This document shows, in pieces, positions 1 to 64,000 of a stretch of DNA of 64,000 nt. Position 1 is the stretch's first letter. The number at the start of each line of letters is the position of its first letter. The notes beneath the pieces were generated by a model, which saw only the letters and a list, made by a program, of their open reading frames with translations, was not told where the DNA came from and searched no databases. The translations under genes and the position numbers were made by a program. The DNA is from Nocardioides sp. Its GTDB lineage: Bacteria; Actinomycetota; Actinomycetes; Propionibacteriales; Nocardioidaceae. Location: the NCBI RefSeq assembly GCF_025965125.1, contig NZ_JAOPXM010000187.1. One strand, 5' to 3'.

Positions 1-1
1 C

Positions 2-430
2 CTGCGAGTCGTCGAGTTCAACGCCCGCTTCGGGGACCCGGAGACCCAGCCGTTGCTGGCACTTCTCGACTCGCCCCTGGCGGCGCTGCTGCAGGGCGCG
101 GCCACCGGCACCCTCCACGAGGTGCCGTCGCCGGTCTGGAGGCCGGGCGCCGCGGTTGCGGTCGTCCTCGCCAGCAAGGGCTACCCCGAGACGTCCTCGT
201 CGGGCGACGTGATCAGCCTGGGTGGCGCGGAACGACTCGACGGTGTGCACGTCATCCATGCCGGCACCGCGATGTCGGGCGGCGACCTGGTAACGGCAGG
301 TGGTCGGGTCCTCGCCGTCGTCGCGACCGGCGACACCGTCGCGGCCGCCCGCGATGCGGCCTACGCGGGGGTCGCGCACGTAGAATTCGAGGGAGCCCAG
401 CACCGCACCGACATCGCAAAGGGCATCTGA
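2..430 (+). CDS. purD: phosphoribosylamine--glycine ligase, C-terminal part (5' end outside window)
   Basis: Frame is open from the window edge (LRVVEFNARFGDPETQPLL...), matching the PurD 'EFNxRFGDPE' ATP-grasp region. Stop overlaps the purB start (TGATG at 428-432). Sits in pur gene context. Confidence 0.85.
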   Translation: MRVVEFNARFGDPETQPLLALLDSPLAALLQGAATGTLHEVPSPVWRPGAAVAVVLASKGYPETSSSGDVISLGGAERLDGVHVIHAGTAMSGGDLVTAGGRVLAVVATGDTVAAARDAAYAGVAHVEFEGAQHRTDIAKGI

Positions 431-1848
431 TGACCGTCCCCAACATCCTCGCGACCCGGTACGCCGGCACCGACCTGGCGCACATCTGGTCGCCGGAGCA
501 CAAGATCGTTCTCGAACGGCACCTCTGGGTGGCCGTGCTCCGTGCCCAGCGCGACCTCGGCATCGAGGTTCCTGACGGCGTGATCGAGGCCTACGAGGAC
601 GTCATCGACAAGGTCGACCTGGACTCGATCGCCGCCCGCGAACGCGTCACCCGTCACGACGTGAAGGCGCGCATCGAGGAGTTCAGTGCCCTCGCCGGCC
701 ACGAGCACATCCACAAGGGGATGACGTCGCGTGACCTGACCGAGAACGTCGAGCAGCTCCAGGTCAAGCAGTCCCTGGCCCTGCTGCGGGACCGTGCGGT
801 CGCCAGCCTGGCCCGGCTGGCCCGCCTCGCCGTCGAGCACGAGACGACGGTCATGGCCGGCCGCTCGCACAACGTGCCCGCGCAGGCGACCACCCTCGGC
901 AAGCGGTTCGCGACGATCGCCGACGAGATGCTGATCTCCCTGGAGCGGGTCGAGGAGCTCCTCGCGCGCTATCCGCTGCGCGGCATCAAGGGTCCGATGG
1001 GCACCGCCCAGGACATGCTCGACCTCCTCGACGGTGACTCCACGAAGCTCGCCGATCTCGAGCAACGAGTCGCGGCCCACCTCGGGTTCGACCGGGTGCT
1101 CGTCTCGGTCGGCCAGGTCTACCCACGCTCCCTCGACTTCGACGTGCTGTCGGCGCTCGTCCAGCTGGTGGCCGGCCCGTCCAACCTGGCCACCACGATC
1201 CGCCTGATGGCCGGCAACGAGGTCGTGACCGAAGGCTTCGTGGAGGGCCAGGTCGGTTCGTCCGCGATGCCGCACAAGATGAACACCCGTTCCTGCGAAC
1301 GCGTCAACGGCCTCGCCGTGGTGACCCGCGGCTACCTCTCGATGGTCGGTGAGCTCGCCGGCGACCAGTGGAACGAGGGCGACGTCTCCTGCTCCGTCGT
1401 ACGCCGGGTGGCCCTGCCCGACGCGTTCTTCGCCGCCGACGGCCTCTTCCAGACCTTCCTCACCGTGCTCGACGAGTTCGGCGCCTTCCCGGCCGTGATC
1501 CAGCGCGAGCTCGACCGCTACCTGCCGTTCCTCGCGACGACCAAGGTGCTGATGGCCGCGGTCCGCAACGGCGTCGGCCGCGAGGTCGCGCACGAGGCCA
1601 TCAAGGAGGCCGCCGTCGGCGTCGCGCTCGACATGCGTCGTGGCCAGGCCGAGAACGACGTGTTCGAACGCCTCGCTGCGGACGAGCGCCTTGGCCTCAG
1701 CGCCGCGCAGCTCGCGTCCCTGGTGGCTGAGCCCATCAGCTTCACCGGTGCGGCCGTCGACCAGGTCGAGGCCGTCGTACGACGCGTCGGCGAAGTGACC
1801 GCGCGCCACCCCGAGGCCGCGGTCTACTCGCCCGCCGCGATCCTCTAG
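430..1848 (+). CDS. purB: adenylosuccinate lyase
   Basis: 472-aa ORF with the fumarate-lyase superfamily signature 'GSSAMPHKMN'. Translationally coupled to purD. Confidence 0.95.
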   Translation: MTVPNILATRYAGTDLAHIWSPEHKIVLERHLWVAVLRAQRDLGIEVPDGVIEAYEDVIDKVDLDSIAARERVTRHDVKARIEEFSALAGHEHIHKGMTSRDLTENVEQLQVKQSLALLRDRAVASLARLARLAVEHETTVMAGRSHNVPAQATTLGKRFATIADEMLISLERVEELLARYPLRGIKGPMGTAQDMLDLLDGDSTKLADLEQRVAAHLGFDRVLVSVGQVYPRSLDFDVLSALVQLVAGPSNLATTIRLMAGNEVVTEGFVEGQVGSSAMPHKMNTRSCERVNGLAVVTRGYLSMVGELAGDQWNEGDVSCSVVRRVALPDAFFAADGLFQTFLTVLDEFGAFPAVIQRELDRYLPFLATTKVLMAAVRNGVGREVAHEAIKEAAVGVALDMRRGQAENDVFERLAADERLGLSAAQLASLVAEPISFTGAAVDQVEAVVRRVGEVTARHPEAAVYSPAAIL

Positions 1849-1871
1849 CCCTCGGCGAGGGACCCGTCATC

Positions 1872-2153
1872 ATGGGAGTCGTGACGAAGGCGCTGGACCT
1901 TCGCGTGTACGGCGGGGTCCAGGGGGTGTCGTTCCGCTACTACACCCAGCGGGAGGCACGCCGGCTCGGCGTCAACGGGTGGGTGCGCAACGAGCCGGAC
2001 GGCTCGGTGGCGGCGCACCTCGAGGGCAACGACGCGGCGGTGGATGAGCTCGTGCTGTGGTGTCGCACGGGGCCGTCCAGCGCCCGGGTCGAGCGGGTGG
2101 AGACCAGCGACGTCGCCGTGACGGGAGCCACCTCGTTCGACGTCCGAGACTGA
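1872..2153 (+). CDS. acyP: acylphosphatase
   Basis: 93-aa ORF. 'VYGGVQGVSFRYYT...GWVRNEPDGSV' matches both acylphosphatase signature regions. GAGGGA lies about 9 nt upstream. Confidence 0.9.
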   Translation: MGVVTKALDLRVYGGVQGVSFRYYTQREARRLGVNGWVRNEPDGSVAAHLEGNDAAVDELVLWCRTGPSSARVERVETSDVAVTGATSFDVRD

Positions 2154-2167
2154 CTCGACGGGCCGGC

Positions 2168-2791
2168 TCAGGCGCGGGCGTGCCCGCCCCAGTTGGCGAG
2201 CTTGGTGGCGACGGTGTGCAGGTCCGCGCGCCAGACGTCTTCCGGACCGGGCGGCAGGATCTCGTCCCACTCCACGGCGTACGAGCCGAGGATCGAGGCC
2301 AGGCCCTCGGTGCGAGCGAAGAACCACAGATGGAAGTGCGCGGAGCCGTCTCCCCAACGGTTCACGTGCACGCGTCCGATGTGGGGAAGGTTGCCGATGA
2401 TCCGGGACAGGCGCGTCGAGATCCGGCCGAGCTGGGAGGCCAGGTCGTCGTCGAGGTCGGCGAAGTCCAGGTGCTCGCGGGTGTGCAGCACGACCACGAG
2501 CGGCAGCCCGGTCGGCTTCGCGTCATGGGTGAGCACCCAGTGCTCGTCCTCCCAGACGATGCGATCGGGGTCGAAGCCGGCACAGGAGCCGCACGGCTTC
2601 TCCGGGTCCTCGCCGTAGCGCGGCGGCTCGGGTGCCGGGGCCGGCAGGACGCGCGGCGCCACCGTGTCGTCGACGACTGTCCACGGGAACACGTCCCACT
2701 CCCCGATGGCCGGCATCGGCAGGTGGCCGTCCTCGCCGACAGCGGCGACGACCCGGGCGTAGACCTCTTCGGCGGACTCAGGCATGCGCAC
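2168..2791 (-). CDS. HIT-superfamily-like protein, function unknown
   Basis: 207-aa ORF with coding-like GC3 bias. Has a CGSC cysteine pair and 'GSAHFHLWFF', which resembles a degenerate histidine-triad motif. GTG start at 2791, alternative ATG at 2785. Confidence 0.45.
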   Translation of the reverse strand: MRMPESAEEVYARVVAAVGEDGHLPMPAIGEWDVFPWTVVDDTVAPRVLPAPAPEPPRYGEDPEKPCGSCAGFDPDRIVWEDEHWVLTHDAKPTGLPLVVVLHTREHLDFADLDDDLASQLGRISTRLSRIIGNLPHIGRVHVNRWGDGSAHFHLWFFARTEGLASILGSYAVEWDEILPPGPEDVWRADLHTVATKLANWGGHARA

Positions 2792-2834
2792 CAGCCTCCC
2801 ACGCCCATACTCGACTGAATGACTCGACTATGAT

Positions 2835-3728
2835 GTGGACATGACCATCGACACCATGCCGCCGCTTCCGTCGTACGACGATGCCGAGGTCGTCGTGCCC
2901 GCGCCCGATGCGGGACCCGGCAACTGGGCGGGCGCCGCGAGCGCGATCCTGGTCGACGGCACCTACTGGCTGACCTACCGGGTCCGCCGGCCGTTGACCG
3001 ACGGACGTGGCGTGACGGTGGTCGTGGCCCGATCCAGCGACGGCGTCGGCTTCGAGCCCGTGGCCGAGGTGCACCGGGACGCGTTCGGCAGCGAGTCGTT
3101 CGAGCGGCCGGTGCTGGTGCCGGTGCCGGGCGTCGGGTGGCGGCTCTACCTCTCGTGTGCCACGCCGGGATCCAAGCACTGGTGGATCGACAGCCTCACC
3201 GCCCTCACCCCGGAGGCGCTGCCGCACGGTGACCGTCGCCTGGTCCACGCGGGCGACACGCACACAGCGGTCAAGGATCCGGTGATCACCACGGGCCCGG
3301 ACGGGTGGCGGATGTGGCTGTGCTGCCACCCCCTCGACGACCCTGGCGACGAGGACCGGATGACGACGCGACTCCTGTCCAGTCGCGACGGCCTGGAGTG
3401 GACCGACCTCGGGGAGGTGCTGGCCGGCCGGCCCGGTCACTGGGACGCGCGCGGTGCCCGGGTCACGGCAGTGCTGACGCAGGAGCCGCTGATGGTGCTG
3501 TACGACGGCCGACCCGACGCCGAGTCCAACTGGCACGAGACGACGGGCGTGGCCCGGTGGGTGGGCTCCCGCCTGGTCGCCGACGAGACGCCTCCGGTCA
3601 CGTCGCCGTACTCCGACGGTGCCTGGCGGTATGCGTCGGCGGTGCCGCTGCCGGACGGTCGCACCCGCTTCTACGTCGAGGCCGCCCGGGCCGACGGCGC
3701 GCACGACCTGGTGACCTGCGTGCGTTGA
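2835..3728 (+). CDS. hypothetical protein (possibly beta-propeller, glycosidase-like)
   Basis: 297-aa ORF with coding-like composition, rich in W/D/G beta-strand-type segments (GTYWLTYRV, GWRLYLSC, GWRMWLCC). I recognise no catalytic motif. Confidence 0.45.
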   Translation: MDMTIDTMPPLPSYDDAEVVVPAPDAGPGNWAGAASAILVDGTYWLTYRVRRPLTDGRGVTVVVARSSDGVGFEPVAEVHRDAFGSESFERPVLVPVPGVGWRLYLSCATPGSKHWWIDSLTALTPEALPHGDRRLVHAGDTHTAVKDPVITTGPDGWRMWLCCHPLDDPGDEDRMTTRLLSSRDGLEWTDLGEVLAGRPGHWDARGARVTAVLTQEPLMVLYDGRPDAESNWHETTGVARWVGSRLVADETPPVTSPYSDGAWRYASAVPLPDGRTRFYVEAARADGAHDLVTCVR

Positions 3729-3742
3729 CCCATCCGGACGGA

Positions 3743-4705
3743 TCAGGCGGAGCTGCGCTGGCGGAACGAGCCCCGGCTCTGCATCGTCAGCCAGTCGCCG
3801 AAGTCCTCACCGGTCACGTCGCACAGTCGCGTGATGTCGTTGGTGAACGTCGGGAGCAGCCGCTCGCGCTGCTCGGCGCTGAGCAGCGGACGGTGGTTCT
3901 CGCCCGGCCCGCTGAGCCCGGCGACCAGCGGCACGCTCGCCCGGCGCCACACCTCGGGTGGCGCGAACTGGCCCAGCCGAGCCCCTGCCCGGACCACCGG
4001 GCCCATCGTGCGGGCGCGCCAGCCCGGCTCGACGAAGTTGCGGGAGTTGTCACGGGGGATCGATCCGACGACGCCCTGGCGGATGCCGAGGAAGCGGCAG
4101 GCGCGGTCGACCGCGCGTCGAGGCTCGTCGACGATGTCGCGGTAGCGCAGCACCAGGACGCGCGCCGGGTCGACGTAGTCATGGAGGTGGGCCAGCTGGT
4201 CGCCGTACAGCCCGAGGTCGCGGTAGCGCCAGAACGGGGCCCAGCCCTTGGCGACCCGCTCGTCCTGAAGGCTGAATGCCGTCTCGAAGTCGCTCTCGGG
4301 CTCGAGGCCGTCGGACCACAGGTGCATCCAGTTGCTGTAGGCCCGGTCGATCGGGTCGCGGACGACCGCGATCAGCTTCACGTCGGGCAGCGCCTCCGCG
4401 ATCCGGCGGTGCGCGCCCCGACTCCAGAGGTAGAACGGCGTGCTCTCGCCGCGGACCTGGTGGTCGGCGGCGCCCGCGAAGAGCCGCGCATAGTCGGCCG
4501 CACGCCACAGCCACTCCTGCTGTGAGTGCTTGTCGCCGGGGCCGCACCAGGCGGGCGGGGGTGCGCCGTCGCAGAGCCAGAACTTCGGCTCCTTCGGCTG
4601 GGTCATGAAGACCGACGGGTGCTGGGCCAGCGCCGAGTGGAGGGCGGTCGTGCCCGCCTTCGGAGCGCCGATGATGAGGAAGTCGGGCTGCGGCGGTCGG
4701 GTCAT
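3743..4705 (-). CDS. sulfotransferase family protein
   Basis: 'IIGAPKAGTTALHS' is a PAPS 5'-phosphosulfate-binding loop and 'VVRDPIDRAYS' is a 3'-phosphate-binding motif. GGAG lies 6 nt upstream of the ATG. Confidence 0.8.
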   Translation of the reverse strand: MTRPPQPDFLIIGAPKAGTTALHSALAQHPSVFMTQPKEPKFWLCDGAPPPAWCGPGDKHSQQEWLWRAADYARLFAGAADHQVRGESTPFYLWSRGAHRRIAEALPDVKLIAVVRDPIDRAYSNWMHLWSDGLEPESDFETAFSLQDERVAKGWAPFWRYRDLGLYGDQLAHLHDYVDPARVLVLRYRDIVDEPRRAVDRACRFLGIRQGVVGSIPRDNSRNFVEPGWRARTMGPVVRAGARLGQFAPPEVWRRASVPLVAGLSGPGENHRPLLSAEQRERLLPTFTNDITRLCDVTGEDFGDWLTMQSRGSFRQRSSA

Positions 4706-4823
4706 CGAGATCTCCTGGGTCGAGCTCCAAAGTGACGTAACCGACTATAGTTACTGCCCGAAAGGTTTGACACCTGTCGCGACGCTCGGGTTTCGCCCGC
4801 CAGAGTCTGGGCAGGGACCTGTC

Positions 4824-5339
4824 ATGACAACTCTCTCGGGAACGCCCACCCTCACCGTCCGTCCTCGGCTGCGCACCGTTGTTGCCGGCTTCGTCGCCGC
4901 CGTCGCCCTCCTGGTCGGTCTGGTGGGGCCGGCCACCGCCGTCACGCAGGCCAGCGCCGAGTCCCAGTTCCGGGCCGCGGGGATCGGCTGGACCTCGTCG
5001 GGCGGCTGCACCAACCGCAACGTCTCCACGTGCACGTCGTTCGAGGGCATCCGACAGGCGACGATCGATGGTGGGATCACCCTCCACCGAGCAAGCGGGT
5101 GTGGCCTCACGATCACCGGTGGCACGGAGACCGGTCACGCGAGCGGCACCTACAGCCACTGGAACGGCTACAAGCTCGACTTCTCCCGCACCACCTGCCT
5201 GACCTCGTGGATCCACAACACCTACACCTACATCGGCCTGCGCGGTGACGGCGCCCCGCAGTACCGAGCGGCCTCCGGGAACGTCTACGCCGACGAGGGC
5301 AGCCACTGGGACGTCACCTACTACACCTGCGGCTGCTGA
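4824..5339 (+). CDS. secreted cysteine-containing protein, unknown function (possible LAS/M15-like metallopeptidase fold)
   Basis: The start was trimmed to the ATG at 4824, which is followed by a signal-like segment (VVAGFVAAVALLVGLVGPATAVTQASA). 'SHWNGYKLD' resembles the HxxGxAxD zinc motif of M15/LAS peptidases, a weak match. Contains several Cys. Confidence 0.55.
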   Translation: MTTLSGTPTLTVRPRLRTVVAGFVAAVALLVGLVGPATAVTQASAESQFRAAGIGWTSSGGCTNRNVSTCTSFEGIRQATIDGGITLHRASGCGLTITGGTETGHASGTYSHWNGYKLDFSRTTCLTSWIHNTYTYIGLRGDGAPQYRAASGNVYADEGSHWDVTYYTCGC

Positions 5340-5343
5340 CACC

Positions 5344-5946
5344 GTGTCGTCGAGCCTGCTCGCCCTGGCCTGCGCGGCCGCCCTGCTGGCAACCCCGACC
5401 CCGACCGGGTCGGCCGGGCCGGCCGAGGCGGCTCCGAGCCCGGCCCAACAGGCTCGGCACTGTGCCAACGGGCAGGCCTCGAAGACCATCGCCGATCCCG
5501 GCCGGGATGCCGAGAAGGGCATCGACATCACCGCGCTCGGCGTGTGGAACAAGGACGCCGACGACTGTTACTGGGTCACCGTTGCCGGCAACTTCATGGC
5601 CAAGCGGGCCCAGGTGATCCAGGTCTTCTACGACACCAACCGGCGCCGAGCCGGCGCCGAGTACCAGATCTTCAGCTACAGCCCGATCGACGGCGACCGG
5701 CGCAGCCAGACCTACGTCGTGCGCCTGACCGACCACGGGCCGGTGCCGTTCACCTGCACGACGTACCGCGCCTTCAAGATCGGCAAGCACCAGATCCGCC
5801 TCGGCGTCCTGAAGGGGTGTCTCGGCAACGTGGCCCACCTTCGCGTGCGCGTCCAGCTCTTCGATGTCACCGAGTACCGCAGCGGGAACCGTTGGCGGGG
5901 CAAGTACGACCAGGTCCCGGCCGGCAAGTGGACACCGCTGGTCTGA
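5344..5946 (+). CDS. secreted hypothetical protein
   Basis: GTG start 4 nt after the preceding stop. Signal-like N-terminus (SSSLLALACAAALLATPTPTGSA). Coding-like composition, no recognised domain. Confidence 0.5.
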   Translation: MSSSLLALACAAALLATPTPTGSAGPAEAAPSPAQQARHCANGQASKTIADPGRDAEKGIDITALGVWNKDADDCYWVTVAGNFMAKRAQVIQVFYDTNRRRAGAEYQIFSYSPIDGDRRSQTYVVRLTDHGPVPFTCTTYRAFKIGKHQIRLGVLKGCLGNVAHLRVRVQLFDVTEYRSGNRWRGKYDQVPAGKWTPLV

Positions 5947-5977
5947 CCCATCTGCCGCCCACCCCTACTCTTGTCCC

Positions 5978-6862
5978 GTGGCCGAGCTGAACATCCCGGA
6001 AGCCCCTTTCATCGACGGGGCGACCCACCTGCACTCCGGCAAGGTGCGCGACCTCTACGAGCTGCCCGGTGGCGACCTGCTGATGGTCGCGAGCGACCGG
6101 ATCTCGGCGTTCGACTTCGTCCTGGAAACACCGATTCCGGGCAAGGGGGAGATCCTCACCAGGATGTCGCTGTGGTGGTTCGGGCAGCTGGCCGACCTGG
6201 TCCCGAACCACGTGCTCTCGACCGACGTGCCCGACTCGGTTCGCGGCCGAGCGGTCGTGTGCGAGCGGCTCGACATGTTCCCGGTCGAGTGCGTCGCGCG
6301 GGGCTACCTCACGGGGTCCGGCCTTCGCGAGTACGACGCCAGCGGCGAGGTCTGCGGCATCGCACTGCCGTCCGGGCTGGAGGACGGCAGCCGGCTCCCG
6401 ACGCCGATCTTCACGCCCGCGGCCAAGGCCGCCCTCGGCGACCACGACGAGAACGTGTCGTTCCAGGCGGTGGCCGGCACGGTCGGCGACGCGACGGCGA
6501 ACCGGCTGCGCGACCTGACGCTCGCGGTCTACGGCCGCGCCGAGGCGATCGCGCGGGAGCGCGGCATCATCCTGGCCGACACCAAGTTCGAGTTCGGCGC
6601 CCGCGCCGACGGCACGATCGTGCTGGCCGACGAGGTGCTCACCCCCGACTCCTCGCGGTTCTGGCCGGCCGACCGCTGGCAGCCTGGCCGCGCCCAGCCG
6701 TCGTACGACAAGGACGTTCTCCGCAACTGGCTGCGCTCACCGGCCTCGGGCTGGGACCAGCCGTCCGGAGAGCCACCACCGGCGCTGCCGGACGACATCG
6801 TCGAGCGAACCCGCGCCCTCTACGTGCAGGCCTTCGAGCTGCTGACCGGTGAGACCTTCTGA
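5978..6862 (+). CDS. purC: phosphoribosylaminoimidazole-succinocarboxamide (SAICAR) synthase
   Basis: 'HSGKVRDLYE...MVASDRISAFDFVL' and 'ILADTKFEFG' are SAICAR synthetase signatures. The start was trimmed to the GTG at 5978, preceded by TACTCT-N6. Confidence 0.9.
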   Translation: MAELNIPEAPFIDGATHLHSGKVRDLYELPGGDLLMVASDRISAFDFVLETPIPGKGEILTRMSLWWFGQLADLVPNHVLSTDVPDSVRGRAVVCERLDMFPVECVARGYLTGSGLREYDASGEVCGIALPSGLEDGSRLPTPIFTPAAKAALGDHDENVSFQAVAGTVGDATANRLRDLTLAVYGRAEAIARERGIILADTKFEFGARADGTIVLADEVLTPDSSRFWPADRWQPGRAQPSYDKDVLRNWLRSPASGWDQPSGEPPPALPDDIVERTRALYVQAFELLTGETF

Positions 6863-6919
6863 AGGGTTTCCTCGGCCAGTAGGTTGACCCCACTCGCCAC
6901 TCGTGATGGAGGCCACATC

Positions 6920-8473
6920 GTGTACAACCTCTCGACCCTGCTCGAGGACAGCGCGGGCAGGCACCCCGACCGGGACGCGGTCGTCTTCGGGGACACTCGG
7001 CTCAGCTACGCGCAGGTCGACGCCGCGGCCAACCAGGTCGCCAACCTCCTCGTCGAACGCGGCATCAGGCTCGGCGACAAGGTCGCATTGAGCTGCCCGA
7101 ACCTCCCCTACTTCACGATCGTCTACTTCGGCATCCTCAAGGCGGGTGGCACGGTCGTCCCGCTCAACGTGCTGCTCAAGGCACGCGAGGTGGCCTACCA
7201 CCTCCGTGACTCGGAGGCGAAGGCGTACTTCTGCTTCCAGGGCACCCCAGAGCTGCCGATCGGCCAGGAAGGCTACGCCGGGTTCCAGCAGGCCGATGAC
7301 TGCGAGCACTTCTTCCTGATCACCGCGGATCCCATGGCCGAGTCCCCGATCGAGGGGACCGAGACCCTGGGCCGGGCCACGGCCGAGCAGCCGCCGACGT
7401 TCGACTCGGTCGCCACCGACGAGGACGACACCGCCGTCATCCTCTACACGTCCGGCACCACCGGTCAGCCCAAGGGCGCGGAGCTACGACACCGCAACAT
7501 GCGCGACAACGCCCTGGCCGGCGCCGACCTCTTCGGAGCCGACGCCGACAACCCCGACACGTACCTGTGCGTGCTCCCGCTGTTCCACTCGTTCGGGCAG
7601 ACCGTCATCCAGAACGGTGCATTCGCGTTCGGTGGCACCGTCGTGATGCTGCCGCGCTTCGAGGCCGGTCCGGCGCTGGCCCTGATGGCCAGTGAGAGCG
7701 TGACGTTCTTCGCCGGCGTGCCCACGATGTACTGGGGCCTGCTCGGCGCCCTCGACGAGACGGTCGATGTCAAGGCGCTGGCCGCCAACCTGCGGGTCGC
7801 GGCCGCAGGCGGCTCGGCGCTGCCGGTCGAGGTGCACAAGGACTTCGAGAAGAAGTTCGGCGTCACGATCCTCGAGGGCTACGGGCTGTCGGAGACCTCC
7901 CCGGTGGCGAGCTTCTCGAAGTACGGCCAGCCGGTGCGGGTCGGCTCGATCGGCCTGCCGATCCCGGGCGTCGAGATGAAGCTCATCGACGACGACTGGA
8001 ACGAGGTCGAGGACGGGCCGGACGCCGTCGGCGAGATCGCCATCAAGGGCCACAACATCATGAAGGGCTACTACAACCGGCCCGACGCGACCGACGAGGC
8101 GATCCGGGACGGTTGGTTCCGCTCCGGTGACCTGGGTCGCCGGGACGAGGACGGCTGGTACTACATCGTCGACCGGTCCAAGGACATGATCATTCGCGGT
8201 GGCTACAACGTGTACCCGCGCGAGATCGAGGAGGTCCTGATCACCCATCCCGACGTGTCCCTCGCCGCCGTCATCGGCGTCCCGCACGAGAGCCACGGCG
8301 AGGAGATCAAGGCGGTCGTGATCCGCAACGACGGCGCGACGGTCACCGAGGACGAGCTGGTCGCCTGGGGCAAGGAGCAGATGGCGACCTACAAGTACCC
8401 GCGCATCGTGGAGTTCGTCGACGCGCTCCCGATGACCGCCACGGGCAAGATCCTCAAGCGCGAGCTCTCCTGA
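6920..8473 (+). CDS. AMP-dependent acyl-CoA synthetase/ligase (long-chain fatty-acid-CoA ligase-like)
   Basis: AMP-binding motif 'ILYTSGTTGQPKGA', plus 'GYGLSET' and 'GWFRSGDLG...DRSKDMII'. GGAGG lies 8 nt upstream of the GTG at 6920; the ORF track start at 6884 is an alternative. Confidence 0.85.
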   Translation: MYNLSTLLEDSAGRHPDRDAVVFGDTRLSYAQVDAAANQVANLLVERGIRLGDKVALSCPNLPYFTIVYFGILKAGGTVVPLNVLLKAREVAYHLRDSEAKAYFCFQGTPELPIGQEGYAGFQQADDCEHFFLITADPMAESPIEGTETLGRATAEQPPTFDSVATDEDDTAVILYTSGTTGQPKGAELRHRNMRDNALAGADLFGADADNPDTYLCVLPLFHSFGQTVIQNGAFAFGGTVVMLPRFEAGPALALMASESVTFFAGVPTMYWGLLGALDETVDVKALAANLRVAAAGGSALPVEVHKDFEKKFGVTILEGYGLSETSPVASFSKYGQPVRVGSIGLPIPGVEMKLIDDDWNEVEDGPDAVGEIAIKGHNIMKGYYNRPDATDEAIRDGWFRSGDLGRRDEDGWYYIVDRSKDMIIRGGYNVYPREIEEVLITHPDVSLAAVIGVPHESHGEEIKAVVIRNDGATVTEDELVAWGKEQMATYKYPRIVEFVDALPMTATGKILKRELS

Positions 8474-8673
8474 TGGGCCGGACGCTCGGTCTGGCGCTGG
8501 CGGGCGTGATGATCCTGATGGGCGGGGTGTGGGCTTTCCAGGGCCTGGGCTACCTCGAAGGCAGCTCGATGACGGACGAACGGATCTGGGCAGTGATCGG
8601 GTCGATCGTGGTCGTGCTCGGCCTGGTGGTGGGCGTCGTCGCGGTCCGCCGCGGGAACCGCCAGGAACCCTGA
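8473..8673 (+). CDS. small membrane protein (66 aa, two hydrophobic segments)
   Basis: The ATG overlaps the ligase stop by 1 nt (TGATG). Two clear TM-like stretches (LGLALAGVMILMGGVWAF, IWAVIGSIVVVLGLVVGVVAV). Confidence 0.55.
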   Translation: MGRTLGLALAGVMILMGGVWAFQGLGYLEGSSMTDERIWAVIGSIVVVLGLVVGVVAVRRGNRQEP

Positions 8674-8707
8674 CCAGCCCCTCGCTCAGGAGGCCGGGTC
8701 CAAAGGC

Positions 8708-9211
8708 TCAGGCGAAGGGGTTCGGAAGGGCCCCGGGCAGGCCGGCGAGGAGTTCCCGGGCGCGGGCGGCGCTCTTGTGCTCGACCAGCACCTCGTAGCG
8801 GGTTGCGACGACCTGGGTCACCGAGGAGAAGTCCCGCTGCCCGCGGGTGGCGGCGTAGCCGACGAGTGCCCAGATGACACCCCAGGCCGCGCCGATGACC
8901 ATGGTCGCGACGAAGATGCCGAGGATGTTGCGGTCGGTGAAGAACGTGAAGATCAGGCCGATGAACAAACCGAGCCACAGCCCGGACAACAGTCCGCCCA
9001 TCGCAACCTTGGCGTTGGTGAGGCGGCCGGTGATCCGTTCGATGCGCTTCAGGTCGGTGCCGACGATCATCAGCTGTTCGACCGGGAACTTGTTGTCGGA
9101 GAGGTAGTCGACGGTCTTCTGCGCGGCCGCGTAGTCGTCGTACACCGCCAGCGACTGCGGGAAGTCCAGCTTCAGGGGCGAGGACCCGGGGACTCCGGTG
9201 GGCATGCTCAT
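8708..9211 (-). CDS. membrane protein with N-terminal general-stress-protein-17M-like domain
   Basis: The start was trimmed to the ATG at 9211 (MSMPTG...). 'AVYDDYAAAQKTVDYLSDNKFPVEQLMIVG' is followed by two TM segments. The longer ORF-track version has an Arg/Pro-rich non-coding-like N-terminus. Confidence 0.6.
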   Translation of the reverse strand: MSMPTGVPGSSPLKLDFPQSLAVYDDYAAAQKTVDYLSDNKFPVEQLMIVGTDLKRIERITGRLTNAKVAMGGLLSGLWLGLFIGLIFTFFTDRNILGIFVATMVIGAAWGVIWALVGYAATRGQRDFSSVTQVVATRYEVLVEHKSAARARELLAGLPGALPNPFA

Positions 9212-9502
9212 GCACTCCAGTGTGCCCGACCGACGCCGACGCGTCCTAGGAGCGCACCGTGATCGAGCGGCTCCTGGTCGAGGCAGCGAGAGGCGCGGTT
9301 GCCGGTGAACCTGGCCACCAGCCCCAGCTTCTTGGCGCTGCCGACCTTTCCTGTGTTGATGGTGGTCTTGTAGCTGTAGCCGCACTGGTTGTCGATCCTG
9401 ACCGTCCTGACCCTGGTGCCGGGCCGCCGGCCGGCCGGTGGCTCAACCGCCCGTCGCCCCCGGTAAACTCGGCCCCAGTCCCCCCGCAACCAGGAGCCGT
9501 CC

Positions 9503-9775
9503 GTGCCCCGAGTCGTCGTCGACGTCATGCCCAAGTCCGAGATCCTCGACCCGCAGGGCAAGGCCGTCCTCGGCGCGCTGCCCCGGTTGGGGTTCAGCGG
9601 TGTCACCGACGTGCGCCAGGGCAAGCGCTTCGAGCTGGAGCTCGCCGGCGAACTCACCGACGAGACCCTGGAGCAGGTACGCCGGATGGCCGAGACGCTG
9701 CTCTCCAACCCGGTGATCGAGGACTTCGTCGTCCACGTGCCCGGAGCGGAGCCGGCTCAGGTGAGCGGGCCGTGA
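9503..9775 (+). CDS. purS: phosphoribosylformylglycinamidine synthase subunit PurS
   Basis: 90-aa ORF, '[19 protein letters not shown]...' is typical of PurS. AGGAG lies 7 nt upstream. Stop overlaps the purQ start (GTGA). Confidence 0.9.
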
Positions 9776-10440
9776 AGGTCGGGGTCGTCACCTTTCCCGG
9801 CTCCCTCGACGACGTCGACGCCCAGCGCGCGGTACGCATGGGCAGCAACGAGGCCGTTGCCCTGTGGCACGGTGAGCACGACCTCAAGGGGGTCGACGCG
9901 GTCATCCTGCCCGGTGGATTCTCCTACGGCGACTACCTCCGTTGTGGCGCCATCTCGCGGTTCTCCCCGGTCATGACCGAGGTGATCGAGGCGGCCCGCA
10001 AGGGGATGCCCGTCCTCGGCATCTGCAACGGCTTCCAGATCCTCTGCGAGTCCCACCTGCTGCCCGGTGCACTGATCCGCAACGACCACCGCAAGTTCGT
10101 CTGCCGCGACCAACGCCTGCGCATCGAGAACACCCGCACGCCTTGGACATCGGCGTACGACGACGGCGTCGAGGTGACGATCGTGCTCAAGAACGGCGAG
10201 GGCGGTTTCGTCGCCGACGACGAGACCCTGGACCGGCTCGAGGGCGAGGGCCAGGTGCTGGCCCGCTACCTCGACGTCAACCCCAATGGGTCGCTGCGCG
10301 ACATCGCCGGCATCACCAACGCACGGGGCAACGTCGTGGGCTTGATGCCACATCCCGAGCACGCCGTCGAGGACCTGACCGGCGCCGGCACCGACGGCCT
10401 CGGATTCTTCACGTCGCTGGCCGTCGCCGCACTCGCATGA
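9772..10440 (+). CDS. purQ: phosphoribosylformylglycinamidine synthase I (glutaminase subunit)
   Basis: '[11 protein letters not shown]', '[13 protein letters not shown]', 'GICNGFQIL' (nucleophile Cys) and 'MPHPE' (His/Glu of the triad). The start was trimmed to the GTG at 9772. Confidence 0.92.
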
Positions 10441-10886
10441 GGTCGCCTCGGTCCCTGTTCCGCATCGTCGCGATCGCCGAGGCCGTCACCTGGGCCCTGC
10501 TGCTGACCGGCATGTTCCTCAAGTACGTCACCCAGACGACCGAGCTGGGCGTCCGGGTGTTCGGGATGGTGCACGGCATCGTGTTCATCGCCTACTGCCT
10601 GAGCGCCGTGCTCGTCGCCGTCGACCAGCGCTGGTCGCGTGCCCGGACGTTGCTGGCCCTGGCCTCGTCGGTGCCGCCGTTTGCCACCCTCGTCCTCGAG
10701 AGGTACGTCGAGCGCCACGAGGCAGCGGGCGTGACCTGGCGGCTGACCGCCGAGGATCCGCGCGGACTGGTCGAGAAGGTCACCGCCTGGCTGCTGCGCA
10801 ACCCGGTCCACGGAGCGCTCGCCGGGCTCGTCGCCGTGGCGGTGCTGACCGGCGTCGCGCTGGTCGTGGGGCCGTCCGCCGGCTGA
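10437..10886 (+). CDS. DUF3817-like integral membrane protein
   Basis: The ATG overlaps the purQ stop (ATGA). Roughly four hydrophobic segments. '[16 protein letters not shown]...[10 protein letters not shown]' is typical of this family as I recall it. Confidence 0.6.
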
Positions 10887-10903
10887 CCCCGGCCCTGGAC
10901 GCC

Positions 10904-11548
10904 TCAGAACGTGTAGCCGAACTCCGCGATCGCGTCGGCGAACAGCGTGCGCACCCGCTCGCGGGACTCCTCGTCGTACAGCTCCTGGTACGGCGCCCGC
11001 GCGGGTCGCGCGCCGCCCTTGGCCCGGGGGAGCTCCGGAGTGCCCGGCATCGAGAGGTGCGACCAGAGCTCGGCGATCTCGTTGTCGAGGGACTCATAGC
11101 GCAGCACGCGGTCGACGGCGATCCGCCCGCGCACCCGGTAGGTCCGCGCGTTCTTGGTTGCCAGCTGCTCGACCACCGGCTCCTTCACGAACTCCGCGAA
11201 GGGCGGGGGAGCCTGGTCGCGAGACCGCCAGTAGTAGAGCGACACCACCGTGTCCCACGGGTTCCGTTCGACCGCGACCTTGTAGTAGTCATCCCAGGTC
11301 TGCTCTCCGACCAGCTTCTGCACCATCCGCGCCGGCATGTGGTTGAACGCCTTGCGGGACAGGGGAGGGGAGTCGAAGTTCTGCGCGGTCCGGCCACCGG
11401 CCTCGCGGCGGAGCTCCTCGTCCGCATCGGCCACCGGAGTGATCACGTCGTCGGGCCCCGCTGCCCTCGACAGCGCGATCTCGACACTGGTCCCGGCGGT
11501 CTTCCGCGTCTTCAGGAAGATGAAGCGGTGGGCGTGCGAGACGATCAC
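10904..11548 (-). CDS. sulfotransferase family protein
   Basis: 'FIFLKTRKTAGTSVE' is a PAPS-binding loop and 'VERNPWDTVVS' is a 3'-PB-like motif. GTG start 4 nt downstream of the stop of the preceding gene. Confidence 0.7.
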   Translation of the reverse strand: MIVSHAHRFIFLKTRKTAGTSVEIALSRAAGPDDVITPVADADEELRREAGGRTAQNFDSPPLSRKAFNHMPARMVQKLVGEQTWDDYYKVAVERNPWDTVVSLYYWRSRDQAPPPFAEFVKEPVVEQLATKNARTYRVRGRIAVDRVLRYESLDNEIAELWSHLSMPGTPELPRAKGGARPARAPYQELYDEESRERVRTLFADAIAEFGYTF

Positions 11549-11552
11549 GCGG

Positions 11553-12983
11553 TCAGCGTATGCCCGCCTTGAGAGCGGCCCACGTCTGCGGTGCCGCGAC
11601 ACCCGACACCTCCACGCCGGCAGCCCGCTGCCAGGCCCGGAGCGCCGCATCGGTGGTGGTCTCGAAGACCCCGCTGGCCGCCAGGTGCACCGTCGGGTCA
11701 GCCGCGTTCAGCGCCCGCTGCAGCCGTCGTACGGCGGGCCCGGCGGAGCCGCGCTTCAGCACCGGGTGGTCACCCGCGACCAGCAGCGACATCCAGTGCC
11801 GGATCGACCACTTGTCCTGGACGCGGAAGCCGTGCTGCTCCTGCCAGGTCCTGGCGGCCGCGATCGTCCTCGGGGAGTACGTCCCGCTGATCGCCCCGGC
11901 GTACAGGCCGTGCTCCTTGAGCAGGCACTGCAGCGCCTTGACCTTGCTCACCGGCGGGACCGAGTCACCGTCGGGCGGGAGCAACCGCTCGTAGGAGAAG
12001 AACGCCAGCTTCGTCGCGTTGCAGTGGTTCTCGGGTGTGGCCACGGAGCCGCGGCCGACGTCCAGGAAGTTGCGGTCGATGTTGATCCTGACCTCGCCCC
12101 ACCTCTCGTCGTGACCGCCCTGGTACTGCTTGACGCGGGCGTGCGGGCGCCAGCCGTCCTCGCGGATGTAGCTCGTGGAGGTGTTGGCGTTGCCGTCCCA
12201 CCGGGCGATCCAGACCTGGTCGGGCAGCGAGAACTCGCCGGGCCGGTTCACGCGGGCGTTGTCCAGGGCCAGGATCCCGGAGCCGGCGCTCGAGTAGACG
12301 CCCGAGACGTAGCCGAGGTCATGCAGGGCGACGGTCCACCCGCTGAGGAAGGACAGGGCCGACTCGCGGCAGCTCGTGTTGTTGTTGTCGTAGCCCTCGA
12401 GGTCGTACCAGAGGGTGCTGCCAGGCACGATGCCCAGGTCCTTGGCGGCCGCGACCGACGTGGCGGCCTCGGCCTTTCCCTGCTGGCGGGCGAGGTAGAA
12501 CCTGCCGTTGGCGCCCGGCTTCGGGTTGATCTTCACGTCGTTGCCGTAGCGCGGGAAGCGCGGTTGGCACGAGGCCTGCGGCCCGAGTGTGATCGGCAGG
12601 ATCCGCCAGCCCTTCCGGAGCTGGGTGCTCACCCACGTCGCGTCCAGGTTGGGTTGGCTGCGACAGGCCCGGGAGGCTCCGGACATGTAGACGCCCACCG
12701 CCAGGAACGGCGAGTGGTGGAGCCAGCGGTTCATCTTCCACTGTTCGGGCGCGAGGCACTGGTCGAAGCCGAAGCCGGTGAAGTTGCCCGGTGTCACGAC
12801 GTTGGCCGTGGTCGTCGATCGCTGCTGCGACGACGGCGTGCCACCGGCCCGGGCCGGGTCCACGGCCGCCGCGAGGACGCCCGCCGCGAGGAGGGCGCTG
12901 AGCACTGCTGCGACGGCGACGCGGGCACGCCGCCGCGGCGGGCGGCGGGCGGCATCGAGCGATTCTGGCAACGGCGAAAACAT
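11553..12983 (-). CDS. secreted DUF1906 (Rv2525c-like glycoside-hydrolase-like) protein with two C-terminal peptidoglycan-binding domains
   Basis: Signal peptide (RRRARVAVAAVLSALLAAGVLAAA). 'GFGFDQCLAPEQWKMNRW...AVGVYMSGASRAC' is DUF1906-like. Two PG_binding_1-like repeats (VKALQCLLKEHGLYAG...; GPAVRRLQRALNA...SGVAAPQTWAAL). Confidence 0.75.
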   Translation of the reverse strand: MFSPLPESLDAARRPPRRRARVAVAAVLSALLAAGVLAAAVDPARAGGTPSSQQRSTTTANVVTPGNFTGFGFDQCLAPEQWKMNRWLHHSPFLAVGVYMSGASRACRSQPNLDATWVSTQLRKGWRILPITLGPQASCQPRFPRYGNDVKINPKPGANGRFYLARQQGKAEAATSVAAAKDLGIVPGSTLWYDLEGYDNNNTSCRESALSFLSGWTVALHDLGYVSGVYSSAGSGILALDNARVNRPGEFSLPDQVWIARWDGNANTSTSYIREDGWRPHARVKQYQGGHDERWGEVRINIDRNFLDVGRGSVATPENHCNATKLAFFSYERLLPPDGDSVPPVSKVKALQCLLKEHGLYAGAISGTYSPRTIAAARTWQEQHGFRVQDKWSIRHWMSLLVAGDHPVLKRGSAGPAVRRLQRALNAADPTVHLAASGVFETTTDAALRAWQRAAGVEVSGVAAPQTWAALKAGIR

Positions 12984-13068
12984 GGCGGAGCTCCAGGGGA
13001 AGGAGGACGGATCCCCGTCCAGGCCGAGTCACCATAACCTCACCAGTAACAGGCGTAACAGGGCTTCG

Positions 13069-13094
13069 CGCGAACTACAAATCTGTAATTCGCG
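13069..13094. promoter_or_regulatory. AT-rich imperfect 26-bp palindrome CGCGAAcTACAaATcTGTAaTTCGCG in a divergent intergenic region
   Basis: Read directly: 22 of 26 positions are self-complementary. It lies 86-111 bp upstream of the minus-strand DUF1906 gene start and about 130 bp upstream of the small plus-strand ORF. Confidence 0.3.
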
Positions 13095-13220
13095 GCTCGA
13101 TCCGATCGTCGGACATCGGCCGTTCTGGGTGACTAGCCGGAAATGACCGTTCGACCGATACCGAGGCACCCGGACCGACGCCACATTGGGAGCAGTCAGT
13201 ACTAGTCCGAAGGAAACGAC

Positions 13221-13406
13221 ATGAGCCACACCTGGAGCCCAGCCCCCGTGCTGGGGCTCGTCGGTCAGGGTTCTGCGTCTCCGACCGTGGGCGGCTCACC
13301 TGTCGTCAGCCCGGACGGTCACTGGTGGTGGGACGGTTCCAAGTGGGACCCGACGCCTGAGTCCGCCGCTGCGGCTCCTGTCGTCGAGTTGTCGCTGGCC
13401 GTTTGA
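13221..13406 (+). CDS. small hypothetical protein (61 aa) with an SPDGHWWWDGSKW motif
   Basis: AGGA lies about 9 nt upstream of the ATG and a strong hairpin follows. The W-rich motif resembles short modules seen at the ends of actinobacterial proteins (recollection). Confidence 0.35.
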   Translation: MSHTWSPAPVLGLVGQGSASPTVGGSPVVSPDGHWWWDGSKWDPTPESAAAAPVVELSLAV

Positions 13407-13410
13407 CCAT

Positions 13411-13455
13411 GGCGTACGACGCGCCCCCTGGAGGGAGTGGGGCGCGTCGTACGTC
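13411..13455. terminator. stem-loop between convergent genes (14-17 bp GC-rich stem, 11-nt loop)
   Basis: GTACGACGCGCCCC (13414-13427) pairs perfectly with GGGGCGCGTCGTAC (13439-13452). No clear U-tract. Confidence 0.5.
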
Positions 13456-13506
13456 TGACTGCGCGCGTTGATTCGGATACCGAGCCCGTGCACCGAACGG
13501 CCTGGG

Positions 13507-14988
13507 TCAGGCCGCCTCCGCCAGCTCGACCGCCGGCTCCGTCGCCGTCGCCCGGCGCGGGCGCAGGCTGACGAACGCCGCGACGAACGCGAGGAATGCC
13601 ATCGTCGCCGAGGTGAGGAACGCCGCGCGGGCTCCGGGCACGAACGCTCCCGGCACCGCACCGGCCGCGTAGACCGACACGATCACCGCGAGGCCGATCG
13701 CCCCACCGAGCTGCTGGGTGGTCTGGAGCAGCCCCGAGGCCGCACCGGCGTGCTCCGGCTCGACACCGGTGAGGACCAGCGACGTGACCGGCATGAACAC
13801 GAGCCCCGCCGAGGCGCCGTTGAGCACCATCGGGCCGAGGACGGCCAGCGCGTAGCTGCTGGTCGTGCCCACGTTGCTGAGCCACGCGAAGCTCGCCGCC
13901 AGCCCGAGGGTGCCGATGATGAGCAGCGGCGCGTGGCCGAACGCACCGACGAGTCGAGGCGTGAACCGCGACATGGTGAAGATGGCGAGCGTCAGCGGCA
14001 GGAACGCGAACCCCGAGGCCAGCGGGCCGAACCCGAGCACCTGCTGGAAGTACTGCACCACCAGGAAGAACATCGAGAACTGCGAGCCGACGACCAGGGT
14101 CATCACCGCGAGCGCCCCGACGCGACGACGGTTGCGGAGCAGTGCCGGCCGCAGCATCGGGTGGGCGACCCGCCGTTCGGTGATCGCCAGGACCACCAGC
14201 AGGACGGCGCCGACGAGGAGTCCGCCGATCGTCCGGGCACCCGTCCAGCCGTGCGCGGGCGCCTCGATCAGTGCCCAGACGATGGAGACCGCGCCCAGGG
14301 TGGCCGCAACCGCGCCGACGAAGTCGAAGCGACCCGGCCGCGGCGCGGTCTCGGAGACGAAGCGCCGGGCCAGGCCGAGCACCGCGATGCCGATCGGCAC
14401 GTTGATGAACAGCGTCCATCGCCAGGAGCCCACGTCGGTCACGAAGCCACCGAGGAGGAGCCCCAGCGACGCGCCACCCGAGGACACCGCGGCGAACAGG
14501 GCGAGGGCCCGGTTGCGCGCGGCCTCGTCGGGTGCGCTGGTGGTGAGGAGCGCGAGCACGCCCGGTGCCGCGAGGGCGGCACCGAGGCCCTGCGCGGCCC
14601 TGGAGACGACCAGCATGCCGGGTGACTGGGCCAGGCCGCCGATCAATGAGGAGACGGTGAAGATCGCCAGTCCGAGCTCGAAGATGCGGAGCCGTCCGTA
14701 GACGTCTCCGAGCCGGCCGCCGAGCAGCAGCAGGCCGCCGAACGCGAGCGCGTAGCCGTTGAGGACCCACGACAGCGAGGCGGGGCCGAAGCCGAGGTCG
14801 GCGTCGATTGAAGGCAGCCCGACGTTCACCACGGTCATGTCGAGCACGAGCATCAGCTGGGCGACGAGCACGATCGCGACGCCCGTGGCGGCGCGGCCGG
14901 CGTTCGGAGGGAGGTCGAGGGGCAGGTTCGGGTCGGGGGTGTCCCGGTTGCTGCTGCCGGTCGAGGTGAGGGTGTTGGACAAAGACAT
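13507..14988 (-). CDS. MFS transporter, DHA2 (EmrB/QacA-like, about 14 TMS) drug:H+ antiporter family
   Basis: 493 aa and highly hydrophobic. MFS motif A-like 'GGRLGDVYGRLRIF'. Divergent from a TetR gene. Confidence 0.85.
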   Translation of the reverse strand: MSLSNTLTSTGSSNRDTPDPNLPLDLPPNAGRAATGVAIVLVAQLMLVLDMTVVNVGLPSIDADLGFGPASLSWVLNGYALAFGGLLLLGGRLGDVYGRLRIFELGLAIFTVSSLIGGLAQSPGMLVVSRAAQGLGAALAAPGVLALLTTSAPDEAARNRALALFAAVSSGGASLGLLLGGFVTDVGSWRWTLFINVPIGIAVLGLARRFVSETAPRPGRFDFVGAVAATLGAVSIVWALIEAPAHGWTGARTIGGLLVGAVLLVVLAITERRVAHPMLRPALLRNRRRVGALAVMTLVVGSQFSMFFLVVQYFQQVLGFGPLASGFAFLPLTLAIFTMSRFTPRLVGAFGHAPLLIIGTLGLAASFAWLSNVGTTSSYALAVLGPMVLNGASAGLVFMPVTSLVLTGVEPEHAGAASGLLQTTQQLGGAIGLAVIVSVYAAGAVPGAFVPGARAAFLTSATMAFLAFVAAFVSLRPRRATATEPAVELAEAA

Positions 14989-15064
14989 CTGGATCAGTCC
15001 TGTTCTGGCCGGTCCGGCCGACGTAGACTATGTGGAGATTGACTCCGGTTACCTTGAGAACGAT

Positions 15065-15081
15065 ACGGAGACGGTCTCCGT
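15065..15081. promoter_or_regulatory. 17-bp palindrome ACGGAGAC-G-GTCTCCGT, candidate TetR operator
   Basis: Perfect 8+1+8 inverted repeat in the MFS/TetR divergent intergenic region. Confidence 0.45.
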
Positions 15082-15129
15082 TTAGCAAGTGCGAATGAAC
15101 TTTTCTTGGATCGAGGAGAGGTGAGGGCG

Positions 15130-15678
15130 ATGCGCGTCGACGCGCAACGCAACTACGACCGGATCGTCGAGGTCGCGCGGGAGGTCTTCCGCGAGCAGGG
15201 CTACGACGCCTCCCTCGACGAGGTCGCCAAGCGGGCCGGCGTCGGACCGGGCACCCTCTACCGGCACTTTCCGACGCGCGACGACCTTCTGGACGCGATG
15301 ATGAAGTCGTGGATGGAGAGGGTCGACGTGACAGCCGAGAAGGTCCTGGCCACCGAGGGGTCGCCGCGCGACCTGCTCGTCGCGTGGCTCTGCGCGTACG
15401 TCGAGCTGATCAGCCTCCACAAGGGTGGCCCGGCGAAGATCACCTCGGCACTCGGCGACGACACCTCGCCGATCCAGAGCAAGTGCCGGGTCCTCACCGC
15501 CGCCACCGACAAGGTGGTGGACCACCTTGCCGAAGCGGGAGCGCTGCGCCCCGGGGTGGACGCGGTGACGATGTGCCGGCTCGTCGGTGGAGTGGCCGTG
15601 GTGGGCGACCAGGGCAACCTCGACGAGACCGCCGTGCTCCCCCTGCTCGAGGTCGTCGCGGACGGCATGCTGCGCTGA
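15130..15678 (+). CDS. TetR/AcrR family transcriptional regulator
   Basis: 'QRNYDRIVEVAREVFREQGYDASLDEVAKRAGVGPGTLYRHFPTRDDL' is a TetR HTH. GGAG lies about 10 nt upstream of the ATG at 15130; the TTG at 15106 is an alternative. Confidence 0.88.
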   Translation: MRVDAQRNYDRIVEVAREVFREQGYDASLDEVAKRAGVGPGTLYRHFPTRDDLLDAMMKSWMERVDVTAEKVLATEGSPRDLLVAWLCAYVELISLHKGGPAKITSALGDDTSPIQSKCRVLTAATDKVVDHLAEAGALRPGVDAVTMCRLVGGVAVVGDQGNLDETAVLPLLEVVADGMLR

Positions 15679-15685
15679 GCCGTCG

Positions 15686-16396
15686 ATGACCGGCCACTTC
15701 CTGGGGCCGCGGCGACAATGGCGACGCGCGGGGGCGGCCTTCGGACTGGTCGCTGTCGCGACCGCGGTTCTCGCCGGCGTCGAGCTGACCCGAGACGACC
15801 CTCAGCCGAGTGGCGCCACGAGCACACCGAGTGCTTCCTCGTCGCAGTCGCCGCCCAGCGCACCACCCACGAGCACGCAGCCCTCCGTGCCGGATCCCAC
15901 AGGTGCCGACCCGGCAGCGCAGTTCCGGTGCTGGACCGGCGCCCGGGTGGCGTCGCTCGACGGCTGTGCCGAACCGAACGGCGCGGCCGGACTCGCGTGG
16001 GTGTTCCCGAGCCTGGACCCCGCCGCTTGCACCAACCAGCTGGCAGCAGCACCGGTCCCGCAGCTGCGCCAGCTCTATGAGTGCAGGGCGAGGGCCGCCG
16101 GACAAGACGTGAACATCACGTACGTCGAGTGGCGCTCCGTCGCTGATGCGCTCAACTACTTCGACGCCAAGAGCCCTCGACGGGTCACGATCCGCGGGCC
16201 GCGCGGTCGACCGCTGCGCTTCAGCTGGGTCTACGTCACGCCCCCAGGGGACTACACCGGGGCCCTGAGCTACACCGATGCCCCCTTCAGTGTGGTGGTG
16301 CGAGCCCCCGATGCCGCCTCCCGGAGCGCAGCCGAACACGACCTGATCCGGCTACGTCGTACCGCCGAGCTGACTGGGGTGCCACTCCGGGGGTGA
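15686..16396 (+). CDS. membrane-anchored hypothetical protein with a Pro/Ser-rich linker
   Basis: The start was trimmed to the ATG at 15686. One N-terminal TM (AAFGLVAVATAVLAGV), then a low-complexity S/P linker and a Cys-containing domain. No recognised family. Confidence 0.5.
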   Translation: MTGHFLGPRRQWRRAGAAFGLVAVATAVLAGVELTRDDPQPSGATSTPSASSSQSPPSAPPTSTQPSVPDPTGADPAAQFRCWTGARVASLDGCAEPNGAAGLAWVFPSLDPAACTNQLAAAPVPQLRQLYECRARAAGQDVNITYVEWRSVADALNYFDAKSPRRVTIRGPRGRPLRFSWVYVTPPGDYTGALSYTDAPFSVVVRAPDAASRSAAEHDLIRLRRTAELTGVPLRG

Positions 16397-16410
16397 CGAG
16401 CCGCCGACGG

Positions 16411-16416
16411 TAGATT
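16411..16416 (+). promoter_or_regulatory. candidate -10 hexamer TAGATT, 6 nt upstream of the purL GTG (leaderless geometry)
   Basis: Read directly. There is no Shine-Dalgarno sequence between the hexamer and the start. Confidence 0.4.
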
Positions 16417-16422
16417 GGACCC

Positions 16423-18687
16423 GTGCCAGTGGCCCCCGTGAAGTCCGCGCTCGACACCGTCTCCGTCGCCTCCGAGGATCCCCACCGCGAACAGCCGTGG
16501 GCGGACCTCGGCCTGAAGGCCGACGAGTACCAACAGATCCGCGAGATCCTCGGCCGTCGCCCCACCAGCTCCGAGCTCGCGATGTACAGCGTGATGTGGA
16601 GCGAGCACTGTTCCTACAAGAGCTCCAAGGTCCACCTCAAGCAGTTCTCCGACATCCCCCAGGAGACGCCGATCGGCAAGATGCTGGCGGGGATCGGCGA
16701 GAACGCCGGCGTGATCGACATCGGCCAGGGCTACGCCGTCACGTTCAAGGTCGAGTCGCACAACCACCCGTCGTACGTCGAGCCCTACCAGGGGGCCGCG
16801 ACCGGCGTGGGCGGCATCGTCCGCGACATCCTCGCGATGGGCGCGCGGCCGGTGGCGGTCATGGACCCGCTTCGCTTCGGCCCGCTCGACGCAGACGACA
16901 CCCACCGCGTGCTGCCGGGGATCGTGGCCGGCGTCGGTGGCTACGGCAACTGCCTCGGCCTGCCGAACATCGGCGGCGAGGCGGTGTTTGACGAGACCTA
17001 CCTGGGCAACCCGCTCGTCAACGCGCTCTGCGTGGGCGTGCTGCGCCACGAGGACCTGCACCTCGCGAAGGCGAGCGGCGCCGGCAACCAGGTGATCCTG
17101 TACGGCGCGAAGACCGGTGGCGACGGCATCGGCGGCGTCTCGGTGCTCGCCTCCGAGACCTTCGATGCGGACGGTCCCGCGAAGCGGCCGAGCGTCCAGG
17201 TCGGCGATCCCTTCATGGAGAAGCTGCTCATCGAGTGCACTCTCGAGATCTTCGCCGCCGGGCTCGTTGCCGGCATCCAGGACCTGGGCGGCGCGGGGCT
17301 GTCCTGCGCAACCTCCGAGCTGGCGAGCGCCGGCGATGGTGGCATGCATGTCGAGCTCGACCGGGTGCCGCTGCGGGACTCGTCGCTCGCGCCGGAGGAA
17401 ATCCTGATGAGCGAGTCGCAGGAGCGGATGATGGCCGTCGTCGAGCCCGACGACGTTGCCGCGTTCCTGGGCATCTGTGCCAAGTGGGACGTCGACGCCA
17501 CCGTGATCGGCGAGGTCACCGAGACAGGTCGCCTGCACATCGACTGGCACGGTGAGCGCGTCGTCGACGTACCCCCTCGATCGGTGGCGCACGACGGGCC
17601 GACGTACAACCGGCCCTTCGCGCGCCCGGACTGGCAGGACGCCCTGCAGGCCGACGACGCGGAGAAGCTGCCGCGCCCGGCCACCGGCGACGACCTGCGG
17701 GAGACGCTGCTGCGGCTCGTGTCGAGCCCCAACCTGTGTGACAAGTCGTGGATCACCGACCAGTACGACCGCTACGTGCGCGGCAACACCGTGCTGGCTC
17801 AGCCGTCCGACAGCGGCATGATCCGCGTCGATGACCGGACCAACCTCGGCGTGGCCGTCTCCACCGACTGCAACGGCCGGTTCGCCAAGCTCGACCCGTA
17901 CACCGGCGCCCAGCTCGCGTTGGCCGAGTCCTACCGCAACGTCGCGACAGGTGGCGCCACCCCGCTCGCCATCTCCGACTGCCTCAACTTCGGCTCGCCC
18001 GAGGACCCGGACGTGATGTGGCAGTTCGCCGAAGCCTGCCGGGGGCTCAAGGACGCGTGCGTCGAGCTCGGTATCCCGGTCACCGGTGGCAACGTCAGCC
18101 TCTACAACCAGACCGGCGACACCGCGATCCTGCCGACGCCGGTGGTCGCGGTTCTCGGCGTGATCCAGGATGTCACCCGGCGTACACCGTCTGCGTGGTC
18201 CGCCGTCGGTGAGCGGGTCTTCCTGCTGGGCGAGAGCCGCGAGGAGCTCAGCGGCTCCGAGTGGGCGCACGTCGTGCACGGCCACCTCGGCGGCCTGCCG
18301 CCCCGGGTCGACCTCGCGGCCGAGAAGTCGCTGGCCGAGCTGCTCAGCGAAGCCGTCGGCCTGGTCACCAGCGCACATGACCTCTCCGACGGCGGCCTGG
18401 CGCAGGCCCTGGTCGAGTCCGCCCTGATGCACGACGTCGGGGTACGGGCCGACCTGTCGGGTGACGCGTTCGTCGCGCTCTTCGCCGAGTCGGCTGGTCG
18501 GGTGCTCGTCACGGTCGCACCCGGTGACGCCGAACGACTCGAGGCTCTTGCCGAGCGGCACGGTGTGCCTCTCGCGGCCATCGGCGAGACCGGCGGCCAT
18601 GCCCTCGAGGTGACCGGAGAGTTCGCGGTCGACCTGTCCATCGTCAGGGACGCCTGGGCCTCCACCCTCCCGAACGCACTGGCCTGA
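16423..18687 (+). CDS. purL: phosphoribosylformylglycinamidine synthase II
   Basis: 754 aa. '[12 protein letters not shown]', 'ESHNHPS' and 'GLPNIGGE' are typical of PurL. Confidence 0.95.
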
Positions 18688-18697
18688 TCGCGTCCGT

Positions 18698-19531
18698 GTG
18701 GAGCGCCGGCGGTTCCTCGCGCTGCCCGGCCTCGGTGTGCTCGGGGCCGTGTTCGCGGGCTGTTCGGACTATCCCGAAACCCCCGAGGATTCCCCGGTGA
18801 GGAGGTCGCAGCGACTGGTGTCGTACGGCGACGACCCCAACCAGGTGGCCGAGCTCTACCTGCCGGACGGTACGCCGCGCGGCGTGGTGGTCGTGATCCA
18901 CGGCGGCTTCTGGAAGGCGAAGTACGACCGGTCTCTCGGGCAGCCGCTGTCGGCGTCGCTCGCGGAGGCAGGGTGGGTCGCGTGGAACCTCGAGTACCGT
19001 CGAGTGGGCAATGGAGGCGGGGTGCCCCAGACCCTCGACGACGTTGCCGCGGGGATCGATGCGCTGGCCGAGGTCGGGGACCTGGACACCTCGACCGTGG
19101 TCACCCTCGGGCACTCCGCGGGCGGCCACCTGGCGACCTGGGCGGCCTCGCGAGGGCGCTTCGACCAGTGGCCGGAGCGGGTCCCGGTGACCGCGGTCGT
19201 CTCGCAGGCCGGGGTGCTGGACCTGCACGCGGCGTACGACCTCGGGCTGGGCGGCGGAGCCGTCGAGGCGTTCCTCGGCCATCCCCCGGGCCCCGCGGAC
19301 GACCCGGTCGACCCGATCCGGCAGGCTCCGCTCGACGTGCCCCTCTGGTGCGTGCACGGCCGGTCCGACACGACCGTGCCGATCAGCCAGTCGCGGGCGT
19401 ACGTCGCCGCCGCGACCGCGGCGGGCGGCACGGCGGACCTGCTCGAGGTGGACGGCGACCACTTCGAGCTGATCGACACCGCCTCGCCGGCCTGGGCTCG
19501 CACTCTCGAGATCCTCGACACCCTGCGCTGA
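18698..19531 (+). CDS. alpha/beta hydrolase (esterase/lipase-like), probable lipoprotein
   Basis: N-terminus 'RRRFLALPGLGVLGAVFAGCSD' is a lipobox after a twin-Arg-like signal. 'VVVIHGGFW' is an oxyanion region and 'GHSAGGH' is a nucleophile elbow. Confidence 0.75.
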   Translation: MERRRFLALPGLGVLGAVFAGCSDYPETPEDSPVRRSQRLVSYGDDPNQVAELYLPDGTPRGVVVVIHGGFWKAKYDRSLGQPLSASLAEAGWVAWNLEYRRVGNGGGVPQTLDDVAAGIDALAEVGDLDTSTVVTLGHSAGGHLATWAASRGRFDQWPERVPVTAVVSQAGVLDLHAAYDLGLGGGAVEAFLGHPPGPADDPVDPIRQAPLDVPLWCVHGRSDTTVPISQSRAYVAAATAAGGTADLLEVDGDHFELIDTASPAWARTLEILDTLR

Positions 19532-19673
19532 GGCCCGCTCGCCGGGGCGCCGCGCCGGTCGCGCCGACGACCGGTCGCGCCGCCGCAATCGCGCGGTTGT
19601 GACAGATTCTTCCGACCGGAACCTGCTCAAGCGGCGCGATTGCGTCGAAAGGACAGGCGTGGCAGCAGCCCAC

Positions 19674-20387
19674 CTACTTCGGCAGCACCGAGATCTTCTG
19701 CCAGATCTTGCGTGACATTCCGGTCGTCAACGACTCGATGGTGCTGACCGTGTCGAGGACGACCGCGTCGCGGGACTCCTCGGCGCAGAGGGCGGCGGTC
19801 TTGCCGACGAGGCTCAGCATCTCCGAGCAGTAGTCGAGGTAGCGCTCCATCTCGTCGCGCGTCATGTTCAGCGGCTCGCTGACCGCGGTCGGCACGAACG
19901 TCTCGCGCAGCTGCTCGGGGTCCTTGGTGAGCTGGTGCATGTCGATGATGTGCGCCATCGACCGCAGCTGGTGCAGCAGCGCGAGGGTGCGACCGCGCTG
20001 GATCCGCTCGGGGAACGAGAAGAGAAAGAAGACGGCGAGGCCGGCGAACACGATGTCGTTGACCGTCGTCTCGATCAGCGGCAGCCAGTCCAGCGAGCTC
20101 GAGAGCTTGCCGTTGTCGTGCAGGGCATCGCGGAAACCCAGCACCAGGGCGACCCCGGTCGCGATGAGGATCGCGACGATCAGCACACGCGACGCGAGCC
20201 GCGCCATCCGGATCCGACCCTGGTTGGCAGTCGGCCCGGTCTCGACGCTGTCGATCATCGTGAGCAGGTCGGCGGCCACCTTGCGCAGGCCCCGCTTCGG
20301 GAAGCGCGCCGCGATCCGGTCGTGCAGGAGCTGCACGGTCTGGCGGACCGGGTCGGCCTCCAGCGGCTCGTGCAGCTCTTGCGTCAC
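19674..20387 (-). CDS. hypothetical membrane protein (two central TM segments)
   Basis: 237-aa ORF with coding-like composition. TM stretches LASRVLIVAILIATGVALVLGF and IVFAGLAVFFLFSF. No recognised family. Confidence 0.5.
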   Translation of the reverse strand: MTQELHEPLEADPVRQTVQLLHDRIAARFPKRGLRKVAADLLTMIDSVETGPTANQGRIRMARLASRVLIVAILIATGVALVLGFRDALHDNGKLSSSLDWLPLIETTVNDIVFAGLAVFFLFSFPERIQRGRTLALLHQLRSMAHIIDMHQLTKDPEQLRETFVPTAVSEPLNMTRDEMERYLDYCSEMLSLVGKTAALCAEESRDAVVLDTVSTIESLTTGMSRKIWQKISVLPK

Positions 20388-20566
20388 GGCCGCAGCCTAG
20401 AGCGCAGAACGTGTCGTGTGCCTGCGGACGCCAGATGGGGCGTCGTCGGGCACGACCCGGTGGCTGCCAGCCGGAGGGGTCTGCGCTGTCCGCTGCGCCG
20501 GGCGGCCGGCGAGGCGAGCAGCCCGGCGAGCTCGTGGAGGACCGCCTCAGCCCACCGAGCTCGCGC

Positions 20567-21826
20567 TCAGGCCGCGGCGGGCACGGCCGCATCGACCAGG
20601 TCTGCCTGCCAGACGGCCGGCCTCGGTACGGCGCGCACGCTGCGGCTGAGGGTGGGGATCAGCGCAATGACCGCTGTCAGGGCGCCGAGGGCGGCGATGG
20701 CCGCCCCACCCCCGATTCCGCTGAGGAAGGCGCCGGCGAGTACCGGGGCGAGCGGCATGACCGACATCGACGTGAACTGGCTGCAGGACTGTGTCCGGCC
20801 GATCAGCTCGGGAGGCGTGACCGCAATCCGGTAGGCACCGATCCCGGCGTTGCCCGCGGGGTTGAGCAGGAGCACGAGTGACACCGCGGTCGCCACTACG
20901 GCCGGGTTGTTCCACAGCACCATGGGCACCACCAGCGGCACGAAGCTCCACGCGATCGCAATGGTGAGGCTGCCTGTCGCGATCCGGTCGATCAGCCAGG
21001 GCGCGGCGATCGCGCCCACGATGCCGGCGAGGCCCGCGGCGGTCTCGACGAGACCAATCTGGAAGGGATGGAAGCCGCCCTGAATCAATCTCAGGATCGC
21101 GACGAAGAAGAGAGCGTTCGTGACCAGGTTCGTCAGGGCAGACCACACCATGAGGACCCGGAAGAAGGGTCGCGACCAGATGAACTCGAATCCCTCGCGG
21201 AGCCCTTCGCGCACCCGCTGCCGCGGACCGTCGTACGTCGGCGCAGAGAGGTCGGTGTGGATCCGGCCGAGGAGGACCCAAGAGACCGCGAACGAGACGG
21301 CGTCGGCGAGGAACGGCGCCCAACGAGCGGCGCCGTACAGCACGCCACCGAGAGGCGCCCCCACGAGCGAGGCGACGTGTTGGCGCGCCTGGTTCTGGCT
21401 GAGCGCGGTCGGCAGGTCCTCCGTGGGGACGACCGCGCGGACCGCTGAGGTCTCGGCCGGCGCGAACAGGCCGGCACCGACGCCGGTGAGCAGGGCAACG
21501 ACCAGGAGGTGCGGGATCGTGAGGTGGTCGCCTACGGCGGCCAGCGCGAGCGAGGCGTACAGCAGAACGCCGGCACCGCTGGCGAAACGCATCAGTCGCA
21601 GCCGGTCGAGGCGGTCCGCGAGCACGCCTGCGGGCAGCAGGGTCGCGGCGAGCCCCAGCAGGTGGAGGGCCTCGGCGAGCGCGGCGATCATCGCGGACCC
21701 GGTCATCGAGAACGCGATGAGAGGGAAGACGAACATGCTCACCCGGCTTCCCAGCTCGCTGACGGTCTGGCCGATCCACAGGGCGGTGAAATCGCGGTTG
21801 CCCGCGAGGCGTCGGTAGTCGGGCAT
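20567..21826 (-). CDS. MFS transporter (12 TMS)
   Basis: 419 aa and hydrophobic throughout. 'GVLADRLDRLRLM' is like an MFS loop 2-3 motif. Divergent from an ArsR-like regulator. Confidence 0.8.
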   Translation of the reverse strand: MPDYRRLAGNRDFTALWIGQTVSELGSRVSMFVFPLIAFSMTGSAMIAALAEALHLLGLAATLLPAGVLADRLDRLRLMRFASGAGVLLYASLALAAVGDHLTIPHLLVVALLTGVGAGLFAPAETSAVRAVVPTEDLPTALSQNQARQHVASLVGAPLGGVLYGAARWAPFLADAVSFAVSWVLLGRIHTDLSAPTYDGPRQRVREGLREGFEFIWSRPFFRVLMVWSALTNLVTNALFFVAILRLIQGGFHPFQIGLVETAAGLAGIVGAIAAPWLIDRIATGSLTIAIAWSFVPLVVPMVLWNNPAVVATAVSLVLLLNPAGNAGIGAYRIAVTPPELIGRTQSCSQFTSMSVMPLAPVLAGAFLSGIGGGAAIAALGALTAVIALIPTLSRSVRAVPRPAVWQADLVDAAVPAAA

Positions 21827-21827
21827 A

Positions 21828-21861
21828 TGCGCACGTTAACGTGCGCAATATATATTGCGCA
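21828..21861. promoter_or_regulatory. two overlapping perfect 20-bp palindromes, i.e. three TGCGCA hexamers at 14-bp spacing; candidate operator
   Basis: TGCGCACGTTAACGTGCGCA (21828-21847) and TGCGCAATATATATTGCGCA (21842-21861). Both were verified as perfect palindromes by hand. They begin 2 nt from the MFS start codon. Confidence 0.55.
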
Positions 21862-21882
21862 ATAGAAGGTGCGGAAATTTGC

Positions 21883-21888
21883 TAGGGT
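21883..21888 (+). promoter_or_regulatory. candidate -10 hexamer TAGGGT, 6 nt upstream of the ATG at 21895 (leaderless geometry)
   Basis: Read directly. Confidence 0.35.
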
Positions 21889-21894
21889 GTCGTC

Positions 21895-22470
21895 ATGGCT
21901 GAGCTACGCCGGGTGCACGACCCCAAGCTGCTGCGCGCGATCGCCCACCCGTTGCGCAACCGGATCCTCACCGAGCTCGAGGCATCCGGGTCACTGCGCG
22001 CCGCGGACATTGCGCGCGTGCTCGACGTGCCGGCCAACCAGGCCAGCTTCCACCTGCGCCAGCTGGCGAAGTACGGCCTCGTGGAGGAGGACGTGGCGGC
22101 GGCCCGCGACAAGCGGGACCGGGTCTGGCGGACCACGAGCGCCGCGGCAATGGATGTCGACCTCGGCACCATCGAGAAGGCGCCCGGTGGCAAGGCGGCC
22201 TCGGCAGTGTTCCGGCGCAACAAGGCGGCCTGGAACCACTACATCGTCGATCAGGCGTACAGCGAGGACCGCCCGGAGGGGACGATGCGCGGGATCGGCG
22301 AGTTCGCCCTCAAGCTCACCCGCGACGAGGCGCGCCAGGTCTCGGACGAGGTCAGTGACCTCCTGCAGGGCTGGGCCGACCGCACCCGCGGCACCGACCC
22401 CGACCGGAGGACCTACCTGTTGCTGTCGATCATCCAGCCGCACCCCGACGCGCCGCCCCAGGAAGACTGA
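21895..22470 (+). CDS. ArsR/SmtB-like winged-helix transcriptional regulator
   Basis: 'LLRAIAHPLRNRILTELEASGSLRAADIARVLDVPANQASFHLRQLAKYGLVEE' is an ArsR-type HTH. Confidence 0.8.
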   Translation: MAELRRVHDPKLLRAIAHPLRNRILTELEASGSLRAADIARVLDVPANQASFHLRQLAKYGLVEEDVAAARDKRDRVWRTTSAAAMDVDLGTIEKAPGGKAASAVFRRNKAAWNHYIVDQAYSEDRPEGTMRGIGEFALKLTRDEARQVSDEVSDLLQGWADRTRGTDPDRRTYLLLSIIQPHPDAPPQED

Positions 22471-22829
22471 TGCCGTCTCGCTTGCGCCTCGCCGATCCCG
22501 CAGAGGTGGCGGCCGGGCTGGAGTCGCTCCGTTCCGGAACGGCGGCGCGTGCCGACCTTCGGATGCTGACCAAGCACTTCCTCGCGGTCCTCGAGGAACG
22601 CGCGCCCGGGCACTCGGTCGAGGTGCGGGTGCCGCCGTACGCCGCGGTGCAGGTCATCCCCGGCATCCGCCACACCCGCGGCACGCCCCCCGCGGTCGTG
22701 GAGACCGACGCGCCGACCTGGATCGCCCTGGCGACGGGAGCACTGGCCTGGTCCGAGGCCGAGCGGGACGGCCGGGTCCGGGCTTCCGGCGAGCGCGCCG
22801 ACCTGGCGCCGTACCTCCCGTTGGGATAG
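22470..22829 (+). CDS. sterol-carrier (SCP2-like) family protein
   Basis: 119 aa. The ATG overlaps the upstream stop (TGATG). The C-terminal 'GRVRASGERADLAPYLPL' is typical of actinobacterial sterol carrier family proteins as I recall them. Confidence 0.6.
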   Translation: MPSRLRLADPAEVAAGLESLRSGTAARADLRMLTKHFLAVLEERAPGHSVEVRVPPYAAVQVIPGIRHTRGTPPAVVETDAPTWIALATGALAWSEAERDGRVRASGERADLAPYLPLG

Positions 22830-22885
22830 TCCGTGACGGAACTGTCGTAAATCGGGGTCTGAAACAGCAGTTCCGTCACGGACTA
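22827..22885. repeat. inverted-repeat element, copy 1 (perfect 18-bp arms, 23-nt spacer)
   Basis: TAGTCCGTGACGGAACTG (22827-22844) and its exact reverse complement (22868-22885). Each arm contains the 11-bp palindrome TCCGTnACGGA. Confidence 0.9.
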
Positions 22886-22908
22886 CCGACCCGGATAGGT
22901 TTGCGAGC

Positions 22909-24249
22909 ATGAACGACGACGACATCCGTACGAGGCTCAAGGCCGTCCTACCCGGGCTCCGAAAGGACCTCGAGGACCTGGTCCGCATCGAGTCGGTGAG
23001 CGCCGACCCGGTTCGTGCGAGCGAGGTCCAGAGGAGCGCCGAGGCCGTGGCCCAGCTCTTCCGGGACGAGAGCTTCGACGAGGTCGACATCGTCAGCGCC
23101 GACGGAGGAGCTCCCGCGGTCATCGCGCACAAGAAGGGGCCCGAGGGTGCGCCGACGGTGTTGCTCTACGCCCACCACGACGTCCAGCCTGAGAACGACC
23201 ACGCCGACTGGGACTCCCCGCCGTTCGAGCCGACCGAGCGAGACGGCCGGCTCTACGGGCGCGGCGCGGCCGATGACAAGGCCGGCATCGTGGCCCATCT
23301 CGGCGCGTTGCGCGTGTACGGCGACGACCTGCCGGTCAACGTCACCATGTTCATCGAGGGCGAGGAGGAGATCGGCTCCGACACCCTCCCGGCGCTGCTC
23401 AAGGAGCACCAGGAGCGGCTCCGCGCCGACGTGATCGTGATCGCGGACTCCGGCAACTGGGACATCGGCGAGCCCGCCCTCACCACCAGTCTGCGCGGCC
23501 TCGTCCGCGTTGACATCGAGGTCCGCACACTCACCCACGCCGTCCACTCCGGCATGTGGGGCGGCCTCGTCCCCGACTCGCTGATCACCCTCAGCCGTCT
23601 GATCGCGACCCTGCACGACGACGCGGGGAACGTCGCGATCGACGGTCTGCACAGCGGCCCCGCCGCCGACGTGGAGTACCCCGAGGCGCGGCTTCGTGCC
23701 GAGTCCGGCGCCGCGCCCGGCATCCAGTGGATCGGCGAGGGTGCCATCGTCGAACGGCTCTGGACCAAGCCGGCGCTGTCGATCACCGGTCTGGACGCGC
23801 CCAAGGTCGACGGTGCCAGCAACACGCTCGTCCCCGCTGCCCGCGCCAAGATCAGCCTGCGCATCGCCCCCGGCGACACCACCACGAACGCCCTCGAGTG
23901 CCTGCGCACCCACCTCGAGACGCGGGTGTCGTGGGGGGCCACGCTCACGATCACCGTCGTCGACACCGGCGAGGCCACCCAGATCGACGCCACCGGTCCG
24001 GCGTACGACGCCGCACGCGCCGCGTTCCAGGAGGCCTGGGACGGCACCGCCCCGGTCGACATGGGTGTCGGGGGCTCGATCCCGTTCATCGCCGAGTTCC
24101 TCGAGGCCTTCCCCGAGGCGAGCGTGCTCGTGACGGGCGTCGAGGACCCGGACACCCGCGCGCACGGCGCCAACGAGGGGCTCCACCTTGTCGAGTTCGA
24201 GAAGGTCGTGCTGGCCGAGGCTCTGCTGCTCCGCAACCTCGCCACCTGA
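22909..24249 (+). CDS. M20 family dipeptidase/metallopeptidase
   Basis: 'LLYAHHDVQP', 'GRGAADDKAG' and 'FIEGEEEIGS' are M20 metal-binding and catalytic motifs. Confidence 0.85.
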   Translation: MNDDDIRTRLKAVLPGLRKDLEDLVRIESVSADPVRASEVQRSAEAVAQLFRDESFDEVDIVSADGGAPAVIAHKKGPEGAPTVLLYAHHDVQPENDHADWDSPPFEPTERDGRLYGRGAADDKAGIVAHLGALRVYGDDLPVNVTMFIEGEEEIGSDTLPALLKEHQERLRADVIVIADSGNWDIGEPALTTSLRGLVRVDIEVRTLTHAVHSGMWGGLVPDSLITLSRLIATLHDDAGNVAIDGLHSGPAADVEYPEARLRAESGAAPGIQWIGEGAIVERLWTKPALSITGLDAPKVDGASNTLVPAARAKISLRIAPGDTTTNALECLRTHLETRVSWGATLTITVVDTGEATQIDATGPAYDAARAAFQEAWDGTAPVDMGVGGSIPFIAEFLEAFPEASVLVTGVEDPDTRAHGANEGLHLVEFEKVVLAEALLLRNLAT

Positions 24250-24372
24250 CGGCTCGCTTCGCCGAACCGACCAAGTGCCAACCTTCGGGGCGCGAGACTC
24301 GGTGACCGCCGCCACATAGATCGAGTTACGGTCGTGGCGAAGGACCTCGGGGTCCCCCTCGAGGCGTGCCAC

Positions 24373-26709
24373 ATGGGGTGCACATTGTCTGTTTCAACCG
24401 AGCCTGACCTGCCCGCGGCGAGCGGCGTCGACCGTCGTCGGTTCATCGGCTACGTCATCGGGGGTACGACGCTCGTTGCAGCCGCCGACCTGGTGGCACC
24501 GGTCGGGTCGGCGAACGCCGCGATTCCCTCGATCCCGCAGCCGGCGGAGCTGTACGACCTCAACGACCTGCTCACCCAGGCCACGCTGCCGACGTCCAAC
24601 TTGATCTCGATCGCCGTCCACGAGGACGGCACGGCGTCGTTCGCACTCCCGCGCATGGAGGTCGGTCAGGGCATCACCACCTCGACGGCGATGCTGATCG
24701 CCGAGGAGCTGGAGCTGCCGGTGGGCAAGGTGAAGGTGACCCTCGCCCAGGCCCGCCCCGAGCTCCTCTTCAACCAGCTGACCGGCGGCTCCAACACCAC
24801 GATCTCTACGTACACGCCGATCCGGGTCGCTGCCGCCGTTGCCAGGTCCGCCCTCCTCGATGCGGCCGCAATTGCGTTGGGTGACGCCGTCGAGAACCTG
24901 GTCGCTCGAGGCGGCGTGATCCAGGCCCGCGACGGCAGGAGCGTGTCGTACGGCGAGCTCGCCCGCTCGGCGGCCAGTCCCTCGACCAAGCGGGTCGAGG
25001 TCAAGCTGAAGGACACCTCGGAGTTCCGGGTGGTCGGGGTCGGGCACAAACGCGTCGACGCGCGCGACGCGGTGACCGGCAAGAAGAAGTTCACGACCGA
25101 CCTGCAGGTCAAGGACGCGCTGCCGACGATGGTGTGCCGGGCCCCCACGCCCAACGGCACCCCGAAGCGGCTGCGCAACAAGGCCGAGATCCTGCGGATG
25201 CCCGGCGTCACCCATGTCGCCAAGGTCGACACTGGGATCGCCGTGCGCGCCCAGACGTTCGGGCAGTGCATCGACGCGATCCGGGCGATGAGGGTCGAGT
25301 GGAACCCCGGTCCCGTGGCCGGACTCTCCGACAAGGACATCGTGGCGAAGCTGAGGGCGGCCGAGCTGCCGATGCCCTCGCTCCCCGACAACCCGCTCGC
25401 GGAATTGCTCGAGGCGGACTTCCTGTTCTACTTCCGCAGCAACTCGGCCATGGACACCAATTCGGCAATTGCCGACGTTCGCGCGGACCGGGCCACGATC
25501 TGGTCCGGCCTCAAGTCGCCGGCCACGGCCCAGGCCAGGATCGCCGAGGCGCTGGGCATGAGTGCGAGCCAGGTGACGGTCAACGTCGTCACCGCCGGTG
25601 GGTCCTTCGGTCGCCGGCTCTTCTTCGACGGTGCCCTCGAGGCGGCGAAGATCTCCCAGGCCATGAAGAAGCCCGTCAAGCTGATGTGGCACCGAGCCGA
25701 CGACGCGCGGGTGGGTCGGGGTCACCCGATGACGACGAGCCGGATCCGGGTCCTGCATGCTGCCGGCGAAGTGCTGGCGTTCCAGCAGAGCAACACCAGT
25801 GTCGAGACCGACTTCCGCCACGGGTTGGGAGACATCATCACGGCCATGGGTGCCGACCTGCCTGCGGGCCTGGGCAACCTGGGGTTCGCTGAGACGGTGT
25901 TCGCGCTCACCCAGGAGATCCCCTACAACTTCGGCGTCGTGCTCCAGACGCTGGTCGAGACCGAGGAGCGGTTCAACACGGGCTCGATGCGCAACATCTA
26001 CTCACCGGACACCCGCTGCGCGAACGAGCTCGTGGTCGACCAGCTCGCGAAGAAGATGGGCAAGGACCCCTACGAGTTCCGCAAGTCGTTCCTCAAGAAC
26101 GACCGGGTGATCGCCGTCCTCGACAAGGTGGCCCAGGCCGGCAGCTGGGGCCGCCCGATGCCGAAGCACATGGCGCAGGGCATCGCGATCCACAAGGAGT
26201 ACAGGGGCGTGAGCGCCTGTCTGGTCGAGATCGACTGCCGGCCGCAGACGGTCAACCGGGACATCCGCGATGGCGTGGGAGGGCCGCGCGTCACCAAGGT
26301 GACCTATGCGATCGACGTGGGGCTGGTGGTCAACCCCCGAGGGCTCGAGGCCCAGATGCAGGGCGGCATCAACGACGGCATCGCCCTGGCGCTGACCTCG
26401 AGCATGCACCTGCGCGACGGCCACTTCCTCGAGGCCAGCTGGGACAACTACTTCTACACCCGCCAGTGGAACACCCCGCCCGAGGTGAAGGTGATCGTCA
26501 TGCCGTCCGACAGCACCCAGCCCGGCGGGGCCGGAGAAGCGGGCGTGGCCGCGACGTTCGCCGCGGTCGCGTGTGCCTACGCACGGGCGACGGGGACGAT
26601 GCCGACGTACTTCCCGATCAACCACCGCGAGCCGCTCGAGTTCAAGGTCAAGCCGTTCGTCCCGCCCATCCCGCAGTCGCCCACCAACGGGCTCAAGCTC
26701 ACCTACTGA
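24373..26709 (+). CDS. molybdopterin-dependent oxidoreductase, IorB-like large subunit (aldehyde oxidase/xanthine dehydrogenase family)
   Basis: Twin-arginine signal 'GVDRRRFIGYVIGGTTLVAAA'. Large Mo-binding-type subunit followed by a 2Fe-2S subunit gene. Start could be 24334 or 24373. Confidence 0.75.
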   Translation: MGCTLSVSTEPDLPAASGVDRRRFIGYVIGGTTLVAAADLVAPVGSANAAIPSIPQPAELYDLNDLLTQATLPTSNLISIAVHEDGTASFALPRMEVGQGITTSTAMLIAEELELPVGKVKVTLAQARPELLFNQLTGGSNTTISTYTPIRVAAAVARSALLDAAAIALGDAVENLVARGGVIQARDGRSVSYGELARSAASPSTKRVEVKLKDTSEFRVVGVGHKRVDARDAVTGKKKFTTDLQVKDALPTMVCRAPTPNGTPKRLRNKAEILRMPGVTHVAKVDTGIAVRAQTFGQCIDAIRAMRVEWNPGPVAGLSDKDIVAKLRAAELPMPSLPDNPLAELLEADFLFYFRSNSAMDTNSAIADVRADRATIWSGLKSPATAQARIAEALGMSASQVTVNVVTAGGSFGRRLFFDGALEAAKISQAMKKPVKLMWHRADDARVGRGHPMTTSRIRVLHAAGEVLAFQQSNTSVETDFRHGLGDIITAMGADLPAGLGNLGFAETVFALTQEIPYNFGVVLQTLVETEERFNTGSMRNIYSPDTRCANELVVDQLAKKMGKDPYEFRKSFLKNDRVIAVLDKVAQAGSWGRPMPKHMAQGIAIHKEYRGVSACLVEIDCRPQTVNRDIRDGVGGPRVTKVTYAIDVGLVVNPRGLEAQMQGGINDGIALALTSSMHLRDGHFLEASWDNYFYTRQWNTPPEVKVIVMPSDSTQPGGAGEAGVAATFAAVACAYARATGTMPTYFPINHREPLEFKVKPFVPPIPQSPTNGLKLTY

Positions 26710-26718
26710 GGAGCAGCG

Positions 26719-27195
26719 ATGCCCAAGCAGACCTTCATCCTCAACGGCAAGCCCACCACGGTCGACGTGCACGACGACGTCCGCGTGCTCTGGGTGCTCC
26801 GCGACCTGCTCGGGGTCACCGGCCCGAAGTACGGCTGCGGCATCAACGTGTGCAAGGCGTGCACGTCGCACATCAACGGCAAGGCGTTCAACCCGTGCTC
26901 GGTGCGGGTGGGCGACCTCGCCGCGGACGATCACGTCACCACGATCGAGGGCCTCAACGACACCGTCGGCAAGGACCTGCACCCCATGCAGGAGGCCTGG
27001 CTGGATCGCGACGTACCGCAGTGCGGTTACTGCCAGCCGGGTCAGATCATGGCCGCGGTCGCGCTGGTCCGGAAGGTACGCCGGGAGGGCCGCTCGATCC
27101 GCGACTCCGACCTCGACTCGATCCGCAACATCTGCCGCTGCGGCACCTACACCCGGATCCGGGAGGCGATCGAGCAGGGCGCCCGGCACATGTGA
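26719..27195 (+). CDS. (2Fe-2S)-binding small subunit (IorA-like)
   Basis: 'GCGINVCKACTSHING' and 'QCGYCQPGQIMA...CRCGTY' are the two [2Fe-2S] cysteine clusters of the XDH/aldehyde-oxidase small subunit. Confidence 0.88.
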   Translation: MPKQTFILNGKPTTVDVHDDVRVLWVLRDLLGVTGPKYGCGINVCKACTSHINGKAFNPCSVRVGDLAADDHVTTIEGLNDTVGKDLHPMQEAWLDRDVPQCGYCQPGQIMAAVALVRKVRREGRSIRDSDLDSIRNICRCGTYTRIREAIEQGARHM

Positions 27196-27204
27196 GCGCC
27201 CGGA

Positions 27205-27263
27205 TAGTCCGTGACGGAACTGCTGTTCGCGAGCCTCCGGAACGACAGTTCCGTCACGGAGTA
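27205..27263. repeat. inverted-repeat element, copy 2 (17/18-bp arms, 23-nt spacer), opposite orientation to copy 1
   Basis: TAGTCCGTGACGGAACTG (27205-27222) and CAGTTCCGTCACGGAGTA (27246-27263). The inner flanks CTGTT...ACGA equal the reverse complement of the inner flanks of copy 1. Confidence 0.9.
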
Positions 27264-27319
27264 TCGCAACCGGCAGGCTCACAGCGCCCGTCGGTGCGGG
27301 TTCGGAAGGGTGCGGCCTC

Positions 27320-27325
27320 TAGACT
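27320..27325 (+). promoter_or_regulatory. candidate -10 hexamer TAGACT, 6 nt upstream of the GTG at 27332 (leaderless geometry)
   Basis: Read directly. Confidence 0.4.
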
Positions 27326-27331
27326 CGTGGC

Positions 27332-28885
27332 GTGCCCTACCTCAGTAGCAGCGGCAGCACACGCAGGGGTGGCGACGGCCGCCTCACCATGGCTCTCGAC
27401 CCCCAGGACCAGGGCCCTCAGGACGCCTGCGGAGTCTTCGGGGTCTGGGCTCCCGGCGAGGACGTCGCCAAGCTCACCTACTTCGGCCTGTACGCCCTGC
27501 AGCACCGGGGCCAGGAGTCGGCCGGCATCGCGGTCAGCAACGGCCGCCAGATCCTGGTCTACAAGGACATGGGTCTGGTCTCTCAGGTCTTCGACGAGAC
27601 GACGCTGGCCTCGCTCAAGGGTCACCTCGCCATCGGCCACTCGCGCTACTCGACCACCGGCGCCAGCACCTGGCAGAACGCCCAGCCCACGTTCCAGCCC
27701 ACCGCCGACGGCTCCATCGCGCTCGGCCACAACGGCAACCTGATCAATACCCACGAGCTGGCGAAGATGGTGCTGGACCTCCCCGGCCCGGAGGACCAGC
27801 TCGACCTGCACACCCGCCCGCAGGAGGCGTCGACCAACGACACCGGCCTCGTCACGGCGCTGCTGGCGCACCACCCCGACACCTCGCTCGAGCAGCGGGC
27901 GCTCGAGGTCCTCCCGCTCCTGCGCGGCGCGTTCTGCTTCGTCTGGATGAACGAGAACACGCTGTACGCCGCGCGCGACCCCCAGGGCATCCGGCCACTG
28001 GTGCTGGGGCGCCTCGACCGTGGCTGGGTCGTGGCGAGCGAGGACGCCGCCCTGGCCACGATCGGCGCCAGCGTCGTACGCGAGGTGGAGCCCGGCGAGA
28101 TGATCGTCATCGACGAGGACGGCCTCCGCTCCCACCGGTTTGCCGAGGCCGAGCCCAAGGGCTGCGTCTTCGAGTACGTCTACCTCGCCCGACCCGACGC
28201 CACGATCAGTGGCCGCAGCGTGCACGAGGCACGCGTGGAGATGGGTCGTCAGCTGGCCCGCGAGTTCCCCGTCGAGGCCGATCTGGTGATCCCGGTGCCG
28301 GAGTCCGGCACACCGGCGGCCGCCGGGTACGCCGAGGAGAGCGGCATCCCGTTCGGGCAGGGCTTCGTCAAGAACGCCTACGTCGGACGCACGTTCATCC
28401 AGCCCAGTCAGACGCTCCGCCAGCTCGGCATCCGGCTCAAGCTCAATGCCCTGGACCACATGATCCGTGGCAAGCGGATCGTCGTGGTCGATGACTCGAT
28501 CGTGCGCGGCAACACCCAGCGCGCCCAGGTCCGGATGCTGCGCGAGGCAGGTGCGCTCGAGGTGCACGTGCGGATCTCCAGTCCGCCCGTGAAGTGGCCG
28601 TGCTTCTACGGCATTGACTTCGCCACCCGGGCCGAGCTGATCGCCAACGGGCTCACCCCCGAGGAGATCGCGGCCAGTGTCGGGGCCGACACGCTCGGCT
28701 ACATCTCCCTCGACGGGATGGTCGACGCAACCAAGCAGTCACCCCAGACGCTCTGCCAGGCCTGCTTTACCGGTGAGTACCCGGTGCCCCTGCCCGACGA
28801 GAGCCTGCTCGGCAAGCACCTGCTCGAGGCGACGCTCAAGAGCCCGACCCTGGGCAAGGAACTTCCTGTCCTCAACAACCCGTGA
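27332..28885 (+). CDS. purF: amidophosphoribosyltransferase
   Basis: 'CGVFGVWAP' is the N-terminal nucleophile Cys after a propeptide. Also 'RGQESAGI' and 'VVVDDSIVRGNT' (PRPP loop). Start is the GTG at 27332 or the ATG at 27389. Confidence 0.93.
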   Translation: MPYLSSSGSTRRGGDGRLTMALDPQDQGPQDACGVFGVWAPGEDVAKLTYFGLYALQHRGQESAGIAVSNGRQILVYKDMGLVSQVFDETTLASLKGHLAIGHSRYSTTGASTWQNAQPTFQPTADGSIALGHNGNLINTHELAKMVLDLPGPEDQLDLHTRPQEASTNDTGLVTALLAHHPDTSLEQRALEVLPLLRGAFCFVWMNENTLYAARDPQGIRPLVLGRLDRGWVVASEDAALATIGASVVREVEPGEMIVIDEDGLRSHRFAEAEPKGCVFEYVYLARPDATISGRSVHEARVEMGRQLAREFPVEADLVIPVPESGTPAAAGYAEESGIPFGQGFVKNAYVGRTFIQPSQTLRQLGIRLKLNALDHMIRGKRIVVVDDSIVRGNTQRAQVRMLREAGALEVHVRISSPPVKWPCFYGIDFATRAELIANGLTPEEIAASVGADTLGYISLDGMVDATKQSPQTLCQACFTGEYPVPLPDESLLGKHLLEATLKSPTLGKELPVLNNP

Positions 28886-28895
28886 GGCTCGCGCC

Positions 28896-29972
28896 GTGAC
28901 CGAGAAGAACGCGTACGCCGAGGCCGGCGTCTCCATCGAGGCCGCCGACAAGGCGATCGAGCTGATGAAGGTCTGGACCGAGAAGGCTCGGCGTCCCGAG
29001 GTGATCGGCAGCCTGGGTGGCTTTGCGGGGCTGTTCGACGCCTCCGCGCTCACCAAGTACACGCGACCCCTGCTGGCGACGTCCACCGACGGGGTCGGCA
29101 CCAAGGTCGCGATCGCGCAGGCCATGGACGTCCACGACACCATCGGCTTCGACCTCGTCGGCATGGTCGTCGACGACCTGGTCGTGTGCGGGGCCGAGCC
29201 GCTCTTCATGACCGACTACATCGCTACCGGACGCGTCGTACCTGAACGGATCGCCGCAATCGTCAAGGGCATCGCCGAGGCCTGCGTCGAGGCCGGCTGT
29301 GCCCTCATCGGCGGCGAGACCGCGGAGCACCCCGGCCTGCTCGAGCCGGATGAGTACGACGTGGCGGGCGCCACGACCGGCGTGGTCGAGGCCGACCGCC
29401 TGCTCGGCCCGGGGCGGGTCCGGCCTGGCGACGTCGTCATCGCGATGGCGGCGAGCGGGTTGCACTCCAACGGCTACTCCCTCGTGCGGCACGTCTTGCT
29501 GAACACCGCGAAGTGGGGCCTCGAGCGCAACGTCCCCGAGCTCGGCAAGGCGCTGGGCGAGGAGCTGCTGACGCCGACGCGGATCTACGCGAAGGCCTGC
29601 CTCGCGCTGGCCGACGCCACGCATACGCACGCGATGTCGCACATAACCGGCGGCGGGCTCGCGGCGAACCTCGAGCGGGTGCTGCCGGCCGAGCTGACCG
29701 CCAACATCGACCGCGGCACCTGGTCGCCGCAGCCGATCTTCGACCTGGTGCGCCAGGTCGGGTCGGTGTCGCAGCCCGACCTGGAGGCCACACTCAACTG
29801 CGGGGTGGGCATGGTCGCCCTCACGCCACCCGACGACGTAGACCGCGCCATCGCCGTCCTCGACGGGTTCGGGATCCGGGCCTGGGTCGCCGGCGAGGTC
29901 GGGCTCGACGCGTCGGCCGGCGGAGCAGACGGAGGCAAGGTCCGGTTGACCGGCCAGCACCCCGGCTGGTGA
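28896..29972 (+). CDS. purM: phosphoribosylformylglycinamidine cyclo-ligase (AIR synthetase)
   Basis: 'YAEAGVSIEAADKAIE', 'LATSTDGVGTK' and 'HSNGYSL' are typical of PurM. The start was trimmed to the GTG at 28896. Confidence 0.92.
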   Translation: MTEKNAYAEAGVSIEAADKAIELMKVWTEKARRPEVIGSLGGFAGLFDASALTKYTRPLLATSTDGVGTKVAIAQAMDVHDTIGFDLVGMVVDDLVVCGAEPLFMTDYIATGRVVPERIAAIVKGIAEACVEAGCALIGGETAEHPGLLEPDEYDVAGATTGVVEADRLLGPGRVRPGDVVIAMAASGLHSNGYSLVRHVLLNTAKWGLERNVPELGKALGEELLTPTRIYAKACLALADATHTHAMSHITGGGLAANLERVLPAELTANIDRGTWSPQPIFDLVRQVGSVSQPDLEATLNCGVGMVALTPPDDVDRAIAVLDGFGIRAWVAGEVGLDASAGGADGGKVRLTGQHPGW

Positions 29973-30155
29973 CCGGACGGCCCCCCGGAGTGATCTTCAT
30001 CGCGTCCCGGGCGGATTTCGCTGAGGGCGGACGGCGATTCATGGACTCGGTGTGCGGGAACAGCCGGGCAACAGGTAGCGTTGCGCCCACGAGAAATCTT
30101 TGAGACAGCCCGGGAGCCTCGTTGCCCCGGCCGAGTGTGCGAGGGGGCTGAGCCT

Positions 30156-30341
30156 ATGGGGCGCGGCCGAGCGAAAGCCAAGCAGACGAAGGTCGCCCGC
30201 GACCTGAAGTACCGCACTCACGAGACGGACTTCGGGGCCTTGGCCAGCGAGCTCCACGGCGAGAGTGACACGCCGGAGGAGCAGGTCGATCCCGAGGTGC
30301 TCGAGAAGTGGTCGGACTACTCCGGCCCCTCTCGCGACTGA
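30156..30341 (+). CDS. DUF3073 family small protein
   Basis: 'MGRGRAKAKQTKVARDLKY' is the N-terminus characteristic of the small conserved protein found downstream of purM in Actinobacteria (recollection). Confidence 0.7.
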   Translation: MGRGRAKAKQTKVARDLKYRTHETDFGALASELHGESDTPEEQVDPEVLEKWSDYSGPSRD

Positions 30342-30356
30342 CGTCGGGCACTGTCG

Positions 30357-30442
30357 GTTTCACTGGTTAACCAGTGAAACCCTCGCTTTACCCGGGAAAT
30401 AACCCAGGCGAGGCGACAGTTTCACTGGTTAACCAGTGAAAC
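30357..30442. repeat. twin perfect 24-bp palindromes GTTTCACTGGTTAACCAGTGAAAC (30357-30380 and 30419-30442) flanking a short hairpin
   Basis: Both copies are identical and perfectly self-complementary (checked by hand), starting 62 bp apart. CCTCGC/GCGAGG and CTGTCG/CGACAG pairings lie around them. Confidence 0.9.
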
Positions 30443-30449
30443 CAACCGC

Positions 30450-31550
30450 TCAGTCGCTCAGCCAGATCCCCCGCAGGCGACCCACGTCGCGCATCCGGCG
30501 TTCGGCGAGCCGGTCCGCCGCGATGGCGGGGGGTACGCCGTCCGACGCGGCCAGCTCGAAGACGCGCCGGGTGGTCTCGAAGATGCCGGATGCCCGCTGC
30601 CGGGCGCGCTCGAACGAGAAGCCTTCGAGCTCGTCGGCGACCTGGATGAGGCCGCCGGCGTTGACGCAGTAGTCAGGCGCGTAAAGGATCCCGCGCTCCT
30701 CGAGCGCCTTCTCCACTCCGGCGTGGGCGAGCTGGTTGTTCGCCGCGCCGCACACGATCCGGGCGCCGAGCACGTCGACGACCTCGTCGGTGATGGCCCC
30801 ACCCAGCGCGCACGGCGCATAGACGTCGAGGGTCGACGCGACCAGAGCGTCTGTCGAGGACACCGCTCCGACCGAGGGGTGCTCGTCGAGCACCCGCTGC
30901 ACGGCCGCCGGGCTGACATCGGTCACCACCACGCTCGCGCCGTCTTCCACGAGGTGGCTCACCAGGTGGTGACCCACCTTGCCGACGCCGGCGACCCCGA
31001 CGGTCCGTCCCGCAAGCGTGGGCTGTCCCCAGGCGATCGAGGCGGCCGCCCGCATGCCCTGGAACACGCCGTACGCCGTGAGCACCGAGCTGTCACCGGC
31101 GCCTCCGTGCGAGACCGACCGCCCGGTCACGAACGAGCACTCGCGGGCGATGACGTCCATGTCGTCGGAGTAGGTGCCGACGTCGCAGGCCGTGTAGTAG
31201 CGCCCGGCCAGGGACTCCACGAAGCGACCGTAGGCGCGCAGCAGCCCTTCGTTCTTGAGCGTGGCCGGGTCACCGATGATGACGGCCTTGCCGCCACCCA
31301 GGTCGAGCCCGGCCAGCGCGGCCTTGTAGGACATCCCACGCGAGAGGTTGAGGACGTCGATCAGCGCGTCCGCCGTCGAGGCGTAGGGGTAGAAGCGGGT
31401 GCCGCCCAGTCCGGGGCCGAGCGCCGTGGAGTGCAGGGCGATGATCGCCCGGAGGCCGGTCGCCGGATCGTTGGCGAAGACGACCTGTTCGTGGTCGGCG
31501 CCGAGCTCGAAGACATCGGCGGACCGGTCGAACGACTGCGTTCCAGACAT
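30450..31550 (-). CDS. Leu/Val/Phe dehydrogenase family (Glu/Leu/Phe/Val dehydrogenase superfamily)
   Basis: '[19 protein letters not shown]' carries the catalytic Lys motif and '[13 protein letters not shown]' is a NAD fold. The start was trimmed to the ATG at 31550; 31604 is an alternative. Confidence 0.85.
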
Positions 31551-31652
31551 GGATGGTGCCTGCTCTCTCGTGGTGCGGTCACACGGTGAGTGACCTGACG
31601 TCACGGTCCGCAGGGGTGGCGCGGATCCGCTACGAAGAGGGTAGAGGCAATT

Positions 31653-32636
31653 TCAGCGCAGGATGGTCGTGATGGCGTACCCCGCCCCGAACATCGCCGC
31701 GAAGACCAGCAGGCACAGCATCAGCAACGGGACCAGGGGCCGACGCGGCTCGGCGTGCGACTGGGTGAGCGTGCCGACGGTTTCCGGTGTCTCCCAGTGC
31801 GTGAGCGTGGTGGGCGCGGGCACGGGTGCGGACGGCAGCGCCGCACGCAGGGCAGCCACGAACGAGTCCACGTCCTTCCAGCGATGCTCGGGGTCCGGCT
31901 GCAGGGCGCGCAGCAGGACGTCGTCCACGGCGCTCGACACGTCGACGAACGACGACGGTGCGGCCGGCAGGGACGCGTGCGCGAGCTCGCCGATGCTGAC
32001 GTCGCGGGCCAGTCGGCCGGTGAGCATCTGGTAGGCCACCGCGCCCAGCGCGTGCACGTCCGCGCGGCGGTCGATGCCGCCACCAGTGGCCTGCTCGGGT
32101 GCCATGTACGACGGGGTCCCCACCACCTGGGTCAGCCCGCTCGCATGCAGCATCGCCTTGGCCACGCCCAGGTCGGCCACCAGGAGCCGGTCGCCGGCGC
32201 TGCCGCCGCTGCGCAGCAACAGGTTCTGGGGCTTGATGTCGCGGTGGACCACGCCGTGCTCGTGGAGCACCGACAACCCGGCGCCCGCCTGGGCGACGAG
32301 ATCCATGACCTGGCCGTGCGGCAGCGGCTCCTCGGGTTCGAGAAGCGCGGCCAGCGAGCCGAGGTCGGCGTACGTCATCACGAAGTACGGCGTCCCGTCC
32401 GCCTCGCCGACGTCGTAGACCCGCACGATGTGGTCGGAGTCCGCGCGCCGCAGGATCCGCGCCTCCTCCAGGAACCGTTCGCGCACGTCGAGACGCTGCG
32501 CCCAGTTGTCGGCGAGCGCCTTCACGGCGACGTCGGAGCGCAGCTCGGCGTCGTGGTAGAGCCAGACGGTGGCGAACCCGCCCACCCCCAGCCGGTCCAC
32601 CCGCTGCAGGCGTCCGAGACGCTCCGGGAGGGACAC
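31653..32636 (-). CDS. Ser/Thr protein kinase, C-terminally tail-anchored
   Basis: 'GVGGFATVW', 'VAVK', 'HRDIKPQNLL', 'ADLGVAK' and 'SYMAPEQ' are Hanks kinase subdomains. A single TM lies at the extreme C-terminus (LVPLLMLCLLVFAAMFGAGYAITTIL). The start was trimmed to the GTG at 32636 because the longer ORF overlaps the sigma gene. Confidence 0.8.
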   Translation of the reverse strand: MSLPERLGRLQRVDRLGVGGFATVWLYHDAELRSDVAVKALADNWAQRLDVRERFLEEARILRRADSDHIVRVYDVGEADGTPYFVMTYADLGSLAALLEPEEPLPHGQVMDLVAQAGAGLSVLHEHGVVHRDIKPQNLLLRSGGSAGDRLLVADLGVAKAMLHASGLTQVVGTPSYMAPEQATGGGIDRRADVHALGAVAYQMLTGRLARDVSIGELAHASLPAAPSSFVDVSSAVDDVLLRALQPDPEHRWKDVDSFVAALRAALPSAPVPAPTTLTHWETPETVGTLTQSHAEPRRPLVPLLMLCLLVFAAMFGAGYAITTILR

Positions 32637-32678
32637 GCTCGGTATTGTGCCGCAGGGACCTGATCGGGCCGGGGGCGC

Positions 32679-33278
32679 ATGAGTCGGGAGGTGCACGTGA
32701 CGACGGACTCGTCCCGGGACCGGCACAGCGACGCCGATGGGGCCGACGTCGAGGCGCTCGCGGTTCGGGCGGCCGCGGGAGACCGCGACGCGCTGGAGAC
32801 GCTGCTCGCGGCGATCCAGCCCCGGGTCCGGCGCATCTGCGGGCGGATGCTGCTCTACCCCGAGGACGCGGATGAGGCGACCCAGGACGCGTTGCTCCTG
32901 GTGGCCACGAAGGTCCACCAGTTCGGCGGTCGGAGCAGGTTCACGACGTGGCTGCACGCCGTTGCGTCGAACAGCGCGCGCTCGACGTACCGCACGCTCA
33001 AGCGACGCGCCGGGGAGCGGCTCACCGCCGAGCTGCCCCCGATGCCGGACCCGCGCACGACCAGCGTGATCGCCGGCAGCCGGCTCGACCTGCTCGAGGC
33101 CCTCGATGTCCTGGGTGCCGATCACCCCGAGCTCGTGGAGCCGCTGGTCCTGCGCGACGTGCAGGAGCTTGACTACGCCGAGATCGCGAGGTTTCTCGAC
33201 ATCCCGCTCGGGACCGTGAAGTCGCGCATCCACGCGGCCCGCAACACCGTTCGGCCGTTGCTGGTGGTCACGGACTGA
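32679..33278 (+). CDS. ECF-type RNA polymerase sigma-70 family factor
   Basis: Region 2 'DADEATQDALLLVATKVHQFGGRSRFTTWL' and region 4 'LRDVQELDYAEIARFLDIPLGTVKSRIHAAR'. Confidence 0.85.
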   Translation: MSREVHVTTDSSRDRHSDADGADVEALAVRAAAGDRDALETLLAAIQPRVRRICGRMLLYPEDADEATQDALLLVATKVHQFGGRSRFTTWLHAVASNSARSTYRTLKRRAGERLTAELPPMPDPRTTSVIAGSRLDLLEALDVLGADHPELVEPLVLRDVQELDYAEIARFLDIPLGTVKSRIHAARNTVRPLLVVTD

Positions 33279-34608
33279 CCCCGCGCATCAGCACCACGTC
33301 GCCGTGGCTGCCGTAGCCGACCACATCACCGCCGTACGCCGTCCCGTCGAACGTCGCCATCAGCCAGTCGTCGCCCTGGCGGGCCAGGCTCGGCCACGGG
33401 ATGTTCGTGGGGTACGGCGCATCCAGCTCGCCGATCTCGGTCAGGTGGAGGTCGAAGATGGGATACCTGCGACGCTGCCCCGAGCGCCCGTCGGGTCCAT
33501 CGCTCGCCAGCAACCGCCAGCCCTCGTCCAGCCGGAGCAGGGTGGTGCCCTCGGTGGCGAGCCGGTCCGGGGCGGCTCCCCGGAGGGTCAGCCGGTCGAG
33601 CGACGGACCCTCGGCCAGCACGGGGTGGAACTGGAAGAAACGCTGTGCGCTGACGTAGGCGACCAGCCAACCCTCGGGCGTCCGCACGAGGTGCGGGTCC
33701 CAGACACCCACTGAGGTGAGTCCCGTCGTCGGCAGGTCCAGATGCACCGTGTCGAGCACGTGCCGACCGGCCAGGAGGTCGGCACTCGAGCGCGCCACGG
33801 TCACCGCCACGGAGGCATCCTTGCGGCGGCCGTCGAAGTCGCCCCAGGTGCTGGTCGCGACCAACCACTCCTCGCCCTCTCGCACCAGGTGGGTGGCGTG
33901 GTCACCGAACACGCCGGGCCGGTCGGGACGCCGGAAGAACAGGTCGGCGCGGTGCTCGAGGGTGAGGCTCGCCGGGTCGAGCGCCCAGACCGAGGTGTGC
34001 CCGGTGTCGAAGAAGCCGGGTCCGGCGCTGGTGGCGGTGAGCAGCAGGGCGGCGCCGTCCCGGTACGGGGTGCCGTCGGCGCGAGTGACCCACCGGATGT
34101 CTCGCAGCCCGAGCTGGCCGAAGCCGCCGGCCGAGAAGCGGCTCACGTCGCCTCGGTGGCTGCTGTGCAGACCCGCCAGCCAGGCCTCGTTCCTCGGGTC
34201 GAACCGGCCGGCCAGGTCCACGCGTCCGCGCGCCACCCAGCGGCCCGCCTCCCTGCCGAGCACGGTGAGGTGGGTCCCGGTGAGCGTCAGGCCGAGCTGC
34301 TGCAGCTTCGTGGCTGCGCGCCCGTGGCGTCGACTCGCGTGCTTCGTGGTGCGACCGGAGGTCGTGACCTCCAGCCCCAGTCGCCCGGACGCGGCGTCGT
34401 ACCACCCGACGAGCCGCACCTCCCCGGACGCGAGCTCCAGCTCGACGCGTTCCGCTTCGGGGCCCGGCACGGCCGTGACGCCGGCGTACGGCGCCGGGTG
34501 CGGGGTTGCGTACGACGCTTCCGGCTCGCGAGCGTCGACGAGCGTGGCGGTTGCCGCGACCAGGGCGATCGGGCGGCGCCGGCCGACGACCTCGAAGCGG
34601 GGGAGCAC
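33268..34608 (-). CDS. hypothetical protein (beta-rich, possibly propeller-like)
   Basis: 446-aa ORF with coding-like composition. No motif I recognise. Confidence 0.5.
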   Translation of the reverse strand: MLPRFEVVGRRRPIALVAATATLVDAREPEASYATPHPAPYAGVTAVPGPEAERVELELASGEVRLVGWYDAASGRLGLEVTTSGRTTKHASRRHGRAATKLQQLGLTLTGTHLTVLGREAGRWVARGRVDLAGRFDPRNEAWLAGLHSSHRGDVSRFSAGGFGQLGLRDIRWVTRADGTPYRDGAALLLTATSAGPGFFDTGHTSVWALDPASLTLEHRADLFFRRPDRPGVFGDHATHLVREGEEWLVATSTWGDFDGRRKDASVAVTVARSSADLLAGRHVLDTVHLDLPTTGLTSVGVWDPHLVRTPEGWLVAYVSAQRFFQFHPVLAEGPSLDRLTLRGAAPDRLATEGTTLLRLDEGWRLLASDGPDGRSGQRRRYPIFDLHLTEIGELDAPYPTNIPWPSLARQGDDWLMATFDGTAYGGDVVGYGSHGDVVLMRGVSP

Positions 34609-34660
34609 CGCACGAGCCTAGGGCGAGTCCGGGGTGCGTCAGCCGACCGGCACGGCCTGC

Positions 34661-35119
34661 TCAGAACTCTTCGTCGTCGTCGATGACATGCATCGCGGCT
34701 TCCTCGGCGGATGCTCCGGCCCCGTCGATGCCGACGTCGTCGGCGAGGAAGTCCTGCTCGAGACCCGGGACGTCGTCGTCCTCGACGAGACGCCCGGCGC
34801 GCACGTTGCCTACCTCGGAGTCGAACACCCCGTTGTCGGGGTCGTCCGCCTCGGCCGCTGCGACGTCGTAGGGGTCGGCCTCAGGCTCCTCCTGCGCTAT
34901 CCGCTGGTCGAGCGTCTCGCCGAGCTCCTCCTCGAGCGGTGTGTTGCCGAAGCCTTCGGCCACCGACCACTTCTCGGGCGGCGAGTACCCCTCGTCGAGC
35001 GGCTCGGACAGGCCGCGCCGGTCGGTCTGGCTGTCCTCGGTGTCCTGGGGCTGGTTCTCCTCGTCGACGCTGTAGCCGTGGTAGCTGTCGGTGTCGTCGG
35101 GAGTGGGTCCTTCTGTCAT
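34661..35119 (-). CDS. highly acidic small protein (DUF5709-like)
   Basis: The start was trimmed to the ATG at 35119, preceded by AGGAGGAAC. 152 aa and extremely D/E-rich (…DDTDSYHGYSVDEENQPQDTEDSQ…DDDEEF). Confidence 0.65.
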   Translation of the reverse strand: MTEGPTPDDTDSYHGYSVDEENQPQDTEDSQTDRRGLSEPLDEGYSPPEKWSVAEGFGNTPLEEELGETLDQRIAQEEPEADPYDVAAAEADDPDNGVFDSEVGNVRAGRLVEDDDVPGLEQDFLADDVGIDGAGASAEEAAMHVIDDDEEF

Positions 35120-35404
35120 CAGTTCCTCCTGGGGTCTGACCTCGTTCATACCCGATAGACGTGCGCGGAGGCCTCCGGACGGGTCGGCGACCTCACCCGG
35201 ATGGGCGAACTTTCCGCACGTTGCGTTTTTTGGTGCGCCGGTTCGGGCACCGAGGTGGTGCCGACGGCTCGGTCGCACGAGGGCCTCACGCAGGCCGTCG
35301 CACACGGGCTGTGCAGCGAGCCGTCGGTTCTCAGCCGCAGCGAATGCCCCGCGTCCAGGGGATACGGGAGCCCGGGACGTGAACTCAGCACTTGAGGAGG
35401 ATCC

Positions 35405-35629
35405 ATGCCAGGCGGGAAGTCGTCGAACGTCAAGAACGAGAAGCAGTACGAAGCGCTCAAGGACAAGGGGATGTCGAAGGAGCGGGCAGCCAAGATCGCG
35501 AACAGCCCCGAGGCCTCCAAACACGGCGGCAAGAGCAGCGGCAAGGGCGGCGACAGCTCCCAGGGCGGCACCACCGCGCAGAAGAAGAAGGCGGGCCGCA
35601 AGGGCGGCAAGGCCAGCCACAGCTCGTAA
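35405..35629 (+). CDS. highly basic small protein (74 aa, Lys/Gly/Ser-rich; Rho-N/ChaB-like N-terminus)
   Basis: GAGGAGGA lies 5 nt upstream of the ATG. 'NEKQYEALKDKGMSKERAAKIAN' is followed by a K/G/S tail. Confidence 0.65.
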   Translation: MPGGKSSNVKNEKQYEALKDKGMSKERAAKIANSPEASKHGGKSSGKGGDSSQGGTTAQKKKAGRKGGKASHSS

Positions 35630-35696
35630 CGCACCCGCGTCCCAGCGGGTTGCCGACCCGGTGACCGGCAACCCATCCCCACGGCAGGAGCAAGCG

Positions 35697-36878
35697 ATGA
35701 AGGCAGTGACCTGGCAGGGCCCGAAGGACATCCGGGTGGAGGAGGTGCCGGACCCGAGGATCATCGACCCGACGGACGCGATCATTCGGGTGACGACAAC
35801 GGGGCTGTGCGGCTCCGACCTCCACCTCTACGAACCGCTAGCGCCCTTCATGACGCCCGGGGACATCATCGGCCACGAGCCGATGGGCATCGTCGAAGAG
35901 GTCGGTGGCGAGGTCTCGGACCTGGCCGTGGGCGACCGCGTGGTCGTGCCGTTCAACATCAGCTGCGGCTCCTGCTGGATGTGCGGCCAGGGCCTGCACA
36001 GCCAGTGCGAGACGACCCAGAACCGCGACCAGGGCACGGGCGCCAGCCTGCTCGGCTTCAGCAAGCTCTACGGCTCTGTTCCCGGCGGGCAGGCGGAGCT
36101 CCTGCGCGTGCAGTTCGCTGACTTCCTGCCGGTGAAGGTCCCGGAGGGGCCCCCCGACGACCGGTTCGTGTTCCTCTCCGATGTGCTCCCGACCGCGTGG
36201 CAGGGCGTGCGGTACGCCGATGTCCCGAAGGACGGCACATTGCTCGTGCTCGGGGCCGGGCCGATCGGCGACATGGCCACCCGCATCGCACTGAACGCCG
36301 GGCATCGGGTGATCACCGCCGACTGGGTGCCGGAGCGACTCGCGCGTGTCGGGGCACTCGGCGCCGACACCATCGACATCGATGCCGTCGACGACCTCGC
36401 GGCCGAGGTGCGCGACCGCACCTCGGGTCGCGGCGCGGACTCGGTGATCGATGCCGTCGGCATGGAGGCGCACGGCAACCCGATCGCCGAGAAGCTGATC
36501 AAGACCGTAGGGCTGCTGCCCGACAAGGTGGCCGAGCCGCTGATGAGGAAGGCGGGGTTCGACCGGTTGGCCGCACTGCACTCGGCTCTCGACGCGGTAC
36601 GTCGAGGCGGCACGGTGTCCCTGCTGGGTGTCTACGGCGGAGCCAGGGACCCGATGCCGATGATGCAGATGTTCGACAAGCAGATCCAGCTGCGAATGGG
36701 ACAGGCCAACGTCCGGCGTTGGACCGACGAGATCCTGCCGCTGCTGCTCGATGACGAGGACCCGTTGGGCACGGAGAGCTTCGCGACCCACCGGCTTCCA
36801 CTGTCCGAGGCACCGCACGCCTACGAGATGTTCAAGAACAAGCAGGACGGCGTGATCAAGGTCGTGTTCACGCCCTGA
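35697..36878 (+). CDS. zinc-dependent alcohol dehydrogenase family (formaldehyde-dehydrogenase-like)
   Basis: 'GLCGSDLHLY' and 'GHEPMGIVEEVG' are Zn-ADH signatures, with 'CGSCWMCGQGLHSQC' as the structural Zn cluster and 'VLGAGPIG' as the NAD fold. The start was trimmed to the ATG at 35697. Confidence 0.88.
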   Translation: MKAVTWQGPKDIRVEEVPDPRIIDPTDAIIRVTTTGLCGSDLHLYEPLAPFMTPGDIIGHEPMGIVEEVGGEVSDLAVGDRVVVPFNISCGSCWMCGQGLHSQCETTQNRDQGTGASLLGFSKLYGSVPGGQAELLRVQFADFLPVKVPEGPPDDRFVFLSDVLPTAWQGVRYADVPKDGTLLVLGAGPIGDMATRIALNAGHRVITADWVPERLARVGALGADTIDIDAVDDLAAEVRDRTSGRGADSVIDAVGMEAHGNPIAEKLIKTVGLLPDKVAEPLMRKAGFDRLAALHSALDAVRRGGTVSLLGVYGGARDPMPMMQMFDKQIQLRMGQANVRRWTDEILPLLLDDEDPLGTESFATHRLPLSEAPHAYEMFKNKQDGVIKVVFTP

Positions 36879-36891
36879 GCCGGTCTGTTCG

Positions 36892-38583
36892 CTAGGCAGG
36901 CTTCAGCTCCACGAGCGTGATGGAGCTCTTGGGGTAGGTCAGCGTGAAGCCTCCCGACCCCACGCCGACCGTGCCGAGCTTGTCGATGCCGCTGCCCGCG
37001 TAGCGGTAGGGCTTGGCCGTCCTGGCGTGGGCGAAGTGCGACAGGGTCAGTCTGCTGCGCAGGTCGCCACCGGTCTTGTTGACGACGACGATCGTCATCG
37101 GACCGGACGTGCCACGCCGCGCGGCGTACACCGCCAGCTTGCCTTGCGCGGAGCTCGTTGCGGAAACGCCGCGGTCGCCGAAGCCATGGTGCTTGCCGTC
37201 GTAGTTGCGGAAGATCTTGAACGCGGCCTCGGGGACCGGTGAGCTCTCCTGCGACCAGAACGTGGCGAGGTCCAGGCCCTCTCGGCCGAAGATGCCGAGG
37301 GTGTCCGCCTGGATGACGTTCTGCAGGCGTTTGTTCGAGGTGACGTCGAGGCCCATGTTGTACTCGGTCACGGCCAGCTTGGTCCCGGGGTAGTTGGCAC
37401 CGACCCAGTCACGCATGCGCGGCAAGAGGTAGATCTTCTGGTCGATCCAGGACGGGTCCCTGTAGGTCCGGTCCCACAGCGGTCGGGTGACGTCGGTGAC
37501 CGGGCTGTACCCGCTCCCTCCCCCTGGCGCCTGGGGGTAGTAGTGCAGGTCGAAGTAGTCCAGGAGCCGCACCCCGGTCTGCTGCTGGTGCTGCGCGAAC
37601 TGCTGGAGGTACCACGCCGAGATGTCGAGTCCGCCATGTGCCGCCCGGTCGGGCGACTCGGGGAAACAGCCGTTGTCGGGCACGTCGGCGGTCGAGCAGA
37701 AGTAGTTGGGCCAGCCCCACTCGGCCGGTCCGAGGACCTGGGCCGTGGGGTCGACGTCCTTCACGGCCTGGGCCAGGGCACTCGACTTCGCCCAGAGCTC
37801 GTCGAAGCTGAGCGGGTTCGGGTGGAAGTCGTGGTGCGTCTCGTTCCAGAGCCCCGGCTCGTTGCCGAGCTCGTAGATCTGTACGCCGCCCTGGCTCGCC
37901 GTCCCGTAGCGCCCGACGAGGTCGTTGATCCAGGCCGCCGAGAACGCGGGCCCGACCGGCTTGCCGGCCAGGTTCGGGTCGGCAACGGGGTTGCTGATCC
38001 ACTGTCCGTTTCGTCGCCCGTTGCCGCACACGGGGTGGAAGGTGTCGTGGTCGTCCTGCGGGTCGAAGACGTTCGCGGGGTAGCTGCACAGCTGGTCCTG
38101 GTCGTAGGTCACCGACTTCGCGACCCAACCCAGCGCCGGCAGGTTCAGCAGTGTCTTCGCCCCGACCCTGCGGTCCTTCTCGATGAGGGCCAGCGCTCCG
38201 CTGTAGCTGTGCCCGGTCGTGCAGTAGTCGAACGCAGGGATCCAGCAGTCGGGGAAGTTCTGGAAGTAGTAGTTGATGCCCTCGTTGCCGCCGTTGATCT
38301 GCCAGTTGTAGCTCTCGGTCGAGTCGCCGCCCCAGCGGTCGACGGGCAGGTTGATCGAGTTCGCGAGTGCCTCGTCCGCGAAGTTGATCCCGTAGATGTC
38401 GTTGGAGATCCGGTGTCGCCCGGCGGCGGCGTCGACCCTGAGGGTGACGCTCGGGGCCCTTACGGCGCCGCGATCGACCGCCACCGGCACCGGCGCATCG
38501 ACCGGCATGGCGTCCGCGCGGGAGACGAACGGGAGCCACGCTGCCGCCACGCCCAGGGACACGAGCCCCACCCAACGTCTCAC
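36892..38583 (-). CDS. secreted glycoside hydrolase, family 44-like (endoglucanase/xyloglucanase-like)
   Basis: Signal peptide. 'VDRWGGDSTESYNWQ', 'YELGNEPGLWNETHHDFHP' and 'LAVTEYNMG' resemble conserved GH44 blocks, including the two catalytic Glu positions (recollection). Confidence 0.7.
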   Translation of the reverse strand: MRRWVGLVSLGVAAAWLPFVSRADAMPVDAPVPVAVDRGAVRAPSVTLRVDAAAGRHRISNDIYGINFADEALANSINLPVDRWGGDSTESYNWQINGGNEGINYYFQNFPDCWIPAFDYCTTGHSYSGALALIEKDRRVGAKTLLNLPALGWVAKSVTYDQDQLCSYPANVFDPQDDHDTFHPVCGNGRRNGQWISNPVADPNLAGKPVGPAFSAAWINDLVGRYGTASQGGVQIYELGNEPGLWNETHHDFHPNPLSFDELWAKSSALAQAVKDVDPTAQVLGPAEWGWPNYFCSTADVPDNGCFPESPDRAAHGGLDISAWYLQQFAQHQQQTGVRLLDYFDLHYYPQAPGGGSGYSPVTDVTRPLWDRTYRDPSWIDQKIYLLPRMRDWVGANYPGTKLAVTEYNMGLDVTSNKRLQNVIQADTLGIFGREGLDLATFWSQESSPVPEAAFKIFRNYDGKHHGFGDRGVSATSSAQGKLAVYAARRGTSGPMTIVVVNKTGGDLRSRLTLSHFAHARTAKPYRYAGSGIDKLGTVGVGSGGFTLTYPKSSITLVELKPA

Positions 38584-38773
38584 TGGTCAGCCTCTCGAGC
38601 CGTTCCCCGCTGCGGATGTTTCCACCTCGACACCCGTGGTCGCATGCCCCAGACGGGCCAGGCGCGCATGGCCCGGACGTGTCTTGCCGTTCGGGTCCGC
38701 GACGGTCGAACGGTCGAGCAACCTGGTGCGGCGTACTCATCTGCCGCTGTCGGGGGCGTGGTGCCATGACTGC

Positions 38774-39445
38774 ATGTCCTCGCCTGTTCCTCCTCGTCCG
38801 CCCGAAGTCGGGCCTGCTGCGCTCGGACTCTTCGCGGGGAGCCTCGTGCTGCTGTGCGCCGGCAACCTCATCCGGTTCGACGAGGGCTCCGGCCTCGGCA
38901 GCCTCGTGGCGGTCCTGGTGCTCGGCTGCCTGGCCGCTCTGGCGGCGGTGGCGAGTGTGGTGGTCGCCTGGCCCGACCCGACCGTGCGACGCCGGCTCGG
39001 GATCGCGATGCTCGCGCTGGACGTGTTCCTGGTCTGGGCATCACACGTGCACGCCGTGCGTCGGCTCGTCCGGGCGGCGGACATCGAGGGCTACCCGTTC
39101 GTCCTCCAGGTCGTGCTCGGGATCACCGCGCTCGTGCTCATGACGCGCCCCGCCGGCGCCCACTCGGGTTCCGAGGGTGTCAGGACGAGGCCCATCATGA
39201 CCGGGCCGGCCCGCGCTCTCGCCTACCTCGCGGCGTCGCTGTTCGTCGTTCTTCGAGCGTTCTTCCTGGGGGACACGTTCTACGGGGCCACGGAGTGCAG
39301 CGGTCCCGACTTCACTGGCGAGTGCGACCTGGGAGGCCTGGCAGGCATGGTCTGCGCCGCGGCAGCGATCCCGGTCATGGTCGTTGTCGTGATCGTCCTG
39401 GAGGTGCTCGTACGCAGGAGGAGCCGGGTTCTCTCGCGACGGTGA
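38774..39445 (+). CDS. integral membrane protein (about 6 TM), unknown function
   Basis: The start was trimmed to the ATG at 38774. There are repeated hydrophobic segments. The upstream part of the ORF-track version is antisense to the GH44 gene. Confidence 0.55.
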   Translation: MSSPVPPRPPEVGPAALGLFAGSLVLLCAGNLIRFDEGSGLGSLVAVLVLGCLAALAAVASVVVAWPDPTVRRRLGIAMLALDVFLVWASHVHAVRRLVRAADIEGYPFVLQVVLGITALVLMTRPAGAHSGSEGVRTRPIMTGPARALAYLAASLFVVLRAFFLGDTFYGATECSGPDFTGECDLGGLAGMVCAAAAIPVMVVVVIVLEVLVRRRSRVLSRR

Positions 39446-39891
39446 CCCTCGAGTTCAGGACCCTCCGGGGGTTGACGGGAGTGGCCTCGGACCGGGACGG
39501 TGCCCGGGTGAAACGCGCCCCCCACGAGAACGTGGCGACCGTACTCGTCGACCCGGTGGTGCTGCGCGAGCTCGAGATGGACCTCATGGTCCTCGACCTC
39601 CGTCTCTGGCCGGTGGCCACCGCGCCGATCTGCGAGGACGGTCCTCGGGCCGCCTTCCAGATCCGCCGGCGGATGCTGGTGTCGCGCCGAGGAGCCTGGG
39701 ACGAAGCGGCCGAGTGGGTGCCGGTGTGGATCGCCTTCGGCGAGAGCTGGTACGTCGGCGACGAGCCGCTGCCCTGGTCGGCACACCAGACTCTCTGGCA
39801 GACGCTGGGTCGGTACGCCGACCATGTCCGCTATCGGCTGGGGCTGGGCGGCGTACCCCATCTCGACGTGCCGCGCGAGCGCACCGCCTGA
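39442..39891 (+). CDS. hypothetical protein (149 aa)
   Basis: The GTG overlaps the stop of the preceding membrane-protein gene (GTGA). Composition is moderately coding-like. No recognised domain. Confidence 0.35.
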   Translation: MTLEFRTLRGLTGVASDRDGARVKRAPHENVATVLVDPVVLRELEMDLMVLDLRLWPVATAPICEDGPRAAFQIRRRMLVSRRGAWDEAAEWVPVWIAFGESWYVGDEPLPWSAHQTLWQTLGRYADHVRYRLGLGGVPHLDVPRERTA

Positions 39892-40139
39892 CTGCTCGCT
39901 GGTCGGGTCAGGCCGACCGGGGCTGCTGGAAGCTCTCGACCACGAGCTCGCAGCGCACGGGGATGCCCCGGCATAGCCGAACGGGTGAACAAGTGGCCGA
40001 ACGCCCCACACATCGCGAAAAAGCATGCGACTGTCAGGTTGTCGCGTCCGATCCTCGATCGCGCGATGGGAGGGTCTCGGGTTTGCGCGTCATCCGTCAC
40101 CGCCGAGTTCTGACGTGCATTCATCACAGGGGAAATCAC

Positions 40140-42191
40140 TTGTTCACAATCCGTAAGGGCCGCGTCGGCATGCTCGCCGCCGGGTCAATGATCATCGCTG
40201 GCGTTGGCGCCACGGGTGCGGTCGCCGCCGGCGATCCCGACACCGACAACGTCATCGCCGACAACGCCGCTTGGTACGAGCAGGCCTACGAGAACTTCGA
40301 CACCGGCGGCTACCTCGACCCCGAGCAGGGCGACGTCGCGGGTCCGCAGCGCGCGCCGTTCGGCACTGGCAGCCACCAGATCAACATCGGTCAGTCATCG
40401 GCCCAGACCGAGCTCTACCGCACCGATGCGTACGACGGTCTCGCGTTGTCCGACCTCACGCGCCTCGAGTACTCGACGCTGGCCCGCTCGACCGTGGGCG
40501 GCGCCGATCGGCAGCCGGCGTACCTGCGCCTCAGCGTGGACACCGTGGACGACGGCACGGACAGCATCGACGCCAGCCTGTTCTTCTTCCCGGCCAACAA
40601 CGGGGCCATCGCGAACGGCGTGTGGCAGAACTGGGACGTCACCAACGGCGCCATCGACGTGAACGGCGACGGCGGTGGCACGACGACCCTCGCGGCGTAC
40701 GCGGCCGCCCACCCCGACGCCAAGCTCGTGAACGTGCCGTTCGACGCGGAGCACGACGCCGGAGCGGTCTCGCTGATCGTCGGCGGATCGCTCGGTGGCG
40801 CAAACGACCCGCAGACCCGTGGCGAGTACTTCGTGGACCGCGTCATCGTGGGCGAGTCCGACGCGGACACCCTGTACGACCTGGGCAGCGATGCCGAGAC
40901 CAGCGGTGGCACCACCAACCTGACCGTCGACGCAGACCACCTGCACGGCTGGGCCCACCAGGCCTACGACGACGTGAACTACCTGTCGTCGAACCAGACG
41001 TTCGTCAACGGCCCCGCCGGCGCGCCGCTCGGCGCGGGCAGCCTGCGGTTCGCCCTGAGCAACGAGACCAACCCCGCCCGGGTTGAGCTGTTCCGCACCA
41101 CCAACTACGACGGCACCCTGCTCCGTGACCTGCGGACGATGGACTTCTCCACGTTCCAGCGAGCCAACGCGGGCAATGCAACCCCGCAGCAGCCGGCGTA
41201 CGCGCGGCTCTCCGTCGACAACGACGGGGACGGCGCCACCGACGACTCGTTGTTCTACTACCCGGGGAACAACGGCGTCGTGCAGCAGAGCACGTGGCAG
41301 AGCTGGCACGCCGCCGACGGCGTCTGGGGCGTCAACGGCGACCCGGGCCCGCTCGACAGCATCACCCTTGCCCAGTACGTCGTCGCCCACCCGGACGCCA
41401 CGATCGTGGAGAACGCGGACGTCGGCGCAGGCCAGCCCACCGGCGGCGTCGCGTTCCTCGTCGGCGGTGGCAACACGGCCACCCAGCTCAACGGTGAGTA
41501 CTTCGTCGACGCCATCAAGATCGGCAAGGTCGATGCGGCCAGTGGCAGCGTGAACTCGGCCGAGCTGTTCGACCTCGAACCGGCCGCTCCGTCGGTGTCG
41601 ATCGGTGACGCCGCGGTTTCCGAGGGCAACCACGGCGCGACTCTGACCTTCCCGGTGACCCTGAGTGGCCCAGCGGGTGCGGACGTCGCCGTGGACTACG
41701 CCACGTCGGACGACACCGCGGTCGCCGGTGAGGACTACGAGGCGACCTCCGGCACCTTGACCATCGAGGCAGGCGACACCACGGGTCAGATCAATGTCCC
41801 GGTCCTTTCGGACAAGGTCCGCGAGGGCAACGAGAAGCTGACCGTGACGTTGAGCTCGCCCGGCTACGGGACGCTGAACGACTCCACGGCCACCGGCACG
41901 ATCCTCAACGACGACACCCGTGTCGGCCTTGCGCTGCGCAACGCCCGGGGCGACCACGTCGGCTTCCGGGTCAACACCCTGCCGGATGCTCCCGGTGACG
42001 GGGTGAAGGTGTTCCAGACGAAGGCCTCGGGACGCACGTTGATGTTCCAGGGAAGCCTGAACGGCCTCGGCCGACTCAACCGGGTCATGGAGCACGAGTT
42101 CAAGCCGGGCACCAGGCAGACGTTCGTCGCTGTCGTGCGGACCGAGAACGGTTCGTACAGGTCGAAGTCGGTGCACATCACCGTCCGCTGA
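40140..42191 (+). CDS. secreted protein with two tandem copies of an unknown ~230-aa domain, one Calx-beta domain and a C-terminal beta domain
   Basis: Signal-like N-terminus (FTIRKGRVGMLAAGSMIIAGVGATGAVAAG). Internal duplication (ELYRTDAYDG...QPAYLRLSVD... versus ELFRTTNYDG...QPAYARLSVD...). Calx-beta signature 'VSEGNHGATLTFPVTLS...VDYATSDDTAVAGEDYEATSGTLTIEAGDTTGQINVPV'. Start is the TTG at 40140 or the ATG at 40170. Confidence 0.75.
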   Translation: MFTIRKGRVGMLAAGSMIIAGVGATGAVAAGDPDTDNVIADNAAWYEQAYENFDTGGYLDPEQGDVAGPQRAPFGTGSHQINIGQSSAQTELYRTDAYDGLALSDLTRLEYSTLARSTVGGADRQPAYLRLSVDTVDDGTDSIDASLFFFPANNGAIANGVWQNWDVTNGAIDVNGDGGGTTTLAAYAAAHPDAKLVNVPFDAEHDAGAVSLIVGGSLGGANDPQTRGEYFVDRVIVGESDADTLYDLGSDAETSGGTTNLTVDADHLHGWAHQAYDDVNYLSSNQTFVNGPAGAPLGAGSLRFALSNETNPARVELFRTTNYDGTLLRDLRTMDFSTFQRANAGNATPQQPAYARLSVDNDGDGATDDSLFYYPGNNGVVQQSTWQSWHAADGVWGVNGDPGPLDSITLAQYVVAHPDATIVENADVGAGQPTGGVAFLVGGGNTATQLNGEYFVDAIKIGKVDAASGSVNSAELFDLEPAAPSVSIGDAAVSEGNHGATLTFPVTLSGPAGADVAVDYATSDDTAVAGEDYEATSGTLTIEAGDTTGQINVPVLSDKVREGNEKLTVTLSSPGYGTLNDSTATGTILNDDTRVGLALRNARGDHVGFRVNTLPDAPGDGVKVFQTKASGRTLMFQGSLNGLGRLNRVMEHEFKPGTRQTFVAVVRTENGSYRSKSVHITVR

Positions 42192-42211
42192 CCTCAGCAC
42201 CTGCAGAACAA

Positions 42212-42243
42212 GAACGCCCCCACCGAAACCGGTGGGGGCGTTC
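42212..42243 (+). terminator. perfect 14-bp stem / 4-nt loop hairpin after the Calx-beta gene
   Basis: GAACGCCCCCACCG-AAAC-CGGTGGGGGCGTTC, 20 nt after the stop. No U-tract. Confidence 0.6.
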
Positions 42244-42449
42244 CTGCATGTCCGAGCGCTGTCCCCGCTCGGAGTGTCGGGTTGAGGTGCGGCCGAGACC
42301 GCGGCTGACGCGACGGAACGGGGCCTTCCGGGTCGACGTGTCAATAGTCTAGACGGGTCTTGCGAACGGCTACTCCCAGGTAAAGAGTGCGGAATCTCGG
42401 CTCGCCGGCTGGCGAAGCATCTCGACTTGCATGGGGCAGGTGCGTTTCG

Positions 42450-45400
42450 ATGCGCATGAAGAATCTCGTTGTTGTCGTCGCCGTGTTGAGCACTGGAATC
42501 GCGGCCTTCCTCAGTCCGGCGGCCGCGTTCGCCGTACCGGCCCCCGAACAGCACGGCGCCCTGTCGTCCTGCGCCAGCGCGCCGGACAAGCCTGATGCGA
42601 CCCCGGAGAATCGCGACCGCTTCGTCGACCTGTGGTCGCCTCGGGTCGCGGACCACGCCTGGCTCCAGCAGTACGCCAACCGCGACTCCGTGCCTGCCGA
42701 CATCCGGGCCGAGGGCTTCCACGCGATGGATGCCGACACCCAGGTCTGGCTGCTGTCCTGCCTGCTCGACGACATGCTGGCCGTCGCGGGCGAGACGCCG
42801 GGCGTGGCGAAGCTCAACGCATACCTCACCGGTCTCAACATGATCATCTTCGGCAAGAAGCAGATCGCGGAGCTGCGCGACCAGCTCACGGAGATGCCTC
42901 CCCCGGAGGATGCCAACCAGCTGCCCGTGCACCAGGACATGACGAGTGCAGCCCTCGACAACATGACCCAGGACCTCGTCGACGAACCCAGCCTGACCTC
43001 CGACGACCAGCCCGAGTCGGACGCCACGGCGCCCAGTACGACGACCACGGACAGTTCCGAAGCATCGACCTCGCAAGAGCTGGAGACGCTGTCCGGCGCG
43101 CCGGCGATCGTCCCGGCGAGCTCGGAGCCGGTCGCCCCGCGGGCCCTGGGTCCGAAGCCGACCGCCTTCAACCCGCAAAGCCTGCTGGCCATCCAACCGA
43201 TCCAGATCCTGCTCAACGCCATCAACAGCCTGCTGCAGCTGATCAGCCAGATCCAGGGCCAGCTGTTCACGCTGCCCGGCCTGAACATCCTTGCCTCGGC
43301 CTTCTACAAGATCTGCGCCGAGTCGCCGACGATGCCGCTGAAGTGCAGCATCTCGCTGCCCGTCGGCGTCCCGATCCCGGCCGACGTGAACGGCGACAAC
43401 TTCCCTGACGTCACCGGCTGGCTGTCGCCGCTGATCGGTGGGGGCGCGGTCGGGGCCAAGTTCATGGTGACCCGGCTCTCCCCGGGTCAGGGGAAGCTCA
43501 AGGCGCACGTCTTCGCCGTCTACGACCCCCCGGCGGTCAAGAAGCGGATCCAGTTCGGCTTCGACGGGCGTGCGGACACGCTTGCCAACCGGACGGCCGC
43601 GACGTTCAAGCTGCACAACGTCCTGGCAGCTCTGCAGGGTGACGTGCACGTCACCGCCGACGTGCAGAGCTACACGCCCGGCACGGCCCAGTCACTGACG
43701 TTCGCCATCAAGTCACTGGTCGGTGGGTCCGCAGGCGTGCTTCCGTCCGAAGAGGATCCGATGGTGGGGTCCGTGCAGATGAGCCCGGTGCCGGACTCGC
43801 TCACGGTGGACGCCCGCCTCATCCACACGGCCGCCCGTGACCAGGACATCTTCACGGTGGGCTCCTCGACGCCGACCAAGGTGAACGCGCTCATCGACCA
43901 GAAGAGCACGACGACGACGCCGAAGAGTGACCGTGTGTTCACGGCTGAGGTCGACAAGCTGCCCACCTCGGTGACCGTGGACCTGGTCCGCAACGGCGAG
44001 ACGCAGACCATCGACTACACGGGTAGTGCTCCGATCGACCACGTGCGGGCAACCGACACCGCGACCCCGGACGTCAACCACCTGGGCTCGTTCACGGAGA
44101 GCATCTACGACGTCCACGGCGTGCCGACGAACGTCCACGTCAACCTCAAGGGTGCGCAGGACATCACGTACACGGCCTCGGCCAAGATCCCGGAGGTCTC
44201 GTTCTCCACCAGGACCCTGGTCGACAACGTGCTCCAGCAGCAGATCACTGCGAAGGCGCATCAGATCCCGAAGGCGGTCCACGTCACCAACCTGACGACC
44301 CCGGACCAGCAGGCGATCACCTACGACGCCGACAGCGAGCTGCAGGACGTCGAGCTCTCGATGTTCGACCTGAGCGAAGCCGGCGACAAGACCAACCTCG
44401 TCGCCAAGGCCACCGGCATCCCGACGCACCTGGCGTTCACGCAGACCAAGAGCACTGGTGTGTACGACCTCTCTGCCCCGGGCGGCATCGACCTGATCGA
44501 GGCGGCACTGACCCGCAACGACGGCACTCTGCTGCCGCTGCCGGGTGACCACGCGACCGTCCACAAGGTCGGGAACACGCTGGGCCTCGACTTCCGGCTG
44601 ACCGGGTTCGAGTCCGCACACTTCGACGGGTCGGAGAACACGACTGTCGAGCTCGGCCTGAACCCGGGTGGTCAGTCGTTCGACGCCATCGCCGACCTGG
44701 ACGACCCGAACGTGCTGGCCACGGCCCACGTGTCCCAGCTCCCGACGCACATGGCGGTGACGCTGAGCCCGACGGACGGGACAGCCGACTACGCGGCCAC
44801 GAGCGTGATCCCGCTCCTGGAAGCGGCGTTCACCCTGCGCGACACGGACACGTTCGCCACGGTCAAGCTCACCGACCTGCCGAAGAACATCGGGCTGACG
44901 TTCAACACGTCCGGCCCGGTGCCGGCGGTCACCTACGACGCCGACTCGCGCCTCGGGTCCATCGAAGCCACCTATCAGGAGGAGCCGGGTGGACTCGCGA
45001 TCCACGGTCTGATCAGCGACCTGCCGCAGCACATGACCATCGGCGGCATCGATCCGATGGTGTTCGACGCGCGCACTTCGGCGAGCGATCCCGCGGGATC
45101 GTCGTACCTGGGGCAGGTGCTCTTCCAGTACGCCGAGGACGGCGTCTTCGCCAGCCCGCCCACGAGCGACGATCACATCTACCTCGACACGCTGAGCGAC
45201 ACGCACGCCGAGCTCCAGTACACAGGTCTGAAGCTGCTGAGCGTCGACACGAGCGACCAGGAGCTCCACGCCGAGATCCGGAACACGTCGCCGCGCCTGC
45301 TGCGGGCGTACCTCACGACGCCGAACCTGACGCTGACGGGCTTCATCGACAAGGTGCCCGCCCAGATCAACATCGACCAGGTCGACAACCTCGTGTCGTA

Positions 45401-47582
45401 CCGCGCGAGCTCGCCGATCGACCAGATCTTCACCGACCTGCACACGACGAGCGGTGACGCCCTCGCCGTCGACGTCCACGGTGTGCCGGGCAGCGTCGAC
45501 GGTGGGCCCAACAGCATCGACGTGCTCTTCGACGGCGCGAACTCCAGGCTTAACTGGGATGCGTCCGGGGAGACCACGAGCATCTCGGCGCAGGCACACC
45601 TGACTCCAGCGACCCTCGGTGGCACGCGTGCCTTCGACGCCGGGCTGACCATCACCGGCATCCCGAGCCACTGGGATGCGACGTGGCTCGACGGCAACGT
45701 GCTCTTCCAGGCGCCCGATGGGATCGGGTCGATCGCGGCGCAGGTCACCAACCACGGCACGTACCACGTGCTGACCGGTGACCACCTCAGCGCGTTCTTC
45801 GACCAGCCGTCCGGCAACCTCGACGCCAGCCTGAAGATCAGCAACCTCACCAAGGCCGGCTTCAGCAAGCTGACCGGTGCCAACGGTGGCGGCTTCGAGG
45901 CAGCGCTGAACATGGGCAACCAGGGCAACTTCAAGTTCGCCGCCGACGTCACCCTGACCGCCACCAAGCTGCTGGCCAGCGGCGAGTTCAATCATCTGCC
46001 GTCTGCGCTCACCCTGCGCAGCGACGGGGGTCGGATCACCTACTCGGGCAACACCAACCCGGACCTGACCATGTCGGTCGCGGCCGGCACGGCGGCGGCC
46101 CTGGCCGCCACCCCCGAGCCGAACGACGTACACGGTGTGTCGGTGCGTGACGGTGCCGCCGGCGGCAACATTGCGGTCAGGGCCAAGCTTCGCCTGACCG
46201 GTCTGCCGACCGGCCTGGACCTGAACTCACCCGCGGGCACCTACACGGTGAGCGGGTACCACCCGACCAATGACACGCTGGTCGTGGACGTCATCCTCAC
46301 GGAGCTTGCGCCCGACCTGTCGCTCCAGGTGCAGCAGGTCGTGCCGACGGCTACCCCGGTCGACTTCACCTTCGGGCCGTTCCTGAGCTCGACGTCCGGC
46401 GACACGCACACTCTCAGCCTCAACTACACGGCGAACCAGGCACTCGGCTCGCTCACGGCCGAGGCGACGTACGGCAATACCGATGACGCGAAGCTCGTGA
46501 TCAGCTCGATCCCGAAGACGGTCGCGGTCAACGCCTCGTTCGGTCCTGCCCAGAAGAGCGTCAACGTCGACATGGACAGTGGCATCTCCGAGATCACGGC
46601 CTCCTACAAGAAGGTCGGTGCTGCCGACTTCGCCGCTTCGGTGAAGCTGGACGACGTGCCGAAGTGGGTCCATCTGCTGCTCGGTCGAGCCACCGGGACC
46701 GATGGCACGACGAACGTCTCGGCGCCGGACTTCACGTTCACAGCCGACGCAGCCGGCCTCGACATCGAGGCAGCCGTGACCGCGGAGATCGCGGACCCGC
46801 TGGACGTCAAGGCGGCAGCGCAGCTCAAGGTGACCAACCTCGGGAAGACCGTGACCGGCGCCCTGAACGGCCGGACCGTCAACATCGCCTCCACACCGGC
46901 GACCGAGAAGTTCCTGCTCACCGCCGCAGGCTCGGTGCAGATCAACGTCGATCTCGGCTTCGATCTGGTGGGTGGGTTCATCCACAACACCGGCTCGCTG
47001 GACATCAACATCGACGTCAAGCAGTTGACGCTCGGGTTCGAGAACGCGTCGACACTCCAGCTGGATCTGGGCGTCACGACCGGCCTCAAGGGTGACTACT
47101 CCTCGTTCACCCTCGGCGAGGACACCAAGACGGTGGCCACGATTCAGGACACGCTCAAGCTGGTCGCGAGCCTCCCCGATCCGTTCCCGAACATCAACTT
47201 CACGGTGTTCAACATCGGGCCGGATTCGATCAACTTCGAGAACGTGATCTCCTCGTTCAGGCTGGCGTCCAACAAGCTGGACGTGGCGTTCTCGCAGAAC
47301 CTCGTGGACATCCTGTGCTGCACCATCGACGCGCAGCTGCTGATGCGGCCGCACGCGGAGAGGACCACCAGCGGGCCGTCGTTCACGGTCGGGCAACCGC
47401 CGTCGGACGGCAACCCGCCGGCTTGGCTGATCACGCCCAACCCGAACGTGCTCGGCCTCTCGCTGCCCGACTTCGTCATAGACGTGGTGGCGTACTTCAC
47501 CAGCCCGTACGGGCACGATCTGAGCGGCAGGCTGCTGTGTGACGTGCCGCTGGCCGATCCGTTCGACTGCACGCCCTTCTAG
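42450..47582 (+). CDS. very large (about 1,710 aa) secreted repeat protein, family unknown
   Basis: Signal peptide MRMKNLVVVVAVLSTGIAAFLSPAAAFA, then an acidic S/T linker. At least 13 degenerate modules begin with [LIV]P-x-x-hydrophobic. Frame is uninterrupted with coding-like composition. Confidence 0.85.
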   Translation: MRMKNLVVVVAVLSTGIAAFLSPAAAFAVPAPEQHGALSSCASAPDKPDATPENRDRFVDLWSPRVADHAWLQQYANRDSVPADIRAEGFHAMDADTQVWLLSCLLDDMLAVAGETPGVAKLNAYLTGLNMIIFGKKQIAELRDQLTEMPPPEDANQLPVHQDMTSAALDNMTQDLVDEPSLTSDDQPESDATAPSTTTTDSSEASTSQELETLSGAPAIVPASSEPVAPRALGPKPTAFNPQSLLAIQPIQILLNAINSLLQLISQIQGQLFTLPGLNILASAFYKICAESPTMPLKCSISLPVGVPIPADVNGDNFPDVTGWLSPLIGGGAVGAKFMVTRLSPGQGKLKAHVFAVYDPPAVKKRIQFGFDGRADTLANRTAATFKLHNVLAALQGDVHVTADVQSYTPGTAQSLTFAIKSLVGGSAGVLPSEEDPMVGSVQMSPVPDSLTVDARLIHTAARDQDIFTVGSSTPTKVNALIDQKSTTTTPKSDRVFTAEVDKLPTSVTVDLVRNGETQTIDYTGSAPIDHVRATDTATPDVNHLGSFTESIYDVHGVPTNVHVNLKGAQDITYTASAKIPEVSFSTRTLVDNVLQQQITAKAHQIPKAVHVTNLTTPDQQAITYDADSELQDVELSMFDLSEAGDKTNLVAKATGIPTHLAFTQTKSTGVYDLSAPGGIDLIEAALTRNDGTLLPLPGDHATVHKVGNTLGLDFRLTGFESAHFDGSENTTVELGLNPGGQSFDAIADLDDPNVLATAHVSQLPTHMAVTLSPTDGTADYAATSVIPLLEAAFTLRDTDTFATVKLTDLPKNIGLTFNTSGPVPAVTYDADSRLGSIEATYQEEPGGLAIHGLISDLPQHMTIGGIDPMVFDARTSASDPAGSSYLGQVLFQYAEDGVFASPPTSDDHIYLDTLSDTHAELQYTGLKLLSVDTSDQELHAEIRNTSPRLLRAYLTTPNLTLTGFIDKVPAQINIDQVDNLVSYRASSPIDQIFTDLHTTSGDALAVDVHGVPGSVDGGPNSIDVLFDGANSRLNWDASGETTSISAQAHLTPATLGGTRAFDAGLTITGIPSHWDATWLDGNVLFQAPDGIGSIAAQVTNHGTYHVLTGDHLSAFFDQPSGNLDASLKISNLTKAGFSKLTGANGGGFEAALNMGNQGNFKFAADVTLTATKLLASGEFNHLPSALTLRSDGGRITYSGNTNPDLTMSVAAGTAAALAATPEPNDVHGVSVRDGAAGGNIAVRAKLRLTGLPTGLDLNSPAGTYTVSGYHPTNDTLVVDVILTELAPDLSLQVQQVVPTATPVDFTFGPFLSSTSGDTHTLSLNYTANQALGSLTAEATYGNTDDAKLVISSIPKTVAVNASFGPAQKSVNVDMDSGISEITASYKKVGAADFAASVKLDDVPKWVHLLLGRATGTDGTTNVSAPDFTFTADAAGLDIEAAVTAEIADPLDVKAAAQLKVTNLGKTVTGALNGRTVNIASTPATEKFLLTAAGSVQINVDLGFDLVGGFIHNTGSLDINIDVKQLTLGFENASTLQLDLGVTTGLKGDYSSFTLGEDTKTVATIQDTLKLVASLPDPFPNINFTVFNIGPDSINFENVISSFRLASNKLDVAFSQNLVDILCCTIDAQLLMRPHAERTTSGPSFTVGQPPSDGNPPAWLITPNPNVLGLSLPDFVIDVVAYFTSPYGHDLSGRLLCDVPLADPFDCTPF

Positions 47583-47590
47583 GGGAAGGA

Positions 47591-48706
47591 CTACCAGACC
47601 GAAAGCTCGGAGAGCAGGCTCTCATCGAGGCCAGCCGGCGACCGGAGGCGTACGAAGCGTGCGTTCGGTCGACCGGCTGGCCTGAGAGCCAGGGTCGGCC
47701 CGGAGCCGGTCGCGACGGTGCGGTACGTCGAGCCGTCCTCCGACACCTCGACGATCAGCTGACCGCTGACGCCACGTGCCACGACGAGATCGACAGGACG
47801 AGACCCGCCGAGGTCGATCACCACGCCCGTGACCACGGCGGCGCCCTTGCCGCTGAGCTGTGCAGGGGTCAACAGGTCTCCGTCAGTGGCGGCACAGGCG
47901 GACATGGTGCGGGTGACCGGGCGAGCCGTTCCCGTCACCGCAGCGCACGGACGGCCGCGCGACGGCGGTCTGCTGGCGGTCCCGTCGACCGGCAGCCTGG
48001 TGGACAGATAGCTGGCCCGGACGTCACCCGTGCCGCTGCCGCCCGCCAGGTCGGTGCCGGCGCTCACCGCGACCGCGCCCGACTGGTCCTCGAGGATGCG
48101 GGGGTCGATCGAGGCCGCGTTGCCGGACGCGGGCTGGGACCAGAACGCCGACTGGCCGTGGGCCTCGAACAGCTCCGCCGTGTACGCCGGGTCGCGGCCG
48201 GCGGCGCGGGGCAGGGGCGACCACGACAACCCGATCTGGCCGGACACGCTGGCTCGGGACCTCCACAGCCTGGCGTCCGGCAGGGTGATCTCGGTGTCCT
48301 TCGCGGTGAAGCTGATCGTGGTGCTGCCCTGAGCGGGCGGACCGGAGAAGACGGCGTTCAGGGTTGCTTCGGTCCCCAACGTGCCCTGGGTGTCGGAGCC
48401 CTTCAGCTCGAACTCGTAGCGGCCGTCGGCATCCGCCGTGGCGATGCTGGCCTTGTCGCAGAGGGCCGGCGGGTCGCGGAGCAGGCAGACGGTCGACAAC
48501 GTTCCGATGGCGAGCACGGTGCCGAGCAGGACTTCGCCGAGGTCGGCCTGCTTGAACAGCAGCACGTGCGCACCCGACAGTGGCCTTCCAGAGGCGTCCA
48601 GCGCCCGGCCGGAGATCCGGATCGGCGCGTCCGGATCCACCGAGCTGAACGTGCAGCCAGTGACCGCCAACGAGAGCACGGCAAGCAGCGCGGAAACCCT
48701 ACGCAT
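47591..48706 (-). CDS. lipoprotein with carboxypeptidase-regulatory-like and C-terminal discoidin (F5/8 type C)-like domains
   Basis: Lipobox 'LSLAVTGCTF'. 'ISGRALDASGRPLSGAHVLLF...ADADGRYEFEL' is CarboxypepD_reg-like. The C-terminal 'LIVEVSEDGSTYRTVA...ARFVRLRS...LSELSVW' is discoidin-like. The start was trimmed to the ATG at 48706. Confidence 0.7.
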   Translation of the reverse strand: MRRVSALLAVLSLAVTGCTFSSVDPDAPIRISGRALDASGRPLSGAHVLLFKQADLGEVLLGTVLAIGTLSTVCLLRDPPALCDKASIATADADGRYEFELKGSDTQGTLGTEATLNAVFSGPPAQGSTTISFTAKDTEITLPDARLWRSRASVSGQIGLSWSPLPRAAGRDPAYTAELFEAHGQSAFWSQPASGNAASIDPRILEDQSGAVAVSAGTDLAGGSGTGDVRASYLSTRLPVDGTASRPPSRGRPCAAVTGTARPVTRTMSACAATDGDLLTPAQLSGKGAAVVTGVVIDLGGSRPVDLVVARGVSGQLIVEVSEDGSTYRTVATGSGPTLALRPAGRPNARFVRLRSPAGLDESLLSELSVW

Positions 48707-48712
48707 GCCAGT

Positions 48713-48718
48713 AACATA
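48713..48718 (-). promoter_or_regulatory. candidate -10 hexamer TATGTT (minus strand), 6 nt upstream of the ATG at 48706 (leaderless geometry)
   Basis: The reverse complement of 48707-48718 is TATGTTACTGGC, followed by ATG. Confidence 0.35.
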
Positions 48719-48749
48719 AACCCACCTGCGTGGAGTATTAGGAGTACAA

Positions 48750-49172
48750 GTGCGCGTTCGCATGGGGATTCTCGCAGTGGCGCTCGCGCTGTCACTGGCT
48801 GCCTGCTCCGACGACTCCAAGTCCGACCCCGACCCGAGCCCGTCGGACGTTGTGTTCACCGAGGTCACCATCGACTGCCCACAGTTCGCGGACGCCGCCA
48901 AGAAGATCACCGACGCTCAGGCGGCGCTCTACGACGGCACCGGCGGCGCTGGTGCGATCGACGACCTGGTCACCGAGCTGAACGCGCTCAAGGAGGGCGC
49001 CCCGGACGACATCAAGGCCGCGCTCACCGACATGGCTGCTGCCTTCCGGGACGCCGCCCAGCTCCTCGAGAACCCGAATCCGGAGAACCAGGCTCAGCTC
49101 GCGGACCTGTCTGCGAAGCTGTCCACCGACAGTCAGAAGATCACCGCCTACATCACGTCGAAGTGCGGCTGA
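48750..49172 (+). CDS. small helical lipoprotein
   Basis: AGGAG lies 5 nt upstream. Lipobox 'LALSLAACSD'. The Ala/Asp/Leu-rich mature part ends in Cys-Gly. Confidence 0.65.
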   Translation: MRVRMGILAVALALSLAACSDDSKSDPDPSPSDVVFTEVTIDCPQFADAAKKITDAQAALYDGTGGAGAIDDLVTELNALKEGAPDDIKAALTDMAAAFRDAAQLLENPNPENQAQLADLSAKLSTDSQKITAYITSKCG

Positions 49173-49367
49173 GCTCTGCACCCTCGGCTGCGCCATCGGC
49201 GGCGGGCCACACGTCTTCGACACCTCCGGACGGCTACGAGGGCGAAGACACGCAGCGAGGCTTGCCAGTCGGCGTCGGCTCGTGCTGTTATCCGCAGTAC
49301 AACACTCGATGCTTGGCGGAATCCGGGGACCACCGGGCGATTTGGTGGTAGTTCCCCGGGAGGTGGC

Positions 49368-52118
49368 GTGGCCCTCTTTGCTCGAGCGAGCGAACTCGAC
49401 GTCATCAACGCACTGCTTGGGCGACCCGGTGCGGGTGGGGCGCTGGTGCTGCGCGGCGAGGCAGGGGTTGGAAAGTCGGCCCTCCTGGACGCAGCGATCT
49501 CAAACGCTCGGCGCTCTGATGTTCGCGTTCTGACCACGGCCGGGGTCTCGTTGCAGATGCAGCAGCCCTTCGCGGCCCTCTCGCACTTGACCCTCCCTCT
49601 TCTGGGCGGCCGCCGCTTGACGGACCACGATCAGGAGACCCGTGAGGTCATCCGTGCTGCGCTCACTGGCGAGGACGCGCCCGCCGATCGACCTTTCAGC
49701 GTGGCCTACGCGGTACTGGAGTTGCTGGCTGCGTGTGCGGCAGAGAGACGCCTGCTCGTGGTCGTCGACGATGCCAGCTGGGTGGACGAAGAGAGCTGGC
49801 GCATTCTCTCCTTCGTTGGGCGCCGCGTCAGCTTCGACGAGATTGGGTTGGTCTTCGCGATGCGCGATGGCCCAGAGGCCGAAGATCGTCTCCGGGGGAG
49901 CCTGCTCCCGACGGTACGGGTCGAGCCGCTGCCCGATGAAGCGGCCGTCGCGCTGCTTCATCATGTAGCGCCAGGGCTTCGCCCGAGCATTCGCGACCTG
50001 ATCTTGGCCGAGGCGGGAGGCAATCCGCTCGGCTTGCTGGAGCTGTCCGATGAGGTCAAGCGGCATGGCGATTCGGTCATGTTGGAAGCCTCCGTCCCTC
50101 TTCCGGCGCGCCTTGTCCAGACCTACGCCGGTCTGGTGTCGGAACTGCCGGACGCCACTGGGTCACTGCTGATGATGGCCGCGTTCAACGACGGCCACAG
50201 TCTCCAGGAAACACTGGATGCCACAGCGCTCGCCTTTGAAGGAGAGGTCACGCTCGAAGATCTCGAGCCCGCGGTGTCCGCCCGCCTCGTTTCGGTCGAT
50301 GACAGATTCGAGCTTCGATTCCGTCACCCGCTGGTCGGGTCGGCGATGCGACAGATCACGAGCCTGGCAGACCATCGTCGTGCGCACTTGGCATTCGCGG
50401 ACCTCCTCCGAGATGACCCGGACCGGAGCGTCGCTCACCAGGCAGCAGCCGCTGTCGGCAAGGATGACGAGCTGGCGCGGGCACTGGCCTCGGCGGCACG
50501 TCGCGCCCGTCGCCGTGGAGCGCTCACGGCTGTCGTCACGACGCTGGAACGCTCTGCTCAGCTGACGATTGATGAGTCTTCCGCGGCGAGCCGTCTGCTG
50601 TGGGCGGCCCTGTCCGCAGCCGAGATCGGTGACGTTGCAACAGTCGAGCGGCTGGTGAACAAGGCCAGTCAAGCGCGACTGACCATGTCCGCTCGAGCGC
50701 GCCTGGCCTGGTTGCAGCAGACCTATCTCCAGGCGCCCTGGTCCGGCTCGATACAGCTTCGGACTCTCCTCGACGTCGTCGACCAGATGCGCAATGCGGG
50801 AGATCTAGGACTTGCACTGGATTCGCTCGTCGTCATGAGCATTCGAGCCTGGTGGTCAAGTGCCGACCCTGAGACACGGGACCTGATCGTTGCGATGGCG
50901 CAAACCCTGGACGAGTCCTTGACCGACGCCCGTGCCGTCTACGTCATTAGCGTGGTCGCACCACTCGAACACGGGTCGTGGGCCCTCGACCGGTTGACGG
51001 AACTGGCCGGTGCCGGCGAGGCGAACCCGGAGCGCCTCCACCTGCTGGCCAGCACCGCCACCTGCCTCGGCGCCGTCGCCCTCTCCAACGTCCTACACGC
51101 TGAAGCGGTCGCGGGCATGCGACGCCGGGGACGGCTGGGCACTCTCACGCGCGTACTGGCAGGTCAGGCTTGGGCCGCCGTGCTCATGGGCGATGCCCGG
51201 GTCGCCCTGACCGCCTCGAGCGAAGCACGTGCGCTCGGCGAGGAGACCGGATACCTGAGCTACGCCTTGGTGGCTGATCTGTCGCGTGCGGCCGCACTGG
51301 CTCTCCGGGGCGAGACCGCGGCAGCGGACGGGGTCGTGGCAGGTTTGGAATCCGTACTCCCCTCAGCCGGTCGCGACGCACTGCTGCCCATGCTGCAGCT
51401 GGCTCGCGGGCTCTCCGCCTTGGCTGCTGGGCGCCCGGATGACGCGTTCGACCAGCTGCTGAGGTCATTCCAACCCGGCGTCGCGTGCCATCCATCGCAA
51501 AAACTGGCAATGCTCTCCCACCTTGCGGAAGCCGCTTCCAAGAGCGGTCAGCTGGCACGCCTCGAGCCCATCCTGGCCGACTTGGCGCCCGTCGCAGCGA
51601 CCACCAGGTCTCCGTCCCTGCTGATGTCAGTCCGATACGCCGAGGCGCTCCTCGCCCAAGCGGATGACGGCGGCGAGACGCTGCGTGTTGTCTTGGAAGC
51701 CGACCTGTCCGGTTGGCCATTCGACCGTGCTCGACTGCAACTCGCCTACGGAACCGCCCTGCGTCACCGGCGCCAACGGCGAGAATCGCGTCCCCACTTG
51801 CGGGCGGCGGCTGAAGGCTTCGAAGCACTGGGCGCCCGACGGTGGGCCGAGTGGGCATGGCACGAGCTGCGGGCATCCGGCGAGACCGTCCAACGAGTCG
51901 AGGACGCCTCGGCCAACCTCAGTCCTCAAGAGCTACAGATCGCGATGATGGCAGCCCAGGGGCGCACCAACCGTGAGATTGCCGCTCAGCTGTTCATCTC
52001 GCCCAGGACCGTCAGCACGCACCTGTACCGCATCTATCCCAAGGTCGGGATCAGCACGAGGGCAGAGCTCCATCGCGTGCTCGCAGACCAGTTCACCGAC
52101 CCACAGTTGCGTCGCTGA
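49368..52118 (+). CDS. LuxR-family transcriptional regulator with N-terminal AAA/NTPase domain (LAL type)
   Basis: Walker A 'GEAGVGKSALLD' and Walker B-like 'LLVVVDDASWVD', then a long helical-repeat middle. C-terminal LuxR HTH 'LSPQELQIAMMAAQGRTNREIAAQLFISPRTVSTHLYRIYPKVG'. Confidence 0.85.
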   Translation: MALFARASELDVINALLGRPGAGGALVLRGEAGVGKSALLDAAISNARRSDVRVLTTAGVSLQMQQPFAALSHLTLPLLGGRRLTDHDQETREVIRAALTGEDAPADRPFSVAYAVLELLAACAAERRLLVVVDDASWVDEESWRILSFVGRRVSFDEIGLVFAMRDGPEAEDRLRGSLLPTVRVEPLPDEAAVALLHHVAPGLRPSIRDLILAEAGGNPLGLLELSDEVKRHGDSVMLEASVPLPARLVQTYAGLVSELPDATGSLLMMAAFNDGHSLQETLDATALAFEGEVTLEDLEPAVSARLVSVDDRFELRFRHPLVGSAMRQITSLADHRRAHLAFADLLRDDPDRSVAHQAAAAVGKDDELARALASAARRARRRGALTAVVTTLERSAQLTIDESSAASRLLWAALSAAEIGDVATVERLVNKASQARLTMSARARLAWLQQTYLQAPWSGSIQLRTLLDVVDQMRNAGDLGLALDSLVVMSIRAWWSSADPETRDLIVAMAQTLDESLTDARAVYVISVVAPLEHGSWALDRLTELAGAGEANPERLHLLASTATCLGAVALSNVLHAEAVAGMRRRGRLGTLTRVLAGQAWAAVLMGDARVALTASSEARALGEETGYLSYALVADLSRAAALALRGETAAADGVVAGLESVLPSAGRDALLPMLQLARGLSALAAGRPDDAFDQLLRSFQPGVACHPSQKLAMLSHLAEAASKSGQLARLEPILADLAPVAATTRSPSLLMSVRYAEALLAQADDGGETLRVVLEADLSGWPFDRARLQLAYGTALRHRRQRRESRPHLRAAAEGFEALGARRWAEWAWHELRASGETVQRVEDASANLSPQELQIAMMAAQGRTNREIAAQLFISPRTVSTHLYRIYPKVGISTRAELHRVLADQFTDPQLRR

Positions 52119-52213
52119 ATACGTCACTCGACGTACGCGAAGCGCACGCCGGTCCTCCTACCGTCGACACGTCCACCATCCGTCGAGCCACCACTGCGGC
52201 TAGGAGGCCCCAG

Positions 52214-53173
52214 ATGACCGACCAGAAGACCCCTGTCCTCGAGCCTGCAGCGCAGGCCTTCGCTGAGGCAACAGCCGGCCCGCCCTTCACTTTCGAGCTA
52301 CCAGCCGACGTCTCACGCAAGGGCCTCGAAGATCTGCAGTCCGGCAACGACCTCAAACTCGATGCCGACATCATCGACCTCACCGTCGACACTGGCCAGA
52401 CCGGAACCGTGAAGATCCGCATCGTCAGACCACCAAACTCCGCCGGGCCGCTGCCCGTGCTGCTCTACACCCATGGGGCCGGGTGGGTGCTGGGAAGCCC
52501 GGACACCCACGAACGGTTGGCTCGCGACCTCGCCGTGGGAGCCAACGTCGCAGTGGTCCTGCCGCACTACGACCGGTCCCCGGAAGTGAAGTACCCGACC
52601 GCGCTCGAACAGTGCTGGGCAGTAGCCGAGTGGATCCGCACTCAGGGGTCCGACCACAACCTCGACCCTTCCTCGATCGTGATTGGTGGCGACTCGTGCG
52701 GCGGGAACATGGCCGCCGCCCTCACCCTGCTCGCGAAACAACGCGGCGGCGTCAACTTCGCAGCCCAGGTACTCTTCTACCCGGTCACGAACGCCAACTT
52801 CGACACCGGCTCGTACCTGCAGTTCCAGGAAGGCTATTTCCTGCGGCGAGACAACATGATGTGGTTCTGGGACCAATACGCTCCCGATCCCGCCCAGCGC
52901 GATGCGATCACGGTCGCCCCGCTGAAAGCGACACTGGACGACTTGGCAGACCTGCCGCCCGCGCTCATCATCAACGGCGAGGCCGACGTGCTGCGCGACG
53001 AAGGAGAGGCCTACGGCGACCAGCTCCGCGCCGCCGGCGTCCCTGTGACCGCAGCTCGCTATGCGGGCATGATCCACGACTTCGTCATGCTCGACACGCT
53101 CCGCACCACCAACGCCGCCGAGGCCGCGATCGCGCAAGCCTGCGCGTTCATCTCGTCCGCAGTCTGGAGGTAG
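52214..53173 (+). CDS. alpha/beta hydrolase, hormone-sensitive-lipase-like esterase
   Basis: 'LLYTHGAGWVLG' is an HGGG-type oxyanion motif and 'IGGDSCGGNMAA' is a GDSxG nucleophile elbow. 'DVLRDEG' and 'HDF' are triad regions. Confidence 0.8.
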   Translation: MTDQKTPVLEPAAQAFAEATAGPPFTFELPADVSRKGLEDLQSGNDLKLDADIIDLTVDTGQTGTVKIRIVRPPNSAGPLPVLLYTHGAGWVLGSPDTHERLARDLAVGANVAVVLPHYDRSPEVKYPTALEQCWAVAEWIRTQGSDHNLDPSSIVIGGDSCGGNMAAALTLLAKQRGGVNFAAQVLFYPVTNANFDTGSYLQFQEGYFLRRDNMMWFWDQYAPDPAQRDAITVAPLKATLDDLADLPPALIINGEADVLRDEGEAYGDQLRAAGVPVTAARYAGMIHDFVMLDTLRTTNAAEAAIAQACAFISSAVWR

Positions 53174-53177
53174 ACCC

Positions 53178-54023
53178 ATGACCGCGCTCACCAAACAAGA
53201 ATCCCGCCAGCTGGCCCAGGCGAATGCTTCCAACCGGACGCCGGTGGTGTTCATCCACGGGCTCTGGCTACTGCCGAGCAGCTGGCAGAGGTGGGCCCAG
53301 GTCTTCGAGGACCACGGCTATGCGGCCTTGGCGCCCGACTGGCCTGACGACCCCGAGACGGTCCAACAAGCCAACGCCAACCCCGATGTCTTCGCCAACA
53401 AGACTGTGGGCCAGGTCGCGGACCACTATGCCGAGGTCATCGACCGTCTGGACCACAAGCCCGCCGTCATCGGGCACTCGTTCGGCGGGCTGCTTGCCCA
53501 GATCCTCGCCGGACGTGGCGCTTCCGCCGCCACCGTAGCCATCGACCCGGCGCCGTTTCGCGGCGTGCTGCCCCTGCCGATCTCCTCGCTGAGGTCCGCG
53601 TCCCCCGTCCTCGGCAATCCGGCCAACCGGCACCGAGCTGTGCCATTGACCTACGAGCAGTTCCGCTATGGCTTCGCCAACGCGGTCCCTGAGGATGAGG
53701 CCAAGGAGCTCTACGACACCTACGCCGTGCCCGCACCGGGGGCCCCGCTGTTCCAAGCCGCAACAGCAAACCTGAATCCATGGACCGAGGTCAAGGTCAA
53801 GACCAAGGCCAGCAACCGCGGCCCGATGTTGATCATCTCCGGCGAGAAGGACCACACCGTCCCGCGAGCGATCTCCCACGCCAGCTACGAGAAGCAGAGG
53901 CGCAACCAGGGCGTCACCGAGTTCGCCCAGATCCTCGGCCGTGGTCACGCACTCACCATCGACCACGGCTGGCGCGAGGTAGCCGACACCGCTCTCAGCT
54001 TCGTCCAACGCTTCGTCAAGTAG
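53178..54023 (+). CDS. alpha/beta hydrolase
   Basis: 'VVFIHGLWLLPSSW', 'IGHSFGGLLAQ' (GxSxG) and 'GRGHAL'. Confidence 0.75.
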   Translation: MTALTKQESRQLAQANASNRTPVVFIHGLWLLPSSWQRWAQVFEDHGYAALAPDWPDDPETVQQANANPDVFANKTVGQVADHYAEVIDRLDHKPAVIGHSFGGLLAQILAGRGASAATVAIDPAPFRGVLPLPISSLRSASPVLGNPANRHRAVPLTYEQFRYGFANAVPEDEAKELYDTYAVPAPGAPLFQAATANLNPWTEVKVKTKASNRGPMLIISGEKDHTVPRAISHASYEKQRRNQGVTEFAQILGRGHALTIDHGWREVADTALSFVQRFVK

Positions 54024-54035
54024 ACGCCTTGATGT

Positions 54036-54260
54036 TCAGCCGCTCACGAGGTCGAACTCGTTGCCTTCAGGGTCGGCGAAGGTGATCCAGTGCGCTTGGC
54101 CGGTGATGGTGTTCACGACGGTGGCGCCCAGGTTGATCAGTCGTTCTGCTTCGCCATCGATGTCGGTGGTGATGAGGTCGAGGTGGACGCGCAGAGAACT
54201 TCCACCGAGCCCACGACGGAGTGTCCGAGATCCCGCATAAACGAGAAGGGGGCAGTTCAT
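54036..54260 (-). pseudogene. 5'-truncated VOC (glyoxalase-like) family gene fragment
   Basis: Only about 55 C-terminal residues look VOC-like (RVHLDLITTDIDGEAERLINLGATVV...WITFADPEGNEFDLV), whereas intact family members are roughly 115-130 aa. I see no N-terminal half in any frame before tRNA-Phe. Confidence 0.5.
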
Positions 54261-54394
54261 AGTCGATGCCGGTCGTCACACGGCGATGTCGCCGCCGTGG
54301 AGATGGTCGCAAGGGAGCGGAGATGACAGAGGCCGCGTCACCGACTGGCTACCGGACTCGCCGATCTACCAGCCGAAACGCGGCCTCTTGCTCG

Positions 54395-54468
54395 TGGGCA
54401 GGGGCGGGGTCGAACCGCCGACCTTCCACTTTTCAGGCGGACGCTCGTACCAACTGAGCTACCTGCCC
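54395..54468 (-). tRNA. tRNA-Phe (anticodon GAA)
   Basis: The cloverleaf was folded by hand: acceptor GGGCAGG/CCTGCCC, anticodon loop CTGAAAA, T-arm GGCGG-TTCGACC-CCGCC. 74 nt, CCA not encoded. Confidence 0.9.
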
Positions 54469-54515
54469 GAGCGACCGAAACCTTACATGGAGTGGTTGGG
54501 TGCCGCCGAATCGCC

Positions 54516-54986
54516 TCAGGCCGGCTCGCGACCGGGTGGGAAGCCACCGGTCGCGATGGGGCCCCAGTCCTCGACGGTGATGCGGATCAGGGACTTTCCC
54601 TGGCGCCGCATTGCCTGTCGGTACTCGTCCCAGTCCGGGTGTTCGCCCGAGATGCAGCGGAAGTATTCGACCAGGCCCTCCTCGGCCTCGGGCGAGGGCA
54701 TGTCCAGCACCTCGGCGGTCCCGTCGACCTGGACGTAGGCGCCGTCCCAGTCGTCGGAGTGGACGAGGACGGACGCCGCCGGGTTGCGTCGCAGGTTCTG
54801 CACCTTCGCGCGCTCGGGGTACGACGAGATGACGATCCGGCCGTCGCTGTCGACGCCTCCGGCGACCGGGGACAGCTGGGGTCGGCCGTCGCGGCGGTGG
54901 GTGACGAGGGTGAGCTGGTGTCGGGTGCGGGCGAAGTCGAGAAGCGCCTCGCGGTCGACCCGCTGGGCGTGCGCAATGGTGGCCAT
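54516..54986 (-). CDS. PPOX-class (pyridoxamine 5'-phosphate oxidase-like) probable F420-dependent oxidoreductase
   Basis: 156 aa. 'LTLVTHRRDGRPQLSPV...KVQNLRRNPAASVLV' is typical of the PPOX split-barrel family. Confidence 0.7.
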   Translation of the reverse strand: MATIAHAQRVDREALLDFARTRHQLTLVTHRRDGRPQLSPVAGGVDSDGRIVISSYPERAKVQNLRRNPAASVLVHSDDWDGAYVQVDGTAEVLDMPSPEAEEGLVEYFRCISGEHPDWDEYRQAMRRQGKSLIRITVEDWGPIATGGFPPGREPA

Positions 54987-54995
54987 GCCAGCAGT

Positions 54996-55847
54996 CTAGA
55001 AAGCCTGCGGTGACTCCGAGCCGGTGAGGAAGGCGCCCAGCTCGCGGGCCACGGCCTCCGGCTGGTCGAGCATCGAGAGCACGTAGGCGTCGGGGATCTC
55101 GACGAGTCGACCACCGGGTATCAGGTCGGCGAGGCGCCGCCCGTGCGCCGGTGGCATGACCTTGTTCTCGGGTGACCAGAGCACGAGGGCGTCGCCGGTG
55201 AACCCGGCGAGCGCCTCGGTGTCGGCGATCAGGGCGGCCGGGTCGAACTTCTCCCGGGCGTACTTCCGCAGATCACGGCGTACGTCGCTGTTCCCCAGCG
55301 CCGGATCCGTCCAGCCGCGGACCAGCGCGTCCGACAACGGGTACTTCGCCATCTGGCCGAAAAGCAGGGGCGTACGACGCAGCCAGCCGATCCGCAGCTG
55401 CCGCGCGGCCAGTGCGATGCCGCCGGGCAGGCGGGCCGCGAGCGCCGCCATCTTCCCCGGCAACCCGGGTGGGAAGTTGTCGAAGGCCTCGCTCGGTAGC
55501 ACCACCAGGCGGCCGACCCGCTCGTCGAGGCCGCGTGCGGTGAGGAACAGCGCGCCGCCCCAGTCGGTGTGGACGAGCGTGACGTCCCGGAGGTCGAGCG
55601 CGGCGAGCAGCTCGGCCACGAGCCGAACCAGGCCGGCCAGGGAGAGGTCTGCGTCCGGCTTCATCGGCAGCCGGTGCCCGCCGAGGGGCAGGACCGGCCG
55701 CAGGTAGCGGAACCCCGACGGCAGCAGCGGCAGCACCTCGTCCCACTGGGTGTGGTTCATCAGCAGGCCGTGCAGCAGCACCACCGGCGGACCGACACCG
55801 GTCTCGTCGTACTCCAGCACGCCCGCGGACAGGTCGATCGTGCGCAT
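54996..55847 (-). CDS. alpha/beta hydrolase (haloalkane dehalogenase/epoxide hydrolase-like, Asp nucleophile)
   Basis: 'PVVLLHGLLMNHTQW' and 'LVHTDWGGALF' (HDWGG-type nucleophile elbow). Confidence 0.7.
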   Translation of the reverse strand: MRTIDLSAGVLEYDETGVGPPVVLLHGLLMNHTQWDEVLPLLPSGFRYLRPVLPLGGHRLPMKPDADLSLAGLVRLVAELLAALDLRDVTLVHTDWGGALFLTARGLDERVGRLVVLPSEAFDNFPPGLPGKMAALAARLPGGIALAARQLRIGWLRRTPLLFGQMAKYPLSDALVRGWTDPALGNSDVRRDLRKYAREKFDPAALIADTEALAGFTGDALVLWSPENKVMPPAHGRRLADLIPGGRLVEIPDAYVLSMLDQPEAVARELGAFLTGSESPQAF

Positions 55848-55858
55848 GGCACCTCCGA

Positions 55859-55890
55859 ATAGAACGATCGCTCTAGAGCGATCGTTCTAT
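55859..55890. promoter_or_regulatory. perfect 32-bp palindrome ATAGAACGATCGCTCT|AGAGCGATCGTTCTAT, candidate TetR operator
   Basis: Verified by hand. It lies between the divergent hydrolase (start 55847) and TetR (start 55900) genes and overlaps the candidate -10 TATCAT (55888-55893). Confidence 0.65.
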
Positions 55891-55899
55891 CATGCTCGG

Positions 55900-56484
55900 G
55901 TGCGTACCGACGAACGGATAGTCCAGGCGATGGCCGAGCTCCTGCGTGTGCAGGGCTACGGCGCCACGGGTGTCAAGCAGGTGGCCGCTGCCGCGCAGGC
56001 ACCGATCGGGTCGATCTACCACCACTTCCCCGGCGGCAAACGCGAGATTGCCGCCGCCGTGCTCCGCACCACCGGTGCCGCGTACATCCAGCTGGTGCCC
56101 TTGCTCCTGGATCCCTACGACGACCTGGTCGCCGGCGTCGGGGCTTTCTTCGAGGCTGCGGCCGACGACATGGAGAACACCGGCTGGGCCAACATGTGCC
56201 CGGTCGGCACGGTCACCGGTGAGGTCGCCGACAGCGAGCCCGGCATCCGCGCGGTCGCCGCCGAGGTGATCGGCTCGTGGGTGGACGACGCGTCCGCCTA
56301 CCTCGTCGGTCGCGGCGTGGCCGACCCCGACGCCCGGGCCGTCGTGTTCGCCATGCTGGGCTCACTCGAGGGAGCGTTCATCCTCAGTCGCGGACTGCGC
56401 TCCTCGGAGCCGTTGCGCGCGGCCGGCCGGGCGATGGCGGCGTACGTCGCCACGGTCCCACAGGGTGCCCCGGCCCGCTCGTGA
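55900..56484 (+). CDS. TetR/AcrR family transcriptional regulator
   Basis: 'IVQAMAELLRVQGYGATGVKQVAAAAQAPIGSIYHHFPGGKREI' is a TetR HTH. The start was trimmed to the GTG at 55900 (TATCAT-N6-GTG). Confidence 0.82.
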   Translation: MRTDERIVQAMAELLRVQGYGATGVKQVAAAAQAPIGSIYHHFPGGKREIAAAVLRTTGAAYIQLVPLLLDPYDDLVAGVGAFFEAAADDMENTGWANMCPVGTVTGEVADSEPGIRAVAAEVIGSWVDDASAYLVGRGVADPDARAVVFAMLGSLEGAFILSRGLRSSEPLRAAGRAMAAYVATVPQGAPARS

Positions 56485-56543
56485 GGGTGACCGACCGCTT
56501 TGGAGCCTGATCCGGGCCGCCTCTATGCTGTCCGGGCAGTCCG

Positions 56544-56616
56544 GCCCCCATCGTCTAGCGGCCTAGGACGTCGCCCTTTCACGGCGGTAGCACGGGTTCG
56601 AATCCCGTTGGGGGTG
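56544..56616 (+). tRNA. tRNA-Glu (anticodon TTC)
   Basis: Hand-folded: acceptor GCCCCCA/TGGGGGT, anticodon loop CTTTCAC, T-arm ACGGG-TTCGAAT-CCCGT. 73 nt. Confidence 0.9.
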
Positions 56617-56719
56617 CGATCTCGAGGTCCGTCCCGCGACGCCGCTCCCGATTGGGAGTCACCCGCGGCGATGGGTTAGAGTTCCAGCGCTTCGCAAGTA
56701 CGTGTGTGGAAGCAAACCT

Positions 56720-56796
56720 GGCCCCGTAGCGCAGTTGGTTAGCGCGCCGCCCTGTCACGGCGGAGGCCGCGGGTTCGAGTCCCGTCGGGGTCGCCA
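56720..56796 (+). tRNA. tRNA-Asp (anticodon GTC), CCA encoded
   Basis: Hand-folded: acceptor GGCCCCG/CGGGGTC, anticodon loop CTGTCAC, T-arm GCGGG-TTCGAGT-CCCGT. 3' end is GCCA. Confidence 0.9.
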
Positions 56797-56850
56797 ACGA
56801 GCGCTCCGGATCATCGCGATCCGGGGCGCTTTGTGCGGTGAGACCACAAT

Positions 56851-57213
56851 GTGGCCGTGCCCCTCGACATGGACCCAGCTGCCTTCGACGCGCTCGTCGA
56901 CCGCGCTCTTGACGGGATCCCCGACGAGCTCGCAGCCCTGGTGCGCAACGTCGTGGTCCTGGTCGAGGCGGAGCCCCCGGAGGACGAACCTGACGACCTC
57001 CTCGGGCTGTACGACGGCATCGCCCTCACCGAGCGGTGGGGCGACCCGACGTTGCAGCTGCCGGACCGAATCTTCATCTTCCGAGGTCCGCTGCTCGACA
57101 TGTGCGAGACCGAGAAGCAGCTGCTCGAGGAAGTGCGGATCACGGTCGTCCACGAGATCGCGCACCACTTCGGCATCGACGACGACCGTCTGCACGACCT
57201 CGGCTACGCCTGA
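56851..57213 (+). CDS. zincin-like metallopeptidase family protein (DUF1025-like)
   Basis: 120 aa with the 'VVHEIAHHFG' HExxH motif near the C-terminus. Confidence 0.7.
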   Translation: MAVPLDMDPAAFDALVDRALDGIPDELAALVRNVVVLVEAEPPEDEPDDLLGLYDGIALTERWGDPTLQLPDRIFIFRGPLLDMCETEKQLLEEVRITVVHEIAHHFGIDDDRLHDLGYA

Positions 57214-57536
57214 CTGCCCGCCACGAACCCGAGGGCGCAGGCGCCGAGCCCCAGGCCGATCGTCAGCAGGGCGTACGCCGTCCCGAGCCGGGGCCCCTGC
57301 TGCTGGGTCTGGACCGCGAACGCGGAGTACGTCGTGAAGCCGCCGCACAGGCCGGTGCCGAGCAGGGCCAGTGTGTGCTCGCTCAGCGACAGCGCCGAGA
57401 GCAGGCCGAGCAGGAAGGAGCCGGCCACGTTGACCAGCAGCGTTCCCCACGGCAGTCCCGCGTCGAGACGGCGCGCGATCAGGAACCTCAGGGGGGCTCC
57501 GACCGCGGCCCCCGCCATCACCAGGAGCGCGGTCAC
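57204..57536 (-). CDS. crcB: fluoride channel CrcB/FEX family protein (second copy)
   Basis: About 110 aa with 4 TM. 'GAPLRFLIARRL...WGTLLVNVAGSFLLG...GLCGGFTTYSAF' is typical of CrcB. The GTG overlaps the upstream stop (GTGA). Confidence 0.85.
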   Translation of the reverse strand: MTALLVMAGAAVGAPLRFLIARRLDAGLPWGTLLVNVAGSFLLGLLSALSLSEHTLALLGTGLCGGFTTYSAFAVQTQQQGPRLGTAYALLTIGLGLGACALGFVAGSQA

Positions 57537-57952
57537 TCGTCGCCGCCTTCGGCGGCGAACTCGGCTCGCGCTGCCGGGGCCGACCAGTGATTGGCGATGG
57601 TGGCGGCCACGAGACACGCGGCCAGGGTGCCGAGCAGGTACGCCCCCGCCAGCGTCGTACGGCCATCACCCAGCAGCGACCTGGACTGCTCGGCGTACGC
57701 AGACAGCGTGGTGAAGCCGCCGAGGAGCCCGGGTCCCGCGGCGACGGCAAGGGTCTGGCTACGGCGGATCGCCGCCCACGCCGGCAGCAGGGCGAGCGTG
57801 AGCGAGCCGACCACGTTGATGCCGAACGTGGTCCACGGGAACCCCGACCCGTCCGGCACCGCCTGGCCCAGCGACCAACGCATCAGGGCGCCCACGGCGC
57901 CCCCGGCCGCCACCGCGAGCAGCAGCCGCGGCAGCGGAGCAGGTGCGGTCAC
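57533..57952 (-). CDS. crcB: fluoride channel CrcB/FEX family protein (first copy)
   Basis: 'GGAVGALMRWSL...TFGINVVGSLTLA...GLLGGFTTLSAY'. The GTG at 57952 overlaps the stop of the upstream gene (GTGA). Confidence 0.85.
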   Translation of the reverse strand: MTAPAPLPRLLLAVAAGGAVGALMRWSLGQAVPDGSGFPWTTFGINVVGSLTLALLPAWAAIRRSQTLAVAAGPGLLGGFTTLSAYAEQSRSLLGDGRTTLAGAYLLGTLAACLVAATIANHWSAPAARAEFAAEGGDE

Positions 57953-58887
57953 TGCACGGTGCTCTGGTGCTCGGGCGCGCCGGACTCGCTCCACTCGAGC
58001 GGGGGCTTGCCGTTGCCCTGGCGGACCAGCTCGCCGAGGAACCAGCGCTGGAAGTGCTGCTGCTCGGGCGTCCGTGCCAGCGAGAGCAGCCGCTCCTGGC
58101 GGCAGAACTCGTCCGCGAGGTCCAGCAGGCGGATGAAGCGGTCGACGGTGCTGGCGGCATCCCGAGGGGTCAGCAGGTGCAGGACCGCCGTCTCCGCCCC
58201 GGAGGCCAGGGCGGCCTCGATCTCGGGCATCCCGATACCTTCTCGCAGGTGCCCCTCCAGGGAGCCGAAGAGGTCCGACAGGCTCTTGGCCAGCGGGTAG
58301 TCGGCCTCGTGCGCCAGCGCCAGCAGCCGCACCTCCCGGCGCAGCTCGCGGTGGTGCCGCTGGAAGGCGAGGTAGGTCGCCGGGGGTACGCCACGGATCT
58401 CGATCGCAATGAGGTCCTCGTCGGCGGTGCGCCGGGCCGACAGGTCTTCGTCCTGGCCCGTGATGACGCCCTCGGTGCCCTCATCCTCGGCGAACGAGGC
58501 GGCGGGGGTGAACCAGACGATCTTGCCGTCCTCCTCGATCTCGGCTCCCCAGGCGTCGGAGCTGCGCGCCACGATGCTGAGCCCGCGTCCGAACGTCAGC
58601 AACAGGTCGTCGTCGTCGTCGGGATGGGTGACGGGCATCGCCGGTCGCTCGGTGGAGCCGTCTCGGACCTCGACCCGCGGATGCTCACGGGTGCCACGGA
58701 CCCGGACGTGGATCGGAGGGTCGCCGTGCAGCAGCGCGTTGGTGACCACCTCGGAGACCGCCAGCTCCGCGCACTCGACCAGCTCGGAGCGCCCGATGTC
58801 GATGCACGTCGCGACCACCCACCGGCGTGCGTCTTGCACGCCGCGCGGACCAGGGCCCAACGAGAGGGCAGGCCGATTGAGGGGCAC
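57949..58887 (-). CDS. ATP-binding protein with N-terminal HATPase_c (RsbW/anti-sigma kinase-like) domain and unknown C-terminal domain
   Basis: 'ARRWVVATCIDIGRSELVECAELAVSEVVTNALLHG...RVEVRDGS...GRGLSIV' is like the GHKL N- and G-boxes. The C-terminal 170 aa are unassigned. Confidence 0.6.
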   Translation of the reverse strand: MPLNRPALSLGPGPRGVQDARRWVVATCIDIGRSELVECAELAVSEVVTNALLHGDPPIHVRVRGTREHPRVEVRDGSTERPAMPVTHPDDDDDLLLTFGRGLSIVARSSDAWGAEIEEDGKIVWFTPAASFAEDEGTEGVITGQDEDLSARRTADEDLIAIEIRGVPPATYLAFQRHHRELRREVRLLALAHEADYPLAKSLSDLFGSLEGHLREGIGMPEIEAALASGAETAVLHLLTPRDAASTVDRFIRLLDLADEFCRQERLLSLARTPEQQHFQRWFLGELVRQGNGKPPLEWSESGAPEHQSTVQ

Positions 58888-59175
58888 AGGTGCTCCAGGA
58901 GCAAGGTCAAGCCGAGAGAGGGTCAGGTCAGGCCATTCTCGGCTCGTTTACCCTCCGCATCGGGTAGGCAAACGTCGTGTCTCAGCAAACCTTCGCTACC
59001 GGATCCGAAGGTCGAGGTGCAGATCAGCCACGAGATCCGTGGCGGCGGGCTCGCCACGGCATGTGACCGAGCAGACGGGGCACCGGATTGGTCATCGCGC
59101 ACGGCACCGCAGGACAATGGAGCCACGGGATCCGCATCCCCGCGTGATCCACTCCGCCACGGAAGGGTTTTCGCC

Positions 59176-60687
59176 ATGGCAGCCCCGCACACAGCGAACG
59201 ATCGGCACCGGGTCGTCGTGATCGGCTCCGGTTTCGGAGGGCTCTTCGGCACCAAGGCGCTGCGCCGCAGTGACGTGGGCGTCACGATGCTCGCCAAGAC
59301 GACCCACCACCTGTTCCAGCCGCTGCTCTACCAGGTGGCGACGGGCATCCTCTCCGAGGGAGAGATCGCGCCCCCGACGCGCGAGGTGCTCAGCGCTCAG
59401 CAGAACGCGCAGGTCCTGCTCGGCGAGGTGACGGCCATCGACCTCGAGAAGCGGGTGGTGACCTCGCACGTCCTCAGCCGGGAGACCGAGACGCCGTACG
59501 ACTCGCTGATCGTCGCCGCCGGAGCAGGCCAGTCGTACTTCGGCAATGACGAGTTCGCCGAGTTCGCGCCCGGCATGAAGAGCATCGACGACGCCCTCGA
59601 GCTGCGCGGCCGCATCTTCGGAGCCTTCGAGATGGCCGAGCTCGGTGCCAACCGCGGCGAGAACGTCGACCACCTGCTGACGTTCGTCGTCGTGGGCGCC
59701 GGTCCCACGGGCGTCGAGATGGCCGGTCAGATCGCGGAGCTCGCGCACCGGACGCTGAAGCGCGACTTCCGGGCGATCAACACCCGCACCGCACGCGTCG
59801 TCCTCCTCGACGCCGCCCCCCAGGTGCTGCCGCCGTTCGGTGCGAAGCTCGGTGCCAAGACCAAGCACGAGCTGGAGAAGCTGGGTGTCGAGGTGCTCCT
59901 CGGCGCGATGGTGACCGATGTCGACGAGCGCGGCATCGTCGTGAAGTACAAGGACGGTCGGGTCGAACGGATCGACACCGTCACCAAGATCTGGGCCGCC
60001 GGGGTCCAGGCCAGCCCCCTGAGCCGGACCCTTGCCGAGCAGACCGGTGCGCCTCTGGATCGCGCGGGTCGCATCGGCGTCAACCCGGACCTCACGCTGC
60101 CCGGTCACCCCGAGGTGTTCGTGGTCGGCGACATGATCGCCCTCGACAACTTGCCGGGAGTGGCCCAGGTGGCCATCCAGGGCGCGAAGTACGCCGCCAA
60201 GGAGATCGACGGACGGATCAAGGGACGCCCGCCGCAGAAGCCCTTCAAGTACTTCGACAAGGGCTCGATGGCGACCATCAGCCGCTTCCGCGCCGTGGCG
60301 ATGGTGGGCAGGTTCCGGCTCACGGGCGTGATCGCCTGGCTGATGTGGCTTGCTGTGCACCTCTTCTACATCACCGGCTTCAAGAACCGCGTGACCGCCG
60401 TGCTCCACTGGTTCATCTCGTTCCTCGGACGCGGCCGGTCGGAGCGGACCGCCACCGAACAGCAGATCTTCGCGCGCAATGCCCTCGCCCTCTTGAGGCA
60501 CGGGGCGAGCGACCTGGTGTCCTCACCCGGGGTGTACGACGCTGCAGAGGCGGTGCTGGAGACCAGCCGCCGCGCCGAGCTCGAGGCCAGGGCGCTCGAG
60601 GAGGCTCGGCTCACCGACGAGGGCAAGCGCGGGGTCCCGGTGGACGAGGACAGCGCATCGGACGCCGATGCCGGCCAACGGGTCTGA
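59176..60687 (+). CDS. ndh: type II NADH:quinone oxidoreductase (NDH-2)
   Basis: 'RVVVIGSGFGGL', 'HLFQPLLYQVATG' and 'VVVGAGPTGVEMAGQ' are typical of NDH-2. The start was trimmed to the ATG at 59176. Confidence 0.88.
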   Translation: MAAPHTANDRHRVVVIGSGFGGLFGTKALRRSDVGVTMLAKTTHHLFQPLLYQVATGILSEGEIAPPTREVLSAQQNAQVLLGEVTAIDLEKRVVTSHVLSRETETPYDSLIVAAGAGQSYFGNDEFAEFAPGMKSIDDALELRGRIFGAFEMAELGANRGENVDHLLTFVVVGAGPTGVEMAGQIAELAHRTLKRDFRAINTRTARVVLLDAAPQVLPPFGAKLGAKTKHELEKLGVEVLLGAMVTDVDERGIVVKYKDGRVERIDTVTKIWAAGVQASPLSRTLAEQTGAPLDRAGRIGVNPDLTLPGHPEVFVVGDMIALDNLPGVAQVAIQGAKYAAKEIDGRIKGRPPQKPFKYFDKGSMATISRFRAVAMVGRFRLTGVIAWLMWLAVHLFYITGFKNRVTAVLHWFISFLGRGRSERTATEQQIFARNALALLRHGASDLVSSPGVYDAAEAVLETSRRAELEARALEEARLTDEGKRGVPVDEDSASDADAGQRV

Positions 60688-60699
60688 CCGGCGGCCCGG

Positions 60700-61377
60700 C
60701 TACTCGAAGTAGCTGGGCGTCGGTGTCCCGGGGTCCTGTGCGGCGATGGCCTCGCGGGCCCACCGGGGCAGGATGAACACACCTTCGGCCTCGACGGTGA
60801 CGCCCTTGGGTCCGATGATGTGGCCCTTGGCCCAGGTCTTGATGCCTTCCGAGCGGTCAATCCATGCTTCCGCGCGCAGGTCGCCGAGCGGGGTGCCCTG
60901 GCGGTAGCGCAGCGTCAGCGTGCCGGTCATGCCTGGCTTGCCGCCGGCGCCCGCCGCCTCGCCGAGCATCTGGTCGAGGATCAGCGCGGACACGCCACCG
61001 TGCACCAGCGTCGGGGGACCTTCGTAGGCGGCGCCGAGGTGGAAGTCGGCCCACACGTCGCCGTTGCCGCTCTCGTCGTGCTCGATCACCAGGGGTGGGG
61101 CGGCCGGGTTGCGCAGCCCGACCACGGTGTTTCCCCACGGACGCCCGCGTCCGGTCTGGCCGAACCGCACGCCGTACGGGCCGGGGAGCTGGCTCGCCCG
61201 GAGGCGCGCGGTGATCGCCTCGATCTCCACCTGTGCCCGGCGGATCTCGTCGTCGTCCACGGTCGTGCGGATGGTGACGTCCACGAGCTCTCGGACCGCC
61301 TGTGTGAACGGGCGGTAGAGGTCTGCCTGCTGCGCCAGCTCCTCGGGAGTGATGTCGTCCTGCACGTATCCGGCCAC
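60700..61377 (-). CDS. PaaI-family (hotdog fold) thioesterase-like protein
   Basis: 'LVHGGVSALILDQMLGEA' matches the PaaI/hotdog catalytic region. Confidence 0.6.
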   Translation of the reverse strand: MAGYVQDDITPEELAQQADLYRPFTQAVRELVDVTIRTTVDDDEIRRAQVEIEAITARLRASQLPGPYGVRFGQTGRGRPWGNTVVGLRNPAAPPLVIEHDESGNGDVWADFHLGAAYEGPPTLVHGGVSALILDQMLGEAAGAGGKPGMTGTLTLRYRQGTPLGDLRAEAWIDRSEGIKTWAKGHIIGPKGVTVEAEGVFILPRWAREAIAAQDPGTPTPSYFE

Positions 61378-61457
61378 GCGCGGAGTCTAGAACACGTTCC
61401 AGTTTTGTCTCGAATAACCGGTGGGCCGTGCGGTCCCTGGGCTGGTGCAATGGGGTC

Positions 61458-62033
61458 ATGACCGAGCTGGTGACTCCCGACGTCCGCTGGCACGAATCCT
61501 GGGCCGCCACCATCCGCGAGTTCGGCGACGAGTTCCCGCACGGCTCGGGGATCGGCGAGGGTGAAGTGCTCGAAGGCCGCGAGGCGTGCGAGGTGTTCGT
61601 CGCCGATCGTCTGCGGTACTCCGACCCGGCGCAGCAGATCGAGGCCAACCGGGTCCACGGCGACTACTTCTGGATCACCGACGGTGACCAGGTGATCGGG
61701 TTTCTCGCGCTTCGTCATGAGCTCAACGACTGGCTGCTGCGCGAGGGCGGTCACATCGGCTACTCCGTGCGGCCGTCGCGACGCCGGGAGGGTCACGCCG
61801 GGCGGGCGCTGGCGTTGGCACTGGAGCGGGCCCGCGAGCTAGGGCTGGATCGGGTGCTCCTCACCTGCGACGAGGACAACGTCGCGTCCCGTCGGACGAT
61901 CGAGGGCGGCGGCGGCGCCTACGAGGACACCCGCAACGGCAAGCAGCGCTTCTGGATCGACGTGGCGCCGGCTACCGCGCCGGGCCTGCCGGTCAGTCGT
62001 GCTCGGGGCGGTGCTGGCGCAGGACCCGCATGA
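61458..62033 (+). CDS. GNAT family N-acetyltransferase
   Basis: 'GHIGYSVRPSRRREGHAGRALALALERARELGLDRVLLTCDEDNVASRRTIE' is the GNAT acetyl-CoA-binding motif A region. Confidence 0.7.
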   Translation: MTELVTPDVRWHESWAATIREFGDEFPHGSGIGEGEVLEGREACEVFVADRLRYSDPAQQIEANRVHGDYFWITDGDQVIGFLALRHELNDWLLREGGHIGYSVRPSRRREGHAGRALALALERARELGLDRVLLTCDEDNVASRRTIEGGGGAYEDTRNGKQRFWIDVAPATAPGLPVSRARGGAGAGPA

Positions 62034-63735
62034 ACTCCTCGGCGTCCACCATGGAGGCGTCGACGACGTACGGCGCCATGCTGCGCCGCAGGAAGAGGAC
62101 CTTCCAGCCGCGCTCGCCGGGTCGCCCGACGACCTCGATGGGCGTGTAGCGGCTCGCGAGGTCGAAGACGAACCGTCCGTCCCCGGCCCGAATCTCCAGC
62201 TGACCGGACCTGACCGACAGGCGAGGCACGGTCGAGCCCGCGCGGACCGCCCAGACGACGAGCGTCAGGAGACCCAGAGTCCCGGCGACGCCCTGGTTGA
62301 ACGTGGTGCGGTCGTTGTAGGCGACGTACCCCGCCACCGCGGTAGCGGCCACGCTGATCAAGAGCAGGATCCCGACCAACCGGCGGGTCCCTGTCTTGGG
62401 CGCGAAGTCCACGTTGGTCGACCGGCCGACCGCCATCGGAGCTTCGGGCTGCGGGTCCGGGGCGGGTTCTCGCGCGGCCGAAACGGGGGCCGCGACGGCC
62501 TGTGTCTCGGCGGGCTCCGCAGCCGAGACGGGGCGCTTCTCTCGCTCGACGGGAACCGCCGGCGGGGACTTCTCGGCAGGAGGAGCCTCGGGCTTGGGTC
62601 GGGCTGCCGGTCGGCGACGCTTGGTGGGCTCGGGGGCGGCGACCTTGGCCGCCTCGAACGCGGCGAACACCTCCCGGCCCGCGTCGACGTGGTCCACCCG
62701 GGGGTCTGTCTCCTGCGCCGACTCCGCGGAGCTGAGGGCTTCTTCGGGTGCATCGCGCTGGGCTTCGGCGGTGGCTCTTGCCTCGGCTTGTTCGGCGGCG
62801 GCCTGTTCGGCTTCGGCCTGTTCGGCGGCGGCCCGTTCGGCGGCGGCCCGTTCGGCTTCGGCCTGTTCGGCTTCGGCCTGTTGCTGGGCGGCGCGCTCGG
62901 CCTGTTCGGCTTCGGCCTGTTGCTGGGCGGCGACCCGTTCAGCTTCGGCCTGTTGTTGGGCGGCGCGCTCGGCCCGTTCAGCTTCGGCCTGTTCGGCGGC
63001 GGCCTGTTCGGCGGCGGCCTGTTGTTGGGCGGCGCGCTCGGCCTGTTCGGCGGCGGCCTGTTCGGCTTCGGCCTGTTGTTGGGCGGCGGCCTGTGCCTGG
63101 GCGACACGGTCCTCGTCGGCCTGCTCGCGGGCGGCCCGCTCGGCCTGGACCAGTTCCTGAACCGCGGCCAGGTCAGGGACCGGGGCGGTGGCGATCGGGA
63201 CGTCGACCGGCACGGGGTCTACGTCCTTGCGTCGGCCCGTCAGCCGGGAGCGCCGTGTCTCGGCCCTCTTGCGTGCCGACGGGATGATCACCGGTTCGAA
63301 GTTGTCCGGCGTCACCGGATCCGAGGTGATCCGCGTGGCGGAGGGCGCCGCCAAAGCATCCAGGATCGAGCGGCCGACCTCGTTGCTGCGCAGCTGGCTG
63401 GAGATCTCGGCGGGCGTCTCAGTCTCGATGAGGAGCGCGAATTCGGGCTCCTCCTCGGAGTCGTCGGTCGGGAACGACTCGTCGAAGAGGGGGTCGACCT
63501 CAGGCTGACGGGACGCGGGTGCGGCATCGGCTTCGGGCTCGGGGTCCGACTCGGCCTCGGCCTCAAGCGCTGGATCGTCGACGGGCTGCGTCGCCGGGGC
63601 CGCGACGGGGGGCGGCGCGGGCACCGCCCGGTCTCCCTCGGCAGCCTTCTCGTCGTGGTGGGCCAACCATCGATCGAACAGGTCGAAGCCCGACTCGCTC
63701 GTGTCGTCGGACGCGCCGTCTTCCATGACTGTCAA
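61993..63735 (-). CDS. membrane protein with acidic N-terminus, Ala/Glu/Gln coiled-coil repeat region, two TM segments and a PH-like C-terminal domain
   Basis: 580-aa ORF. About 110 aa of (AEQAA/AEQAE/QQQAEAE) repeats, TMs LVGILLLISVAATAVAGYVAY and GTLGLLTLVVWAV, and a C-terminal 'LSVRSGQLEIRAGDGRFVFDL'. Confidence 0.65.
   Translation of the reverse strand: MTVMEDGASDDTSESGFDLFDRWLAHHDEKAAEGDRAVPAPPPVAAPATQPVDDPALEAEAESDPEPEADAAPASRQPEVDPLFDESFPTDDSEEEPEFALLIETETPAEISSQLRSNEVGRSILDALAAPSATRITSDPVTPDNFEPVIIPSARKRAETRRSRLTGRRKDVDPVPVDVPIATAPVPDLAAVQELVQAERAAREQADEDRVAQAQAAAQQQAEAEQAAAEQAERAAQQQAAAEQAAAEQAEAERAERAAQQQAEAERVAAQQQAEAEQAERAAQQQAEAEQAEAERAAAERAAAEQAEAEQAAAEQAEARATAEAQRDAPEEALSSAESAQETDPRVDHVDAGREVFAAFEAAKVAAPEPTKRRRPAARPKPEAPPAEKSPPAVPVEREKRPVSAAEPAETQAVAAPVSAAREPAPDPQPEAPMAVGRSTNVDFAPKTGTRRLVGILLLISVAATAVAGYVAYNDRTTFNQGVAGTLGLLTLVVWAVRAGSTVPRLSVRSGQLEIRAGDGRFVFDLASRYTPIEVVGRPGERGWKVLFLRRSMAPYVVDASMVDAEEFMRVLRQHRPEHD
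62780..63100. repeat. imperfect tandem DNA repeats (15-bp unit GGCCTGTTCGGC[GT][GT]C and derivatives) inside the CDS
   Basis: Read directly; more than 15 consecutive related units. Confidence 0.85.
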
Positions 63736-63818
63736 AACTACGCCGTGGGGCGGGCGTTATGCCGCGCTTCGCCGTGTCTGCTCGAGTGTCGGACCCGATC
63801 TCGGCAGCGTGGCGCCCT

Positions 63819-64000
63819 TCAGCGCATGGTCCCAACGCCGGGGATGAGCGGGAGGTCGAGCGCGGTGACCCACCCGGACGGCAGGGCGTTGACGGCAGGT
63901 ACGGCGTTCAGCGCCCGCATCCCGGTGGCCAGGCAGCCGGCCGCGGCCGCGTCGCGTCCCGACCCGTCGGTGAACCTGAACGCCGTCTCCTGGCTGATCG
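63819..64000 (-). CDS. 3' end of an unidentified gene (5' part outside window)
   Basis: The minus-strand frame is open to the window edge and ends ...GWVTALDLPLIPGVGTMR-stop (TGA, complement of 63819-63821). GC3 is high. No motif recognised. Confidence 0.4.
   Translation of the reverse strand, partial: ISQETAFRFTDGSGRDAAAAGCLATGMRALNAVPAVNALPSGWVTALDLPLIPGVGTMR

Follow-up and report, generated by a model that had tools for sequence, protein, structure and literature searches.

The 1,710-aa protein encoded at 42450..47582 (+) in a 64,000-nt stretch of Nocardioides sp. DNA (contig NZ_JAOPXM010000187.1; hereafter "the window") belongs to an undescribed superfamily of actinobacterial proteins that are predicted to be exported through the Sec pathway. 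The gene is real and conserved. Its homologues form 93 clusters at 90% identity, most of them full length, with full-length orthologues that are 55-90% identical to it, and about 254 clusters at 50% identity match the profile of its body among 1.84 billion representatives, so the protein is not an orphan. The superfamily is found in a small number of soil actinobacteria, namely in Nocardioides, Marmoricola, Pimelobacter, Pseudonocardiales and Jatrophihabitans, and all named hosts fall in the Nocardioidaceae, the Pseudonocardiales or Jatrophihabitans. The window protein has each of the features by which the superfamily can be recognised: a body profile with [LIV]P onsets, an N-domain with the RFVxLWxPR and EGFH motifs, and a near-terminal cysteine. 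Literature searches by accession, locus tag and topic returned nothing on any of its members.

Gene and modular architecture

The open reading frame extends from a GTG at 42387 through 47582, and initiation at the ATG at 42450 yields the 1,710-aa protein, with a mature form of 176.8 kDa and a pI of 4.5. GC content by codon position (0.62/0.46/0.91) follows the coding pattern of a genome of about 69% GC, a test which the long antisense ORFs overlapping the CDS fail. On the 3' side of the upstream gene's stop codon there is a strong hairpin with a 14-bp stem (42212..42243, +; dG -37.8 kcal/mol, z -6.9), whose folding is not equalled by any of 200 shuffles. This hairpin is likely a terminator marking the 5' limit of the transcription unit, and because it has no T-tract it is absent from the list of a consensus terminator scan. 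Its 3' end lies exactly 206 nt before the ATG, so the gene does have the upstream region of its own that the first-pass annotation had described. This region (42244..42449, +) presumably contains the promoter and the 5' UTR; a sigma-70 consensus scan found no promoter there, such scans being uninformative for actinobacterial promoters.

The protein opens with a Sec-type signal peptide (residues 1-28, 42450..42533, +; MRMKNLVVVVAVLSTGIAAFLSPAAAFA), read from the sequence, with a cleavage site between AFA and V. The AxA site is kept in the orthologue consensus, and Sec-like N-termini are present in 76 of 103 superfamily representatives. Secretion of the 177-kDa protein is predicted from this signal peptide. 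The helical N-domain follows (residues 37-180, 42558..42989, +), with the conserved motifs RFVxLWxPR, EGFH and IFxK as well as Cys41 and Cys104; AlphaFold2 places helices at residues 52-178 with a pLDDT of about 70-87. The N-domain HMM matches 155 of 243 family proteins, and in giant relatives the domain is internal, yet always just upstream of the beta-body. It has no relative in Pfam or the PDB: its profile gives only weak matches against the PDB, and against a 5.8-billion-protein set it recovers two fragments of the same family, in a search probably limited by the word index. Next comes an acidic linker (residues 181-250, 42990..43199, +), made up of 44% Ser/Thr/Pro, with a pLDDT below 50 and within a zone of predicted disorder that AlphaFold2 extends over residues 142-282. 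An amphipathic helix (residues 251-272), predicted with low confidence (pLDDT about 37-47), then leads into the conserved CAESxTxPLxC loop that opens the beta-body, in which Cys289 and Cys299 are invariant (helix and loop together, 43200..43409, +). The signal peptide, the helical N-domain, the acidic Ser/Thr linker and the hydrophobic helix-like stretch had all been proposed in the first-pass annotation, and each of them is found.

The beta-body (residues 321-1460, 43410..46829, +) consists of four-strand modules of about 50 aa, each opening with [LIV]-P. The 13 onsets listed earlier can all be located, at residues 504, 558, 606, 657, 764, 810, 858, 969, 1071, 1183, 1252, 1354 and 1403, and there is an extra one at residue 447. 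Beyond residue 300 there are 16 instances of the pattern [LIV]Pxx[hydrophobic]x[hydrophobic], far above the 2.7 ± 1.6 seen in shuffles (maximum 11 in 2,000). Module lengths range from 46 to 112 aa. Self-BLAST of the protein detects no internal repeats, which become visible only by profile-profile comparison: single modules then match each other with probabilities of up to 97%, and the self-alignment shifted by about 206 aa reaches 98.9% (E 1e-17). These values agree with the earlier view of an old, diverged internal duplication, and the modules are truly homologous and grouped into super-repeats of about 206 aa. Super-repeat 1 (residues 558-763, 44121..44738, +) has modules of 48, 51 and 107 aa and a GDH motif. 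Super-repeat 2 (residues 764-968, 44739..45353, +), with modules of 46, 48 and 111 aa and an aligned DDH motif, is 26.6% identical to the first. Super-repeat 3 (residues 969-1182, 45354..45995, +), with modules of 102 and 112 aa and an aligned GDH motif, shares 22-28% identity with the other two.

The C-terminal cap (residues 1461-1710, 46830..47579, +) is characterised by very long strands (22-29 aa), an SPxG motif and a single helix (1674-1683). It contains the C-terminal cysteines noticed in the first pass (1623/1624, 1697 and 1707), which together with residues 41, 104, 289 and 299 make up the cysteines of the whole protein. The C-terminus reads ...LLCDVPLADPFDCTPF, and a search of the whole protein for LP.TG confirms the stated lack of this sorting signal.

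AlphaFold2 was run on the protein as two halves, giving models with mean pLDDT of 77 and 84 and pTM of 0.63 and 0.66. The prediction is all-beta from residue 285 on, with pLDDT above 90 for most of residues 470-1400. There are 97 strands between residues 285 and 1698, and about 65% of the residues from 285 on are in strands, with short turns between them. The two faces of these strands have mean Kyte-Doolittle hydropathies of +1.69 and -1.03, so that along about 1,400 aa the strands have a strong and uniform amphipathic character, while covering helices are almost absent. The AlphaFold and Foldseek check suggested in the first pass thus provided models, and neither has a real structural neighbour (TM <=0.24 in the PDB, <=0.22 in BFVD). 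Given TM scores this low and the low probabilities, the matches reflect only a generic similarity between beta-hairpin meanders.

Family, lipoprotein partners and genomic context

In the relatives, whose lengths run from 1,200 to 5,358 aa, the module-onset motif is present in 5-35 copies. The short forms, at about 1,250 aa, retain the two ends of the protein but are missing about 450 aa, roughly two super-repeats. Across the superfamily the cassette is always C-terminal in the protein, which is conserved in its last 150 aa and variable on its N-terminal side. In distant relatives the recognised extra domains (CBM96/DNRLRE, PKD, Big_13 and a Kelch propeller) precede the cassette. Of 103 representatives, 84 have a cysteine within the last six residues, where 3.6% would be expected, and none of the 103 has an LPXTG motif, a C-terminal transmembrane segment or a hydrophobic C-terminal tail.

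Two putative lipoproteins are encoded directly downstream. The convergent gene lipo370 (47591..48706, -) encodes a 371-aa lipoprotein with the lipobox LAVTGC, whose N-terminal region is weakly CarboxypepD_reg-like (Pfam E 0.003, below the curated threshold) and whose C-terminal region is weakly discoidin/CBM32-like (PDB profile E 0.12 to 5msx, also below threshold). Its synteny extends to about 20 of the 34 related loci, where it is 46-64% identical. The second, lipo140 (48750..49172, +), encodes a 140-aa lipoprotein with the lipobox LAAC, the look of a helical bundle and invariant Cys43 and Cys139; its profile finds a weak helical-bundle match in the PDB (E 0.005). It is syntenic in about 27 of the 34 loci. 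In the short-form loci that were read (L003, L035 and L036), lipo140 lies on the same strand as the big gene and overlaps its 3' end by 13 nt, which indicates an operon at these loci. The lipo140 family comprises 131 clusters with Nocardioides and Marmoricola as the only named hosts, and is therefore about as small and taxonomically narrow as the family of the big protein. Synteny of both lipoproteins, each with its lipobox, crosses genera. Relatedness of the N-domain or the C-terminal cap to either lipoprotein is unsupported, with hhalign probabilities of <=11%. The first-pass annotation was borne out on family placement, and missed these conserved downstream partners. The conservation of neighbours that it recommended checking holds for lipo140 and lipo370, and fails for Calx-beta and GH44 on the upstream side and for LuxR and the hydrolases downstream, genes that are excluded from the system because they are not conserved with the big gene.

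The two forms have different surroundings. Here the long form is flanked by GH44, the Calx-beta protein, the LuxR regulator and hydrolases, and elsewhere it is found in the fumarase/glpX region. In all short-form loci, covering about nine species, the short form and lipo140 occupy the same place in one conserved cluster, with genes for acyl-CoA synthetases, an enoyl-CoA hydratase, ChsH2/DUF35, a thiolase-like gene and monooxygenases. This cluster, found in the Pimelobacter simplex group, is a steroid/lipid catabolic one. Between species the short form is 68-92% identical and lipo140 52-86%, versus 92-98% for the flanking enzymes, a pattern that points to surface-like evolution of the first two. 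Two observations in this context were counted against the rod-like scaffold proposed below: the location of the short form inside such a cluster fits ligand handling better than a purely structural role, and the loci of more distant homologues (L017 and L033) contain neither lipo140 nor lipo370.

Proposed role and alternative readings

The reading that we prefer, at somewhat short of even confidence, is that the protein is an extensible, envelope-associated beta-rod or scaffold held by dedicated lipoproteins. From the N-terminus, the conserved cassette consists of the signal peptide, the helical domain of about 140 aa, the disordered acidic Ser/Thr/Pro linker, the amphipathic helix with the Cys-Cys loop, the all-beta body (about 1,150-1,400 aa) and the C-terminal cap, stapled by its near-terminal cysteine. 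The body would be an open-ended, extensible stack of four-strand modules of about 50 aa, arranged in super-repeats of about 206 aa. Such a stack would make a rigid, elongated rod, hydrophobic on one face and both polar and strongly acidic on the other. Once exported, this rod would stay at the cell envelope, held by membrane-anchored lipo140 and, in the long form, by lipo370 as well. Holding by the neighbouring lipoproteins is proposed because there is no covalent sorting signal. As a scaffold or spacer, the rod could then extend into the thick wall or all the way across it, and in distant relatives it may present the N-terminal carbohydrate-binding, propeller or Ig-like domains. As the window protein has no recognisable payload domain, the term "scaffold" leaves the cargo unspecified.

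Export, the elongated shape, the binding of lipoproteins and the scaffold function are all things that we infer. The shape and length of the rod are suggested by the strand patterns, by the variation in repeat number and by the lack of compact structural matches in the predicted models, while its binding to the lipoproteins is suggested by synteny. An extensible rod is preferred to a closed shell or barrel because of the homologous modules, the self-alignment at about 206 aa, the short forms and the variable repeat number. Likewise, envelope association through lipoproteins is proposed on account of the synteny, the 13-nt overlap, the matching narrow families and the lipoboxes.

The same features might describe a carrier or bridge with a hydrophobic track, which we consider improbable, though it fares best among the alternatives. 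The hydrophobic face would then be exposed, as a continuous groove or belt for lipids, sterols or hydrocarbons. Such ligands would be exchanged between the membrane, with the lipoproteins docked there, and the environment or wall. In function, the protein would be a monoderm equivalent of the Lpt and AsmA/TamB bridges or the ApoB100 beta-belt. Uniformly amphipathic strands along about 1,400 aa, nearly free of covering helices, would suit such a track, but are equally expected in the core of a two-layer protein. The ApoB100 beta-belt and LptD/LptDE recur among the weak top Foldseek matches of both halves, but at TM <=0.24 and with low probabilities (for LptDE, TM 0.07-0.12 and probability <=0.23). 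At the level of profiles, AsmA, AsmA_2, DUF490, DUF748, DUF3971, OstA and LptC give no Pfam match in the window protein (E up to 1) or in 27 orthologues (E up to 10), and there is no vitellogenin profile match either. Membership in the AsmA/TamB, Lpt or ApoB-like groups was rejected on this lack of profile support and on meaningless TM scores. The genomic evidence is divided: the partners are membrane lipoproteins, and the short form sits with lipo140 in the acyl-CoA synthetase/ChsH2 cluster of about nine species, but the long form, including that of the window, is not beside lipid genes. Nocardioidaceae and the other hosts are monoderm, without an outer membrane, so there would be no outer membrane to bridge to. 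More doubtful still is a combination of the two readings, in which the protein would be an unrecognised monoderm envelope machine: a wall-spanning rod of tens of nm, its hydrophobic face serving as an open track, that docks on the lipoproteins. Just as doubtful is its corollary, that this would be a Gram-positive counterpart of the Lpt/AsmA bridges with an unrelated, undescribed fold.

It is very unlikely that the protein is a too-diverged member of a described adhesin or repeat family (choice-of-anchor G, DUF11, Big/Ig-like, Calx-beta, FN3, cadherin, RTX or beta-helix autotransporter-like). One orthologue, A0A3N0DZ85 (P0049), is named "Choice-of-anchor G family protein" in UniProt, but the same protein is now "hypothetical" at NCBI, and NCBIfam release 20.0 gives no choice-of-anchor match for P0049 (E up to 1) or the 27 orthologues (E up to 10). 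That label was set aside, as NCBIfam 20.0 does not reproduce it and the family is absent from the literature found. Pfam (E up to 1 for the window protein, up to 10 for the 27 orthologues) and NCBIfam match neither the protein, nor its orthologues, nor single modules, and sequence and profile searches of the PDB give no match. Across the repeat region, Pfam finds no Big, FN3, cadherin, Calx-beta, DUF11, RTX or beta-helix, while the neighbouring gene matches Calx-beta at 4e-17, showing that the profile method works in the window. A C-terminal sorting signal of any kind is also lacking, and beta-helix and Ig-like stacks, which are abundant in the PDB, do not appear in the Foldseek match lists. 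The first-pass claims that the protein has no place in a known family and no Calx-beta, cadherin, FN3, RHS/YD or RTX motifs are thus upheld by Pfam, NCBIfam, PDB and Foldseek. Outer-membrane beta-barrels such as TonB-dependent receptors and porins, also among the weak Foldseek matches, were rejected as well (TM <=0.23, rmsd 20-35 Å, monoderm hosts).

A highly diverged RHS/YD or teneurin-like closed shell, which would encapsulate, for example, a toxin with the small downstream protein as its immunity factor, is likewise very unlikely. Teneurin YD shells are the sole Foldseek matches of the C-terminal half with E <=1e-3, with T6SS Rhs and TcB/TcC also among the matches of this half; TYDADS[RE]L, a sequence with some likeness to YDxxGRL, is present in two modules; the body compares in size with an RHS shell, and a small gene lies immediately downstream. 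But the teneurin matches (E 4e-5 to 6e-4), obtained with a protein modelled in halves, have TM scores of only 0.05-0.09 and a probability of about 0.12. With E up to 10 allowed, neither PF05593 nor TIGR01643 matches the protein, single modules or any of the 27 orthologues; the one trace is a TIGR01643 match at E 0.47, in a distant relative. None of 243 family proteins is matched by real RHS segments or by a YD profile (best E 0.39). On the protein this profile, made from Rhs segments in the PDB, reaches -2.7 bits, against -2.9 ± 1.5 for shuffles and 25 bits for an RHS control. By hhalign, the two YD-like modules reach 23.5% and 5.2%, and the other 13 <=1.2%. There is no DPxGL core, and the arrangement, with its conserved end C-terminal and its variable side N-terminal, is the reverse of that in RHS proteins. 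Differences in repeat number come in whole super-repeats, a kind of variation that should be incompatible with a closed shell, and the downstream protein is a predicted exported lipoprotein conserved in step with the big gene rather than polymorphic. RHS/YD homology was rejected by the Pfam/TIGR profiles, the YD profile with its positive control, phmmer --max and hhalign, and the shell reading is largely refuted at the level of sequence and architecture. Finally, high-GC genomes yield many long spurious ORFs and several overlap this CDS on the opposite strand, but a chance ORF or decaying pseudogene has next to no probability and is refuted for practical purposes by a GC3 of 0.91 and GC2 of 0.46, by full-length colinear orthologues in many genomes (41-90% identity, hundreds of invariant positions) and by high AlphaFold2 confidence.

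Uncharacterised large secreted repeat proteins are common. If the present view is true, this one represents a new protein superfamily with an apparently new large beta architecture, having no Pfam or NCBIfam model and no PDB or BFVD neighbour, with a modular grammar (module, super-repeat, N-domain and Cys-capped C-terminus) and dedicated lipoprotein partners. How non-mycolate actinobacteria organise large proteins in their thick wall, and pass hydrophobic substrates across it, is poorly understood, and the steroid/lipid cluster in which the conserved 177-kDa protein is found in the Pimelobacter simplex group offers a concrete, testable entry point. Even a simple structural stalk would give annotation pipelines a family that can be named, and would offer structural biologists a long beta-meander, predicted with confidence, whose length varies in quantised steps.

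Comparison with known systems

The RHS/YD shells (Rhs, TcB-TcC and teneurins) share with this protein very long runs of antiparallel beta-hairpins, over 1,000 aa, as well as the best, though weak, Foldseek E-values and a short YD-like motif in two modules. However, their repeat unit is one hairpin of about 20 aa, whereas that of the beta-body has four strands and about 50 aa, and their DPxGL autoprotease core and polymorphic C-terminal toxin are both absent here. With choice-of-anchor G the protein shares the general type of a surface protein bearing a signal peptide, and the name on one UniProt orthologue entry; it differs in that the NCBIfam library matches 0 of 27 members and in having no alternative C-terminal anchor.

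The LptA/LptC/LptD jellyroll, the AsmA/TamB/YhdP beta-taco and the ApoB100 beta-belt resemble the beta-body in their long continuous beta-sheet with one hydrophobic face, in their membrane or lipoprotein partners, and in the presence of LptDE and ApoB100 among the weak Foldseek matches. In contrast, the 1,710-aa protein has no profile match to them, and TM scores remain <=0.24. Bridge proteins are anchored at their N-terminus and span a diderm envelope, whereas this protein has a cleavable signal peptide and a monoderm host with no second membrane, and the crossing loops or helices of the repeating-beta-groove type are not predicted in it.

Gram-positive stalk proteins (Ig-like, G5-E or SasG-type rods) are likewise exported, acidic and highly repetitive, with a repeat number that varies, and they have functional domains on the N-terminal side, as in the relatives of the window protein, and a constant region at the C-terminus. 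They are anchored through LPXTG, whereas this protein has neither LPXTG nor another sorting signal, and its beta-body shows no Ig-like or other known repeat fold. Where the stalks are made of separable domains, the beta-body is predicted with confidence as one continuous body, and its anchoring would, hypothetically, be non-covalent and mediated by lipoproteins.

The large gene and its family

The large gene runs on the + strand from an ATG at 42450 to a stop codon ending at 47582 and encodes 1,710 aa, as the first-pass annotation had read it. Codon-position GC across the ORF is 0.62/0.46/0.91, a coding signature in a genome of about 69% GC. This test is failed by the long ORFs antisense to the same DNA. 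Three of them, at 40395-43649 (1,084 aa), 43713-46133 (806 aa) and 46227-47516 (429 aa), all on the - strand, overlap the large gene and its upstream neighbour; since the GC3 signature is missing, they are rejected as high-GC artefacts. The gene 5' of the large gene stops at 42191 and is followed by the perfect 14-bp hairpin already noticed on first reading (42212-42243, dG -37.8 kcal/mol, z -6.9), with the ATG 206 nt further on. The signal peptide proposed at that time is found in the translated ORF, and the mature protein has a mass of 177 kDa and a pI of 4.5.

A search of 5.8 billion proteins yields 93 homologue clusters, the majority of which are colinear, about 1,700 aa long and 55-90% identical. 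Where a source is named, it is Nocardioides, Marmoricola, Nocardioidaceae or Pseudonocardiales; farther homologues come from Acidimicrobiales, Jatrophihabitans and Frankiaceae. When one genome per species is scanned, 31 loci are recovered, every one in Actinomycetota, and a search of 1.84 billion representatives with a profile of the beta-rich body of the protein brings up only 254 clusters (50% identity). The protein has no match at E up to 1 in Pfam, NCBIfam or the PDB sequences. Twenty-seven orthologues searched singly at E up to 10 give only scattered sub-threshold matches to unrelated Pfam and NCBIfam families, single modules give one chance match (E 0.12), and the family profile reaches only an esterase in the PDB, at E 0.36. 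The gene directly 5' (39714-42191, +, up to 825 aa) matches the Pfam Calx-beta domain at 4e-17, which validates the profile method in this window. One orthologue is named “Choice-of-anchor G family protein” in UniProt, but at NCBI it is a hypothetical protein, and searching it with the current NCBIfam library gives no match, so the name is discarded. The first-pass annotation could place the protein in no known family; these searches and the structural ones (below) give no assignment either, and no profile match to a characterised adhesin or repeat family was found. As judged by sequence comparison, the superfamily is conserved and undescribed, and it is new at the level of both sequence family and predicted fold. 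Biologically, this large repeat protein with predicted export is a good, testable lead.

A modular beta-rich body

The protein was modelled in two pieces, residues 1-900 and 800-1710, from alignments of 57 and 73 relatives, with mean pLDDT of 77 and 84 and pTM of 0.63 and 0.66, respectively. Helices are predicted over residues 52-178, where a helical N-domain had been suspected, and disorder over 142-282 except for a low-confidence helix at 251-272. From residue 285 to the C-terminus, about 65% of the chain is predicted as beta-strand, in 97 strands mostly of 6-13 residues separated by turns of 2-4 residues; three strands close to the C-terminus are very long, at 22-29 aa, and a single C-terminal helix is predicted. 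Amphipathicity is consistent across the strands, whose two faces have mean hydropathies of +1.69 and -1.03. In Foldseek no match to the N-half model reaches E 1e-3, and for the C-half model only teneurin YD shells do so, at TM 0.05-0.09. Every other match, whether to outer-membrane barrels, ApoB100, LptDE or Tc/Rhs shells, stays at or below TM 0.24; what all these matches have in common, at the level of the models, is only a long beta-hairpin meander. Beta-helices and Ig-like stacks are absent from the matches though both are abundant in the PDB, and a BFVD fold search returned nothing.

All 13 “[LIV]-P” module onsets and both “xTYDADSxL” modules listed by the first-pass annotation are located, with one extra onset at residue 447. 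Beyond residue 300 the onset motif occurs 16 times, against 2.7 +/- 1.6 in shuffled sequences. Internal repeats are not seen by BLAST, while profile-profile probabilities of up to 97% between modules bear out the proposal of an old internal duplication. Aligned against itself, the body profile matches when offset by about 206 aa (probability 98.9%, E 1e-17), so that the unit is a super-repeat of roughly 16 strands, whose modules are about 48, 50 and 107 aa long. Three clear copies, at residues 558-763, 764-968 and 969-1182, share 22-28% mutual identity and an aligned GDH/DDH motif, and are flanked by more diverged copies. An aligned and nearly invariant Asp-His dyad lies in the long module of each of these three central super-repeats: PGDHA at residues 699-703 (window about 44545-44558), SDDHI at 906-910 (about 45166-45179) and TGDHL at 1109-1113 (about 45775-45788). 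The dyad may have a structural part or form a site for a metal or ligand.

In the short form of the protein, found in relatives of about 1,250 aa, the two ends are retained and some 450 aa, roughly two super-repeats, are missing. Superfamily members span 1,200-5,358 aa and each contain 5-35 onset motifs. Because length changes by whole repeats, an open-ended stack, or rod, is favoured over a closed barrel or shell. The models and alignments describe a modular body that is all-beta and amphipathic and whose length is quantised.

The C-terminal cassette and its gene neighbourhood

The N-domain, the body and the C-terminal cap form a cassette. With its motifs RFVxLWxPR, EGFH and IFxK, the helical N-domain is found in 155 of the 243 family proteins, including at internal sites in giant relatives, and it invariably lies just N-terminal to the body. 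Where giant relatives have Pfam or NCBIfam matches, the extra domains (either a Kelch propeller, or CBM96/DNRLRE together with PKD or Big_13) precede the cassette; the cassette is therefore the C-terminal part that stays constant in extracellular multidomain proteins. Most of the 103 long representatives have Sec-like N-termini. When the C-termini of superfamily representatives (P0094-P0233) are compared, 84 of the 103 have a Cys among their six final residues (3.6% expected) and 39 end in one; N-terminal to this Cys there is usually a hydrophobic stretch and an SPxGGG-like motif. None of the 103 has an LPXTG or a C-terminal hydrophobic tail. In the 1,710-aa protein the cysteines at 1623/1624, 1697 and 1707 are present and LPxTG is missing, both as first reported. 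Cys1697 is the counterpart here, and the 13 residues after it include a further cysteine, Cys1707; Cys1697 would presumably form a disulfide with Cys1623 or Cys1624. By these alignments the cassette sits at the C-terminus, with a hallmark cysteine at its end. At one related locus (L001), a 1,479-aa copy (5353-9792) lies directly upstream of the 1,696-aa orthologue (10001-15091), to which it is 62% identical along the N-terminal half and 44% along the C-terminal half, indicating that the family duplicates locally.

Two putative lipoprotein genes lie 3' of the large gene. The first, lipo370 (47591-48706, -, 371 aa), is convergent with it, with 8 bp between the stop codons and no hairpin in the gap. 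The second, lipo140 (48750-49172, +, 140 aa), diverges from lipo370 across a spacer of 43 bp (48707-48749), which measures 29-44 bp at L001, L002 and L037. Such short spacers imply overlapping promoters and probably leaderless mRNAs. Of 34 related loci, about 20 contain lipo370 and about 27 contain lipo140. At those short-form loci that were read, lipo140 lies 3' of the large gene on the same strand with a 13-nt overlap. The lipo140 family counts 131 clusters of 135-155 aa from the same named genera as the large protein, has invariant Cys43 and Cys139, and resembles a helical bundle. The lipo370 product has weak signs of a CarboxypepD_reg-like domain and a discoidin/CBM32-like C-terminal domain. 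Where they occur in these loci, the lipoproteins are dedicated to the large gene and syntenic with it. Neither is present at the loci of farther homologues. At two of these, L017 and L033 (41-42% identity), the place downstream of the large gene is taken not by a lipoprotein gene but by an ORF encoding about 480 aa (L017 5259-6692, -; L033 12630-14102, -). The N-terminal sequence of its product, EEIQGNILRAYGNEYR, resembles that of a DyP-type peroxidase, and a second, conserved ORF (about 380 aa) comes next.

The genes 5' of the large gene are not retained beside it in related loci. The Calx-beta gene at 39714-42191, whose true start is probably later, near MLAAGSMIIAGVGA, has no synteny with it in other genomes; its product looks secreted and includes a pair of similar N-terminal halves (about 220 aa each) and a C-terminal region without match. 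Nor are the GH44 glycoside hydrolase (36892-38583, -), the large AAA_16 + GerE (LAL/LuxR-type) regulator (49368-52118, +) or the adjacent alpha/beta-hydrolases Abhydrolase_3 and Abhydrolase_6 (52214-54023, +) kept beside it elsewhere. At L002 and L037, two non-homologous alpha/beta-hydrolase genes lie a few kb 3' of the large gene.

Possible role and comparison with known systems

A functional model can be proposed tentatively. The large protein would be exported, its body would form an elongated rigid rod kept at the envelope via the lipoproteins, and this rod would act as a scaffold or spacer; taken as a whole, this is a real possibility rather than the probable answer. The main rival, in which the hydrophobic face would be exposed and serve lipids or sterols as a track, seems unlikely, and the rest of the probability falls to functions other than these two. 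This rival draws on the amphipathic strands and on the short form, which together with lipo140 occupies one fixed slot in a conserved cluster of about 9 species including Pimelobacter simplex (L003, L020-L024, L027, L028, L030, L035 and L036). The cluster encodes an NMO-type oxidoreductase, two AMP-binding acyl-CoA synthetases, an enoyl-CoA hydratase, a luciferase-like monooxygenase, ChsH2/DUF35 and a thiolase-like protein, and is a highly conserved cluster for steroid/lipid side-chain catabolism. This location is a hint, and no more, of a link to hydrophobic-substrate handling; the long form, including that of the window, has no such lipid-catabolic neighbours. Between species, the flanking enzymes are 92-98% identical, the short-form protein 68-92% and lipo140 52-86%, and the quick divergence of the last two is as expected for exposed envelope proteins.

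The comparison with AsmA/TamB, Lpt and ApoB-like proteins is no more than a functional analogy: the large protein has no profile matches to them and negligible TM scores, its signal peptide is cleavable and its hosts are monoderm. Homology with RHS/YD proteins, and membership of their family, is rejected on sequence and architecture. A synthetic YD consensus retrieves PDB Rhs proteins at 1e-102, whereas real Rhs segments and a YD profile made from them match 0 of the 243 family proteins, and hhalign gives only 23.5% and 5.2% against YD for the two TYDADS[RE]L modules. The large protein also lacks the DPxGL core, and its family differs from RHS/YD in having the conserved end at the C-terminus and a variable number of repeats.
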